In this document: positions 1-64,000 of the stretch, piece after piece
Layout: every line of letters begins with the position of its first letter
How positions within the stretch are numbered: position 1 is the first letter of the stretch
Assembly (NCBI GenBank): GCA_039621445.1
Contig: CP154954.1
Span: 39,765,816 to 39,829,815, forward strand
Direction of reading: 5' to 3'
Origin: Euglena gracilis
Lineage: Eukaryota
Length of the DNA: 64,000 nt
Notes under the pieces: model-generated
The model's database searches: none
The model's input: the letters and a program-made list of their open reading frames with translations, nothing else
What the model was told of the DNA's origin: nothing
Position numbers and translations under genes: made by a program

Positions 1-920
1 CATCGGGGGGGGGGGGGTGTGGGGGGAGCCTCGGCCCCGTGGGCCCGAGGCCTTGGGTTTTTGGGCCCCGAGGTCTTCGACCTTGGGGGGTGGTTGTGGT
101 GGGTGGTGTGGGGGGTGGTGGCTTGGCGGTGTTTTTTTGGGAAGTAACATAGAGCGAATACTGAGTCTGGGGGTAAGCTCGTGGTCCAGGGTCCGCACAT
201 CCAACAATGTCCAGGTAGCGAATGATGAATGGGGGGGCAGGTAACATTGGAAGTTCACACCGCCACTCCCGAATCAAGATCCCAGGGCCACAATTCCATC
301 ATCCAGGAGGGGGCAGGTAACGTGATGTTCACACTGCCACACACACACACCTGTTATTCATCCAAATCTGCCTCCAAACCGCATCGAATCGAAGACATGG
401 GGCAGTCAACGCAAAGTCCACACCACCTCACTTGGTCATCCATTCTGCATATTTGATCCAATTCCACTGAATTGAAAATGGGGGGCAGGCAACCCTCAAA
501 TCCACACCGCCACACTCCAACCAACCCAACGACTCATCTTCAGCGACGGGCAGCCAAACCGCTCTGAGCACCCCCCCCCCCCAGGGGTGACGGGCCGTCG
601 GTCCGCCCAGAGCATCCGACGACAATCGATATCCAACACCTGGAATTTTCAGACATTCTTTCTGTGCTGACGCAGGCCATTTCGTGCACCATTGAAAGAC
701 ATTCTGAATCCTTCAATTTCTGATCGGGGATCTTGGACACTGGCTTCACAGAGGAGGGGGATCAGACTGGGAGGGGAGGGCAGGCAACGCTCGGTCCACA
801 CCGCCTCATTCCCACGTCTCCGCGAACCACTGGCACCGCTGCCGACGGTATCTCCTCCTGCGGGCCTCGGAGAGTCCACCTTCATCTTCGTTTCTCCTGC
901 GGGCTCGGGACGTTGCTCCT

Positions 921-1410
921 TCATCTGCTTGCTGGGGGCATGTCCTTCAGGGTCTCCTCCTGGAATCTTCGGTATCGGACCAAACACGCCCGGACTGGCC
1001 AACGCAATGGCCCAGTCGGCTGCATCTGGCCCGCTTGCTGGTCCCAGATCTCGAAGAACCGGATTCCTTCCTCGAAGATGATGAACTTCACTGTCATCTT
1101 CTGCAGCACTGGCCACCATGTAGTCGTACGCCACTCCGGTGCAATCAGCACCATCTCCTGCACTTGGTCCGCGATGATCTTGAGGATGACTTGGTTCATC
1201 AATGTCCATGGGGGATTGGCCCAGATCCTTTCCCATGTCCATGTCTTCGCAAATGCATTGTCCTCCTTCGTCCAGAATTTCTGCAATCTTGCATTTTCCC
1301 GTGATGCAAATGCTTCCTGCACACCTTCTCGCTGAATGTGGAACTTGTCCAGGATCAGGTCGACGAATTCCCAGCGAAAGGCTTACTCCTCCGAGATGTA
1401 CTGCCTCTTG
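921..1410 (-). pseudogene. Dam-like (N6-adenine/amino) DNA methyltransferase fragment of retroelement type
   Basis: Translation YISEE*AFRWEFVDLILDKF..VQEAFASRENARLQKFW..NAFAKTW..IWANPPW..VLIAPEW..WWP contains the (D/E)AFAS..N motif and catalytic NPPW. There is one in-frame stop near 1383. Confidence 0.8.
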
Positions 1411-2152
1411 ATCCTTTTGCCTCCTCCTCTTGGTCTTGGCTGGGTCTCTGGCTCATCTACCTCGTAGTTCTCCTCATCTGCAGCTGGCCTTGACGCCGAT
1501 CCTTCTTCTCCAGATCTGGTCTCCATCACCACATTCTTCCTCCTGAATGGCTGCAATGGTTCTTCCGCTTCTTCTGCTGCATCTGCATATCTTGGAGCTG
1601 GACTGCTGAATTCTTCTTCTTCTTCGCCATTCCACACTGTCAATGCAGATCTCCAGTCTTCTTCGTGTAATCGGACACTCCATTTGCTCCAGCTCCAATC
1701 TGTCACTTCCTGCACTTTCTGAGATTCTTCTTCCGGCCTCCAACTGACATTCATCCCTCTTGCCTTGGAATTTTGGTAATCTGATCGTTGCATTCTGGCA
1801 AGCCTGATCACTTCAGTTTTCTGGGTGTCTCTTTGGGGTAACGTTTTCTTCCTTTTGCCTCCCATCCTTGATATTTGAATGCAATGAACTTGCCAGATTG
1901 GTATGGGTGAAGTGTTCAGGCCTGGAACCACCTGCAAAGGAGGCAGTCCCATATTTAATTGAAATTAAGATCTTCCGCAAAGCAGAAGATCCCGTGCTTG
2001 GTCTTTTTGGCCCCGCCTGGCGCCACCCCCTGGATCCGCCGCCAAAAAACAACCAAGCCAAGAGCTCTCTGCGCCACACAAACTCCCCTCCCACACACCA
2101 CATATCAGACACAAACAAGCCGCGCCAGGCAAACACCCAACACACACACAGT

Positions 2153-2326
2153 CACTATATAAACCCCCCTAAATAACATACCCCGGCTGTTTTATTTTGG
2201 CCCCCGAACTGGGGGATGTGCAATTTGGGTGCGTGTGTTATTTTTACATGGAAAACCAACGGAAAACAGGGGGGGTGTTATTTGGGGGGGTTATTTGGGG
2301 GTTGTTATTTGGGGGGTTTTATACTG
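2153..2326. mobile_element. MITE-like short element with imperfect terminal inverted repeats
   Basis: Left end CACTATATAAACCCCCCTAAATAACA matches the reverse complement of the right end, CAGTATAAAACCCCCCAAATAACA. GTTATTTGGGGG occurs three times at the right end. No clear TSD. Confidence 0.45.
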
Positions 2327-2654
2327 AAGATGAGCCTCGCTCATTTTCACTAACCTCTCACCCAGACACCGAAAACCCCCTCTGTAAACCCCTCAGTATC
2401 GTATCGCTCTTAAAACCTTATATTCACAGAGACCACAGGCGACCTGTGGCGGCACAGGGATTGATGAGGAGTTTCTCCTTGTGGCGAGGGCCAAACCACA
2501 CGTTTCCCTGGGCACAGTGCACGGTCAAGAAGAAGTCCAGAAAAACCAGAAGTCCAAAAAATGAGACACGGACAACCTCTCATCCCCAGCTGTCCCCTTC
2601 GAAACTTTGTTGTAAAATTTTTCACCCACCATGGACTCCTCCAAGCAATCTCAC

Positions 2655-3140
2655 TATTTTTTGAAAAAGATGCTGCAACGAGGGAGGAAAGCTCGCCCGA
2701 TGGTCCACGTCCCGCCGACGATGTTGTCATGAGATACGACACGGATGGACCAGCGGCGATCGATGTCACCATCCGACACCCCTAGGCACCATCTCCGACG
2801 CGCCCTGGCACGGATGAGACCTGAAAGTGGCACAAGGCTCAAGAGGAGGATAAGGTGAGGAAGTATGGCGAGTGGTGCCAGCGGAGAGGCTGGACATTAA
2901 TCCCCTTCGTAGTGGACTGCTTTTGAGAGATGGGGGACGCGGCACTCACAATCGTTACCAATTCCGTTCACCTCCTTGCCGGCCAGGCGACGCGTGGGAG
3001 AGAAGGGGAGTTGAGGGCAATTGCTGGCAAGCACTCAGTAAGGTAATGGCCAGAGAGTTGGCGGGGCAACTGGTTTTGGGGGCAGTGCGTGAGGACTCGG
3101 CCGTTGGAGGCGTTGCCGAAGCTCGTCGACCGTACGCATA
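2655..3140 (+). pseudogene. CRE-like non-LTR retrotransposon, restriction-like endonuclease C-terminus (degenerate)
   Basis: RPADD..AAIDVTIRHP, then EEDKVRKYGEWC..W.LIPFVVDCF, then WQALSKVMARELAGQL. This fits the PD..D / K..KY RLE pattern. Frameshifted. Confidence 0.7.
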
Positions 3141-3559
3141 AAAAGAACAGCACGCCCGGCCCCTAACGCCCAGATATTTCTCAAAGCTGTGTATGCAAAG
3201 TTTTTCCAAGTGCCCATAGGGCCTGTCAGTACAACAAACTGAGGTGCGCTGGTGGAAACAACTGTTGCCTAAAGTGGACTTCGACTCACAAGTACGGCAG
3301 AGGACCTCTACAGCAGCCAAAGCAAGCAAGACTCTACACCAGTCACACTACCAAATTAACACGACGGAGCCGCAACGGCACCCCGAGGAGCCGCAAGGCA
3401 GGAAAGACAACAAGCTGACCTGCGGCACCTGACCATTCCCCCCATAAACCTGCCGAGATGCCGCCCACACGCCACTGGAAACCGGGATCACCGGCCCACC
3501 GGTCATCAACACCCAGACCGTAAACGGCACTGACACCCGCAACCTCCCAATTGCCTGCC

Positions 3560-4260
3560 CAACCACTCTTACTCACGTTGCCGAAGAAATCCGGAAGCTG
3601 AGCAACAACGGCCTCGCCTCGGGCTGTTACTATTGTAAAAGCTCTGCCCTATTACCTTCCGTCCCTTCACAAGCGTGCATAGACTGTTGCCTCTGTATAT
3701 AGCCTTACTGCACCAAGCTCCTCAAATCCAGTAGGCTGTTCCACTGGTCGGTGGACTCGGTTCGCCCAACCACCGTTCGGAAGGTTGCACAGCTCCCTAT
3801 GTCTTGGGCCTGCCCGCTGCCGTGGACATCCTTTCCAAGTGCGCTAACGATTGTTTGCGACACCCCTCAACGAACTTGGCCAGATTGCACCACTGCCCCA
3901 ATGGGCCAATGACAAAAACTTGATCTTCAGGCACAGTCTCCACACAATACATAACGTTGGTGGAATCAGCAGAGCATGCTTTCCCGCCAGAAAACACTTT
4001 CTGACGCATTAAATGGACCTGAAGCTATACGCTTTGCAAGCCAATGCCAACCACGTGCCGTGGCGTGGGCCGCTTTGACACCATCTCAAGGACTGCGCAC
4101 CCTTTTACCCACAGCTGAATTCCGCTGCACACTTCGTTGGTCCCTCGGAATGACCCTCACACCAATGGAATCCTATCCCAAACTCTGTCCCAAATGCTTT
4201 GCATCATCATAAATTCTCGGACACCACCTCGTTTGCTGCAAATCCTACTTCATTACCACA
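3560..4260 (+). pseudogene. CRE-like non-LTR retrotransposon, post-RT region and zinc knuckle (degenerate)
   Basis: QAVPLVGGLG near 3740, then AVAWAALTPS.GL..L...EFR..LRWSLG and CPKC....*ILGHHLVCC. Confidence 0.65.
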
Positions 4261-4321
4261 GGCAAGCTTCACAGCCTGTAAAGAAAACGACCTGAATTAC
4301 CGTTTACTGCCTGGGTACATT

Positions 4322-5026
4322 TGTGCGGGATAACCTTCTTTGCTTCTCGGCTTGTTCGAGGTCCATGTGGATTCCCTGCCACCGCATAGGATCGATTACC
4401 CTGTCCAGTTGAGTCTCAACTCCCCGGGTGGTCTTTGTTAGAAATTGTTTCATCTCCTGTTACTTGAAAAGATCTTTTCCTCTCTCGGGGTTAGTGTGGG
4501 GTGGGCCCTTGGGTGGTCTCTGGCCACAGAACGGGTATAAAAAGCAGGCAGGTCTTGCTAAAAGCAGCGAAAGGCCTTCAAATTGCGGGTCGTGGTCAGA
4601 CATTGACGCAAGGGAACAAGCGCTCCTTAGGCACACCAGCAGCAACAATTCCTGCTTCAGAATTCACTTCAGACCACAAGACCTGTACGTGAACAGAAAA
4701 TTAACTTAGAATTCAAATGAACCTTGACAAACTTGAATTGACTTCAAACTGGAACCAGATTTGCCGTTGCAAATGTATAATCAGATTGAGGAAGGACAGA
4801 ATAGTGACCGAGCCTTGTAGAAGTCAGTGTGGCCAGCCTTGTGTAAAATGTGGTCCGAGGTTAAAATTCCGTCAGGAAGGGATTATCCTTATTGTTTCGT
4901 CATTGAAACTGTAGGTCCCTGGTTAGTCTAAGTTCTCTGTTTAGTTCTGGGGCGCCTCGGTTAGCTTTTAAGGTTGGCGCCTGAGGTTAGCCAACTTGCC
5001 AGGACACTCAGCACTCCTGACTCACA
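4322..5026 (-). repeat. LTR of Gypsy family B (probably a 3' LTR), ~705 bp
   Basis: TG..CA ends (minus strand TGTGAGTCAGG...CCCGCACA). Homologous to 44791-45500, 47849-48564 and 51480-52197. Its upstream flank (AACTCCTTCTAAGGGGTG) resembles the PPT-like flank at 53237-53255. Confidence 0.75.
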
Positions 5027-5408
5027 CACCCCTTAGAAGGAGTTGTTTACAACTCTTCTCGAATCACTTAGGAAGGGATGCGGAGTGCGTTTGTTAAAAG
5101 GGGCTGGACCGCTCATGTGCTGGTCACAGGCCGGTCCACCGTCTTCCCTGCTCGAAGGGGGGAGCTGGCCTGGTGCTTGTTCTTTTTTTTAAGGGGCTGT
5201 CCCCCCCAGGTCCCTTGTCGAGTGGGGGAGGGGGCAGGCGCAAGGCGCCCATCACAGACCCCGCCCTTTTTTCAAAGGGGTAGCACCCGTTTGGGGGGTT
5301 CCGCCTGCACCTGCCAAGCGATCAGCCACCGGCCAGGTGCTAATTCTTACAAAAAATCAAGCGAAGGCTGAGTCAGGGTCTTCCGGTTAAAATCATGCAG
5401 TGGCAGGG

Positions 5409-5890
5409 TGTGAGTCAGGGGTGCTGAGTGGACAAAACAACACAACCTAACACTACCCAACCTGATGACTCCGCAGTTAGGATTATGAAAATTATATATT
5501 AGGAATTACAAATAAGCTGACTCCATCTGTCCCTGCACAGGGCTCTGTCTCTGTTTTTGTCTGTTTCAAGTTCAAGAACTGAATTATCTTGGTGGCATCA
5601 GTTATCATTCTTACCCTGGACATTACGTACCTTGGTCTGTGGATTCATTTGTACTTCATTTGTGGCTTTGCTTGCTGGATTGCTTGTGGATTTTTTTTTA
5701 AAGGAAAGGTGTGAGCCAAGGAACCCACCTGTTTTCACCCAAAAAACCCACCCAAAACAAGAAAAATGCAATTTCTGGAACAATCCGCGAGGGGAACTGA
5801 AAACACCCTGGGCAGGGTTAAAGATCCTACGCAACGGGGTTCCGGCCCCGAGGGACTGGAAACTCAAGGGCAGGTACCACGAATACAACA
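5409..5890 (+). repeat. 5' LTR of family A (482 bp)
   Basis: Starts TGTGAGTC and ends ATACAACA directly before the PBS. Its 3' part is homologous to 50840-51172, which ends at the same ATACAACA. Confidence 0.85.
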
Positions 5891-5902
5891 TGGTAGCAGA
5901 GG
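5891..5902 (+). promoter_or_regulatory. Primer-binding site, initiator tRNA-Met type
   Basis: TGGTAGCAGAGG lies immediately after the LTR terminal CA. Confidence 0.85.
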
Positions 5903-5991
5903 TAGTTTGCCCCATTTTTGATTCCCCTCCAACATGCGGCTACGAACAAGAAACTGAAAAACGACAAGAAACTGAAAAGACTGACGCTGAC

Positions 5992-8900
5992 ATGCCAGCT
6001 GCCGAAACCGCCATCGCTAGGGTGGTGGAGCCGGCGGATGGCTGTCCAGCTCTGAACCAAACACTGGATGTGCCAGCTGCCTTAACCGCCATCGCCAGGG
6101 TGGTGGAGCAGGCAGATGGTTTCCCAGCCCTGAACCAAACACTGGAAACGCCAGCTGCCTTAACCGCCATCGCTAGGGTGGTGGAGCCGGCAGATGGCGT
6201 TGCCGCCATGTACCAGTCACTGGACAGCAACAGGTGGACTGAAACTGAACAAAACGGCACAGACATTACAGTGCCACAGGCAAGCAATGACAGCCCACGT
6301 GTCATTGCCATGGTGCACATGGACCAGAACGACACTGAAAAGACCGGTCCATCACCAGACTACACTGAACTGGACGAAAACAACGAACCGTACTTTGACG
6401 AACAGGTGTTTGCACCACAAAACAGGCTCCAACTGCCAGAACAGGACACTCAGAACAACCAAAGCAGGCAAACCGCAACAGCACAGCAACCAGGAACCCA
6501 GAGTTTTGCTCTGGTGGCGGTGCGACAGAGCCCGGAACAACCTGACCGCCTCCAGGGTGAAACTGAAACTTCGTACCAGGAACCATCGTACAGCTCGTAC
6601 GAGATTCCGCAGCTGGAACCACAGAACCAGGACACTGACTGGGACTGGTGGTCGAACTTTGCTTACGAAACTGGACAGGTGACCCAGGAATTTCAACAGT
6701 TCAGACACAAAACTGAACAGACGAACCAGCAAACGGCAGAAACACGGCAGCAGCTACAGCAAAAAACGACGGAATGGGTCAGCGAACTGCACGCAACAGT
6801 CAACAGACAGGCTGAAGCACTCCTGACAGAAATCAACGGCAGACAAGAAGAACTGACAACAGTCCTCGCAACAACGCAAGCGAACATGGAACTGGTGACA
6901 GTGAACCAGAACAACCTGTACCAGGAACATTTCAACGGAATGTCACAGCAGATCGCGGAAATCAGGGAAATGTCTGGCTCAACGGGCGAAAAACTCAGGG
7001 AATTTCACAGTTTTCTGCAGATGGCTGGTGGAAATGCACAGAACCAGGGTGAACATCTGGTTGGTTTACTGCACCGACAGCGAGAAAACGAAAAAACAAC
7101 TGCAGAACTGCAACAGAGAACGGCTGTGGCATAAGAACGGGTTGCAGGAATCACAGGCGGCGTCCAAGCGGTGAACAGAAAAGTGGACGAAACTGTGGCA
7201 ACAGTTTTCAGAAAGGTTGAAAACCTCAGAGGCGAAATCAGCAGTGTGGTGGAAAGAATTCAGAAGGACATGGGCAGTGAAATCGGAAATCTAGCAGGAC
7301 GGGTTCATCAGCAGGAAACAAAAACAACAACAGCCATTCAAAACTGTGATTACCTGCACAAAAAAATGGTCGAACTGCAGAAAATACCAGATCAGCAACA
7401 GCAGATTACACAGCTGAACGAGAAAATCGGCAGACTGAAACGACAGGTGGAAAACCTGACCTCCAACGAAGAAAAACACAAGCAACGCACTGAACGACTG
7501 AACCTGGAGGTCGGCAGCCTGGGTCACAAGGTGGACGAAACAGCCCAAACGACTCAAAAACTGCTGGGTGGACTGCAGAAAGGTGCCATTAAGACGGGAA
7601 CACATGCCACAGCGGAACAAGCTAAATGGCTGGAAATGACATCTGCCACTAGCTCAATGACAACCAGGGTCGGTCAAATGGAAGCAAAACTGGCTGGTCT
7701 GACAAAAAAAACGGCAGAACGGGAATCGCATGACAACAGCATCCCGCAGCACTTACATGCTCTGACCACGGAACTGCAAACACAGCAGAAACGGTGGACA
7801 GAACAGTTGGTGACCCTGGACAGAAAACACAGCACAGTGACAAAAACGACTGAGTACCTGACCGGAAAACTGGAAAGGGAAAACACCCAGCAAATCACAA
7901 ACCCCAGCCCTAGCCTGGCTGAAATACCCAACCTTTTTGAAAATTTCAGCATTTCTTCTCGCCAAGCCTGCACAGGGGCCTTCGGGCCGGAGACAGGGGC
8001 CGGCCCCCCGACCAGTGGGCCTCCCGCGAGGACCCAGGCTGGACAGCCAGGGGAAGCCACGACAGCCCAACGAACGGAACAGCCCACCCAGGGGACAGAC
8101 AGGGCCGCGGGCCAACGGGGATCAGGGACCGCACAACCCCAGAACCTGCCGCCAGCCTCGAGGGGCCAGCCCACTGGGCAGGGACCCCACAACCCCTGGC
8201 CCAGCCACCGCCAGCCCTGAGGGGCCAGACCGTAGGAAGCCAAAGGACGGGGACCCCAGAACCCCAGGCCTGTCAAACGGGGGCGGGGACCCCACAACCC
8301 CTCACAGGTACGTTCAGCCAGAGCAGCCAGCACTGGGGTGCTGAAACACCACACCCAAAAATGGAAGGAGTAGCTGCAACACTGGGGACCGTTAACTCGG
8401 CTTCCATGGTGGGGCAGCTCATCCAGCAAAGAAATAAAGACTGCCTTGACACCTTTAATTGCCCAACTGACTCGACAAACGGAACAACGACCGACTGCAG
8501 TGCCGACCAGCCCAGCACTCCCGACGAACCCGACAAGCCCTGCACCACAGCCAACCCAGCCGACGCAGCAGAATCAACAGCCAGTGACGACACAACAAAA
8601 CCCACAGTTCCGGACTCGGGGCTTGTTCATGTGGGCAGACGAAACAGAAACTCAGAAAACAGCCACAACAACCTGGGTGGGACCCCAGGTGGGGTCTACC
8701 CAAACTGCCATCCATCACATAGGAGAGGAAACAGTGGTGGCACCGGTTGCAACGGCCCCGACGGCATCCTTCGGGCTGCTGCTGGGTCCAGTGGGCGCGG
8801 CAATGACAAAAAACCTGGTAAGACCAACACTGCAGGGGAATTTCGTAGATTTTGCCGTGAAATTTCCAATGCACCTGCAACGTGTGTCAGCCAGTCAGGG

Positions 8901-10179
8901 GTCCGTGACTGATGACCTGAAACTGTCACTGCTGGAGAGCAGCCTGGACAGTGCCAGTAAACTGGAACTACAACGCAGACAGGAACGCGGTGAGAAAATA
9001 AAATTCCAGGAATTTTGGAACTGGGTGCGCCAGAAATACGGTGGAGACACGCAATCAGCCATCAAAGACGAACTGAAAAACCTGAGACCAAAAACGGAAG
9101 GAAAACTTACACTGGAAGCGTGGAGGGAGTTTGATGCCCATTTCAAACTCCTCTACAGCAGGCTGGAAAACCCATCAGAGGAAGACGCTTACAGCCCGGT
9201 GGCTGAAAAAATGCCTGAAACACAACGCAGAAGCTGCATCAGGGAACAGGACCGCAGAAATCAGGACAGACCAACACTGAAACTGAAAGGGGTCACGAAC
9301 ATTACGATCCCAGATGCAACGACGGAAGCCGTTCGTGACCTGGTGGCAGCAACTGTGGGTACAGGTGAGAATTTTCAGGTGGCACGAGACGGACAAAACT
9401 TGAGAATCCATCTGCACAGCAGCAGAGCTGCTGAACTGCTCCTGATGAAAAACGGTTCAACGCTGCTGACTGGACACAAACCACACTTCACACAGGTGCA
9501 AGCCAGACTGACTCTGGACGAACTGTTCGAACGGGTGGAAACTGAACTCAGGTGCCAACAACAGTCAGACTCCCTAGGTAAAGGGTACAACGGCTGGCAG
9601 AACCAACCTCGTGAAAACAGATCACGGTCGATGGACCGCAGGGGTAACGTTAGGGAAGTCAAGGAGGAGGAAAAAACAAAATCCAGAAGTCGGACACCAC
9701 CTTCCAGATCCCGACCCAACTCCCCTGGACCTCGAACCACAACACCTGAAAAACCAAGACCCCCCTCTCCACGCCAGCAGGTGCCCATGGCAGTTTCAGA
9801 ACAGCCTGGCCAGGGACGATACACCAACTGGTAACACTGGAGACAGAACGACTAAGGCAAAGGCAAAGGAAAGAAGAAAGGTCAAAACTGGGGTTCAACC
9901 CAAAACTGGAACCAGAACCAGAACTTGAATCAGAATTACGGCAAGGGCTACGATTCCGGAAAGGGATACAACTCTGGGAAAGGATACGATTCTGGGAAAG
10001 GGAGCGGGAAAGGAAAAGGTACAGGGCAGCCACAGCCACAGCCAGCAGTAACGAAAACTGAACCACAGCCACAACAAACCAATTCACAGGGGCCAGCCAA
10101 CCAGCCACGGGGACAGCCAAAGGCAGAAGCAGCCTCCAGCAATCGCTGGCACCCAGTTCAAAATGCAGAACGGAAGTGA
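5992..10179 (+). pseudogene. gag: ORF1: long coiled-coil region plus Gag-like domain, interrupted by in-frame stops
   Basis: ORFs 5557-7134, 7171-8220, 8446-9834 and 9925-10179 share one frame. There is a heptad-like Q/E/L-rich region, a helical Gag-like core (FQEFWNWVRQKYG..LEAWREFDAHFKLL), an SR-rich tail and GKGY repeats. The start is uncertain. Confidence 0.7.
5995..6225 (+). repeat. 78-bp (26-aa) coding tandem repeat, about 3 copies
   Basis: PAAETAIARVVEPADGCPALNQTLDV / PAALTAIARVVEQADGFPALNQTLET / PAALTAIARVVEPADGV. Confidence 0.9.
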
Positions 10180-10413
10180 AGGGGCTGCTGCCTGAGGGTA
10201 GGGGACGAGGGTGGCGACTCTCTGCAGACACAACCGAAACAACTAGACAAAACAAGGGAACCAGGTCCAGAGCCGCAGCGGTCATACACACTGGTTAAGG
10301 GAGGTAAGAAAAAACCTCAAAAGAAAAACATCCTGACAAAAAAGCGACTCCACAGCCCAGAACCGAAAAGGGAACAGGTCAGCTGCAGGTTCGGCAGAGC
10401 GGCTTCACGGTGG

Positions 10414-11796
10414 GTGTCTGAAAACTACCACGTGAAGGAAGATAAAATGACGGAAATTCTCTCACACTTCGGAGTCCAGCCCCAGCTGGATGCCTTTGCA
10501 ACGGAAAAAAAACAAAAGATTCTCGCAATGGTGGCATCGAGCAGCCATGAGGCCACAGACGCATTTGAGAAAGACTGGCACGGAAAACTGCTGTGGATGA
10601 ACTTCCCATTCAGCAAAACTTCACAGGTGGTGAGAAAAATTCAAACAGACGAGGCCCATGCACTCCTCATGGTACCCAGATGGGTTCACAGAAAGTGGTA
10701 CGGAGAAATCAAAAAACTGGCAGTGATGTCAATGTTCATTTCAGCGAAAACAAAACTGTTCGGACAGGGTGACAAGAAAAGCAGGGAAATACCGTGGCCC
10801 GTGGAAGTGTTTTTGGTATGCGGACACAAAACACGGTGCAAGTACCTACCAGGTTTCCACAAACATTTCACCCCCCTACACCCGACATCCAAGGTGAGGT
10901 TCGGCACAGCCAACGAGTACCCGCCAGTGGAGGACCAGGTGGAGGGTGGTGAACAAAAAACCGGTTTGGCAACTGAAAAACAACAGAAACACATCAGAAA
11001 AGTGCAGGAGGCAGCCACAGCGACACCAGAACGGGCCACAGCAGAAAAACTGAAACCGAAAATGCTGGACCTGTTCTGTGGAACAAAGTCAGTCAGCAAG
11101 GTGTATGACGAAATGGGTTTCGAGGTGGTGACAGTGGATTCAGACCCCAGGTGGAAAGCGGATTACCAGGTGGACGTACTGGACTGGGACTTCAGGAAAC
11201 ATTTCAAACCTGGTGACTTTCACACGGTGGTGTGTGGGGTTCCCTGCACAGAATTCAGCATTGCCCTGACGACAAGACCCAGAAACCTGGAAAAAGGAGA
11301 CAGCCTTGCAAAGAAAGCCCTGGAAATTGTGGAATTTCCGCAGCCGCAAAAATGGTTGTTGGAAAACCCAAGGTACGGATACCTGAGAAAACGAGATGAC
11401 ATGAAACCGTACCCGTACGTTGACGTGGATTACTGTCAATACACTGACTTGGGTTACAAAAAACCAACACGAATCTGGGGCAGCCCTGACATCCTGCAGG
11501 TACCAGCAAAACGGTGTGACGGAAAAACCTGCAAAAACCTGGGCCCGAACGGTGGTGGTCACCTGGTGAAACTCAGCAACAAAACAACATCCCAGCCTTC
11601 AAAAAAATTCAGGATCCCAGACAAACTGATTCAGGACCTGGCGGGGTTCCACGAACTACGGCAAACCAGCCAAGCCCAGGCCGCGCAGCAACCACCGCTG
11701 CAGCAGCCCAGCCCTGCCCAGACTGCACGACAAAACATGCTCTCACAGCCCAGACCAGAACCCGACAGGTCAACAGCCAAACCCAGATTCAACTGA
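10414..11796 (+). CDS. Fused Dam-like amino-methyltransferase (about 10414-10860) and C5-cytosine DNA methyltransferase (about 11060-11660)
   Basis: Open 460-aa frame. N-half: LDAFAT, DAFEKDW, LLWMNFPF, LMVPRW...WY. C-half: motif I MLDLFCG (11062), motif IV GVPCTEFS (catalytic PC at 11242), motif VI LLENP (11362), DYCQY..GYKKPTRIW, terminal RIPDKL. Confidence 0.9.
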   Translation: MSENYHVKEDKMTEILSHFGVQPQLDAFATEKKQKILAMVASSSHEATDAFEKDWHGKLLWMNFPFSKTSQVVRKIQTDEAHALLMVPRWVHRKWYGEIKKLAVMSMFISAKTKLFGQGDKKSREIPWPVEVFLVCGHKTRCKYLPGFHKHFTPLHPTSKVRFGTANEYPPVEDQVEGGEQKTGLATEKQQKHIRKVQEAATATPERATAEKLKPKMLDLFCGTKSVSKVYDEMGFEVVTVDSDPRWKADYQVDVLDWDFRKHFKPGDFHTVVCGVPCTEFSIALTTRPRNLEKGDSLAKKALEIVEFPQPQKWLLENPRYGYLRKRDDMKPYPYVDVDYCQYTDLGYKKPTRIWGSPDILQVPAKRCDGKTCKNLGPNGGGHLVKLSNKTTSQPSKKFRIPDKLIQDLAGFHELRQTSQAQAAQQPPLQQPSPAQTARQNMLSQPRPEPDRSTAKPRFN

Positions 11797-11848
11797 CAAA
11801 ACAGATCCAGACCAAAACATTCGGCTTCAAAAACGACTGTGTGAACCG

Positions 11849-12394
11849 GTGTCCAAACTCCTGCTGGGGCAGGCCATCAGCAGAAAAAAAGCAAAACAAC
11901 TCCTCATCGAAGTCCGTGCTGTTTTGCCAGACGGCAAAAAAACGTTCCTACAGGCCCTGATTGACACGGGAGCACAGGCAAACCTGGTGGAAAAGAACCT
12001 GATTCCCCAACAAAACTTCAGTCGTTCACAAAAACCCCTGGCCATGATCACAGCGGACGGAACAAGGATGGAAGAAGGACTACACGAAGTCACAGTGGAA
12101 CTGCAGTTTTCATCAAGGGTGCACAACACGGACAGGACAAGGGAGTGTTCCACCATTGGAACATTCCATGATGCCGACATCCAAGTGGTTGCCATCCTCG
12201 GGTATCCGTGGATGGAACAACACCAACTGGGGGTTTTCCCACACCTACAATCACTAGCCCTCATAGGTGAACCCCTGCGGCTGCTGTCCAGTTGGCACCA
12301 GCTGAAGGAACAAAAACACAGGGAACCTAAAATACACCAAATTCAGAAAAACATTTCGGCAGTGCGGGCAATGAATTTTCAGATTCCTGCTTAA
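11849..12394 (+). pseudogene. Retropepsin aspartic protease
   Basis: ALIDTGAQANL (D at 11963), flap ITADG, and AILGYPW. Confidence 0.9.
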
Positions 12395-12599
12395 GAGGGC
12401 CAGGACGAGGAAAGACTGTTCGAAGACGAAACAGCACTGGAAACACTGGCTAAACAACTTCAGAAATTGGCAAAGAAATCTGACAGGGTACACCGTGTTG
12501 TGGTGCTGCCAGAAGGACATGAAACACAAGGTGAAAAGGTGGCTGAACTGGTGAAAAACCTGCGGCAGGACTATGAAGGAGTGGTCTTGCAAGACAAAA

Positions 12600-13420
12600 T
12601 CTACCCAGACCCCCCAGAACGCGGACCACTGGGATTTGGAAAGATTGAGCTGAAACCTGGAACAGTGGCAAAAAAGCAAAGACCCATCCACATGACAGGA
12701 GAACGCACTCATCGACATGGTGGACGAATGCGTTAGGGACCTGAAAGTGGAAGACGGGAGGAGTGACTGGTCCAGCCCCACGTTTGTGGTGGCCAAAAAA
12801 GGTGGAAAGTGGAGAGGCGTGGTGGATTTCAGAGCACTGAACGAGGCAACAATCACAGATGCCCATCCCCTGCCTGGGATAGAAGACATCCTAGTTCAAC
12901 AAGGACAACGGGCCATGTATAGTGTACTGGACCTCATAGACGCATTCCATCAGGTGCTACTGAGAACAGAGTCCAGACCCTACACCTGCTGCAGCACACC
13001 TAAGGCAACAAAACAGTGGAGAGTGGTGTTCATGGGAATGAAAAACGGTGTACCGATTTTCCAGAGGGTGGTCGAGTACAGCCTGGAGGAGGTACAGGAC
13101 ATTGCAAACCCCTACGTGGACGACATAATCGTAGGAACCGTATGGCAGGGGTCAGAAGACAAAACCCTCGAACAACACGACAAGGACATCAGAAGGGTGA
13201 TGGAGGCACTGGAAAAACAGTAACACCGTGGCAGACATCAAGAAATGCAAATTTTTCGTGAAAGAGGTTGAACTCTGTGGACATTTGCTGGGTGGTTGAC
13301 AACGAAAACCAGCACCTGGAAAACTGAGGGCCTTGTAAAAATGAAAGGAACCAAAAACGGTCACAGCCCTACGGGCATTCCTGGGATTCACAAACTATTA
13401 TGCCTCATACACTCCAGGGT
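12600..13420 (+). pseudogene. Ty3/Gypsy reverse transcriptase (frameshifted)
   Basis: SDWSSPTFVVAKK..WRGVVDFRALN..DAHPLP, SVLDLIDAFHQ, MGMKNG, YVDD (13113), KCKFF. Confidence 0.95.
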
Positions 13421-13428
13421 ACGCGGAA

Positions 13429-14097
13429 TTGGCTGCAGGCCTGATGGAAAAACTGAAAGTGAAAAAGGGACAGGGAAAGAAAGGAAGCCTGACACCTGTG
13501 TTTTTCGGTGAAAAGGAACGAACCGCTTTTCAGACCATCAAAGAAAAACTGCTCAGAAGCCCCAATCTGGAAACGGTGAACCCAGACAAACCGTTCATAC
13601 TCAGGGTGGTTGCAAGTGGCAGAGCCGTAGGTGCGGCTCTGGAACAATTTGGGGAGGACACTCCAGAAAAACCAGAACCAACAACAGCCATGACCAAAAA
13701 AACAGTACCCGTAGCTTTCTGTTCACGAAAGCTGACACCTGGGCAGGTTCGCTCGTGGTCTCCTAGGGAAAAGGAGACCTACGCAGTGATCCTGGCCCTG
13801 CAAAAATGGGCTTCCTGGATAGGAATGCAACCGGTACTGGTGTTGACGGACCACAAGTGCATTGAGGCATGGGCAACGGAGGTTCTGGACACTCCCAGTG
13901 GACCAGCTGGACGTAGGGCTAGGTGGCACGAACTGCTTTCGCAGTTCGACATAACCGTAGCATACGTACCTGGCAAAGGCAACACGGTCGCCGATGCCTT
14001 GAGTAGGTGGGCCTACCCCGCCACACAGGCATTCGCCGACGTGAGTATCCACGGGAGTGAGGAGGACGACCGACTCATGAAAGAAATCATCAAATAG
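13429..14097 (+). pseudogene. RT connection and RNase H
   Basis: PFILRV.ASG.AVGAAL, PVAFCSRKL, EKE.YAV, TDHK, YVPGKGNTVADALSR. Confidence 0.92.
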
Positions 14098-14649
14098 GAG
14101 GAAAAGGAACAGAAAACTTGTATGGTGATCAACGTGGCAGACCTGGCACAGGCACAAAAACAACTTCAAAAACCCGTCACTGTGGCAGTCACAACAAGGG
14201 GGGGAGCCAAAACGGGTGAAGATTCGCCCACAGTGCCTGGTTCAACGGAAAACGGTGACACCCCTCAAAAAATTCAAAAACACCACAAAAACCTGCAAAA
14301 ACGTCAAAGAAGTGGGTTGTGAAGGAAGCGACTGTGGTGGAACCAAGCAAAAAACTGCAGAAGCAACCCCAAGGGAGACCACGGATGAGGCAGGAAACCT
14401 GATCCGACCAGACCAACTAAAAAAAAAAACCCCAGAAAATCCAAACACGGCCGAGGGACCATCCACTGAGGAACACCCAGAAAGGCGAAGACCCCTGGAA
14501 GAGGACCCTGTGGAACCCCTAACAACAAACGACTCAACAAAACAAAAGGACGCGCAAGGTGCGTCATCCTCAACGGGGACACCCGTTGGACCTCCATCAA
14601 GCGGAGTGCACGCCCCGGAGATTCAACAGGGGGAACCGAAAGGGGTGAT

Positions 14650-15770
14650 GGACAGGGAATGGAAGAACGAGTACGAAAGTTGCCCAAGGTGGGGACCTGT
14701 GCTCAAGGACCTGAAGGAAACGGGGTTCAAAAACTGGCCTGACGGGTACCGATTCGACAACGGCAGGCTCTTCAAAAACGGTCTCCTGTGTGTACCAAGC
14801 GGGTTGACTGGAAACGTAATTCGGGAACATCACGAAACAGCCGGGCACCCAGGGTCAGCCCAACTTTGGGACCAGATGGGAAGGTGGTTTGTGTTTGCGG
14901 ACCACCAGGATGCAAAAAAACTGACAGGCAAAATGATGACCATGTGTGAAACCTGCCAAGCAACAGAACCCAGCCACCTACCATGCAAGTGCCCCATTGA
15001 ACCGACACCGATTCATGCACACCTCATGGACAGTGTTGCTATCGTTCTGTTCTCTCTACCTGAAACGACCTTTGAAGTGAAAAAATATGACACGTTGGCG
15101 TTGTGTGTGGACAGGCTGAGTGGGTGGATGGTTGCAACCTCCCACCTGGCCAAGGGACTCGCAGCGGAAAAGGTTGGAAAGGAAATGTACAAACAGTGGG
15201 TAATTTTTGGGATACCCTCGGTGGTGAGCTCCGACCGGGGCTCCCAATTGACAGCCGGTTGGTGAAAACATTGTGCACTGTACGTATCCGTGTGGCGTAC
15301 GGGCAGGGGTACCCTGGGTTGAACTCCTACCGAACGCCTTGAAGGCCCTACACGACGTCCAAGGTGAAACGGGACTGTCACCGTACGAAATTGTGTTTGG
15401 CAGGCACATACCGTTGGCGGGATTGCCATATCAACCACAAAGGGAAGCGGAAGGGGCCACAGCGTTCTTGGGAAGGATGAAAGAACAAGACCAGTGGGTG
15501 AGCCTGGCCCTGAACGAAAAACAGCGTGAACGGGCTGAAACGGTGAACAGAAAACGCAGAGAACCACCTGCGTTGGAAATCGGCTCGAAAGTCTGGTATC
15601 AACCCGAAAGAAAACCTGGCACCGACAAACTCGAACCGAAGTGGAAAGGACCTGCGGTGGTGTTGGAACGGGTAGGACAACACTCCTAGGTGGTTGAACT
15701 ACGACCTGGAAACCGACAACCTGTCCACCGTTCACAACTCAAACCCCACGTGGGAGACCACTACAACAAA
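14650..15770 (+). pseudogene. DDE integrase with HHCC zinc finger and GPY/F-like motif (core partly deleted)
   Basis: HHETAGHPG..CETCQ, CVDRLSG, FGIPSVVSSDRGSQ, TGLSPYEIVFG, KLEPKWKGP. Confidence 0.92.
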
Positions 15771-15824
15771 ACCCCTGTCCCCCTCTACTTTTGGTCGGGC
15801 AAAGCACAGGAGTTGGAGGTTGGC

Positions 15825-16037
15825 CCGGATAAATGGGAGGTTGACAAAGTGCTGAACCACCGCAGAAAAGACGGAAAACTTCAATTTTTGATTCAGTGGA
15901 AAAACTGGGACCCGTCTGACACTCAGTGGGAACCCTTGAACCACTTCTTCCTCCGAACCAACAAAGATGTGGTCCAATATTGTAAGAAACAGGACCTGGC
16001 TGTGGATATGAGAGAGTTGCTTGATGGGATGGAGTGA
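15825..16037 (+). pseudogene. Integrase C-terminal chromodomain
   Basis: WEVDKVLNHRRKDGKLQFLIQWKNWDPSDTQWEPLNHF retains the aromatic residues. Confidence 0.9.
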
Positions 16038-16489
16038 CGCATGTCGCATAGCCCAGCGCTCTGTCACAGATGCCGACACGTCGCCACCCCCAACAACCCC
16101 GTCGCCAACCCCAACCCTACCACCCCCACCAACCTCGACAAGCCCCCTTCACCATCCCCACCATACTACCCCCACCCCTACGTGCCCTTGAGGCCCAACT
16201 TCCTTCCCCCTTGTGCCTCCGAACATCAACACCAACGCAAACGAGGCCACCCCCACCACCATACCGCCCCCACCTCCATACCAACCCCCAACGACAACCC
16301 TCACCACAACACCCTCAAGAGCTCCCACAGCCACCCCCACAGCGGAGCCCCAGCCCGAACCCCCCACAGCCGGAGCCACCGAGCCCTCCGCGGAGGCGGA
16401 GACGCTCAGGCTTCTCCAGCCCGGGCAGTTTACGGGGGGTATCGCTGCCCCTGGACAGCCCCCCAGCAACACCCCCCCGCAGTCCACGA

Positions 16490-18610
16490 ATATCCCCCCT
16501 TTGTCGCTGGATCTGGATCGGTGTTCTCGTGGCTGCTCCGCTACTCCCCGTAATTCCGTCGGAACGTGTCAGGTTGTTTCTGACATCTCAGTTCTGTTTC
16601 CACCTTTGCAAAAAAATTTTCCAGGGAGAGCTTTGTATGTACCACCATGAATCTGAATTGCTGTCCTGGGGCCAGGGCTGTGCCTTTTTTCATCATCAGC
16701 TGCTGGGATGCTCTGCTGCTTTCCAGGCTAGTGATGAAATCAGTTCCATCGGCTGTCACAAGGAACCTTTCGTCAGCCCCAAGTGTGGCTGGCACCAGCC
16801 CCTTCAAATTCAGGGTCGGTGTGTCTTGGTTCCTTCTTTATTGTTCTCGAATGCAGTTTCAGCGCATCATTTCAGGCATCCATTCAGCGAATAATCCGTA
16901 TGAATTGTCTGCGAAGGGGTGTTCGAATAAACTTTAGAGCAGTTTGAAGCGTGCTTCAAACACCCTCCGTGCCCCCAGAGTCAGTTTTCCATCGCACCTG
17001 GGTTTCTGGTTTTTCAGCTCCTCCTTTATTGCCAGCTGGGTGTCCCTTCCTACTTTCGGCAGAGACAATTCCAAAATTCCTGACACCTGGTTTTTTCTCC
17101 CCGTTCTTGTCGTCTCTGGAGCTCCAGCCGGCCCGTCTCGTCAAGGCTTCCCTCCAAAATTGTTAGTTTCCTGTCATCTATGAGGTGTCCTTTCCGGCTG
17201 ACAATAGGTTCAGGTAAACGGGGAATTTAACATAAAAACCTGAAAAAATTTCACTGGAGGAGCGGTCTGACCAAGTCTTTTGCCAGGTCTGCACCCACTG
17301 GTCCCATCAGCAGCCCAATGGATGGGTCATCCTGTGCTGCAACTGGGGCGACAACTGATTCTTTACCCACATGAAAAATAAGTGTGTATGTGCTGCACAG
17401 TTGGGGACCTGTGTTTTGTGGTCCTGGGTTTTCTTCTGTCACCCATGTGAACACATCCCGCGTTCGCGGCTGTGAGATCTGGCTAGGTCCCGTGTTTTCC
17501 CGTTGCTGAAACTGCTGTTGCATCATGTTTTTGATTTCAAACAACAGTTCCCTCTACAGTCGCTGCTGGTGATCCAGCATTGGGTACGTCGGTTTCGGTC
17601 GGAGTTGAAATGGTTGGGAGTCGGCTGAAAGTTCAAACACAGGTTGGAGTTCGGGGTGATGGGTCTTTGACACGGTGTGGTCCTGTCTGATTGAAAGTTA
17701 ATAAATTCTTCTTGAAAAGTTTGCACCATTACTTTTTTCCGTCAGAGTCCCAACCCACACGTGGCACAGGTTCGCGGGGTCCTTGGGTTCCCTTCCAAAG
17801 CTGTCCTTGAGGCACTCAGGTCCCCTCCCTGGGCTGTGTTAGGGGATATTGGGGCCGTTGGGGTCACTGGCTGTGGTGCTGAAGCTGCTGGGAGTGGGGC
17901 CGGGGTCGCTAGCTGGGCCCCATCGGTTCTGCCCAAGCCTTCGGCTGGGGACCAGATTCCAGCTCCTGCCGTGGTGGCTGTGGCTAGGCGGCTTTGCAGC
18001 CTTGCTGCAGCAGCTGGCTGGGGTTCTTGGGTTTGCACCGTCCCGTTTGGCGGTTCCGTTGTCCGTCCGGACACCTGGCCACTGGCCCAGTGGCTGGGGT
18101 TTCTGGGGTTTTCCCCGTCCCCTGTTGGAGCCGGTCGCTGGGAGAGCTAGAGACTGCTGAGAAAGAATAAAATTGAGGGTTTAAAAACTTTTTTTGTCTT
18201 TTGTGCCGGTTCAGTCAATTTAACCTTTTTTCGGTGGCCTCCCATTTCGTTTGCCACATTTGGTTCCGATTGTGGAACTCGGCAGTCAGCGATCTACACT
18301 GCAGCCAAATTCCAAAGTGTTGTGTTTCTTGCAGTGTTGTTCATGTGATCAGGTCTGTCAGCTGTGCCTCCAACCGTGCCACCTTGTTTACCATCTGTCC
18401 CAGTGTGGAAAACAGGTCGATCCACCTGGCCTGGTCACTGGCTTCCTGCAACCCAGTCTTGAAAACCCCCTTTTGGATTTTCTTCAGTGCCATCCGGAAT
18501 GTCTGAGCAAATTCCTCAAGTTTGTGTCCTAGCCCGGTCATTTCCTGGTTCAGACGGTCAAATCTTCTTTTGTTGTCATCTTTTGGAGCCAGGTTGTTCA
18601 AACGGCTGGT
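16490..18610 (-). pseudogene. Gypsy family B ORF1/Gag fragment
   Basis: IGLLMGPVGA..KDLVRPLLQ and AKVETELRCQKQ are homologous to family A Gag and to 55990-58020. Confidence 0.8.
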
Positions 18611-18629
18611 CAAAAGGGTTTGTTGTAAG

Positions 18630-19365
18630 GGTTTGTTGTAAGGGGGCTGGGCCGCTAACTCACAGACAGCTTCATTCCTGGATAGGACAGTTGTGGACCC
18701 GTTGCAGTGGATGTGACAATCCCCCAGTCCCTTGCGAAAATTCACCCGCTGCGGAATGCAGGTAACCATTCATAATGGCAAACGCGCATACCAAATATGA
18801 TGCAACATGCCAACAACTGGGCTGGCGGTTGATGCCATTCGTCATGGACTGCTACGGGGGCATGGGGCAAGAAGCACGTTCCTTGATGGCCACCCTCCTC
18901 AAGGCCCTTCTGGGGCAGCGGGGAGGGTGGCAACAGCGGGCGACAAAAGCAGACACTTCGCAAAGCCTGTCATTCAGACTAATCACAGAAATAACCAGAC
19001 AGCTCGTTTGGAGCTTGTATTCTTCCAAAAAAATCACCCTGTCTTCCGCCCACTCACCATATGCTGTCTGGAGGCCTCCGAGCACAAAATCTCACCCCTG
19101 CCCAATATATTTTGGAGGTGACCTTTGCTCGTCAACCACTAACCACTGACCTCCGCACCCTGAACAAGTATCACTGAGCACTCTTTTGTACATTACACCC
19201 ACGGTATAAACAATCCACGACCTGTGGCGGCACAGGGAGCCACAAGGGGGTTCCTCTTGTGGCGAAGGCCAAAAGAGACGTTTCCCTGGGCCCGGGGCAT
19301 GGTTTTGTGAAGCTGTGCTACCCACCTGGGAACACAAAAAAAGTGATCATTAAAAAAAAAGGAAA
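18630..19365 (+). mobile_element. 5'-truncated CRE-like non-LTR retrotransposon (RLE end, 3' UTR, A-rich tail)
   Basis: VAVDVTI..KYDATCQQLGWRLMPFVMDCYGGMGQEA..RQLVWSLY. The 3' UTR is shared with 2430-2525. A-run near 19353. Confidence 0.75.
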
Positions 19366-19879
19366 ATCGGGGAATTGGAACCTAAATGGGTACATGCATC
19401 AGAACTATCCTTGGCCAGAAGGAGCCCTTGGAGAGAAGAACCTGTGTGTTGGCCCGCGAAGAGGGTCGACAATTGTCATGTTCGCAGTGCCTGGGATCTG
19501 AAGGCACGCAATACCCGGCCATTGCGCACCAACCATGCAACACGGATTAAGCAAATGAACCGAGGGAATTGGACATGCGAACCACCAGTCCAAAAGTTAC
19601 ATTGAAGACCAAACGAACCCTGAAGAAAGGGATCACAAACAAAGAACGAATCAGGAACGGCCAAAAAATATATCCTGACCATCTTCTGGGGTACAAGACG
19701 GGATCAAGAATACTGGATTAAGTTAGTCGCTCTCTCTCACCATCAATTCCATGCCAATGGCCCAAATTCCATGCCAAAGAAGATCAGGTTGATGACAATT
19801 TCCGCCCTGGCGATATCTTAATTTCTCGCCTTGCCAGCGAATGCCTGATCCAAAGCGACGTCACCAACCGTCACACAAA

Positions 19880-20235
19880 GACCCAAAGCAAAACTGACCA
19901 TTTGGCAAGAAAAACAAGAAGCAGACAAACACCAGAAATGTGATGAAACTTGTTTGAGACGAGGCTGGAGTCTCACTCCGTTTTTGCTTGACTCCTTTGG
20001 CGGCATGGGACAGCAAGGTCTTTCTCTGATTTCCACTCTGCTTAAAGCCTTGTTAAGGAAGAGAAGAGTTGACCTCAGCGGCGAACCGAAGCAGAACTGT
20101 GGCAAGGACTCTCACTCAGCCTGGCCAAAGAAATCTCTAAACAACTGGTTTGGAGCTTCTATCCTACAACTATCCTGTCAAATGACACTGACCTGTCTTC
20201 CGGTTGTCACCGCCCATATTCCCATTAAACACTTT
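19880..20235 (+). pseudogene. CRE-like RLE C-terminal fragment
   Basis: EADKHQKCDETC..RGWSLTPFLLDSFGGMGQQG..KQLVWSFY is similar to 18775-19060. Confidence 0.7.
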
Positions 20236-20819
20236 TGCTAACCACCTTTCACCCCTTCATGGAACCTTGTTGGCACACGGCAACACAAAGAAAAAGTCAG
20301 GCTCCGTGGGTGCAGAGCTTGTTGCTGCTGTCAACTGTTTGGAGTTCGCCAAACTGTGTCAACGTCGGCAAACTTCTTATCCTGTGCCGGATGCTTTCTT
20401 TGTTGTCTGTACGGGACGGGACCTGGAATCCTGCCTGTTGTTCGATGAGGCGAGCGTCACTGAACATTGTGTGACTCAACATGACCAGCAGTCGTGAACT
20501 TTATTCATTTCAGGGAATCGTTCAGCAACCTCTTTTCATACGTGATTGAATGCCGTCGATCGGGCACTAACCACAACCCAGGGAGTAGTGTAGCCTTTCT
20601 TAGTGCGCCAATTCCCCTAGTTCAATGAGATGTTTTCGCGTTCCTTGGAGCGCGAACGCGCGGAGAAGGCAGTGTCAAAGGTGGTTCGGCCTCCATCTGA
20701 CGTGTTGCAGCCTGAAGAGTTGGACCAGTTGCTGAAGGGGTCGAACTGGTCCAGCGCTTATGAGACGCAAGAAACCTGGTGGTGGGGTTCACCACCGGCC
20801 TCCGCAGCGAGCATGATGT

Positions 20820-21455
20820 CGTAGCCCAGTGGGGTATAATCAACAGAGAGGTTAGGTCTGGACTTAACATTAATCTCTGAGCCCATTGGGGAGTTGTGAT
20901 CCAGTGGGGGTTTGCATAAACTGGAGGGAGACCCTTTAAATCTGCCCTCAAGTCATCCACCAGCAAAGCTCCTTGTTGTAGATAGCGACAAACGAACTTG
21001 GGGAACTTTTTGTTGCTGGGTGTGCAAAATATGTACACCTCTGGGGGTATTTCTTTCTTAAATTTTTCAGAATTTTGTGAAATATGTTCATGTTCAGGGT
21101 ATAATTCCCTGGTTCATTTTGTTCCCTGGTCAAGAGTGTGCAAATTGCTCCTTTGTGCGTACCCACACCACCTGCAAATTGATCTGTTTTTCCTGGCAAT
21201 GATACAGCAGGGGTTTTTTAAGATGCAATTTAGGTGTGGCTTTTTACCTACCCATCTTGTTAAATGACTGACAGCCACTTGGCTACAACATGAAGCACAA
21301 TTGTTTGTTTTGGTTTGGCCAAAGCTTTTTACAGTTTCCACTGCAGCCTGCAACTCTTTGTGATTGATATGAAGGACATGCAGGTCCCTCCAAAAATCCT
21401 GCACCTTTTGGCCTGAATGTTTGTCCAGCCCCCCCCCCCCCCCACTGCCAGGTGC
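20820..21455 (-). pseudogene. DIRS family 1 RNase H and MTase N-half (inverted piece)
   Basis: HINHKELQAA and PPVYANPHW. High nucleotide similarity to 28960-29590. Confidence 0.8.
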
Positions 21456-22084
21456 TGCGGAACCCTCTTGGTCGTGCCGCCCAATTACAATCTTGGGAGG
21501 AGAAGCAAGAAAGATAAAAGCACCAGAACTACGATGCTGCTTACCACAAAACCCAGAGGGTGGCCACTTTGAGGGGGGTGAGGATATGCAGTTTATGGGG
21601 AATTCTGGCAGTACAGTTTGGTCATTTTGCCACCCCCCCCCCATGCTGACGTTCACCGTTTAAAAACGTGCTCAGCCCGCCAAGTGCCGGCCCTGAACTT
21701 ACTGGTCATGAACACGTTTTCCATTAGGGAATCTGTTGCAATGACACGTCTTCCATTAAGGCATCTGTTGGCAGGCACGTTCTCCATTGGGGCATCTGTG
21801 GCAACGCCAAACAAGAAGCAAAAATCGCTTTCATGAAAAATTGTCGAGTGGGTGATAAGCCGGGGGGTCCTTAACGAGTGAGGCGGGTCAGGGGCACTCT
21901 ACAACTCAACAGAAGGCTAGGCTGCCTTGGAGCACTCCGACACGGAGTGGCGGACATCAGGGAACACAACGCGCTTTACACAAAAAAGAGCTATACTTTT
22001 AGAAACCGCCGCAAATCTTGGCAATGAAAATGATATGCCAAACCACTGTAACCCCTGTGTGGAACCAGTTCCTTCAATCTCCAG

Positions 22085-23395
22085 CCGACTCAACACGGTG
22101 GCGCCAATTAATGTCAACCAGGCAGCCAGGCAGCAAGGTTCTGCTGGTACCCCCCCCAATGGGGTCTGTTCACCAACTGCTGTGGGAGGAGATGCGCCGC
22201 CAAGGTGGAAATATGGCCTGCTTGATAATGTCAGGCAAGTATTACAATCCCAGGAAGTTTCGATGTCCTGCATCGACACTTACGTAAAAAATGTGGAAAA
22301 TGTCACGAGATATGACTCAGCACTGAGGGCTTTGGTGGGCTAGTTGTTGCACAAAGGAGTGCCCCTGCAGGATTGCACAATCCACAGGATGGCTGACGCC
22401 ATCCTCGATCTTGCGGTCCACAGCATCAACACGGCCCAAATTTTGCCCATTTCTGCAATTATGCCCCTTTTTGGGACCCTTCTGATTTCCTAGAAAACAT
22501 CATCAGAAATTCAAAACCCTCTTAGAGCTATCCGCGAAAGACTTCAGAAACAGACTCATCGTTTGTTGGAGGCTTCTGGCCCTCCACAGGGTGGTTGATC
22601 TAGCCAGAACGCAGTGAGAACTCCGTTTCGTGGAAAAACAAAATTTCATTTTGTTGCAGAGGAAAGGGTGGCAGTTCCCAAGGCGGGAGGAAATTTTGAA
22701 TTTGTCACACAACCCCCTCATAGGCCCTTGGCATTTGTTGAAAGAGTATTTGGAAAGGACAGCCCACATGGTGGGGCAAAAAAATCATTTATAATGGTCT
22801 TTGGATGGCAAAAGACCTTTGACATCGGGGAGAAGGAATTCCCTTACCAAAAAAAATTCTACAAGAGGGGGGGTGGGAACCACCCATTGGAAACCCCACA
22901 GCACCTGGGGGGCTGGCGTTTTTTACTGCAAAAATGCTGGTTTGCAAGTTGCAGAAGTCCAGCAACTGGGTCAGAGGAAAAAATTTGGGCCTTTCCAGCC
23001 CACTACTTAAGGCTGGGCGTCGTGTTAAAGATTGAAAATATTATATCCCAAAGGGGGGTGCACAGTACCTCACCATCTCGCAGTGCGGAGCCGAATGGTT
23101 TCGGACTCCCACGACACAGGAAGGGGGAGGAAGGGACCAAGAGGGCGAAGCACAAGAAGATGGTGAGCCCAACCCTCCCACCCAAAAAGTCAGCAGAAGA
23201 AGAAAAACATCCCAACCAGAAAGGGGACCCCCTACCAAGCAGCCCCAACCACCCTCCCAGAGACACACAGGAAAGAGAAAACCATCGATGGGGGGGAGCC
23301 AAGCAATCACGTGGGGTGGGGACCCAAGCAATCATGTGGAGGGGGGGGGCGGGGCCACGACGGTTCAGCTTCGCCAAGATGTCGGAGGAGGCGTC
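22085..23395 (+). mobile_element. DIRS family 1 3' fragment: MTase C-half, tyrosine recombinase, ICR
   Basis: WRLLALHRVVDL, WKPHST, LGQ..F..HY. The ICR at 23068-23175 is complementary to the ITR start at 23397-23430. Confidence 0.85.
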
Positions 23396-23396
23396 G

Positions 23397-26300
23397 ACCA
23401 TTCGGGCTCCGCACTGCGAGATGGTGAGGTCCCGCTTTCCTTGCCGCCTGTTCTGTTCTGGTGTGTTTGTGGGTGCGCGGGAGGTGCTTCTTACTGTGCC
23501 TTTGTTGCCGGAGTTGGCTGATTCCTATTTCTGCCCTTCGACCTCAAGAAGAAAGAATTTTACTTCTACGAACTCAAGTGGACGGAACTTTTTCGGAGCC
23601 TCAACTTCCTGACGAAAGAATTCAACTCTTCGGAGATCAACAACTGGACTTCCATGAATAACAAAATTCAAAAGAACCTCTCAATTTTAAGAAGAACTTC
23701 AAAGAACTTCAAAGTCAGCTGGAGCTGGGGAAGGTGGAGTCACAGCAGCAGCTGCAGAAACTGGAGGGGCTGCAGCGACACGTCCGTCCCTGGCCATTGC
23801 AACCCCCCCACCCCCCAGCACGTCAGAGATTTCAAAATTCAAAAATTCAGACTGCCCCACTAAAACTGATGGCCATGGACCATAGACAACGGTGGTCAGG
23901 AAGAGAAGACAGATTGGGAACTACCATCACAGTTCCAACAGACTCCACCGCTTTTTCTCAGTTCCTCCCCTTTCAGGGGAAAAAGCAAAGGCTATGGCAG
24001 CCTCAATCCAAAGGATTCAAATCAAAATCAAGGCTATGGCAGCCATCACTGCACAAGGCCTGGGGCCCAGAAACATGGCTATGGAAGCCATCATCCAAGA
24101 GGGCAGTGGGCCCATGAGCAAGGCTATGGCAGCCTGTGTCCAAACCTGGGAAGCTCCCACGGGGGAAAGGTATGTCCAACGTACCCCACGGCTCCCTCAA
24201 ACATAAACCCCTCAGGAGCTGCCCATCCAAGCAAGCAACGCCCCCTTCAGGGGAAGGCCAATGGGGGCCATCATATGCAAGGGGCCAAGGGAGGCCAGGG
24301 GGATCACCAAGATATCAAGGCCAATGGAGGCCATTATCTGCAAAAGGCCAGTGGAGGCCAGCGGAAGCATCAAGTTTTCAAGGCCAATGGAGGCCAGTTC
24401 AATCAAACTCAAGTGGCCACTGGAGGCCAGTGCACTCAAGATCACATCAGCCCTTGGGGGGGAGACCCAAGATTGGCTACACCAGGGCCCTCCCAGAAGG
24501 GAATCAGCCCACACCCGCCAACTATATGTGTACCTCCACAATGCAGACACAGACTTTCCCCAATCTTTCCACATCAGGAGAAAAGCCTGTCTTTGAACAG
24601 CCCTATGGCAGGGCCAGAGGTCACCCAAGTGATGTTGCACCCAGGGGAATGGACCCCAGTGATGGGGCCTGTGGAATCCCCAGACACATTGCACCCAGGG
24701 GTGACCCCATACAAAGCCCTGCAGACCAGAATTCCCCATTGGGTCAAGGCAGGAGTCAGCCCAGAGGTTTTAAACTTAATAAGGGAATGGGTCAGGGCTG
24801 ATCTTCCCCTCCCCCCTCAGATGTCCTTGAAACTGCCCTTCAAAACTCCACAAGAAATAATGACTGCCCAGAACATTCTGAGGGAATACCAGCGTGCAGG
24901 GGCAACCAGACAAATAACCCCAGAGGATGCAAAATATTTGGTCCCTTATTTTATCATTTCCAAAAAGGAAGGGGAAAAACAAAGGAAATACTAATTTTTA
25001 ATTGTCGACAGTTAAATCTCGATTTCACCCCCCAGAAGTTCAGATTAGAACACATGGGAAACATCTTCCCATATCTCAGAGAAGGTTGGTTCTGTGGAAA
25101 AATAGATCTGAAAGATGCATATTTCCAGCTACAGCTGCACGACATCTTAAAAAAGTATGTTTTCATGCAGGTGGGCGGAGAAACCTGGCAGTTTCAAGCT
25201 GCATGCTTCGGCATCAGCTGCCTGTCACAAAAATTGGCGACTCTCATGAGAGTCTGGGAAAGAAAATGGAGAAAGGAAGGCAAGGTGGTTTTCATCTACC
25301 TAGACGACATTTTGCTGTCAGCCTCCAGCAAAAAGACAGCAGCCCAGCATTTGGCAGAAATAAAAAAGAGACCTTTTACTGGCAGGTTTCAGATTAAACC
25401 TCCCCAAATCCTGTCTGGAATCCACACAGGACACATAGCATTTGGGTCAGTGGTTAAATTTGAAAAAAGGCCAACTGTAAATTCCACAGGAGAAACTAAA
25501 ATCGTTGAGAAAGGAACTACGCAAAGTGCTCACAGCACAAAAATGAGCTGCAGAAAACTCAGTTCATTTGTGGGGCAAAGTCAGAAGCTATTTAGTCTCA
25601 GTGCCATTTCTCACAATTCTGACAGATCAACTTTGCAAAATGGTGGATTTGCACACAAAGTGAGATTGGGACCATTCCCCAGGACGGGTCAAGGTTCAAA
25701 TTGTGGAGTTAAAGGCATTTTTGCAGCCAGGTGTGGGCAGAGCATTTCAATCCCAGACCTCTCAGGAACTGTTCTCAGACAGCAGCACCTGGCTATGGGG
25801 GGGGGCTGGACAAAAATTCTCTTCAAAGGTGCAGGATTTTTGGAGGGACCTGCATGTCCTTCACATCAAACAAAAAGAATTGATGTGAAAACTGTAATGG
25901 ATTTGGCAAAACCCAACCAAACCATTGTTCTTCATGTGGACAACCAGGTGGAAGTAAGCTATTTAACAAAATGGGCAGGCACAAGCCATACCTAAATTCC
26001 ATCCTAAAACCCCTTCCATATCATTGCCAAGAAAAGGAAATCAATTTGCAGGTGGTTTGGGTTCCCACAAAAGAACAATTGGCAGACTCCCTGACAAGGA
26101 ACCAAAAGGAACCAGGGGATTACACCCTGAACATGAACATTTTTCACCAGATTCTAAAGTTCTTCAAAAACCACATCATCCCAGAGGTGGACATGTTTTG
26201 CACACCCACCAACAGAAAATTCTCCAAAGTGCATTTGTTGATACCCCCACCAAGAGGCTTTGTTGGTGGATGCTCTGAAGGCAGAATTAAAGAGTCTCCC

Positions 26301-27260
26301 CCCAGTTTATGCCAACCCTCCCTGGAGCATCATCCACCAGTGGGTTCAGAGATTAATGTTAAACCCGGACCTAATTTGTCTGTTGATTGCACCCCGCTGG
26401 GCTTCGACGTCACGGTGGCGCCAATTAATGTCAATCAGGCAGCCAGGCAGCAAGGTTTTGCTAGTACCCCCCAATGGGGTCTGTTCACCAACTGCTGGGG
26501 GGAGGAGATGCCCCCCCAAGGTGGAATTTGGCCTGCTTGATTGTGTCAGGCAAATATCACAATCCCAGGAAGTTTCTATGTCCAGTATCGACACTTACAT
26601 AAAAAATCTGGGAAATGTCAAAAGATGTGATTCAGCATTCAAGGCTTTGATGCGCCAATTGTTGCACAAGGGGGTGCCCCGCGGGACTGCACAGTCCGCA
26701 GGATGGCCGAGGCCATCCTTGATCTGGTTGCCCACACCATCAACCCTGCACGAAATGCATATGCAGCAGCCTTATTACTCCCAGGGTTTGGATCATTGAG
26801 TTTTTCCCCTCTTTTGTCTCCATTGAAGAGTAAATGGAATTCCAATGTCTGCCAGTATGCCCATTTTTGGGACCCCACTGACTTCTTGGAGAACATCATC
26901 AGGAAATACAAACCCCTCTCAGACCTATCTGTGAAAGAGCTCAGAAACAGGCTCATCATCTGTTGGAGGCTGTTGGCCCTGCACAGGGGGGTTGATCTGG
27001 CCAGGACACAGCGGAAAATCAGTTTCGTGGGAGAAAAAAAATTCATTTTATTGCAAAGGAAAGGCTGGCAATTCCCAAGATGGGAGGAGATTTTGAATTC
27101 GCCAAACACACCCCCCCTCATCAGCCCCTGGCATTTATTGAAAGAGTATGTGGAAAGGACAGCCCACATGGTTGGGCAAAGAAATAATTTGCTATGGTCT
27201 TTGGATGATAAAAGACCTTTGACGTCAGAAAGGGTGAATTCCCTGACCAAAGAAATTCTG
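23397..27260 (+). mobile_element. DIRS family 1 copy: 5' ITR, ORF1, RT, RNase H, Dam-like MTase, truncated YR
   Basis: KIDLKDAYFQ, IYLDD (25297), ADSLTR, VDMF, YANPPW (26313), ALHRGVDL. Degenerate. Confidence 0.9.
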
Positions 27261-27867
27261 AACTTTTTTCCTGCAGAATTGTTCCATTTCGGACACCAAT
27301 TGCACATTTTTGGGGGAAGTTGGAGGCAAAAAAAACGACAATCTGGGCACATGTGGCATTTGGCCGCAATTGAAGACTTCCGAACATTGCAGGGTTTAAC
27401 CGCTGAAGTTTTAATTCTTCCCCAAATATGAAGCCCTGCAGGGGGTCTTGAAATCCCGTCCAAGTACAGAGCCGGGGGGCTGTACAATTTTGGCGAGTTC
27501 AGTTTGGCGCCCCCGTTTCGGACTCCCACGACAGAGGAAGGGGGAGTAAGGGACCAAGAGGACGAAGCACAAGTAAGTGGTGAGGTCCTGCTTTCCTTGC
27601 CGGCTGTTCTGTCCTGGTGTGTTTGTGCGTGCGCGACGGGTGCTTCTTACTGCGCCTTTGTTGCCGGAGTTGGCGATGATGGGGCCGCGTCCGACACCTT
27701 TGGCGAAGCTGAACCTTCGTGCCCCCCCCTCTCCCATGGTCGGTCTCTGGTTGGGATGTCTTTCTTTTTCTGCTGACTTTTTGGGTGGGAGGGTTGGGCT
27801 CACCATCCTCTTGTGCTTCGCCCTCTTGGTCCCTTCCTCCCCTTTCCTGTGGCGTGGGAGTCCGAGA

Positions 27868-28830
27868 TCATTCGGGATCCGCACTGCGAGATGGCCAGGT
27901 ACTGTTCACCCCCCTTTGGGCCATAATTGTTTGAATTTTTGATACGACACCCAGTCTCAAATAATGAGCTTGGAAGGCCCCAAAATTTTTCCACTGACCC
28001 AGTTGCTGGACTTCTTCCAACTGCAAACCAGCATTCTTCCACCATAAAACCCCAGCCCCTCTGGTGCTGTGGGGTTTCCAGTGGGTGGTTTCCCCCCCCT
28101 CCTGCAGAATTTCTTTGGTCAGGGAATTCACCCTTTCTGACGTCAAAGGTCTTTTACCATCCAAAGACCATAGCAAATTATTTTTGTGTCCAACCATGTG
28201 GGCTGTCCTTTCCACATACTCTTTCAATAAATGCCAGGGGCTGATGAGGGGGGGGTGTGGCAAATTCAAAACTTCTTCCCTTCTTGGGAATTGCCAGCCT
28301 TTCCTTTGCAATAAAATGAAAATTTTTTCTCCCACGAAACTGATTTTCCGCTGTGTCCTGGCTAGATCAACCCCCCTGTGCAGGGCCAACAGCCTCCAAC
28401 AGATGATGAGCCTGTTTCTGAGCTCTTTCACAGATAGGTCTGAGAGGGGTTTGTATTTCCTGATGATGTTCTCCAAGAAGTCAGTGGGGTCCAAAAAATG
28501 GGCATACTGGCAGACATTGGAATTCCACTTACTCTTCAATGGAGACAAAAGAGGGGAAAAACTCAATTATCCAAACCCTGGGAGTAATAAGGCTGCTGCA
28601 TATGCATTTCGTGCAGTGTTGAGGGTGTGGGCAACCAGATCAAGGATGGCCTCGGCCATCCTGTGGACTGTGCAGTCCTGCAGGGGCACCCCCTTGTGCA
28701 ATGACTGGCCCACCAATGCCCTGAAGGCTGAGTCATATCTTTTGAAATTTCCCAGATTTTTTATGTAAGTGTCGACACTTGAAATCGAAACTTCCTGGGA
28801 TTGTAATACTTGCCTGACACAATCAAGCAG
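27868..28830 (-). pseudogene. DIRS tyrosine recombinase
   Basis: LALHRGVDL, KPHSTRGAG and QLGQW..F.AHY give the R..HxxR..W..Y catalytic set. One in-frame stop at 28567. Confidence 0.9.
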
Positions 28831-30712
28831 GCCAGATTCCACCTTGGGGGTCATCTCCTCCCCCCATCAGTTGGTGAACAGACCCCATTGGGGGGTACTA
28901 GCAAAACCTTGCTGCCTGGCTGCCTGATTGACATTAATTGGCGCCACCGTGACGTCGAAGCCCAGCGGGGTGCAATCAACAGACAAGTTAGGTCCGGGTT
29001 TAACATTAATCTCTGAACCCATTGGGGAATGATACTCCAGGGAGGGTTTGCATTGACTAGGGGGAGGCCCCTCAAGTCTGCCCTCAAGGCATCCACCAGC
29101 AATGCTCATTGGTGGAGGTATCGACAAACGAACTTGGGGAATTTTTTGTTGCTGGGGGCGCAAAACATTTCCACCTCTGGGGTTATGTCCCTTCTGAAGA
29201 ATTGAAGAATTTGATGAAAGATTTTCAGGTGTAGGTTATAATCCCCTGGGTCTTTTTGCTCCCTGGTCAGGGAGTCTGCCAATTGTTCTTTTGTGGGAAC
29301 CCAAACCTCCTGCAAATTGATTTGTTTTTCCTGACAATGATACAACAGGGGTTTTTTAGGATGGAATTTCGGTATGGCTTTTTGGCTCCCCATTTTGTCA
29401 AATAACTGACAGCCATCTGGCTGTCCACATGAAGCACAATTGTTTGCTTTGGTTTGGCCAAAGATCTTACAGTTTCCACTGCAGCCTGCAACTCTTTTTG
29501 ATTGATGTGAAGGACATGCAGGTCCCTCCAAAAATCCTGCACTTTTTGGCCTGAATCTTTGTCCAGCCCCCCCCCCATTGCCAGGTGCTGATGTCTGAGA
29601 ATATTTCCTGAGAGGCCTGGGATTGAAATGCTCTGCCCACACCTAGCTGCAAAAATGCCTTTAACTCCACAATTTTATCTCTAAACCCTTGGGGAATGGT
29701 CAAGATGTGGTCCCAACCCCACTTTGTGTGCAAATCCACCATTTTGCAAAGTTGATCTGCCAGAATTCTGAGGACAGGCATTGAAACTAAATAGCTTCTT
29801 ACCTGCCCTGCAAGAGAGCTGAGTTTTCTGCAGCTTATTTTTTTGTGCTGTCAGCACCTTTCATAATTCCTTTCTTAAGGATTTTAGTTTTTCCTGTGGA
29901 ATTACCAGTTGGCCTTTTTTCAGATTGATCCACTGGCCCAAGTGCTTTTTATTTCCTGCGTGGATCCCAGACATTATTTGGGGAGGTTTATTCTGAAACC
30001 TGCCAGTAAGAGATCATTTTTCATTTCTGCCAAATGTTGGGCTGCTGTCTTTTTGCTGGGGGCTAACAGCAAAATGTCGTCCAGGTAGATGAAAACTACC
30101 TTTCCTTCCTTTCTCCATTTTCTTTCCCAGACTCTCATGAGAGTCATAAACTTTTGTGGCAGGCTGCTTATACCAAAACATGCAGCATTAATTGCCACGT
30201 TTCCCCCCCACCTGCATGCAAACATGTTTTTCCAGGCTGCTGTGCAGCTTTCAGTGAAAATAAGCATCTTTCAGGTCTATTTTTCCACAGAACCAACCTT
30301 TTCTGAGATATGGGAAGATGTTTCCCGTGTGTTCCAATCTGAACTTCTGGGGGTGAAATGGAGATTTAACCGTCGACAGTCTGAAATTAGTCTTTCCTTT
30401 GTCTTTCCCCCTTCCTTTTTGGAAATGATAAAATAAGGGACAAAATGTTTTGCCTCCTCTGGGGTTATTTGCCTGGTTTCCCCTTCACATTCGTATTCCC
30501 TCGGAATTTTCTGGGCAGTCATTATTTCTTGTGGAGTTTTGAAGGGAACTTTCAATGGCATCTGGGGGGGAGGGGAAGATCAGCCCTGACCCCTTCCCTT
30601 ATTAAGTTTAATACGTCTGTGCTGGCTCCTGCCTGGACCCAATGGGGAATGCTGGCCTGCAGGGCTTTGTATGGGGTCACCCCTGGGTGTAATGTGTCTG
30701 GGGATTCCACAG

Positions 30713-30790
30713 GCCCCATCACTGGGGTCCTTTCCCCTGGCTGCCCCATCACTGGGGTCCTTTCCCCTGGCTGCCCCATCACTGGGGTCG
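30713..30790. repeat. 30-bp tandem repeat, about 2.5 copies
   Basis: GCCCCATCACTGGGGTCCTTTCCCCTGGCT is repeated (TPVMGQPGER). Confidence 0.85.
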
Positions 30791-32179
30791 CCTCTGGCCC
30801 TGCCATAAGGCTGCTCAAAGACAGGCTTTCCCCCTATTTTTGAAAGGTGGGAGAAGGTCTGTGTCTTTGGTTGGGAGGTACATATTTAGCTGGGGGGTGA
30901 GGGCTGATTATCTTCTGGTGGGGCCCTGTTGTAGCCAATCTTGGGCCTCCCCCCCAAGGGCTGATATGGTGTCGATGATCTTGATTGTAGCGGCCTCCAT
31001 TGGCCTTCAGGGCCATCTGGCCTTCTTGGTCTCCATTGACCTTCTCTCCAGCACTTTTATTGTGCCTTCTTTTTCCCTCTTGGTACCCAGATGAGCCACC
31101 ATGGCTGAATTTCCCTTTGGGATTTGATGTCTTGGCTGTAGCTTGCTTCCCCTGGGGGGAATGATTTTGAGGGTGCTGGGGGAATAGTTGGACATACCTC
31201 TCCCCACTGGGGTCCCCTGCTTGGATTCTGGGTTCTGTGTCCTTGAAAATGGGCACCATGACCTTTTGAATGATGGCTTCCATAGCCTTGGGCCCAAGGC
31301 CCTGTAGATAGATGGCCGCCATGGCCGTTTTGAGGAGGGTCTCCACCTTCCTGACTTGAACCCTTTGAACCTGTCATATTTCCCCTGCCATAGGTGTGGG
31401 GATGAGAAAAGTGATGGGTAGTCTGCCAGTCCCGTTTTTCCTTCTCCTGACAATGTTTCCTGGATTGATGACTGTGATGGGTCCCCATGACCCAATGAGC
31501 CTTGGGTGGCTTCTCCGTCGCTTTGCTCTGACCACAAGTGTCCAGGGTCCATGGCCGTCACACAGGCTTTTCTGAAAACAGGAAATTTCTGACGAACTGG
31601 GGGGCGGAAGGGTTGCGACGGCCACGGACGGATGTGCTGGCCCTGCTCCATCAGGTACCCCAGCGGCTGCAGCCCCTCGGTGTTTTCCAGCTTCAGCTGT
31701 CTGCCTTGGACTTCCTTATGCTCCCACGTCTTCTTGACAGCATGAATTTTTTTCCAACACATCTCTCATTGAAGTCCGTGGAACACGTGTTTGATTTTTG
31801 AATGTCTTTGTCTTCCGTATTGACCGCACTCGTAGAGTTGAAAGTCTTCCGCCTTTAGGTCGAATGGCAGAATTAGGAATCAGCCAACTCCGGCAACAAA
31901 AAGCAGTAAGAAGCACCCCCTGCGCACGCACAAACACACCAGAACAGAACAGCCGGCAAGGAAAGCAGGACCTCACCATCTCGCCATCAATTCAAAGCAC
32001 CTTACGACGCCGGAATAGCCTGAAGGGGATAGGCCAAGAAGACGGCTTCAAACAGGTTTTTTTTGGAAGGGTTTGAAAGGAAAAAATGCGCCACCCAAAC
32101 AGCACTGCCGGCGAACGTGGCATGGCCCCAAAAGGGCAAAGTGCGGAGCCTCCATCCTGGTCGGTTTTCCCCCCTCGAG

Positions 32180-35100
32180 GGAGCACCAAAAAGTGGCAAA
32201 CGGGCGTGGCAAACGGGCATGTGCATTGGATGAAAAGGCATCGATTTCCAATGCAAATCGAAAGAATCAGCCAATGTCCAATTCTGGAAAACCATCGTTC
32301 CAAAATACGATATTGACCAGAATTGAAAGCATTCCATACGCGTTTCGCGTAATCCTGCACCCGATTTCCAGGTTGGAGTGAAGAAACACAATGAATGGAT
32401 CCACAAACACGTGGATGCGGGCTTCCTTCCACAATTCCACGTGTTAATCCCAAGGGATTTTGGACAAGTTGGGATTTTCCCCATTCCGCATCAAATCCGT
32501 ACCAAGTGTGATCGAGATTATAATTAGGAATGACGCATTTTGTGTTTCCAAACAACGAGGCTAATCCGCGTTGTTGAAGCACTCGGTGTATCTCCGCGCA
32601 TTGCGAGCTACAACCAAGTGTATTATGCGGTGTGGATTCTGTTTCCGGAATAGCGATTAGTGTTGGATTTTGAACTAAACATCCACAATCGAAATCCGAT
32701 TGGGTGGAAATTCTCCTGCAGTGGGAAGGAAGTGGAGTGGTGTGACGGGTGTGCGTGTAAGTGGGTGTCGATGGCATTAGCCGGTGAGTCTTGTACAGGT
32801 GTGCCTGGATTCGGCAAAACTGGTGGGAAACGGAGTGGTGGTGTGGCTGGGCGACTACTCGACACCGTTATAACTTCAGGCCTTTAGGCATTCGTCTTGT
32901 AACCCAGTGGAACGGCGGCGGTACCGCTACTAGCTTGCCGTACCTCACGCGGAACGCGTGTAGGTGTGTCATTGGGTACGGGGAACTCTTTTTTCGTACC
33001 CCGGGTGTGGTAAACGGTTGTTGGTGCGGTGGATAACGGTGTTGATATTGTAGGTAACGGTGTTGGAAAAGTGGTGGTCGTCATGGTGGACGCCAACGGT
33101 GATGGTGGTTTGGGTGTCAGTGAAGTGGTGGGTGCTGTGCGCAAACCCTGAGAGTGGCAATCCACAATTAATCGGTACTGGCGCAAAAATGGGTATCCCA
33201 AAATTACGTCAGACCAGTGAACTCCGGACTCGTAACTCCAAATATTGTTGAAATGTTGTAATTGTGGGGGGTGTGAGTGATGCTTGGGAAGGATGGGCAA
33301 GAGTATCTCGAGCACACATCCCAAATGACCACCGCACATGGGGGTATTATCCGCGGTTGTAATCTTGATGGGTTTCTTGGTACATACCAAGAGTGGGGTC
33401 GGTATCAACCCCAACCGAAAGAGCAGTGCAATGCGACAGCCAGTGTCAATTAAAACTTCGACTTTGGTGGAGAAATTTTGAACGCGGATTTCCGCTTGGA
33501 CGAGTAGTTCCATTGGTGGTACGCAAAGTGAAGGGTCTGGCGGAAATACGCTTGCATGCCAGCTTTCCCATGAACCCTTTCCTACTTTGCTCAGCATTCC
33601 GAGCGGAAATGTGGAGTGGGGGGTAGGGGACCCGAAATAATTCCGTCTACCGACCGCAAAGGCGGACGGGCATGGGGGGCAAGGTTGATCAGTTCCTACC
33701 TCCATCTGTTCATCAGCCCAGAGGTCCGTGCCCTCGGACCTCTGGCTCCCCTACTCCAAGTCCGAACCCGCCTCATAGCCGGCAACGGACTTTTTGGAGG
33801 AATAAATGGATTTCAATGAGCGCACCGCCATTTGGGCCTCATTAAATTACCTTTCGAGGACACATCCCCCTCCCTGCCCGAAGCCGGCGTGTCCTCCTCT
33901 AAACAAGATATCTTGAAACCGACCTTTTGCCGGTTGGAGGAGTAACCACGGTCTTCGCGGAGCTTACCGCGATTTCCGTAGCCGGGCCGGGGGGAACGAG
34001 ACCTGGGACATTTGGATGAGTGGTGGTCTTTGGAACCGCAAAGTGAACAAAGGGATTTGTGGCGGGATTCCGCCTTCCCATATAGGGGGGAACGGTATTC
34101 CGTTCGACCATCAAACCGTCGTGGTGATCGGGTTTCCTGTCGACCATGACCGGTGTATCGGGACTTCCCCGGAGACTCGCGCGAAGAGGATGATCCGCTT
34201 CGCGAACCAGATCGTGAAGAATCGCGATTGAAGTCACGTTTACGGGTAGAGGGACCAGGTGACCGACCGCGAGGATGACGGGTTTCCCAACAATCACGCG
34301 ATGGTGACTTGGGCCTACTACCGCTAAAACGGTTCTCCGACGGCCGTGAAACTCCCGATTGACGTGAAAACGCCGAGGAAACCGATCCCCGTGAGGAGGT
34401 CGAGCCCCTTGGGCTACAAATACGCTTACGCGCATCGGGATACGGGCATTCCCAAGACATGTGACCAGATTTGTTGCACAAAAAGCACAGTTTATCCGTG
34501 CCTTGGTCCGAAGAACGCTGATTTCGCGTTTTCAATCCCGTGGTGGGTGATCTTGGTGACATGGGTGATTTTTCCAACGCATTAACTGCACCCGCAGGGA
34601 TTCCCGCGGTGGGGTGCGTTTGGAAAGCGGACTGTATTTGTCCGAAAACTTGAGTGAGCTTAAGTTGCTATGAGACATAATTCCAACGTTGGGCAAGAGT
34701 CATCTCATGCCCCGCCAACTCCTCGCGATGGATATCCTTCACGAGGGATGGTGTGAAGTGCAACAAAACCGCCTTGAATTGTTCGCGCATTTGCTTCTCG
34801 CTAAGTTCATCAACCTCGGAAGCAAGTGCTAACCATTTGGCATACCAAAGGTCAATGGTTTTCCACTTGCGATCCGATGGCGCGAGTTGTCGCCATTTAT
34901 TTTCCAGGGTAATCCTGGCGACAAAACTCGAATTGGTTGAAGCGTATTGTTCAACCAGGTAATCAAATGATATGCCATTGCGTATCACCAAATTTCGTGC
35001 GCGTTCTTGCTCCTCCCTCGGTAGGCAATTGATGAATTCCATCTTGACTACCTCAGGTTTCGGGTCTTGGGTGGGTCCCTTTAGTGCCCAGTAATACTCC

Positions 35101-37140
35101 CAGTCCCAAAGAAATTGTCTCCATGTGGTTGGATCCCAGTCCCATTGGGGTTTCACCTTGTTCGCGATTGTGATGCCCTTGAAATCTCTCTGAGCAACCT
35201 GTTGACCCTCGGTGGTATTCCAGGGGTTTGGGTCCGGGTAATTCTGAAAACCAAACGCGTTTCGCGGATTTTCCGCTCCATGTGTACCCCGTGCGGGATT
35301 TCACGCACCAAGTGTAGGGGTGGCAAGGTTTTTCTGCGGGAAATGCAAAAACATGTGGTGAAATTCTCCCGGAGGGGAGGGTTTCCCGCCGAAAACCGGT
35401 TGGGTGATCCGGTAATCCAGAACCCGTTGGTGGTTGGTATGGTCGCGAATGCGACACATGACCAATACCAGGTGTGGGGTGTCGGCTCATTCCTCGCACA
35501 AGCTTGGAATGTTGAACTTATTGGTGGAGACTCAAATTTTCGAGCGGTGGATCCATTTCCTCACCGGAAATGTCCTGTGGAAAGTGGGTTTGTGGTGTGG
35601 GCAAAAGCAAAGGTGGTACAATTCGCGTTTTCGCGGGTGGTTGTACCAAATTTTGCGGTGGATGTAGGGATTCCTACTCCATAAACGGTAATTTGAGAAC
35701 GCGATCCCGGGACATTTGGAATACCAACCGTGGCACTTACCGCGGCGGGTGGTGGCATAACCGGTACCGGAGTGGACTTTTTATCCGAACTGGCGGACCA
35801 GTCATGCACCGTTTCTTCCAAATGTTCCACCAACTGGAGTTGACGGCAAATACGGTCAACCTCAGTCTCCAATTGCCGAATGCGTTCGCGGTAACGGCAG
35901 AAGTCATCCAAGTGTGGCAACTTTTCAGAAACCAAACACAGACCTTGGACAAGCTTTTCTTGGGACCCCTCCACATTCCGGAGTTGACCCGCAAGCGTTT
36001 TTACAGCATTTGACACAGGTTGCCACTGGTGGGGTGTCTTGATGGGGTTTTCCGCGGTGGTGCTGCAAATTTTCCGCGGTTGGCTCTTCCAACATCGCAG
36101 AAATTCGTCCATCCAACCGTGAAACCTCATCTTGCATAGATCGGGCATTCCAATTCACAGATTCATCAATTTGAATCAAACTCGTGCAAAATGCTTGCAA
36201 GGTTTCCTTGTTTTCACCAAGCATTTTGTCATAAAAGGTGCGATATTCCGGTGCCTCGGATATCCGAGCACGCGAAATACTTGGAAGTGCGCGAAATTCT
36301 GCTAGTGTTGTGGATAACAAGGTACAACGGGTTTTCAATTCCCCAATAGCGGCTTGAATACCACTAATGTCGGGAATTCGATTGGAAAGTGCGGAAACAT
36401 GCCCCTGCAAACCGACAACGGTGGCATTAATACCGCCAATGTCCGTTTGCAATTGTTGTTGCGCTGAATCGAACCGTTGTGCGAAATCCGCGATTTTCGC
36501 GTTCAAGTTTTCCCCGCATTTTCAAAGTTGTGTTTGCAACATTTGCCGATTTCCTGCAAATAATTACAACAATATTCCAGTTTGGTGTGGACAACCCTTT
36601 GATTGTCCTCATCAAACTGCAAAACCTTGTTGAGCATGGTTGCGCATTCCGTAAAACATTGGTGGACATGCAAAATTTGTTTGCTCAGCGGGTGATCCGC
36701 TGGAAGTTGACCGAGAATTCGGTAAACATCACCGGGGGTGAGGTTTTCCCTCAAATCATCACCGTAATCCTCCACAACGGAAACGTAACCAGAGATTTCC
36801 GGGACCACCAGACACATATCTGGAGCCCATGGCAAAGCAGGGAAAACCGCGGTTTCCGCGGTTAATCCCGGCAATGCGCGATATGGTGTACGGGGTGGTA
36901 ATTGACGGGGGGCGTTGGAAAAAACACGGTGTTTCCACCGAATTGCACTCCAAAAGGCCCACCGGTGCTTCCACTGGGGATCTTTTGGGTGTGAACAGAG
37001 CAAAGGGCACATACCCCTCACCTTGTTCGTAATTGTTATGAGGAACCAAGTGTACATTTGCAAGGGGTTTATCCACCTCGCCTCATCAAAGATGGGTGAA
37101 CCGGGATGGAGGATGGTCTTTCGCCACCTACATCCCGAAT
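32180..37140 (-). mobile_element. Third retroelement family C: coiled-coil ORF, Gag with two CCHC knuckles, aspartic protease, truncated Dam-like MTase
   Basis: Gag-like WRQFLWDWEYYW region. Knuckles CFLCNKSGHMSWEC and CSLCGSKDHHSSKC. Protease VLIDTGC..ITTAD..ILGYPFL. Then GQYRILERW../..EIDAFSSNAHARLP. RT and IN are missing. Confidence 0.75.
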
Positions 37141-37382
37141 AAGCAATGACAATGATGATGAAGAGGGCTAATTACCCCCATGCAACAAAAAAGGCGTTTC
37201 GCCTTTTGACAATGACAAATGAGTCAAATTGCCTTCTTCATGCTTGGGGGGTCGGGAATTGGAACTTGTTTCATTCGAACTGTTCCAATCCCCGCCATCT
37301 TCTTCAAGGTGGTCCAATGAACCAATCAACAAGTCATAATCAAGAGTTGTGGTTGGGGGTTGTGCTCTGCATCTTTTGAGAC

Positions 37383-38320
37383 GGGTAAAAAGGCAAAAAC
37401 CCAAAAATTCACACAAATAAGCACAGAAACAGGGGCCAGAGAGGTTGTATCGACTATTACCGAACAGAGCCTTCTCAGACCTGTATCTTTGCTTAAAGGT
37501 TGGCTAGGGGCCAGGAACAGTACTTTTACCGTACTTCACGGCCCAGCACGATCCTCACCACCAGTCAACCACAGAGTTTCTCTGTGTGGAATGTCTGTGT
37601 AGGATCGTTGCTGCTACCAAGTGTGCGTCCAATGACTTCCCTTTTGACCCCTTTCGCCCCAGAAAAGACTGTTTTGCTTTCTCCTGGTGCGCACCTACTT
37701 AGGTGAATAAAAATCCTTGGAGTAAAAAAAGGCTTTTCCCCAATTCCCCAATGCTAAAGCAGAGCACAAAGCAAGTCGCTGTGAAAGGATTTTCCTTCAC
37801 AGTCCTGTTCAGGATGTTCAGAGGTTCATCCTCTAACTTCAAAACAATCAAAATGTGAGGAATAGAACTCCACCTGTGAGAAAAGATATCACGCAGGCAC
37901 GTGTGATACGTGTCGCCAAATCCCATAGGATCTGCCACGATCGGCAGGCTGTGCTAATCACAGCCGTCAGATTGTGACGGAGCCAGACTCTGCAGGTTTC
38001 CCACAGAGCTGGGATCGTGCCTGGTACACATTTTCCCAACCTAAGCAGGTGCGCACCAGGAAAAGGCAAAAAGACTTCTCCGGGGCAAAAAGGGTCAAAG
38101 GGATGTCTTTGGACGTACACTGTAACCCACCCTCAACCTTCTTTGTCAATGCCCATGGCAGGCAAACCCAAACAAGGGGGTGACCCACACATTGACAAAC
38201 CCTATGGTATGTCAATCGACAACACCAACGACAAAGTGGAGGATCAGAGAGCCTGTGGGCAGATCATGCACAACACCCCAGCCACCTTTAGAGAATGCTC
38301 AATCCCCAGTGGTACCAGGG
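37383..38320 (+). repeat. ~940-bp dispersed duplication (second copy 53256-54200; partial third copy about 52720-53030)
   Basis: Near-identical sequence starts GGGTAAAAAGGCAAAAACCCAAAAATTCAC in both full copies. Confidence 0.85.
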
Positions 38321-40360
38321 GTGCAATGTCCAACACTCCCCACCTGGCACCCATAAAATCATCCAGTTGGGAAAATACTTTCCATGGAGGGAAAATGGGG
38401 AGACACCCCCCTGTACCAGAGACTTCAGAAAAGTTAAAATGGTGGGTGGACAAAAATGCCGCCACGGCTACAGGTCAATTGATAAAAATGGCATTCAACC
38501 CCCCTGGGTGAAACCCCCAAAATTGTCTACCAACCCAAAGCCCAGGGTCAACGTGGACCAGGGCAGAAAAAATTCAGCTGGATTGCAAAAAAAAACTGGG
38601 TCAGTGAAGCGAGTTTGGGATTCAGAAACCCAGCATTTGATCCCATGGTTCTAATTTGAGAACCAGAAGGGGGAAGAACTAAATGGAGAATGATCAGCGA
38701 ATGCAAACAAATAAATCTGCAGTTCCAAGTAAAACTTTTCAAGCTGGATCATATCCAACACATTTTTCCAGTTTTGGAAAAAGGTCACTGGGCAGCAAAA
38801 ATAGACCCAAAGGCTGCCTATTTACATATTCCAATAAGTCCAGACCTCAAGCTACTTTTAAGGCGTCAGGTGGGGGGGCAGACCTTGGGATTTCAAACAG
38901 GCTGCTGTTGGCTAAATCTAATGCCCCAGTTTTTCATGTCAGTGATGAAAACATTATAAAAACTGTGGAGAAAATGTATTTACCTGGACGACATTTTGCT
39001 AGTGCCCGCCAGCCAAACATTTTACAAAATCACCTGAAAACTGTCGTCAGAGATTTGCTAGATTCTGGGTTCAAAATCAATGTGAAAAGGTCCACCCTGC
39101 TTTACATTGATGCAAAATGGATTCTTTTCTCCAAAATTCCTGAACAATTTCTCCTGTGTGCATGTCTAGCCCCCCCCCTCAAGCATGGGTGCTGATGTCT
39201 GTGTGCAACACTCTGGTTGCATTTTGGGGCTGCCCCCCCAGGTGTCTAGCAGAATTTTTATTTCCCTTAATTAAGCTTTGACTTCTCGGGAAATGGGGTG
39301 TTTTGAGTCCCAGAGGGCTGTGGACTTTGCCACCAAAAAATGTTGCCAGGGTGTCTATAAAAACCCTTAAACTGGGCGGGGCCATTATGGTGAAATCTTT
39401 TTGGGCCCAAAATGGCAGCCAATTGCCTTTTTGAGATGTAATCTTTTTTCACAATTTTTCCCAGCTCTTTTTATACGGTTTTGACTTTCTGGTGGGGGCA
39501 CGTGTAACTTTCCTTCCGGACCTCGGTGCAGCAATCAGCACTGTGAAAAGTTTGAGCAAACCTGGGGAAACAGTTTCGTTGTCAGTGGACAACCAGATAA
39601 TTTACTTTTACCTAACAAAACGTGGGGGCAGAAAGGATCCCTTCTACAAAATGCTGACACCATTTCCCAAGTGGTGCATGGAGCACGAAGTAAACCTCCA
39701 AGTCAACTGGGTACCTTCAAAAGAATGCCTGGCAGACCCCATCAGCAGATGAAATATGGACAGGGGGATTATTCTTTAGACCCCCAACTCTTTCAATGGC
39801 TCAAAACAGCAGTTCAAAAAATTCATAAATCTAGAAGCGGATTTATTTGCCTCCCCAGTCAGAAAAAAAAACTGCCCAATTTTGTGGCCAGGTCGCCCCA
39901 TTTGGATGCCACAACAGTAAATGTATTACAATGTCCACTGGACAACACGGGGGATCTTTATGCAACCCCCCCCCGGTCAAAAATTCAAAAAATTTCTACC
40001 CAGGTTGAAAATTTCCCAAGACCAAAGTTTTGATGGTCACCACCTACTGGAATTCAGCCATCTGGTGGCCCCAGTTAAGAAAAATGAAAGAGAACCCGCC
40101 TGAAAATCACCCCCTACGGGGGCATGTTCATCAATTGCAGGGGGGAGCAAATGCCACCCCCCAGGTGGCCCCTGCTTGCATGATTTTCTCAGGCAAATTG
40201 TGGAGGGGAACAAATTCATGTTGAGACCATAAACGACTTTCTGGGGAGAAACCCCAATTTGAAACGTTATCAGGGTGCTTTTGCACTTCTATGGGTAGTT
40301 TTGGAACACATGGGGGTGTCCCCCCCCCATTGGCCACCACTGACCAGGTGGGTGACGCAT
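38150..40360 (+). mobile_element. DIRS family 2 degenerate copy (RT, RH, MT) with an internal inverted piece at about 39110-39490
   Basis: AAKIDPKAAYLH, YLDD (38981), VDNQ, LADPISR, GDYSL, LYATPP. Confidence 0.8.
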
Positions 40361-43300
40361 TTCGTACTCCCTGGAGGCAGATCGAGAAGGGAGGAAGGGA
40401 CACCGAGGACGAAGCACAAAGACATTGTGAGGCCATGCCTTGCTCGTTGGCGGTTTGTTGTGTGATTGTGCGCTGCGCTGGGTTAGGAGGTCCCCCTTAG
40501 TGCCGCCTCGCCGGAGTTGGCTGCATTGTCTCCGTAGTGGCGACCAAGGCGCTGTCTTTTTCCCTGGGGTGCCCCCCCTCTGCCCCCCCCCCTGGCCCCC
40601 ATCTTCTGACCGAGGACGTTTGAAGACAAATTTTCGTATGTGGGTGGGGAGGTCGGGCTCACAATGTCTTTGTGCTTCGCCCTCGGTGTCCCTTCCTCCC
40701 TTCTCGGTCTCCCTCGAGGGAGTACGAGACACCTCGGGCTCCTCACTTTGCCATTGTGAGGCCAGATTGTGCACTGAAAAAAAGGAGGGCCAGGGAATTC
40801 TCCAAAGAACCTTGGGCACCAGGTCTTTGATAACGGGCTGTGAAATCCTCCACCCCCTTCCATTGACCAAACTTCTTCACAAACTTGGGCAGAAAGGCTC
40901 AAATTTTTTTTAGCAAACCAACCCCCGCCCCTCTGGTGGAGTGGGGTCCCCAAACCTGGGTGGGTACCCCCTGTTTTGTCAAAAAGCCTTTGTTGATAGA
41001 GGCAATGGTATCTGCCTTAATGGCTTTGCAGGTTGGGTTTAACGTAATTAAAAGGGGGCCCCCAGGTTTCGTAAAGAAACGTGTTGCTGCCACATAAGAC
41101 ATAATTAAATGAAAGGGACTGATTTTGGGCACTGGGGAATGGAGACAACTCTCTCCCACTTATGGAGCTTTCCCTTTTTGTGTTTAATTTTGATGTAGGG
41201 TGCCCCCCCAACACACTGGTGGTTCTTTGGACCTGTGCCAAAACTGAATTTTTGTATAAACAGAGGATTCGTGAACAGAAAATGGGTTGTGTACGCAATG
41301 TACATATATCAGAGGGCAGGGGGGACTGTGCCAGCCCCAGGAGGATTGGGAGGGGATCCCAGAATGCAACGTATTTCTCCAAATTTTGGTTCCAAAGCCT
41401 TTTATAAGATGCCAACATGAAATGGAACCTGAGTCCTCCAAAGCCAGGGATCAATAGCATAGCACCGTATGCATTGCGTGCTAGGGCCTTTGAAAATTGA
41501 AACGGTTGAATTAAAGTGTCAACCACTTGGTCAGTGCTGGCTTCAGGGGGGTACCCCCAGTTTGTCCAAAATTACTCATAAAAGTGTAAAAGCGCGTTGA
41601 TAACGCTTTAAGCTGGGGTTTCTTCGCAGGAAACCGTTAATGGTCGAATTTTGTACTTGCTTCCCCTCCAAAATTTGCCTGAGCAAACCATGCAAAGTAA
41701 GGGCCACCTGGGGTGGCATTTTTCCCCCCTGCAATTGGTGAACATACCCTTGTAAGGGGTGATTTTCAGGCAGGGGGTCCCTGGTACTTTCATTTTGATT
41801 GTCCGCGGCCACCATGTGGCTGAATCCCAGTAGGGGGTGACCATCAAAACTTTGGCTTGTGGAAACATTCTCAACCTGGGGAGAAAATTTTGAATTACAG
41901 ACCAGGGGGGGGTTTACATAATGTCCCCCTATGTTGTCCAGTGGACATTGAAATGCATCGCCTGCTGTGGCTTCCCATTGGGGCCGCCTGGCCACAAATT
42001 GTGGCAGTTTTTTGTTGCCTGGTGAGGAAAAAAGGCCTGTTTTCCGGTTGACTTTATTTTTGAACTGCTGACTCAGCCATTGAAAAGTTTGGGGTCTAGG
42101 GATTAATCCCCCCTGTCCATCTCCCACCTGCTTATGGTGTCTGCCAGGCATTCCTTTGATGCGATCCACTTTACTTGCAGGTTTATGTTGTGCTCCATGC
42201 ACCATTTGAAAAGGGCCTTAGCATGGAATTGAAGGGGTCTTTTTTCCCCCCCTTTTGTTATGTTTTAGTAAATTACTTTATTTTCCGGTGACAGGGACAC
42301 AGTTTCTCCTGGTTGGCTGAGGATTTGATCTGTGTTTATTGCTGCACTTAATTCTTTGACGTTCATGTGCAAAATGGAGTTTTTACCTCCATAATTTCTG
42401 GACAATTTTGCCTGTGCGAATGTCCAGCTCCCCCCAGGAATGGGTGCTGCTGTGTGAGTGCAACTCCCTGGTTCCACTTTGGGGGAAGGGTCTGCCCCCC
42501 AGGTGTCCAGCAGAATTTTTTTCCCTTAATTGATCCTTTATTCTCTGGGAGGTGGGACGTTTTGATTCCCAGGGTGGCTGTGGAATTTTCCACCAAAAAT
42601 TTTGCCAGGGCATCCGAAAAGGCCCTTAGAAAAGGCAAGGCCATTAGATTGCATCTTGAAGCCTGATTTGATTAAATCCCTGACCACTGTGTTCAGGTGA
42701 TTTTGTAAGATGTTCTGTGTTGGGGCCACCAGCAAAACGTCGTCCGGGTAAATAAATACCTGGATGCCCCTTTTCCTCAAAAGATTTTCGAATGTCTTCG
42801 TTACTGACATAATAGTCTGGGGCATTACATTTAGGCCAACACAGTCTGCCTGCAATTCCCAGGTCTGCCCCCCCCACCCGATGTCTTAGAAAAGGCCGTA
42901 GGGCCTGGCTCACAGGTATGTAGAAGTAAGCATCCTTTAAATCTATTTTGGCTGCCCAGTGTCCTGTTTGCAGAACTGGAAAAATGTTCTGGATGTGATC
43001 CAGCCTGAGAGGTTTGACTTGTAACCTGTGATTTATTTCCCTGCAATCTCTTTAGTCTCCATTTTGTCTGTTCCCCTTCTGTTTGCGAAATCAGAAACCA
43101 GGGGATTGGGTGCTGGGTGGTAGAATCCCTCACCCTCTTTACAGATCCAGATTTTTCGTAATCCAGCATTTTTTTTTGCTTGGTGCATGTTCAAATTTGC
43201 CCTGGGGTTTGGGTGGGTGGACAATTTTGGTGGGTTCACCCAAGGGGTTTGAATGCCATCCCTGATTAGTTGACATGTTGTTGGTGGGCATTTTTTGTCC

Positions 43301-44790
43301 ACCATTTCAAGCTTTGTTGTAGCCTTTGACGGAGGGGGATGTCTCCCTATTTTTCCTCCATGAAATTTATTTCCTGGGTAAGATTATTTTGTGGAGGGGC
43401 TGGGCTGGTGGTGATAGACATTTTAGGCTGTTTTGCAACCTTTGACGGATGGGGGTGTATCCACATGTTTCCTCCATTGAATTAATTTTGTTGGATAAGA
43501 TGATTCTGGGGACGCTTGGTTTGGGGTGTTGGACATTGCACCCCTAGGTCCCCTAGGGCTTGGGCCATTGGGAAAAGAAAAACTTTTTTCTGGGGGGATG
43601 TGCATGCACTCTCTCCCTCTCTGCTCACCTCTCTGGATGATCTTGTTGTTGGAAGACATACCATAGGGCTTAATGCCCCTGTTTTGTCTATCTGGTCTTC
43701 TCCATGTTGATGTCGTTGGTTGGCATACCATAAGGGGGCCTCTGTCGGGCCCCTCCTTGATTGACTCATTGGGGATTGAGGAATAATTGCTGGAGGGGTT
43801 CCTGCCACTCCCTCCAAAAGGGCCATTGTGGGTCCCTTTTCCTCCTGAGGCTGGGCCATTGAAAGGGCCACTGTGGGTCAGTTTTTCCACCTTTTTTGGC
43901 AGAGGGCCTCTGTGGGTCATTCGGGGGATTTCTCCAGCAGCATTCTTAGCTTCTTGGTGGCAGCTCTGGGTCCACCCTGCTGGTTGGGGATGATGCCTCT
44001 TAGCTTCTCGGTGGCCACTGTGGGTCCACCCTGCTGGTCTCCAAGGTTTCCATGTATAATTTTTTTCCGTAATCCATCTTGTGGTATTGTGGGCCTTGAT
44101 TTCCTCTTGGCCTCCAACCCCGTTGGAAATCTGGGGGGGCTGCTGTGGCCCTCCTTTGTCCCCTTGAGAAGGGCTGTTGTGATAGATGAAATGGGGGCGG
44201 TTTGACAGACCTTTTCTGCCCCTTCCTGAGGGGATTTGCTGAAAAAACTGGCCCCCATGGCCCCTGTGGTGTTGACCGCCCTTGCCTTGATTCCACCTCC
44301 TCATCTTCTGGCCAATTTGTGCCCAGGTAGCTGGGAACCTTTGGGGGGGATGCCCCTTATGTGTGGGCTTTGATTGTCCAATTGTGAAGCATTTTGGGCC
44401 CCCCATGGCCCAATGTTTGCCCACCAAGGGCTGGGGCTGGCTTCTGTCTTCTGGGCCTTCTGGCCACCGTGGTCCAAGGACTCTCTTGATGTTGGCTCCA
44501 CTCTTGGAATTTTGATAGTCCCCATTGAATTCTTTTGGAAGTTGGGCGCCATGCCAATTGAAAACCTTGGGGGGCCAGTGGGGGCCCATCCTGTACCCCT
44601 GATGGGGTTTGAGATGAAGCAACGATTTGGGGGGGTGTTGTGGACCTGTCCTGGCCCTGCAACTGGGCATCTGTTTCTGGAATTGGCCATCTTGGCCCTG
44701 GCATTGTTGGCCATCCTGGCCCTTCTTTCCGTCGGCCGCCATGGCCATTGCTGTTGTGGCCGCCCTGGCGCAGCTTGAACAAGGTCTTGC
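40361..44790 (-). mobile_element. DIRS family 2 degenerate copy (ORF1, RT, RH, MT, YR, ICR, 3' ITR)
   Basis: IYPDD, HMNVKELSAA, YVNPP, WGPHSTRGAG. The terminus 40361-40435 is complementary to the ICR at 40655-40728. Confidence 0.85.
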
Positions 44791-47335
44791 AGTGAGTGAG
44801 GGGTGCTGATTGACCTGGTAAGTTCAAAAAACGCAGGCGCTAACCTTAAATGCTAACCCAGGCGCCCACAGAACTAACCAAGAGACTTGACCCAACAAGG
44901 GGCCTGTAGTTTCAATGATGAAACAATTAGGATAACGCCCTCATAACTGAATTTTAACCTCTGACACATTTTAACCACTGAATTCCACAGGGCTCTGTCT
45001 CTACCCTTTCACTACTGTGTTTCTGGTTATTTAATTGCCCAACTTTGGATCAAGTTTCAAGTCAATTCGAGTATGTCAATATTGCATTGGAAGTGGAAGT
45101 TGATTCTCTGTTCAAGTATTGTGGTCTGAAGTGAAGATTGAAGCAGGAGTTGTTGCTGCCGGTATGCCTAAGAAGGTTCCCCCGTTCGCCGGCATCGAAA
45201 TCTGCTTCACTCAATCCCGCGATCAGCGATCTGGCCACTATTTCCAATTTGAATGCATTTTGCGAAATGCAGCGGACCTACAGGTGTTTTATACCCGCTT
45301 TGTTGCCCCACGAAAGGACCCACCCCCCACCAACCTCGAAAAGGAGAATGTCTTTATAACCAAATAAAGTGAAACAATTTTTAACAGAGGCCGCGCGGGG
45401 AATTGAAATTCAACTGCGCAGGGTAATCGATCCTACGCGGGGACATGGCAACCCCACGGACCAGGAACAAGCAGAGCAGCAATGGGGGTTATCCCGTACG
45501 GATGGTGGCCAGAGGTTTTTGCCCATGTTCACCCCACGGCGGCTGGACTGAACAACCGGAGAATACCACAGAACCACAGGAATCTGTCTCATCAGCCGTA
45601 GCTAGGTCGGCTAGTTCAGAGACAGCTGTCCATTTCAATGCCCCAGCAACTGGAACCACAATGACAGACTCCACAATGACCGCCCCAGAAACCTTGGAGT
45701 GGATTGAGGAACGTGAACAATGGGAATACGACACAGAAACGACCACAGACACGGCCAGGACCCTGGGGTGCGACATTGACATTGCACAAGTGTCGCAGAT
45801 GACAATTGCAATCGTTGAAATGGAACAAGATGGGGAACAGAAACACAGGACTCAAGAGGAAACATGGACCACACAGTTCACGGACACCAAAGGTGACGAA
45901 CTGGGAGACATCTACCAAAACACACAGCCGCTGCAGCTGACATATCACCCGGAACCCAGAACGGACACTCCGAACCAACTGTTCTGAGTGTCAAGGCAGA
46001 GCCCGAACGAAGACCGCTTCCAGGTCAACGGTGCAGGGGCGGAGGAACCGGAGGCGGAACCAGAACATTAAGAGTGGTTTGCGACACAAACTGGTGGTCC
46101 AGTTTCGTGCAGAACAATGACAGAATTGCAGAAAGAATTCCAAACTTTCAGGTGGGCCGCTGAGTTTCTGAACCAGAAAACTACAGAGGTGATTCAACGA
46201 CTTCAAAACACCACGGAACTGCAGTTCACACGAATGGAACATCAGATGGTCACTCAGGGGGAACGGACTGATGGGTTGGCGTGGCAAAAAGAAGCTGGGT
46301 ATGAAGAACTGTCCACACACCTGGCCACGATTACAGAAAACAGGGGGGGATGATGACGCATCACAACAGGCTGTACCGGACACATTTTGAGAACCTGGCA
46401 CAACAGATTTGGGACCTGAAGGGGAAGGCATGCTCTACTGGACGAGAAAACAATCGGGTTTGAGAGTTTGCTGCAGTTGGAAGGGGGAAGCACACAGACC
46501 CAGGGGCAGCAATTCATTAAGTTACTCGGCCAGCAGAAACAAAATGCGCGGGTGCTACAAAAATTGCAGATGCGGATGCAGAGGGTCGAACAGACAATGG
46601 CTGGGTTGGCTGAAGGTCAACGGGAGGTGAAATCACGGGGAGCAGAAACAGAGCGTCAACGTGGGACTTTGACAGGAAACTGTGAAGAGACGCTGAAACA
46701 ACTGAACCACAAGGTTCAACAAACATAGGAACATTTTACCAAGGCAATGGAAAGCCTGAACGAAAGAGTGGAACAGCTGTCCGAGGGACAACACGACCAA
46801 ACATTGGAACAGCGGATGACTAAACTTTCACAGGGAATGGCCATTTTGACAAGACGCTTGGACACGCTGGCCTCAAAAGACGTAAACAAAACGAGATTTG
46901 TCCGCCTGAACCAGGAAATGACACGGCTGGGACACAAAGTGGAGGCATCAGCCCAAACCTTCAGAAGGGTGCTCGGAGAATTTCAAAGAGGGGTTTTCAA
47001 GACTGGGTCACAGGAAGCCAGTGAGCAGGCCAGGTGGATTGACGTGTCATCCACACTGGGAAAACAGTAAACAACGTGGGACGGTTGGAGGCACAGCTGA
47101 CTGTCCTGACTACACGAACAGCACTGAAAGAAACGCAAGATTCTGGAATTCGGCAGCAGCAGTGTAGATCGCTGCCTGCCGACTTCCACAGCCAGAACCA
47201 ACTGTGGCAGACGAAATGGGAGGCCACCGAAAAAAGATGAAACGAACTGACTGAACTGACAAAACCGACAAATGAAAATTTTAAAAAATCTCGACTTTGT
47301 TCTTTCTCAGCAGCCTGTAGCTCTCCCAGCGACGG
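44791..47335 (+). mobile_element. Gypsy family B 5' part: LTR (44791-45500), degenerate PBS (45503-45515), ORF1 coiled coil
   Basis: LTR homologous to 4322-5026. TGGTGGCCAGAGG follows it. RLNQEMTRLGHKVE matches family A RLNLEVGSLGHKVD. Confidence 0.8.
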
Positions 47336-47340
47336 GCGCC

Positions 47341-48876
47341 CTTGTCCTCCACTGCCACTTTGGGGGCATCCTCCTGGAGCTGCCACAGTACATTGAATCC
47401 CCCTGAAGGGGGGACAGCCTTTTAGCTTCTGGGGTTTACCCCCTTGTGATAACTGACGGCCCCAGTGGCCTTGAAATTGTCGATGTTTTTGATGATAAAT
47501 TTGGCCCCACTAGCTCTATTGATGTTGGCTCCACTCTTGGAATTTTGATAGTCTCCATTGACTTCTTTTGGGTGTTGGGCGCCATGCCCATTGAAAATCT
47601 TGGGGGGCCAGTGGGTGCCCAACCTGTACCCCCGATGGGGTTTGAGATGAAGCAACGATTGGGGGGGTGTTATGGACCTGTCCTGGCCCTGCCACTGGGC
47701 ATCTGTTTCTGAAATGGGCCATCATGGCCTTGGTACTGTTGGCCATCCTAGCGTTTATTCCATCGGCCGCCATGGCCATTGCTGTAGTGGCCGTCCTGGC
47801 ACAGCTTGCTGTTGTGGCCGCCGTGGCCCAGCTTGAACAAGGTATTGATGAGAGTGAGGGGTGCTGAGTGCCCTGGTAAGTAAACTAACCGTAGGCACTA
47901 ACCTTAAAAGCTAACCCAGGTGCCCACAGAAGTAACAAGGGGACTTGACCTAACCAGGGGCCTACAGTTTCAATGATGAAACAATTAGGATAATCCCCTC
48001 GTAACTTAAATATAACCTCTGACCACATTTTAACCACTGACTTTCACAGGGCTCTGTCTCTACCCTTTCACTACTGTGTTTCTGGTTATTCAACTGCCGT
48101 TGGCAACTTTGGTTCAAGTTTAAAGTCAATTCAAGTTTGTCAAGATTTCACTGGAAGCGTAAATTGATTGTCTGTTCAAGTATTGTGGTCTGAAGTGAAG
48201 TTTGATGCAGGAGTCGTTGCTGCCGGTGTGCCTAAGAAGGTTCCCCCGTTCGCCGGCATCGAAATCTGCTTCACTCAATGCCGCGATCAGCGATCTGACC
48301 ACTTCCTCCAATTTGAAAGCATTTTGCTGCTTTGAGCAAGACCTACAGGTGTTTTATAACCGATTTGGTGCCCCCAAAAAGGCCCACCACACACCAACCT
48401 CGAAAAGGAGAATGTCTTTATAACCAAAGAAAATGAAACAATTTTAAACAAAGGCCGCGCGGGGGATTGAAACTCAACTAGGCTGGGTAATCGATCCTAC
48501 GCGGGGACAGGGAAATCCCACGGACCTGGAACAAGCGGAGCAGCAAAGGGGGTTATCCAGTGCAATGGATGGTTATCTTGTATCCCTGATGGGGTTTGAG
48601 ATGAAGCAACGTTTGGGGGGGGTGTTGTGGACCTGTCCTGGCCCTGCCACTAGGCATCTGTTTCTGGAATTGGCCATCCTGGCCTTGGGATTGTTGGCCA
48701 TCCTGGCCTTTGTTCCATCCGCCGCCATGGCCATTGCTGTTGTGGCCGCCCAGGCGCACCTTGCTGTTGTGGCCGCCCTGGCCCAACTTGAACAAGGTAT
48801 TGGTGTACTGGCATAACGTTGGCCCCAATGGCCCTGGCTCCAATGGCCGTTGTGGCCTGCTAGTTGTTGCGTGTTG
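47341..48876 (+). repeat. Left arm of a ~1.5-kb inverted repeat (DIRS-2 ORF1 piece, LTR B 47849-48564, DIRS-2 piece)
   Basis: Reverse complement of 51168-52704, with scattered substitutions. Confidence 0.9.
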
Positions 48877-48879
48877 GAC

Positions 48880-50315
48880 CTCTGCAGCGCTGCCTCCGCT
48901 TCCTCCGCACCGGCGATCGCACGCTCCTCCCGGGACCAGGGGTCCTGCCCGGCGCACACCCGCACCAGCTGCTGCCGAACGTGGGCCTCAGCCGCCTCCA
49001 GTCGGGCCCGTCGTTCCGCCACCGTCGTTGCCCGATGCGCCGCGTCGCGTTCCACCACTGTCATCCGACGCACCAGATGGTCCCGAAATGCGCAGATGCG
49101 CAGTCGGGTGGCCCGCGGAACCAGCAGGAGGGCCCCCAGACGCCGCTCCAGGGTCTGCAGGTTAGGCCGGTGGAAGCTGCCCGTACCGCTGCGGTCCAGG
49201 GTGCGGCTCTGCGCGTAGAGGTGGAGGGGCAAAAACCGCCGGCACACGGTGTGCACCACCTGTTTGTAGGGGTGCCACACCGCGTACAGCATGTGGAGGG
49301 GGGTCAGGGCGGCCGACACTTCCACCGCTGCAGCTCCCTTCCGTACAGCAGCTTCGCCGCCCGGTACCAGATGTTCTCATCCACGAGAACCGGCACCGGG
49401 GTGGCGAGCTGTTCGGCGACCGAGCCCCGCAGGTAGCGCAGGACCTCCAGCAGGCCGACCTGGGCCGACACGGCGTGGTCGCCCATGAGGAACGGACGCC
49501 ACGGCAGGTTCTCCACCCGGGGGCGGCTCACGTCCAGGGGCAACCATAAGTCCGTCGCCGACAGGTCCAAGTCGGCCACCGTCGGGAGCGCTCCCGCAGC
49601 CGTCCGCCGCTGTACTCCGCCAGCTCGGTATCCAGCAGGTGTCGCTGCCACAGCTGCTCCAGGGAGTGGTGACCGGGGAACGGGAGCACGGGGTCCACCA
49701 GCGGCAGCACCGCCACCACCACCACATTCAGGTGGGCCTCCATGCGGCGCGGCGTGTTGCGGTACCGCCGCTTGTAGTAGTTGTCGAACCACTTCACTGC
49801 GGGGTTTCCGGCCAGGTCGTGCCACTGCTCGGCCTGCCGCGCCAGGGCCACTCGGGCGCGATCGGTGGCGGAGTGCAGCAGGGCGGTGGGGTGGACCCCG
49901 CTGTGGCGGAGGAAGCGGACCAGGGCGCGGGTGGCGGGCAGGGGGACGTCCTCGGCGGCGACGCGGGGCTGTGGGGCGCGGGGGCAGGCGTGCTGGCGGT
50001 GGGCCCGGTACGAGGCCCAGGCGTCCAGCAGCTGCATCTCCGTGCTCTGGCGGCGGGGGCGGCGGGTCAGCTCGGCCAGGAGGTGGTCGCTGTCCGGGGA
50101 GCGGCGGAACGGGACCCGTGTGTGGGCCACCAGGACGACCAACTCGTACAGGGGGTGGGGCGGGTCCAACACGGCCGTTATGAAGTCGGCGTACGTGGCG
50201 ACGAAGGTGTCGCGCACCAGCCTGCCGATGATCTTGCCCGCCGTGGCCCAGGCAAGGACGGCGGGGGTGTGCACGTGCCGGGCGCGGTACAGGGTGTGAG
50301 GTTGCAGGGGCATGG
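48880..50315 (-). pseudogene. GC-rich uncharacterised protein gene, two frameshifts, 3'-truncated; possibly transposase-like
   Basis: Three consecutive frames join into one GC3-rich reading with VKWFDNYY, VLVDENIWY and YAVWHPYKQ, followed by a coiled coil. Confidence 0.55.
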
Positions 50316-50839
50316 GGAGGTTGAGGTGGTGTGTAGGGACTGCCGAGTGACGGGATCCGCCGAGACAGCAGTCAAAGGACAAACAAACGTCCGTAAAACG
50401 GGGGGAAAACGATGAAAATGCACTACCTCCAAAAGTCTCAATAATGCGCATGTGCGCATTCATCGTCCAATCTGGTAGTAACATCCAACTGAAAAAGGTA
50501 CAGAATACACAATGTACGAAAGAATGCGCACATGTGCCTTCTTCCGTACATTGTGTAACGGCCTGGTAGCCGGTCGGAGGTCGTCTCGGTTGTGTTCTGA
50601 TAACCGCAGCCTGTCTGTGGGTGTGATGGCCAGCTGAAAACAAAGTCAACAGTCAATCAGTCAGTACACGACAAGCCAGGTGTTGACGGTGTGACAACTG
50701 TGGATGCAGAATCGTGCGTGCTCGCTCCGTTCAGCAGCTGCGGTGGTGACTGACTCACAGTTCAAAATCACACTTAACAGCAAAGGACACAAGGAACACA
50801 ATCGCCACGTAACCGTGTGGCACTCTGTCAGTTTGTGTG

Positions 50840-51172
50840 TTCAAGATTTATCTGAATCAAGTATCTGGAACAAATCATTATCTTAGCCTTGGTTTAAGTT
50901 TCAGTGCTCTTCCTTTGTGGTTTGCTTGTATTCTGCTGCATTTGTGGATTTGCTTGCTGGATTGCTTGTGGGTTTTTTTATCAAAGGAAAGGTGTGAGCC
51001 AACCAACCCACCTGTTTTCACTCATAAGAGCCACGAAAACAAAGAAATTGCAATTTCTAAAACAAGCCGCAAGGGGAATTGAAAACACCCTGGGCAGGCT
51101 GAAAGATCCCACGCAAAGGGGTGCCGTCCACGACAAACTGGAAACTCAGGGATCGGGCACACCGATACAACA
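50840..51172 (+). repeat. 3' part of a family A-like LTR
   Basis: Matches 5560-5890 (AAAGGAAAGGTGTGAGCCAA..CACCTGTTTTCAC..ATACAACA). Confidence 0.8.
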
Positions 51173-52704
51173 CGCAACAACTAGCAAGCCACTACGGCCA
51201 TTGGAGCCACGGCCATTGGGGCCAACGTTATGCCAGTACACCAATACCTTGTTCAAGCTGGGCCAGGGCGGCCACAACAGCAAGGTGCGCCAGGACAGCC
51301 GCAACAGCAATGGCCATGGCGGCGGATGGAACAAAGGCCAGGATGGCCAACAATGCCAAGGCCAGCATGGCCAATTCCAGAAACAGATGCCCAGTGGCAG
51401 GGCCAGGACAGGTCCACAACACCCCCCCCAAACGTTGCTCCATATCAAACCCCATCAGGGGTGCAGGATAACCATCCATTGCACTGGATAACCCCCTTTG
51501 CTGCTCCGCTTGTTCCAGGTCCGTGGGATTTCCCTGTCCCCGCGTAGGATCGATTACCCAGCCCAGTTGAATTTCAATTCCCCGCGCGGCCTTTGTTTAA
51601 AATTGTTTCATTTTCTTTGGTTATAAAGACATTCTCCTTTTCGAGGTTGGTGTGGGGTGGGTCTTTTTGAGGTGCACCAAATCAGTTATAGAACACCTGT
51701 AGGTCTTGCTCAAAGCAGCAAAATGCTTTCAAAATGGTGGTAGTGCTTCAGATCGCCGATCGCGGGATTGAGTGAAGCATATTTCGATGCCGGCGAACGG
51801 GGGAACCTTCCTAGGCACACCGGCAGCAACGACTCCTGCTTCAAACTTCACTTCAGACCACAATACTTGAACAGATAATCAATTTCCACTTCCAATGAAA
51901 TCTTGACAAACTTGAATTGACTTTAAACTTGAACCAAAGTTGCAAATGGCGGTTGAATAACCAGAAACACAGTAGTGAAAGGGTAGAGACAGAGCCCTGT
52001 GGAAGACAGTGGTTAAAATGTGGTCAGGAGTTACATTTAAGTTACGAGGGGATTATCCTAATTGTTTCATCATTGAAACTGTAGGCCCCTGGTTGGGTCA
52101 AGTTCTCCTGGTTAGTTCTGTGGCACCTGGGTTAGCTTTTAAGGTTAGTGGCTACGGTTAGTTTACTTACCAGGGCACTCAGCACCCCTCATTCACACCA
52201 ATACCTTGTTCAAGCTGGGCCAGGGCGGCCACAACAGCAAGCTGCGCCAGGACGGCCACTACAGCAATGGCCATGGTGGCCGATGGAACAAAGGCTAGGA
52301 TGGCCAACAGTACCAAGGCCATGATGGCCAATTTCAGAAACAGATGCCCAGTGGCATGGCCAGGACAGGTCCATAACACCCCCCCAATCGTTGCTTCATC
52401 TCACACCCCATCAGGGGTACAGGATGTGCCCCCACTGGCCCCGCAAGATTTTCAATGGGCATGGCGCCCAACACCCAAAAGAAGCCAATGGGGAATATCA
52501 AAATTCCAAGAGTGGAGCCAACATCAATAGAGCTAGTGGGGCCTGATTTGTCATCAACAACATCGACAATTTCAAGGCCACTGGGGCCATCAGTAATCAC
52601 AAGGGGGAAACCCCAGAAGCTAAAAGGCTGTCCCCCCATCAGGGGGTTTCAATGTACTGTGGCAGACCCAGGAGGATGCCCCCAAAGGGGCAGTGGAGGA
52701 CAAG
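51168..52704 (-). repeat. Right arm of the inverted repeat (contains LTR B 51480-52197)
   Basis: Reverse complement of 47341-48876. Confidence 0.9.
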
Positions 52705-53044
52705 GTGGCAACTCTGTACCGGGCTCGATCCCAGCTATGACGGAAAACTGCAGAGAGTGGATCTGTTACAACCTGACGGCTGTGATTAGCACAGACTGAC
52801 GACCTTTGCAGGTCCTATTGGAATTACCAAAACGTATCACACGTGCTCGCATGATCTGTTTTCCTCACAGGTGGTATTCTATTTCTCATATTCTGGTTCT
52901 TTCCATGCAAGAGTAAAATCCTCAGAACAAACTGAACACGACTGTGAATGAAAAACCTTACACAGCGCCTTGTCTTGTGCTCTTCCTTAGCATAGGGGAA
53001 TTGGGGGAAAGGGTTTTGTTACTCAAAAGAAAAGCCCTGTGGAA

Positions 53045-53255
53045 GTGAGTGGTTAAAATTTGGTCCGAGGTTATATTTAAGTTAGGAGGGTATTATTCTA
53101 ATTTTTCATGATTGAAACTGTAGGCCCCTGGTTGGGTCAAGTCCCCTGGTTAGTTCTCTGGGGGCCTGGGTTAGCTTTTAAGGATGACGCATGAGGTTAG
53201 TGAACTTACCAGGGCACTCAGCACCCCTGACTCACACTACCCTTCCCAAGGAGTT
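53045..53255 (-). repeat. Start of an LTR B with an adjacent polypurine-tract-like flank
   Basis: Minus strand reads GGGAAGGGTAG|TGTGAGTCAGGGGTGCTGAGTG. Confidence 0.7.
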
Positions 53256-56200
53256 GGGTAAAAAGGCAAAAACCCAAAAATTCACACAAATAAGCACAGA
53301 AACAGGGACCAGAGAGGTTGTATCGGCTATTACCTAACAGAGCCTTCTCAGACCTGTATCTTTGCTTAAAGGTTGGCTAGGGGCCAGGAACAGTACTTTT
53401 ACCGTATTTCACGGCCCAGTACGGTCCTCACCACCAGTCAACCACAGAGTGTCTCTGTGTGGAATGTCTGTGTAGGATCGTTGCCTAAATCTGCTACCAA
53501 GTGTGCGTCCAAGGACTTCTCTTTGACCCCTTTCGCCCCAGAAAAGACTGTTTTGCTTTCTCCTGGTGCGCGCCTACTCAGGTGACTAAAAATCCTTCCA
53601 GTAACAAAAGCCCTTTTCCCCAATTCCCCTTTGCTAAGGCAGAGCACAAAGCAAGTCGCTGTGAAAGGATTTTCCTTCACAGTCCTGTTCAGGATGTTCA
53701 GAGGTTTATCCTCTAACTTCAAAACAATCAAAATGTGAGGAATAGAATACCTCCTGTGAGGAAAAGATATCACACAGGCACGTGTGATATGTGTCGCTAA
53801 ATCCCATAGGATCTGCCACGATCGGCAGGCTGTGCTAATCACAGCTGTCAGATTGTGACGGAGCCAGACTCTGCAGGTTTCCCACAGAGCTGGGATCGTG
53901 CCCGGTACACATTTTCCTCACCTAAGCAGGTGCGCACCAGGAAAAGGCAAAAAGACTTTTCCGGGGCAAAAGGGGTCAAAGGGATGTCTTTGGACGTACA
54001 CTGTAACCCACCCTCAACCTTCTCTGTCAATGCGCATGGCAGGGGCAAACCCAAACAAGGGGGTGACCCACAAAGGGGCCCCTATGGTACGTCAATCGAC
54101 AACACCAACGACAAAGTGGAGGATCAGAGAGCCTGTGGGCAGATCACGCAAAACCCCCCAGCCACCTTTAGAGAATGCTCCATCCCCAGTGGTACCAGGG
54201 GCTGTCCCCCCCGGTCCCTTGTTGTGTGGGGGGGGGATGGAAAGCGCCAGGCGCGACCACAACCCCCGCTTTTTTTACAAGGGGGTAGCTCCCTTTTGGG
54301 GGGTTCTGCCTTAGCCTACCAAGCGCTCACTCACCGGCCAGGGGCAAAATTTTACAAAAATCAAGCGAGGGTTGAGTCAGGGTCTTTCGGTTAAAACCGG
54401 GCTTGGGCAGGGCCAGTTTTTTTTTCCTTTTTTTAGGAGAGGGCAGGTGTTTGGTTCCTCCCATGGACTCCAAGATATGGAGGGGGGGTGGCAGGGGTCC
54501 AGCACCACCCACAACCAATACTTACTTGTTTTCATTATTTTTTGAGGGGGGGCAGTTGGCTGGGCCCCTGGTTTTTTTGTTTTTTTTTGCCTCGGTGACA
54601 CACCTCCCCGCCCCAGGTCCAGTTCCTGTACTGGGGGGGGGGGCAGGTCAGCGCCACCCACCTCAGCCAAAGGTCGTTTTCAATCCTTTTTTCAACGCTC
54701 CCAGGGGAAATATCCTGGTACTCCCAGCTCTGTCAGGCGTCGGGGGGGGGGGCGGCAGCAGGTTCACCTTTGCTCCACCCCCTCTCAAAAATTTCACAAA
54801 TGAAAGCAGAGAGCTGGGTTTTAGTTGAGCCCTCTACGCTGTCCAGGTGTGGCCAACCCAGGTTCTGGATTTTTCTGCAGGTCCGGGGCTGCCCCCCCCT
54901 TCTATGCCCTTCGTCGACGGGGGGGGTGGGGGCGGGCGCCAAGGGCAGCCCAAGGTCCCTGTTTTGGGGGGTCAGTTCGTTGGGCCACACTTCTTTTTCC
55001 TTTTTTGTCTTTTTTTTTGTTTTGGGTGCGGTAGCTGGACCCCCCCTCCCAGGACCCTTGTCGGGGGAAGCGGCAGACGCCAAGCGCCGCTCCCCCCTTT
55101 TTTGATAAAAATTCTCTGAACCGACTTTGGGCTGCCGGTGGGGGGAACCCAGGTCCTGCGGGGGGGGGGGTACCCTGGTTCACTGGGGGGGGGGGCACCC
55201 TGGGTTCGGTGTGGCGGGAGCACACAAACTGGTGGTCCAGTTTCGTGCAGAACAATGACAGAATTGCAGCAGGAGTTCCAAGCTTTCAGGTGGGCCACTG
55301 AGTTTGTGAAACAGAAAACCACGGAGGTGATTCAACGACTTCAAAACACCACGGAACTGCAGTTCACACGAATGGAACATCAGATGGTCACTCAGGGGAA
55401 CGGACAGACGGGTCGGCGTGGCGAAGAGAAGCTGGGTATGAAGAACTGTCCACACACCTGGCCACGATTACAGAAAACAGAGAGGGATGATGACGCATCA
55501 AAACAGGCTGTACCGGACACATTTTGAGAACCTGGCACAACAGATTTGGGACCTGAAAGGGATGGAATGGTCTACTGGACGAGAAAATAAACGGGTTTGA
55601 GGGTTTGCAGCAGGTGAAAGGGGGAAGCACACAGACCCAGGGGCAGCAACTCATTAAGTTACTCGGCCAGCAGAAACAAAATGCGCGAGTGCTACAAGAA
55701 CTGCAGATGCGGATGCAGAGGGTCGAACAGACAATGGCTGGGTTGGCTGAAGGTCAACGGGAGGTGAAATCACGGGGAGCAGAAACAGAACGTCAAGTTG
55801 GGACTTTGACAGGTAACTGTGAAGAGACGTTGAAAGAACTGAACCACAGACATAAGAACATTTTACCAAGGCAATGGAAAGCCGGAACGTAAGAGTGGAA
55901 CAGCTGTCCGAGGGACGACAACACGACCAAACATTGGAAAAGCAGATGACTAAACTTTCACCAGAAATGGCCATTTTGACCAGACGCTTGGACACACTGG
56001 CCTCAAAAGACGTAAACAAAAGAAGATTTCACTGCCTGAACCAGGAAACGACACGGCTGGGACACAAAGTGGAGGAATCAGCCCAAACCTTCAGAAGGGT
56101 GCTCGGAGAATTCCAAAAAGGGGTTTTCAAGAGTGGGTCACAGGAAGCCAGTGAGCAGGCCAGGTAGATTGACGTGCCATCCACACTGGGACAGACAGTA

Positions 56201-59200
56201 AACAAGGTCGGACGGTTGGAAGCACAGCTGAAAGTCCTGACTACACGAACAACACTGAAAGAAACGCAAGACTCTGGAATTTGGCAGCAGCAGTGTAGAT
56301 CGGTGCCTGCCGACTTCCACAGCCAGAACCAACTGTGGCAGACGAAATGGGAGGCCACCGAGAAAAGATGAAACGAACTGACTGAACTGACACAAATGAC
56401 AAAAGAAAGTTTTGAAAAATCTCAATTTTATTCTTTCTCAGCAGCCTGTAGCTCTCCCAGCGACCGGCGCCAACAGGGGGCGGGGAAAACCCCAGAAATC
56501 CCAGCCCCAGGGCCAGTGGGCCAGGTGTCCCGACGGACAACGGAACCACCAAACGGGAAGGGGCAAACCCAAGCACCCAAGCCAGCTGCCGCAGCAAGGC
56601 GTCAAACCCAGGCCCAGCCACAGCCATCACGGGGCAGGGGCTGGCATCTGGGCCCCAGCCGAAAGCTTGGGCAGAACTGATGGGGTTTGGGGGACCCCAG
56701 CCAGCGGCCACAGCCACACAGCCAGCAGTCCCGACCGTACAGCCAGTGACCCAAAAGGAGGTCTGCAGGCCCAAAAGCACCCTAACACAGCCCAGGGAAG
56801 GGACAAGAGGACCGCAAGGTCAGCTCAGGGTGGGGACCTGAGGACCACGAGAACCTGAGCCAGGTGTGGTTTTGGACCTCCCTGACCGAAAAACCCTAAT
56901 GGTGCATACGGTTCAAGAAGAATTTAAAACACTTTCAAGCCGACAGGACCCCCCCCCCGTGTCATATACCCATCCCCCCAAACCCCAGCCTGTGTTTGAA
57001 CTGCAGCCGACGCCCAATCATTTCACCCCCGACCGAAACCGACGGACCACATGCTGGAACACCATCAGCGACTGGAGAGGGAACTGTTGGAATTTAAAAA
57101 ATATGATGTAACAGCAGAGTAAGCAACTGGAAAACACAGGTCCCAGCGAGATCTCTCAGCCGCGAACTCGGGATCTGTTCACATGGGTGACAGACGAAAC
57201 CCAGGACCACAAAACACAGCAGGTCCCCAATTCGGCAGCACATACACACCCATTTTCATGTGGGAACAGAAACGGTTGTCGCCGCAGTGGCAGCACAGGG
57301 TGCCCCCTCCATTGGGCTGCTGATGGGACCAGTGGGTGCAGCCATGACAAAAGACCTGGTCAGACTGCTCCTCCAAGGAAATTTTGCAGATTTTTCTGTG
57401 AAATTCCCCATCTACCTGAAAAGATTGTCAGCTGGACAGGGGCCCCTCACAGATGACATGAAACTAACAATTTTGGAGGAAAGCCTTAACGAGACGGGCC
57501 TGCTGGAGCTCCAGCGAGACAAGTACGGGGAGAAAAAATCAGGTATCAGGAATTTTGAACTGGCTCTGCCAAAAGTACGAAGGGGACACCCAGCTGGCAA
57601 TAAAGGAGGAGCTAAAAAACCTGAGACCCAGGTGCGATGGAAATCTGACTCTAGGAAGGGAGTTTGAAGCACGCTTCAAACTGCTCTACAGTCGGTTGGA
57701 ACACCCCTCCGCAGACGATGCATACACATCGGTCGCTGAACGGATGCCTGAAATGATGCGCAAAAACTGCATTCGTGAACAAGACAGAAGGAATCAAGAC
57801 AGATCCACCCTGAAATTGAAGGGGCTGACGAGCGTACCTGGGGTCCCAGACGCAACAAGGGAAGACGTAGCAAGACTGGTGGCAGCCACACTGGTGGCTG
57901 ACGAAAGGTTCCTCGTGAAAGCCGACGGAACCAGTTTCGTCATCAGCCTGAACAGCAGCAGAGCATCCCAGCTGCTGATGATGAAAAACGGCACAGCCCT
58001 GGTCTCAGGACAGCAACCCAGGCTCTACAGGTACGTTGGCGCGGGGCTTTTCTGCACTGCAAGTATCATACAAGTTTGTGCAAGTTGGGGGATGGTCCAG
58101 TGTGTCTAGATAATTTCACCACATCAGACTTCTGGCCAATTCCAACTTTTCGGCCTTCAGGGGTCTTCTTCACAAACTTCCCCACACAGCACCCCAGAAG
58201 ACAAGACAGATACTTTGAATCCAGTTCAGAGTCCCACGCAAACTTGTACACTGTTTGCCAGCCTGCCTGTGAAAAATGTATTTCCCCAAAAACGTCTGTG
58301 AAGCAAGTCCTAATTTCTGCTGTCGCTTCTTACAAAAAAAATCTCAAATCTGGCCCGCGCTCTCGCCCTGTTGGACCAGGATGTCTTCGATCCGGGGGAG
58401 GGGGTGTGCGTCTGTCACCGTGGCCTCTTTCAGGGCCCTGAAATCCACCACCCCCCTCAACTTTCCCCCTTTCTTGGTCACCATGAACGTCTGGATATAC
58501 CAGTCACTTCTCCCATTCTCCACTTTTTTATCCCTGAAGCACTCGTCGACCATGTCCAGGAGTGACTGTCGGCGTTCTCCGGTCACGTGGATGGGTCTTT
58601 GTTTTTTTGCAACGGACCCAGGGTTGAGTTCTATTTTCCCGATGCCTAGTGGACCACGTTCAGGGGGGTTTGGGTAGACCTTGTCCCTCAACACCACTCC
58701 CTCGCAGTCTTTACGCAGCTTTGCTACCAAATCTGTCACCCTGTCTCCCTCCACAGTCTGCCCTTCAGGCACGGCTATCACCCCCTGGACCTCCTGTGGG
58801 TCTTTGCGTTTTCTGCTTGCCAGATGTTGGGCCAGATTTTCCATAACTGTTTCGACTTGAAACAAAATTTCTTCCGTTCCACCCGCTTCTGCAGGCACCT
58901 GCAGATTCATGGCCCGCACCTTGTTAGTTTTCTTGAAAATTTTTCTGTTGCACTGTTCCCGTTCTCTTAATCCTTCCAACTTGTCAGCAGGATCAATGGT
59001 TCCCTTATCAGGGCCAGGGAATGTAGGTGTGGAAGAAACCCCTAAGTGGTGTATCTCCATCCAGGGAAACCCCAAAATGGCATCCACCTGTATTGCCGCG
59101 TCGTGGAAGGTCACTGTGGTTGTCCATTCCCTGGGACGTGAGTTTCAGTGTCAGTGTCGTTTCTTGCAACCCTCCCCCATCCGTGTGCCGTCGGTAGTGA

Positions 59201-59205
59201 CAAGG

Positions 59206-60969
59206 TGTGAGTCCTGGCAATTGTAGTCACTCACAGTGGCACTCCCTAATTCAAAAAATTGAATCCTAATTTAAGTTCATTTCTTCTGTTTCTGTGTACC
59301 TGGCAACAAACGTGCACTGTTTACCTGGACTTACCTGGATGTCTTTAGACTTATATGGAAGTGCACTCTGATTGGAATTTTGTCTACAGCTGGTGAATTG
59401 AAGACAAGTTGCAAGTTGGAAACTGCTGAAAGCATGCAAAGAGCACCAGGGGTAGAACACATAAACAGTGCATCAGGTTGCGCCCGGTATCGACAGTCTG
59501 AGCCCGAGAAGAAGGACTATCTGAAAGTGCCCCTGTGCCCAAATGTGTGCAAGCCATCAGAGATTGCAACGTGAGATTGAAGATGCTGAATCACCTCTAT
59601 GTGATGTTGAAGCTTCCACCAGCTGTGAGTGATGAGATTCAGGTCTTTGGGGAAGAAGAGATGGAAGGAAGTCATGGTTTCCCTGCAGAAGTATGTAAGA
59701 CATTTGAAGATCATGTTGTCATCCTGCTGGTCGAAGCCAAGCCACAGTCAAGTCTTTTGCCAGTTGTGTGTTCAAGAGGTCACAGATGGTACTTTTATCC
59801 GCCGGTAGTCTCGACTATTTGAAGGAGATGGGTCCAGAAGTTTTTGGGAAGTTCTAATGGGACCGGAGGTCCAGATGAAGGAGGAGTTCATCACGCCAGA
59901 TCACTGTTATACGACTGCTGAGTTGGATTGCAAGGTCAGACAGACAAGTGGTTCAAGGAGGAGATGGCGAGAAAGGCAGCTGAAGCGTAAGTATGGTGCT
60001 TCTGGGCATGGAGCCCCCTCTGCGAGGGATGGCCAGCCTAGAAATGTCAGACAGTGTGCCTCTGCTGTGGATGGCACATCAGACATTTGATTCTGTGACT
60101 TGGACAGGGAGCCTCTTCTGGCGGGATGGCCCCTCCATACTTGTTCTCTGGTGTTGTTTGTGTGCCTCCAATGGGGATGGCCAGACAGCAATGGTATGTT
60201 ACCAGTGTGCCCCTCAAGGTTGGTGGCCCAGTTCTCCTTTTTCGGATTGGCGTTGGGGTCCGGTGACTTGTGTGCCCCCTTGTCATGAGGTGGCCCAGCC
60301 CCCCCTTAATCCGGCTGTCACCTGTGCGCCTCTCCTTTGTGAGATGGCCCAGTGACGAGAACATCGCCTGAAGCCTGGTTTTTAATTCTTTCCGACATCA
60401 CTGTGTGCCTCTGAGACTGATGGCCCGTGATGGCTTCGTGCTGTGCTTGACTTGCAAAATGTGATGATTTCAAAGACCTGGACTTGCCCAGCGGTGAAGA
60501 GCTTTTGGGTTTGCAGTTCGCCTTGGTGAAGAACCGTGGACATGGGGGTCGTGCTGTTCGACAATTGTTCGAATCGAAATTACGGATCGTCTGACATTTT
60601 GCTGTACGGCAGCCCTTGCTCCAATTTTTGGAGGGGCATTGCCAAGACCTGGTCCTAAAAAGAGAGTCGACAGAAAATTGCAGACAATATTTCCGAGGAG
60701 GGGAGTGTGAGTCACTGGTCCTGGCAATTGTAATTACTCACAGTGGCACTCCCTAATTCAAAAAAGTGAAGCCTAATTTCAGTTCATTTCTTCTGTTTCT
60801 GTGTAGCTGACAAAAAACATTCACTGTTTACCTGGGGTTACCTGGATGTCTTTGGACTTATCTGGAACTGCACTCTGATTGGTAATTTTGCCTACAGCTA
60901 GTCACGTCAAGACAAGTTGCAAGTTGGAAACTGCTGGAAGCATGCAAAGGGAACCAGGGGTAAAAAACA
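59206..60969 (+). mobile_element. Non-autonomous LTR element (TRIM/LARD-like) nested in the family B protease
   Basis: LTRs 59206-59461 and 60706-60969 are both TG..CA. PPT GAGGAGGGGAG at 60695-60705. TSD AAGG at 59202-59205 and 60970-60973. Confidence 0.9.
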
Positions 60970-61264
60970 AAGGGACAAGGTTTGGTTTGACAACGTGAAT
61001 GCTCCTAGGGGTAGAAGGTCTTTTCTGATCAGGTTGGTTTGGGCCCCTGTGTCCACGAGGGCCTTCAGGTCCACCGTTTCACCCTTCTGGCAGACCGCAC
61101 GAATGCCAATAAGAAGTTTCTTGAACTTCCCCCGTTTCACCACCTGTCCCAACAGTTGTTCCGATTCTGGCCCAAGCAACCGTTTTGCAGGTGAACGTTT
61201 TAATGGTACCTCAGTGGTATATTTGGCTGTGCCGCAGGCTCCCGTGTGTTTTTTTTATCTCCCC

Positions 61265-61860
61265 AACCAGCCGAATCTTGGATCAGTATTTCTGGAATTC
61301 GATACTTTTTGCTTCTGCAAATACTCGTTGTGTTAAAGATTTTCACCCAGTGACCCTTCTGCACTGGGATCAGGTTGGGACATGTTCTCCCGTCACACAG
61401 CTTTCCCTGCACCTGCAGAATATCTGGGCTGCCCCAGATTCGTATTGGCTTCTTGTACCTCCAGTCGGAGTTTTGACAATAGTTCACATCCACGAAGGGA
61501 TATGGTTTCGTGTACTCCCTGTGTCTGAGGGACCCGTGTCGTGTGATTTTACAGCCACCATTACTGTGGTGGCAGAAATTTCACGATCTCCAAGGCCTTT
61601 TTGGCCAATGCGTCCCCGTTCTCCAGCTGTCTTGATCTAGTTGTGAGTGCCAGGCCGAATTCCGTGCAGGGAACCCCACAGACCACCGTGTGGAATTCCC
61701 CAGGCTTAAGAACTTTTTTGTAGTCCCACGTCAGAACGTCCACCTGAAAATCTGCCTGCCATTTGGGGTCCAGGTCCACCGTCACCACCTGAAACCCCAT
61801 TTATTCATAAACCCGGCTGATTAACTTGGTGCCGCAGAAAAGGTCCAGCATTTTCAGTTT
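61265..61860 (-). pseudogene. C5-cytosine DNA methyltransferase, family B copy
   Basis: KMLDLFCGTK, VVCGVPCTEFG, NYCQ..YKKPIRIW, YRIPEILIQD. Contains stops. Confidence 0.88.
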
Positions 61861-62029
61861 TGGTTCTGCTGAACGGTCTGAAATGTTTGCTACCGGCAGG
61901 ACTGTGTTTCCCGGTGGCGGTCGACCACCACCCGCTTCCTCTGTCTCCAAAGGTGGGACGTGTTGCACTGTCCCGAAGCTGACCTTGGATGTTGGGTGAG
62001 GGGGGTCATGTGCTGGTTGAAGCCCGTCA

Positions 62030-62480
62030 GGTAGTCACAGCGTTCCGCGTGTTCACACAACAGTAGCACCTCCACTGGCCAGTGTGTTTCACTGCAACCC
62101 TTGTCATCTCTGCCAAAAAAATTGGTTTTTGAGGGAAAGTCATGGACATGAGAGCCAGTTTTTTGCCGGTGGGTGCTAAACTCGGTGTTTCCACTGGGGC
62201 ACCATTAAAACCGCCTGTGCCTGGTCTGCCTGGATTTTTTTTGATCTCGTCAGGGATCTTGTCGAACGGTGGGTTGATCCACAAGAGGCTGCCCTGCCAG
62301 CTTTTTTGGAAGGCATCTGTGCCGTGCGGGCTTTCTGGTCCCCAACGATGCGGGAACCCATTGTCCTGTTCTGTGGCGAAGGCATCCACCTGTGGTTGCA
62401 AACCGAAATGTGAGACGATTTTTTCCGCAAAAACGTCCTGCAGGTAGTACTGGTTGTTGATCCAACGGGACGCTGCCCGC
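62030..62480 (-). pseudogene. Dam-like amino-methyltransferase, family B copy
   Basis: QVDAFAT..DAFQKSW..LWINPPF..VLMVPQW. Frameshifted. Confidence 0.88.
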
Positions 62481-64000
62481 CCAAACCTGCAGCTAGCCTC
62501 CTCTCGTGGCACCTGAGTCCTTGTGTTTTGTCTTTGTCTGTTTTGTGCTCTCCGGTCTAAACCCCTGGATCCCTTACCTCCCTCCGTTCGCTGTTTCTGC
62601 TTGGTAAGGGCTGCTTTCTGTCCCTCGGTTCGGATTGTTTACTCAGAGAGTCGCCCCTCTCGGGCCCTTCCTCGATACCGCAGCCATTTCACTTCTGCCC
62701 CTGAGCAGCAACCTGCTGTCCAGTCTGTGGTACTGCGGTTTTCTGTGTCCACCACGGTGGCTGTGGACACTTCCGTTTGAAATGTCCTGGCTGTTCACAG
62801 TTGTAACACCGTCCTTCATCTGGAGGTGGTATGTATCTGGGCTGTCCGGCTGTCCCAGGGTTCTGTGTCGACTGCCAGGATGGTAGTCCTTTTCCTTAAT
62901 TTTCTTTCACACTCCCCTTCCCAGACCCTTTTCCCTTGCCTTGGTCAGGATACGAACCCTGTCCATTGCGTTTTCCTTTCCCCTGGCTGTGATCCACAGC
63001 GGTCTAGACTGCCCAATTTTGGCCCAGATTTGTTGGTGGTCTGGGTTTTGTGGAATTGGAACGGGAATGGTCGGTGGGGTCTTTTTTGCTTCTGGTTCGA
63101 GAGGAATCAGTTTCCTTCACCTCCCGCACATACCCCCTTTTGTCGCTGGATTCGGTGTTCTCGTGGCTGGTTCTGCCACCGCCCGTAGGCAAAGAGTGTA
63201 CAAGTTTGCGTGGGACTCTGAACTGGATTCAAAGTGTCTGTCTTGTCTTCTGGGGTGCTGTGTGGGGAATTTTGGGAAGAGGACCCCTGAAGGCTGAAAA
63301 GTTGGATTTGGCCAGAAATCTGATGTGGTGAAATTATCTGGACACACTAGACCATCCCCCAACTTGCAAGGCTCAACGGTCAATGTACAGTGTGTTGGAC
63401 CTAAAGGATGCTTTCCATCATGTACCCATGAGAAAGGAATCTCGACCCTGCACCTGCTGTAGTACACCAAGAGGAACAAAGCAGCGGAAAGTTGTGGTGA
63501 TGGGGATGAAAAACGGAGTCCCAATGTTCCAGAGGGTCCCTGAATACAGCCTGGAGGAGGTGGCAGAAACTGCCAACCCCTGCGTAGATGACATCATCCT
63601 AGGCACAGTTTGGCAGGGAACAGAAGAGGCAACAATTTTCCAACACGACAAGGACATCCGCAGAGTCATGAAGGCACTCAAGAAACAGCTGCTCGAAGCC
63701 GACATTAAAACATGTAAGTTTTTTGTTCATGAGGTGGAATTCTGCACACACATCCCCTTTTTCTCTAGTCCCCTTTTCACCTTGAGTTTTTCCATCAGGT
63801 CCGCTGCCAGTACGGCGTATCCTGGGATGTAGGAGGAGTAGTAGTTGTTGAATCCCAGGAATGCGCGGAGGGCTGTGATGGTTTTTGGTTCTTCCCACTT
63901 TTCAAGGGCCATCAGTTTTCCTGGGGTTGGTCTCCGTTGTCCTCCTGTGTTTTTTTGGGGAGAAGGAACACAAGGCGTTCCAGGCCATCCAGCACAAACT

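Follow-up and report, generated by a model that had tools for sequence, protein, structure and literature searches.

A probable EpiLTR-type retrotransposon in Euglena gracilis: a degenerate copy with Dam-like and C5-cytosine methyltransferase domains between Gag and protease

The 64,000 nucleotides of Euglena gracilis DNA analysed here (the window) contain what is, with a probability of roughly 0.8, a degenerate copy of a retrotransposon of the EpiLTR type, in which positions 10414-11796 correspond to the methyltransferase cassette and a single Gag-Pol polyprotein would read coiled-coil, Gag, Dam-like N6-adenine methyltransferase, compact C5-cytosine DNA methyltransferase (DNMT), protease, reverse transcriptase, RNase H, integrase and chromodomain. 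What the domains are and how they are ordered and folded is established, as are the retention of these domains by relatives and the decay that the window copy has undergone. In kind the element is Ty3/gypsy-type: a chromodomain lies at the C-terminus, and Gag and protease are separated by a cassette of a Dam-like and a C5-DNMT domain. In the usual picture it is the host that methylates the element; retrotransposons with DNA-mark writers of their own turn this around, and the richest toolkit of this sort known combines methyltransferases for adenine and for cytosine with a reader of histone marks. The preliminary description of this DNA had considered that the presence of both enzymes in one chromodomain element might be novel. 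That claim falls, since a single preprint, the only report of this rare design so far, describes DAM-, DNMT- and chromodomain-bearing LTR retrotransposons from two species, Euglena gracilis and Cymbomonas tetramitiformis, under the name 'EpiLTRs' (Fernandez-Moreno et al., bioRxiv 10.64898/2026.05.21.726589, May 2026), so that at the level of kind the architecture was already catalogued. The window holds an element of this kind with an apparently high copy number, many metagenome relatives with reshuffled modules and a virus-like DNMT.

Organization and decay of the window copy

The features of the window are the following.

4328-5027, + strand: repeat module of about 700 bp with a TATA-like motif, upstream of ORF1; candidate 5' LTR or promoter region
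5521-8220, + strand, frame 1: coiled-coil-like N-terminal part of ORF1; weak coiled-coil-type Pfam matches, stop at 7132
8374-9834, + strand, frame 1: Gag-like region; no Pfam family, protein-level homology to window pieces
10405-10842, + strand: Dam-like N6-adenine methyltransferase domain of the PF05869 type (Pfam, family HMM, fold)
10843-11052, + strand: linker joining the two methyltransferase domains, variable and disordered by prediction (pLDDT; unalignable among relatives)
11053-11649, + strand: compact C5-cytosine DNA methyltransferase of about 200 aa (PF00145, family HMM, fold)
11765-12394, + strand, frame 2: aspartic protease (D-T-G motif; Pfam matches below cut-off)
12696-13223, + strand, frame 3: reverse transcriptase (PF00078, 74.5 bits, above cut-off)
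13345-14097, + strand, frame 1: RNase H (PF17919, 70.3 bits, and PF17917, 69.9 bits, above cut-off)
14129-15689, + strand, frames 2 and 3: integrase, zinc-binding domain and core (PF17921; tblastn of P0065, P0070, P0075 and P0067)
15690-16037, + strand: chromodomain at the C-terminus of pol (PF00385, 41.1 bits, cut-off 25.1; stop codon 16035-16037)
29243-27868, - strand: DIRS-like pair of Dam and tyrosine recombinase (family HMM, Pfam)
62506-61209, - strand: another Dam-DNMT cassette, decayed further than the first (blastn, tblastn, family HMMs; stops seen)

Dam, DNMT and chromodomain lie on one strand in one gag-pol array, as traced by Pfam, family HMMs and tblastn, and the pol order of protease, reverse transcriptase, RNase H and integrase, with the chromodomain at the integrase C-terminus, is present by Pfam and by tblastn alignments collinear with full-length relatives. 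The matches to Pfam RT_RNaseH, RT_RNaseH_2 and Integrase_H2C2 are of a type that we take to be typical of Ty3/gypsy elements; the integrase zinc domain (PF17921) scored 25.0 bits, just under the cut-off of 25.5, and the integrase core is visible by homology to P0065 only (tblastn). The Gag-like region has 48-63% protein identity to three other pieces of the window (tblastn), and the N-terminal part of ORF1, which includes three 78-bp tandem units at 5993-6226, has homologous pieces upstream of gag in other copies within the window. A comparable layout was read by eye in the translation of the metagenome locus L001, whose ORF1 has a long N-terminal region and then a gag-like part with Cys/His-rich stretches. 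The order of Gag, methyltransferases and protease given in the preliminary description is therefore borne out by Pfam, family profiles, predicted folds and relatives. Of the further parts that it placed around the cassette, protease, reverse transcriptase, RNase H, integrase and chromodomain were recovered; LTR and primer-binding site (PBS) were not. No flanking LTR pair was found around 4300-16500 by repeat search, self-blastn or a sensitive blastn comparison of 1-8400 with 15900-30000, a reading of 4200-5580 and 15980-16700 by eye revealed neither convincing TG..CA ends nor a PBS, and no target-site duplication of the element was found in the window. For this reason the assignment of the window copy to the LTR elements rests on its pol genes. 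These absences mark an incomplete copy and say nothing against LTRs in the family. The sole match of the sensitive blastn comparison was one of 86 bp, between 2440-2525 and 19218-19303.

The module of about 700 bp at 4328-5027 (+) recurs in the window at 45499-44792 (-), 48558-47849 (-) and 51486-52198 (+), the four copies having 70-72% identity (self-blastn), and when they were aligned copy A had nothing but the module in common with the other three; self-blastn and sensitive blastn gave no 3' partner of the 4328-5027 module downstream of pol. At the other end of the element, the agreement between the window and contigs of other copies stops at 16045-16054, 8-17 bases past the pol stop codon, so the 3' end of the window copy is missing. 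As a whole the window is a mosaic in which retroelement pieces lie nested and inverted (self-blastn, tblastn). Its long ORFs outside the element have retroelement Pfam matches or none, with no host gene found among them, and no Rfam family matched within the 64 kb.

The window copy is dead, an ordinary decayed repeat. ORF1 carries seven in-frame stops (7132, 8218, 8233, 8371, 9832, 9853 and 10177, all in frame 1), tblastn with relatives places five frameshifts in pol, and the frame changes at the DNMT/protease junction, where residues 1-450 of P0002 align in frame 1 and residues 452-543 in frame 2 (tblastn); in P0002, P0004, P0005 and P0063 the protease is joined in frame to the DNMT, and contigs of other copies have one base fewer at 11762. 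Within the Dam domain, a +1/-1 frameshift pair garbles about nine codons (~10505-10532) by comparison with P0002 and with contigs of other copies, which have one base fewer at 10505 and, in three of four runs, an extra G behind 10532 (a single contig in each run; absent from X16). Contigs of the four runs differ by one base near four of the five sites at which the window changes frame, and at the Dam lesion.

The frame 10180-11796 (+) stays open for 538 codons, and the open 460-aa frame reported earlier at 10414-11796 is its conserved part, with a start that coincides with that of P0002 (88% identical). This stretch, open over 1.6 kb with stops and frameshifts in the adjoining parts of the element, could be taken for a methyltransferase gene domesticated by the host and kept after the death of the element. 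Such an origin is very improbable: adjoining decayed segments are open for similar lengths (537 and 486 codons), there is no plausible start or promoter of its own, the frame runs on into the protease in relatives, and the coding sequence is itself damaged, by the garbled Dam codons, by a catalytic tetrad reading NFPF and by a Leu in place of a nearly invariant Trp of the DNMT. The tetrad, noted as a caveat in the preliminary description, is confirmed by the codons at 10600-10611 (AAC TTC CCA TTC) and by the alignment, in which all other full members of a ten-sequence set (A1) have NPP[F/Y/W]. With NFPF, the compensated Dam frameshift and the stops and frameshifts elsewhere, the window copy is incapable of marking its cDNA or its insertion site.

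The two methyltransferase domains

All the methyltransferase motifs listed in the preliminary description are present in the translation. Against Pfam profiles the two halves behave differently: the DNMT exceeds its cut-off, while the Dam match of the window copy (PF05869, aa 93-187 of the frame, E 6.8e-5) reaches 23.0 bits and remains below the gathering cut-off of 28.1. Relatives do exceed it, with 33.5 bits in P0065, 31.5 in P0070, 29.4 in P0075 and 37.0 in P0084, and within A1 (n=10) the Dam Pfam match is found in eight sequences (best E 1.3e-11). Scored with family HMMs, which were built from this family itself, the window Dam and DNMT domains obtain 210.6 and 337.7 bits, respectively. 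An AF2 model of the cassette (mean pLDDT 82.7) consists of two folded domains and a disordered linker, with pLDDT below 50 at model residues 165-194 and 200-217.

Modelled alone, the Dam half has a pLDDT of 88.4 and a pTM of 0.84, and is predicted to adopt an amino-methyltransferase Rossmann-type fold like that of phage Dam. In BFVD its matches are models of phage DNA N6-adenine methyltransferases (E 1.7e-7 and weaker, TMt 0.46-0.62), and the best solved match in the PDB by Foldseek is CAPAM (6irw_B, E 1.5e-4, TMq 0.60), the other best-ranked PDB chains listed being largely RNA adenine or rRNA methyltransferases, e.g. KsgA/Dim1 and tRNA m1A58. CAPAM is an RNA cap m6Am methyltransferase, and these matches are what would be expected if the Dam-like domain did not write 6mA on DNA but methylated RNA (genomic RNA or its cap-proximal adenosine), acted during reverse transcription on the RNA strand or the hybrid, or served as a non-catalytic binding module, leaving the DNMT alone to mark DNA. 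Results given in the preprint point the same way: in the one published test, expression of eukaryotic DAM domains in dam- E. coli brought no rise in 6mA, the N-terminal catalytic subdomain of bacterial Dam is absent from them, and an RNA:DNA hybrid was raised as a possible substrate (10.64898/2026.05.21.726589). The same source, however, reports that in three species DAM-LTRs carry more 6mA than other LTRs do. The sequence family, moreover, is PF05869, that of phage DNA Dam, in agreement with the BFVD matches; and since the PDB apparently holds no PF05869 member, the CAPAM match may reflect only the shared fold of NPPF-type amino-methyltransferases. A dead module is difficult to reconcile with the retention of NPP[F/W/Y] in 36 of the 38 Dam domains of relatives that cover the motif. 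We regard a role other than DNA adenine methylation as a serious but unlikely alternative, and a DNA N6-adenine methyltransferase is the reading retained below.

The DNMT half matches DNA_methylase (PF00145) at aa 294-397 of the frame with 24.4 bits (E 2.4e-5, cut-off 22), a match that covers only positions 2-111 of the 324 in the profile; eight of the ten A1 sequences have this Pfam match too (best E 1.7e-7). Aligned through the family profile, motifs I (AdoMet), IV (Pro-Cys) and VI (Glu-Asn-x) correspond to those of DNMT1; in A1, four residues (P355, C356, E395, P397) are invariant and a fifth, N396, is nearly invariant (>=90%), and PCxx[F/Y/W]S is kept in 131 of 138 DNMT domains of the family. 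A short Cys/His-bearing region appears to stand in for the large target-recognition domain usual at this place, and the C-terminal half, modelled with high confidence, is kept among family members (YCQ..WGY.KPTR, two Cys, one His and [KY]R[IV]P). In the PDB, Foldseek aligns this half with DNMT3A/3B, DNMT1, M.HaeIII and M.HhaI at E about 1e-7, DIM2 being one among many matches.

By sequence and by model, the window DNMT is closest to small viral DNMTs, and to that of Tetraselmis virus 1 in particular (A0A2P0VN45, 218 aa; 36% identity, TMt 0.81, E 2.3e-20 by Foldseek against BFVD). A stand-alone ORF of 209 aa at 9998-10627 of the marine virus-like contig L006 is similarly related (38% identity, E 1e-37). 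Both share the compact architecture over their full length; they differ in being free-standing genes and not parts of a polyprotein. A protein atlas search also placed small viral DNMT clusters best, with a score of 0.85 that is below its reliability level, in agreement with the L006 and BFVD matches. In a midpoint-rooted FastTree phylogeny, built with no outgroup and no support values, transposon-borne and stand-alone DNMTs are partly separated. The designation of L006 as a virus was not adopted, as Pfam gave no matches for the neighbours of its stand-alone DNMT gene.

Relatives and comparison with known elements

The cassette recurs within the window itself. The second copy aligns with the first at 67.4% over 1141 bases by blastn and at 47-56% amino acid identity in three frames by tblastn, and is flanked upstream by a Gag C-terminus (63150-62971) and downstream by a protease (61185-60970), both on the - strand, that is, in the same order. 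The search for relatives returned 61 of near-equal length and 22 longer ones; both Dam and DNMT were detected in 45 of 220 fetched relatives, and a metagenome scan gave 44 loci, of which L001 alone covers both domains and the other 43 the DNMT only. The order gag-Dam-DNMT-PR recurs in single uninterrupted ORFs of independent metagenome contigs (P0002, P0004, P0005, P0063). Three further single ORFs (P0065, P0070, P0075) each encode an unbroken PR-DAM-DNMT-RT-RH-IN-chromo polyprotein, in which all domains from Dam to chromodomain are recognized by Pfam and the N-terminal protease only by tblastn and phmmer against the window protease.

Given the mosaic nature of the window, and the preprint's own warning of nested insertions and assembly artefacts among Euglena DAM-LTRs (10.64898/2026.05.21.726589), the cassette might be thought a one-off nested insertion, as the preliminary description had allowed, or an assembly chimera inside a gypsy element. 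This is hardly credible in view of the second copy and of the single-ORF relatives, and contigs from four runs cross the Dam, DNMT and protease boundaries. The Dam-DNMT cassette is, as judged from these alignments, a conserved feature of the family. The retention of catalytic motifs in both enzymes, whereas the linkers cannot be aligned, suggests selection on catalysis in the family.

The fetched relatives display every one of the six possible orders of DAM, DNMT and protease, a tally that rests in part on our own family HMMs because Pfam misses or under-scores several relatives; the orders in P0090 (no Pfam match) and P0087 (a weak DNMT match only) come from these HMMs alone. In Euglena the copy number appears high, and copies in better condition exist elsewhere; run X1 has 6945 contigs that map to the stretch. 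Runs X15-X20 (0.14-0.19 of words) hold family contigs that are 93-95%-like, which is no proof of transcription or habitat, the evidence from the RNA side consisting of contigs only, with two of three 'RNA' run labels guessed and DNA carry-over possible.

The window element shares with the EpiLTRs, as these are presented in the preprint, the LTR-type (Ty3/gypsy-like) backbone and the union of a PF05869-type DAM, a C5-DNMT and a chromodomain in one unit (10.64898/2026.05.21.726589). Its cassette is related to that of Cymbomonas P0084 (DNMT, 34% identity over 181 aa, E 2e-21; Dam, 24%, E 7e-5), which has a different order, Dam-IN-chromo-DNMT, in which the DNMT follows the chromodomain and ends pol on the 3' side, whereas in the window both enzymes lie between Gag and protease. 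The main text of the preprint gives no Euglena domain order and deals with neither metagenomes nor protease nor gag. To its account, the present analysis adds the six DAM/DNMT/PR orders, a DNMT nearest to that of Tetraselmis virus 1 and a predicted Dam fold nearest to phage Dams and CAPAM. According to the preprint, the EpiLTR DNMTs of Euglena and Cymbomonas form a monophyletic clade, sister to DNMT4, acquired separately from the DNMTs of Symbiodinium retrotransposons, and the DAM-LTRs are considered to have captured Dam from DIRS elements. DIRS retrotransposons have the same PF05869-type Dam but encode a tyrosine recombinase and lack DDE integrase, chromodomain and C5-DNMT; a DIRS-like Dam element lies beside the DAM-LTR in the window (29243-27868), as the preprint describes for Euglena.

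Other retrotransposons that carry C5-DNMTs have been described by de Mendoza et al. (2018, PMC5890265), from whose text the following comparisons are drawn. KnitGypsy-Dnmt3 of Klebsormidium nitens likewise has a C5-DNMT inside a gypsy-type LTR polyprotein, for which purifying selection was reported and self-methylation of the cDNA proposed; its enzyme is a Dnmt3 located in the Pol ORF, with no Dam reported, whereas the window has a compact, viral-like DNMT of about 200 aa together with Dam. In Symbiodinium, SymbioLINE-Dnmt and SymbioDIRS-Dnmt3 are also retrotransposon-borne C5-DNMTs, and the SymbioLINE enzyme is, as in the window, of an orphan lineage and on the ORF1 side, but their backbones are those of LINE and DIRS (tyrosine recombinase) elements, without chromodomain or Dam (PMC5890265).

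Possible activity of intact family members

A wider reading, which we put forward tentatively and hold to be possible though rather improbable, would make the window element one tip of a large and mostly unsampled environmental radiation of dual-methyltransferase chromoviruses, with separately released, free-acting DAM, DNMT and protease and a DNMT taken from, or shared with, the small DNMTs of giant and other viruses of eukaryotes; the cDNA of intact elements would receive both 6mA and 5mC from the elements' own enzymes, the 6mA possibly on an RNA:DNA intermediate, and each insertion would arrive in a chosen epigenetic state. The occurrence of all six DAM/DNMT/PR orders upstream of the reverse transcriptase is what is expected if the three enzymes are released separately and do not work as one machine. 

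On the main reading, the two methyltransferases of an intact element would be made in step with Gag and, being flanked by disordered linkers, would probably be cut free by the element's protease, packaging in the particle and cleavage of the linkers being pure inference. Once free, the enzymes would work within the particle or beside it, on the replication products of the element, the DNMT placing 5mC on double-stranded cDNA and the Dam-like enzyme 6mA on cDNA or on an RNA:DNA intermediate, while the chromodomain would steer integration by reading histone marks. Such self-methylation of the cDNA is suggested by domain content, and the metagenome relatives offer intact natural sequences for testing cDNA pre-methylation. 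By this route a new copy could arrive with marks fitting a host genome that itself methylates CpG. Methylation of CpG by the host is plausible from the composition of the whole window, in which the observed/expected ratio is 0.54 for CpG and 1.28 for TpG+CpA.

The methyltransferase cassette

Positions 10180-11796 (+) comprise 538 codons without a stop, of which 10414-11796 is the conserved 460-aa portion; the closest database relative, the protein P0002 (88% identity), starts exactly at 10414. The preliminary description had read these 460 aa as an open stretch of the ORF1 frame encoding a Dam-like domain followed by a C5-cytosine DNA methyltransferase (DNMT). The stretch is stop-free, and the Gag-like and coiled-coil-like regions upstream also lie in frame 1. 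Pfam, a ten-member alignment of the family (A1) and the predicted folds agree on both families, so that both domain calls hold. In Pfam, the DNA_methylase family (PF00145) matches residues 294-397 with 24.4 bits (E 2.4e-5), exceeding its curated cut-off of 22 bits, and Dam (PF05869) matches residues 93-187 with 23.0 bits (E 6.8e-5), short of its cut-off of 28.1 bits. This weak Dam score is a trait of the window copy and not of the family, since Dam is matched in 8 of the 10 A1 members (best E 1.3e-11) and the full-length relatives P0065, P0070, P0075 and P0084 exceed the cut-off, with 33.5, 31.5, 29.4 and 37.0 bits, respectively. DNA_methylase is likewise found in 8/10 members (best E 1.7e-7), and DNMT motifs I, IV and VI of the A1 profile align with mammalian DNMT1 chains (E 5.5e-4).

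Modelled with AlphaFold2 from an alignment of 56 rows, residues 64-510 reach a mean pLDDT of 82.7 and form two confidently folded domains with a disordered linker between them (model residues 165-217). The PDB matches of this model include the catalytic domains of DNMT3A, DNMT3B, DNMT3C, DNMT1, DIM2, M.HaeIII and M.HhaI (E about 5e-8 to 7e-7). In a viral structure library, a 218-aa protein from Tetraselmis virus 1, annotated as 'putative cytosine DNA methyltransferase', ranks far ahead of all other matches (E 2.3e-20, 36% identity, TM 0.81 on target), and the Dam half matches phage 'DNA N-6-adenine-methyltransferase' models at ranks 11, 17, 24, 31 and 45 (E 1.7e-7 to 2.1e-5).

A truncated and decayed element

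The predicted domains give the element the PR-RT-RH-IN-chromodomain layout of a Ty3/gypsy chromovirus.

Features of the element around the cassette
4328-5027: ~700-bp module with a TATA-like motif, four occurrences in the window
5521-8220 (+): long coiled-coil-like region, upstream of the cassette, frame 1
8374-9834 (+): Gag-like region, upstream of the cassette, frame 1
Downstream of the cassette (+): protease (PR), D-T-G present, Pfam matches below cut-off
Downstream (+): reverse transcriptase (RT), Pfam 74.5 bits
Downstream (+): RNase H (RH), Pfam about 70 bits
Downstream (+): integrase (IN) zinc domain, Pfam 25.0 bits against a cut-off of 25.5
Downstream (+): integrase core, solely by homology to P0065
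Downstream (+): chromodomain, Pfam 41.1 bits

Protease, RT, RNase H, integrase and chromodomain are as first described; the LTR and primer-binding site could not be confirmed, and repeat finding and self-comparison detected no direct repeat flanking the element in the window. Its 3' end is missing, since contigs of other copies diverge from the window at 16045-16054, 8-17 bases beyond the pol stop, and directly behind lies a fragment of another copy's gag in inverted orientation. This fragment (16550-18613, -), comprising gag and coiled-coil sequence and abutting the truncated end, is 79.5% identical to 56612-58016, both being broken at roughly the same point in gag. The module at 4328-5027 is a candidate for part of a 5' LTR or of a promoter; both flanks of its relatives extend differently. 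Within the N-terminal ORF1 region, three in-frame 78-bp tandem units (5993-6226, +; 81-86% identical) encode a repeated 26-residue peptide, and an 86-bp direct match of 80% identity (2440-2525 and 19218-19303, +) brackets the whole nested-element block.

The window copy is dead. Frame 1 has stops at 7132, 8218, 8233, 8371, 9832, 9853 and 10177, and pol, compared with uninterrupted relatives, reads through frames 1, 2, 3, 1, 2 and 3, which amounts to five frameshifts. As had been noted, the Dam catalytic tetrad is NFPF (AAC TTC CCA TTC), where all other full A1 members have NPP[F/Y/W]; compared with P0002, a +1/-1 pair scrambles about nine Dam-domain codons at 10505-10532, and the DNMT has Leu in place of a nearly invariant Trp. 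When contigs from four public runs were compared with 9800-16100, one base was absent in other copies at each of 10505, 11762 and 13226, and some runs had extra bases behind 10532, 14266, 14356 and 15264. These differences coincide with the Dam lesion and the vicinity of four of the five pol frame changes; the fifth, near 12700, has no row in this comparison.

In the public sequencing run X1, 6945 contigs match 9800-16100, and the organism of that run therefore carries the family in very many copies; ~1-kb contigs 93-95% alike in three runs that are certainly or possibly RNA hint at its transcription.

Relatives, module orders and probable function

A second, more decayed cassette, preceded by gag and followed by protease, lies at 62506-61209 (-); it is 67.4% identical in DNA over 1141 bases and 47-56% identical in protein. 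As this copy and the many dual-domain relatives show, the cassette is not a one-off. A word-indexed protein search gave 61 near-length matches, among them P0061 and P0062 with 9% query coverage and unrelated Pfam domains, and 22 longer ones. When profiles were searched exhaustively, 14366 cluster representatives had E <= 1e-3; of these, 4602 reached E <= 1e-10 and 900 reached E <= 1e-30, and the best 150 of the 14366 are mostly DNMT-only proteins of 200-300 aa. Architectures were tallied with two A1-derived HMMs and phmmer with the window PR, RT, RH, IN and chromodomain pieces. Among the 220 sequences (219 fetched proteins and ORF2 of metagenome locus L001), a sample biased by having been fetched by similarity to the window cassette, DAM and DNMT occur together in 45; PR was also placed in 22 of these, which present all six possible orders.

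Module orders in the 22 sequences
DAM-DNMT-PR: 4 (P0002, P0004, P0005, P0063), the window order
PR-DAM-DNMT: 7, including the complete PR-DAM-DNMT-RT-RH-IN-chromodomain polyproteins P0065, P0070 and P0075
DAM-PR-DNMT: 5, including L001
DNMT-PR-DAM: 3
PR-DNMT-DAM: 2
DNMT-DAM-PR: 1

Pfam supports several of these orders; it finds nothing in P0090 and a weak DNMT match in P0087, so that the orders of these two rest on the A1-derived HMMs. The putative catalytic residues are kept across the family: of the 38 Dam domains covering the motif, 36 have NPP[F/W/Y] (the exceptions being NPPC and NPAP), and 131/138 DNMT domains have PCxx[F/Y/W]S, with stricter patterns for motif I and ENPR matched in 104/138 and 87/138. 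Stand-alone compact DNMTs of ~209 aa, 28-40% identical to the cassette DNMT half, occur on marine and other metagenome contigs, at locus L006 (9998-10627, +) and 42 other loci (within L002-L044), and are suspected to be of viral origin; the L006 neighbours are large ORFs in which no Pfam family was found, one with a Walker-A-like motif.

The combination, whose novelty the preliminary description had left unverified, is already in print. A full-text literature search returned one paper with this architecture, a bioRxiv preprint of 22 May 2026 (Fernandez-Moreno et al., 10.64898/2026.05.21.726589), whose main text describes 'EpiLTRs', LTR retrotransposons with DAM, DNMT and chromodomain, in Cymbomonas tetramitiformis and Euglena gracilis, and calls the combination previously undescribed. 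The Cymbomonas EpiLTR has its DNMT at the pol 3' end, whereas in the window it lies between Gag and PR, and the DNMT of the Cymbomonas protein P0084 is 34% identical to that of the window (E 2e-21). The Euglena EpiLTR is said to have a 'structurally distinct configuration', its order being unstated in the main text, and the window element may be that family itself. The same main text makes no mention of protease, gag or metagenomes. The present analysis adds how widely the family is spread in public metagenomes, the occurrence of all six module orders, the likeness of the compact DNMT to that of Tetraselmis virus and the proteins to which the Dam domain is structurally closest.

In intact members both enzymes would be translated with Gag and Pol as a single polyprotein, delimited by variable disordered linkers. 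Their order relative to the protease varies freely, which suggests release from the polyprotein and independent action. They would then mark the element's own reverse-transcribed DNA, with integration steered by the chromodomain. This is the most economical reading, as proposed for DNMT-bearing elements (de Mendoza et al. 2018, PMC5890265) and in the preprint (10.64898/2026.05.21.726589); the window's CpG o/e of 0.54 and TpG+CpA o/e of 1.28 fit a CpG-methylating host. It is rather unlikely that the Dam domain instead has an RNA, hybrid or non-catalytic role and is not a simple DNA-6mA writer. Against simple DNA-6mA writing speak a negative E. coli assay of eukaryotic DAMs and the absence of an N-terminal subdomain from these domains, both reported in the preprint, as well as a predicted CAPAM-like fold. 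The Dam half modelled alone (pLDDT 88.4, pTM 0.84) has as best solved match CAPAM, a cap-specific adenosine N6-methyltransferase (6irw_B, E 1.5e-4, TMq 0.60), and methyltransferases acting on rRNA or on RNA adenines make up most of the other top-ranked chains among the matches listed. Self-marking appears a reasonable interpretation of the cassette, inapplicable to the dead window copy.

Other elements in the window

Further Dam-bearing and repeat features
1403-975 (-): distant Dam-like domain, NPPW intact, family HMM 76.5 bits, 23% identical to the cassette Dam; no DNMT detected beside it up to the window end
24802-26436 (+): RT ORF (24802-25995), then a weak Dam match (26115-26436), near the following pair
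29243-28812 (-): Dam-like domain, family HMM 30.6 bits, then a tyrosine recombinase ORF (28566-27868; Phage_integrase 27.8 bits)
34667-33813 (-): zinc-knuckle gag-like ORF, with a protease-like match at 33471-33142 and the Dam of 29243-28812 further down
53054-64000: second family element, apparently inverted internally

The arrangements at 27868-29243 (-) and 24802-26436 (+) are DIRS-like, and the Dam at 1403-975 (-) is grouped with them; the presence of these DIRS-like Dam elements beside the DAM-LTR element resembles the Euglena mixture described in the preprint (10.64898/2026.05.21.726589). The region 28812-34667 (-) is possibly another DAM-bearing element of different layout. In the element at 53054-64000, the + strand carries the 5' region, the coiled-coil part and gag as far as about 58025; the gag C-terminus, Dam-DNMT, PR and RT residues 1-73 occupy 63150-58356 (-), and RT residues 69-175 are back on the + strand (63368-63688), a layout due to genuine inversion or else to misassembly. 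The window repeats seem to differ strongly in deamination history: by 4-kb bin, CpG o/e is very uneven, with low values of 0.23-0.30 in the bins of 24-32 kb and 40-44 kb against 0.80 in that of 48-52 kb and 0.99 in that of 32-36 kb. Within the 48-52 kb bin, the stretch at 48-50.6 kb has 62% GC and long overlapping ORFs on both strands in which no Pfam family was found.

Follow-up and report, generated by a model that had tools for sequence, protein, structure and literature searches.

EpiLTRs, which are DAM-LTRs combining a DAM, a DNMT and a chromodomain, have been described from Euglena gracilis and Cymbomonas tetramitiformis (Fernandez-Moreno et al. 2026, bioRxiv 10.64898/2026.05.21.726589), and this preprint was the only source found in a literature search on Euglena retrotransposon adenine methyltransferases. 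In the available text of the preprint, eukaryotic DAMs are reported to share a conserved Asn-Pro-Pro pocket, and no 6mA was found when they were expressed in dam-deficient E. coli. The same text reports more 6mA on DAM-LTR insertions, suggests an RNA-DNA hybrid as substrate, describes LTR expression in Euglena as low, and places the EpiLTR DNMT next to DNMT4, acquired separately from other retrotransposon DNMTs. DNMTs also occur in retrotransposons of Symbiodinium and Klebsormidium (SymbioDIRS-Dnmt3, SymbioLINE-Dnmt and KnitGypsy-Dnmt3), where, in the sections of that paper available, self-methylation of the cDNA was proposed as their role (de Mendoza et al. 2018, PMC5890265). Retrotransposon MT domains have been put in the PCIF1 clade, with those of DIRS1 judged likely inactive in the part of that work consulted (Iyer, Zhang and Aravind, PMC4738411).

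The window, the whole 64,000-nucleotide stretch of E. gracilis DNA analysed here, is a nest of eukaryotic retroelements. Two of its elements, A and B, carry a Dam-like domain followed by a compact DNMT. The element type is already published as the EpiLTR (bioRxiv 10.64898/2026.05.21.726589), and the cassette of B is a further instance of this kind. It is highly probable that A and B represent two diverged families of one chromovirus-like Ty3/Gypsy EpiLTR lineage, with a Dam-like and DNMT cassette kept by selection and perhaps serving methyl marking of the element's own DNA, and with B as a dead relic.

Two related methyltransferase cassettes

Element A spans about 5.5-16.6 kb on the plus strand, as far as 16,658, where it abuts a B-like gag piece in inverted orientation. 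Its open frame of 538 codons (10,180-11,796, plus strand) contains both methyltransferase domains by Pfam. The Dam-like domain matches Dam (PF05869) over residues 93-187 with E 6.8e-5 and 23 bits, under the cut-off of 28.1, and the DNMT matches DNA_methylase (PF00145) over residues 294-397 with E 2.4e-5 and 24.4 bits, over the cut-off of 22. In two relatives the Dam-like domain scores over the PF05869 cut-off (P0002, 31.9 bits; L005, 45.5 bits). Protease, RT, RNase H and integrase follow at 11,630-15,265 on the plus strand (Pfam RVP, gag-asp_proteas, RT_RNaseH, RT_RNaseH_2 and Integrase_H2C2), with a chromodomain behind the integrase at 15,834-15,938 (plus strand; Chromo, E 1.7e-10, 41.1 bits, cut-off 25.1). 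Because this chromodomain is present besides the Dam-like domain and the DNMT, element A fits the description of an EpiLTR. Identity as a DIRS element was considered and rejected: A carries Integrase_H2C2, a DDE-type integrase, and there was no phage-integrase match among the 45 ORFs scanned, so with no tyrosine recombinase A and B are not DIRS elements.

Copy A is itself imperfect. One frameshift precedes its protease, at a point where P0002 stays in a single frame, and another lies inside RT. Alignment with relatives indicated that its DNMT retains every invariant column. Its Dam-like domain is garbled over 19 residues where P0002 has a conserved RFPQWWGSGSP stretch, and its motif IV reads NFPF, against NPPF in P0002. 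As P0002 is 88% identical to A, the contrast between NFPF and NPPF is a private defect of copy A. The canonical NPPF highlighted in B by the initial annotation is thus real, whereas the family difference that it seemed to mark is not.

In element B, the minus strand encodes, from 62,895 to 60,970, a Gag zinc knuckle, a Dam-like domain, a compact C5-DNMT and a protease. As a whole this stretch corresponds to A 10,180-12,394, with 67% nucleotide identity. The Gag end with its CCHC zinc knuckle lies at 62,692-62,895 (minus strand; Pfam zf-CCHC, E 8.2e-7, 29.3 bits) and is separated from the cassette by a TGA at 62,689-62,691 (minus strand), in frame when translated in the cassette frame. Frameshift-aware alignment placed a broken Dam-like N6-adenine methyltransferase domain at about 61,993-62,506 (minus strand), matching A residues 64-235 at 54% identity, with NPPF at 62,275-62,264. 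A broken compact C5 cytosine methyltransferase domain follows at about 61,269-61,854 (minus strand), matching A residues 294-488 at 69% identity, with FCG at 61,839-61,831 and PC at 61,671-61,666, the latter within PCTEF at 61,671-61,657. The N-terminal part of the protease was located by tblastn at 60,970-61,185 (minus strand; A protease residues 68-139, 49% identity) and contains DTGA at 61,053-61,042.

The remainder of B is scattered around this cassette. Its main Gag part lies at 55,971-58,018 on the plus strand, as found by tblastn and blastn matches to A: A gag residues 115-372 match B 57,257-58,025 at 60-63%, and A 8,767-9,482 matches B 57,308-58,018 at 69% (blastn). The C-terminal part of the protease and the N-terminal part of RT were assigned to 58,356-59,204 (minus strand) by tblastn and by alignment to A 12,140-12,914, and the C-terminal part of RT lies at 63,368-63,744 on the plus strand, opposite to the cassette, with 74% nucleotide and 74% amino acid identity to A 12,900-13,277. 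B continues past the window end at 64,000, and its integrase and any chromodomain lie beyond.

The two cassettes are joined by a single blastn match, from A 10,454-11,585 to B 62,421-61,327, with 67.4% identity over 1,141 bases. This establishes that the order and the three named motifs are real, and the initial annotation was right both in its order of Gag end, Dam-like domain, DNMT and protease, which the motifs, blastn and the frameshift-aware alignment to A all bear out, and in its claim that B retains NPPF, FCG and PC. In total, blastn linked A and B by three blocks at 67-74% nucleotide identity, and the frameshift-aware protein alignment of the cassettes reached a score of 1,156 over A residues 2-508. 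Amino acid identity was 54% for the Dam-like domain, 69% for the DNMT and 70% for RT plus RNase H, in keeping with the earlier description of the proteins as clearly diverged, and the B protease, RT and RNase H pieces aligned to A at 49-79%. The two elements are colinear through both domains, through both linkers and across the Gag stop.

The accompanying claim that B has a different LTR was not confirmed. A repeat search and blastn found no LTR pair flanking A or B within the 64-kb window, and upstream of Gag the two elements have two blocks of about 200 bp in common at 81% identity (A 4,844-5,045 with B 53,054-53,256; A 5,192-5,408 with B 54,197-54,412). What differs upstream is an insert of 941 bp in B, a high-copy sequence found again at 37,383-38,321 with 94% identity.

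The TGA of A at 10,177-10,179 aligns with the in-frame TGA just before the B cassette. Relatives L004, L005 and L010 have a TAG at the boundary between Gag and cassette, followed by a GC-rich stem. RNA folding of the 90 bases that begin with the Gag stop gave no significant structure for A (z +1.35) or B (z -0.22), and the same test on L004 gave z -3.2. Between L005 and L010, pS in the first 28 post-stop codons was 0.29, compared with 0.78-0.96 elsewhere, and this low value suggests a constrained RNA signal after the stop in these relatives. Given the lack of a significant post-stop fold in A and B, read-through in these two is argued from the conserved position of the stop. From this arrangement we infer that the cassette would form the N-terminus of a read-through Gag-Pol product.

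Decay and rearrangement of element B

With its reading frames broken, and with Pfam reporting 0 families for each of four B cassette ORF fragments, B was analysed by frameshift-aware alignment of the A frame. This alignment identified the B cassette as a pseudogene, interrupted by 6 frameshifts and by 4 in-frame stops. The frameshifts lie near 62,601, 62,242, 62,166, 62,140, 62,003 and 61,545. The first is outside the Dam-like domain, which contains the next four together with a stop at 62,178-62,176. The DNMT contains the last, near 61,545, and stops at 61,803-61,801, 61,563-61,561 and 61,551-61,549.

An active C5 methyltransferase of this subfamily was taken to have FxG in motif I, Pro-Cys in motif IV, Glu-Asn-x in motif VI, and the DYCQ and KPTR blocks of the subfamily. 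B keeps FCG and PC, but the stop at 61,551-61,549 stands where the Glu of the ENP motif belongs, and four further conserved positions are changed in addition to the stops and the frameshift. Altogether B departs from its relatives at five conserved DNMT positions: E395, now a stop, and P397T, D417N, G425R and T430I.

The strand layout of B is also disturbed. Gag occupies the plus strand as far as 58,018. Everything between the zinc knuckle and the end of the N-terminal half of RT is encoded by the minus strand (62,895 to 58,356), and RT resumes on the plus strand at 63,368. The strand thus changes at 58,366/63,374, and it does so a second time near 63,750. About 5.3 kb of B is inverted, and the inverted segment lies between two inverted copies of one high-copy repeat: the left copy at 58,079-58,259 (plus strand) is 94.5% identical to the right copy, at 63,188-63,368 (minus strand), read in inverted orientation, and in two DNA runs the word depth of this repeat is very high. 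Separately, a nested 1.76-kb insertion at 59,205-60,969, recognized by its terminal repeats and flank duplication, splits the protease. Its 252-bp terminal direct repeats (59,211-59,461 and 60,718-60,969) share 89% identity, and a duplication of GACAAGG(T) flanks the insertion. All of these rearrangements fall outside the cassette.

Contigs of the two DNA runs end at 63,369 and carry sequence for a colinear RT (..IEDILVQ), indicating that other copies are not inverted. Among the contigs listed from these two runs, none bridges the inversion junctions of B, so that misassembly may account for its layout as well as real rearrangement. DNA word depth in the cassette bins was 1,857-9,406 in X1, of the same order as in the bins for gag and RT; as these DNA runs consist of contigs, their summed word depth is no copy number. 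RNA reads over 53,000-64,000 were almost nil, with 18 and 44 reads in two RNA runs at a likeness of at least 90%, and RNA depth over the B cassette was 0.38 at most. The B copy is an old, dead, rearranged relic and cannot itself be active.

Selection on the cassette and its ancestry

Codon pairs taken from the A-B alignment were analysed by NG86 pN/pS, by counting differences at each codon position and by neutral simulation, with protein similarity as the guide for all alignments, a procedure that is biased towards low pN. For the Dam-like domain (168 codons) pN was 0.287 and pS 0.773, giving pN/pS 0.37 (bootstrap 0.30-0.48), and for the DNMT (192 codons) pN was 0.188 and pS 0.692, giving 0.27 (bootstrap 0.20-0.35). 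The pooled RT and RNase H (330 codons) gave 0.25 (bootstrap 0.21-0.30). The two linkers had values whose ranges include 1: 0.80 for A residues 2-63 (59 codons; pN 0.470, pS 0.588) and 0.79 for A residues 236-293 (46 codons; pN 0.381, pS 0.481).

Differences between A and B were unevenly distributed over codon positions 1, 2 and 3 in the Dam-like domain (63/37/96 of 169 codons, or 0.37/0.22/0.57; p 3e-10) and in the DNMT (44/38/93 of 195 codons, or 0.23/0.19/0.48; p 2e-10). The linkers gave 54/59/66 of 125 codons (0.43/0.47/0.53; p 0.31). When substitutions were placed at random, none of 2,000 simulations attained the observed amino acid identity for either domain, and 3 of 2,000 did so for the linkers. 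The pattern recurred in an independent metagenome lineage: L005 against L010 gave pN/pS 0.24 for the Dam-like domain and 0.27 for the DNMT, and L005 against L004 gave 0.45 and 0.41, compared with 0.30 for RT.

The initial annotation had proposed comparing dN/dS of both methyltransferases with that of RT, and expressed as pN/pS the comparison is informative (0.37 and 0.27 versus 0.25), whereas absolute dN/dS is weak. Synonymous sites are saturated (pS 0.67-0.77), which makes the absolute values unreliable and unfit for quotation as estimates: NG86 dN/dS was 0.11 for the DNMT, 0.11 for RT plus RNase H and undefined for the Dam-like domain (dS infinite), LWL85 gave 0.21 and 0.20, and Biopython ML was unstable, returning 0.02 for the Dam-like domain and 0.92 for the DNMT with implausible dS. 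Taken together, the substitution patterns support purifying selection on both domains, and the linkers are without that signature. As measured by pN/pS, constraint on the DNMT is about as strong as on RT, and that on the Dam-like domain somewhat weaker.

In DNMT trees, which were quick searches without bootstrap, A, P0002 and B formed one clade (SH-aLRT 98 with 57 rows and 99 with 96 rows). This clade sits within a 14-row DNMT clade in which all nine rows with both domains annotated have the order Dam-like, DNMT, protease, and over the whole tree the order of the Dam-like domain and the DNMT changes only twice among 28 rows. Comparison of the two copies places the cassette in the common ancestor of A and B.

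The opposite reading takes the cassette for a neutral passenger, or for an insertion, chance or nested, that reached A and B separately, or else takes B for an assembly chimera. It can draw on the scrambled state of B, with its strand switches and nested element, on the many inverted duplications elsewhere in the window, and on the junctions that none of the listed contigs bridges. However, the colinearity of A and B extends over the linkers and past the Gag stop, the two are sisters in the DNMT tree, and by the codon-position and pN/pS tests neutrality is rejected for both domains but not for the linkers; moreover, the rearrangements lie outside the cassette, and the contigs ending at 63,369 show that unrearranged copies exist. 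The passenger or chance-insertion reading is largely refuted, and we consider it very improbable. The view of the initial annotation, that the cassette is an inherited and selected trait and not a chance insertion, is supported by the colinearity, the DNMT clade, the uniform order in nine of nine rows, the codon-position counts and pN/pS.

The wider spread of the two domains was assessed by a search with the A RNase H for longer proteins, which gave 396 matches, with the 120 listed scanned using our own HMMs. Among the matches listed, 28 have 800 or more residues ahead of RNase H; 15 of them contain both domains, 10 the DNMT only, 1 the Dam-like domain only and 2 neither. One of these two, P0063, is the closest long RNase H relative among the matches listed (73%). 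Its sequence starts within the tail of a Dam-like domain, and ahead of the protease, where a DNMT would be expected, none was detectable apart from an ENPR-like remnant. The orders among these proteins and the other relatives were DNMT-protease (8), DNMT-Dam-protease (7), protease-Dam-DNMT (4), DNMT-protease-Dam (2), Dam-DNMT-protease (1) and protease-Dam (1). RNase H before DNMT occurred in proteins with less upstream sequence, and Dam-protease-DNMT in metagenome loci. These counts of order and presence describe what was retrieved and are not frequencies, as retrieval is biased and many of the proteins are truncated.

A broader scenario can be built on these orders, although we hold it to be unlikely as a whole. 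The Dam-like domain and the DNMT would have been permuted repeatedly around protease and RT within one chromovirus-like clade, in at least 7 orders, each stable within a DNMT clade; the A and B enzymes would be made only by read-through of the Gag stop; and the Dam-like domain might be a PCIF1-type enzyme acting on RNA or on an RNA:DNA intermediate.

Folds, possible substrates and known systems

The model of P0002 has two confident domains, at residues 1-148 and about 210-430, with pLDDT mostly above 90 and disordered linkers. Its DNMT matches the catalytic domains of DNMT1 and DNMT3 (E 4e-8), and the best predicted viral match is a putative DNMT of 218 residues from Tetraselmis virus 1 (E 1e-20, TM 0.79, 34% identity). 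The Dam-like domain modelled alone (pLDDT 91.2) adopts a confident N6-adenine-methyltransferase fold. Its best solved match is PCIF1/CAPAM (Foldseek E 1.2e-5, TMq 0.63; VIA Z 11.4, rmsd 3.7, 144 of 150 residues aligned), followed by EcoDam and T4 Dam at Z 8.7 with 110-113 residues aligned, and predicted phage Dam structures also match. Against PDB sequences the family profile found only weak matches, to motifs IV-VI of DNMT1 (E 2e-4) and to generic SAM methyltransferases.

Among assessable Dam-like domains, 15 of 19 have NPP[FYW], a count in which L005 and L006 are near-identical and so not independent. The exceptions are A (NFPF), L004 (NHPF), P0011 (HPPW) and P0030 (NPPC). Both this motif and D-x-F-A are present in the Dam-like domains of B and P0002. 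The conserved motifs and the modelled fold fit catalysis by the Dam-like domain. Weighing against it are the E. coli result of the preprint and the judgement of Iyer et al., in the parts of these sources available, that DIRS1 MT domains are likely inactive.

On the reading we favour, the Pol polyprotein would start right behind the Gag stop and run through the Dam-like domain, the DNMT (about 210 residues), protease, RT, RNase H, integrase and chromodomain. Both enzymes would be made only within the Gag-Pol read-through product and would travel with the particle. They would then place 5mC and 6mA on the freshly made DNA copy, or on an intermediate of its replication, and the marked insertion would fit a host genome that is heavily CG-methylated and 6mA-marked.

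A different account of the Dam-like domain accepts that it is kept but holds that it is no DNA adenine methyltransferase: as a member of the PCIF1 clade it would methylate RNA, either the transcript of the element itself or the RNA:DNA intermediate, or only bind, leaving the DNMT as the sole DNA modifier. PCIF1/CAPAM, a cap-specific RNA adenosine methyltransferase, outranks EcoDam and T4 Dam structurally (Z 11.4 versus 8.7), a ranking that may only reflect what has been solved, since no solved PF05869 structure was among the matches listed. The account agrees with the placement of retrotransposon MT domains in the PCIF1 clade, including those of DIRS1 judged likely inactive (PMC4738411, as far as consulted), and with the report of no DNA 6mA in E. 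coli and the RNA-DNA hybrid substrate suggested in the available preprint text (bioRxiv 10.64898/2026.05.21.726589). PCIF1-type action on RNA or RNA:DNA, if true, would explain the negative E. coli assays. Against this, Pfam puts the domain in the phage-type Dam family PF05869 (31.9 bits in P0002 and 45.5 bits in L005), predicted phage Dam structures match it as well, and the same preprint text reports more 6mA on DAM-LTR insertions; the conserved D-x-F-A and NPP[FYW] (15 of 19) argue against a dead binding module. We regard this account as a minor possibility, one that still carries some weight. The many orders among environmental relatives, the position of the cassette behind the Gag stop and the likeness to PCIF1 all bear on when the enzymes act and on what substrate.

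Among described systems, SymbioDIRS-Dnmt3, SymbioLINE-Dnmt and KnitGypsy-Dnmt3 resemble the elements described here in having a cytosine methyltransferase inside a retrotransposon polyprotein. They differ, according to the text available for them, in having a DNMT3-type or orphan DNMT with no Dam-like partner, and in belonging to other classes (DIRS, LINE). The DIRS1 MT domain is likewise a small NPPF-type adenine methyltransferase in a retroelement polyprotein, but in the sections consulted the DIRS1 copies are called inactive, whereas the motifs are conserved in this lineage. The stand-alone viral DNMTs, such as that of Tetraselmis virus 1, share the size of about 210 residues, the fold and the motifs, at 34-45% identity. 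They differ in being free genes and form a clade apart from most retroelement DNMTs (SH-aLRT 98). In metagenomes the compact DNMT, again of about 210 residues, is also found free-standing on contigs with a double-jelly-roll capsid gene and D5-type primases.

The closest counterpart is the EpiLTR, with which element A shares a Ty3/Gypsy-type pol with DDE integrase, a Dam-like domain, a C5-DNMT and a chromodomain. Unlike the placement of the EpiLTR DNMT next to DNMT4, the nearest structures and sequences of the DNMT studied here are small stand-alone viral DNMTs. The Euglena domain order, the position behind the Gag stop and the selection test are given here and were not found in the preprint text available. 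To that text the selection test adds that the lineage has kept two domains of DNA-methyltransferase type for a long time, and such long retention under selection makes both of them working parts of the element and not debris.

Strand switches and insertions in element B

In element B, a broken copy and one of two diverged Ty3/Gypsy-type elements (A and B) that carry a Dam-like (N6-adenine methyltransferase-type) domain and a compact C5 cytosine methyltransferase domain (DNMT), a segment of about 5.3 kb (window 58,019-63,373) lies in the orientation opposite to the B Gag and the remaining B reverse transcriptase (RT). The segment is flanked by a pair of inverted repeats (58,079-58,259 and 63,368-63,188; 94.5% identical), and the repeat found at both ends is very high-copy. 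A further strand switch was observed in RNase H, near 63,750-63,894. The inversion is either an assembly error or the product of recombination between inverted repeat insertions.

The B protease is interrupted by a 1.76-kb element (59,205-60,969) with 252-bp terminal direct repeats that are 89% identical; it is flanked by GACAAGG(T) and resembles a small, non-autonomous element of the terminal-repeat type. Upstream of the B Gag, a 941-bp repeat (53,256-54,201) recurs at 37,383-38,321 with 94% identity between the copies, and its word depth was extremely high in two DNA runs. An inverted 2-kb B-like Gag piece (16,658-18,618; 81% to 55,971-58,016) abuts the end of A, breaking off at the same Gag position as B's own colinearity.

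Methyltransferase modules within and outside the elements

Among the related proteins P0061-P0179 and the metagenomic loci L004, L005 and L010, the Dam-like and DNMT modules are arranged in at least seven orders relative to the protease, RT and RNase H, and each order forms a cluster in the DNMT tree. The window holds a third Dam-like domain at its left edge (978-1,415, minus strand), with NPPW and QEAFAS motifs and 23% identity to the Dam-like domain of A; no DNMT match was found beside it.

The compact DNMT also occurs as a stand-alone gene of about 210 residues on gene-dense metagenomic contigs (L019, L025, L037, L047, L053, L067 and L074). Neighbouring genes were scanned in six of these contigs, revealing a capsid gene (Pfam Capsid_N) on two (L047 and L053) and a D5/PriCT-type primase on another two (L025 and L037). 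These contigs appear to belong to eukaryotic DNA viruses, polinton-like or otherwise.

Gag and its in-frame stop

The Gag region of A (5,521-9,834) is unusually long and A-rich (AT skew of about 0.4), with frames of 537, 361 and 486 codons, and Pfam returned only weak coiled-coil-like matches. Whereas B has a CCHC knuckle before the Gag stop, none was found in A within the last 580 bases ahead of the stop in the three forward frames.

The Gag stop is in frame with methyltransferase-Pol throughout, being TGA in A (10,177-10,179) and B (62,691-62,689) and TAG in the metagenomic retroelement relatives (L004:3768, L005:4296 and L010:2679). In these relatives a GC-rich stem lies a few bases 3′ of the TAG and, between L005 and L010, synonymous divergence is low directly past the stop (pS, synonymous differences per synonymous site, of 0.29). 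The in-frame stop, together with the stem in the metagenomic relatives, resembles gammaretroviral read-through signals.
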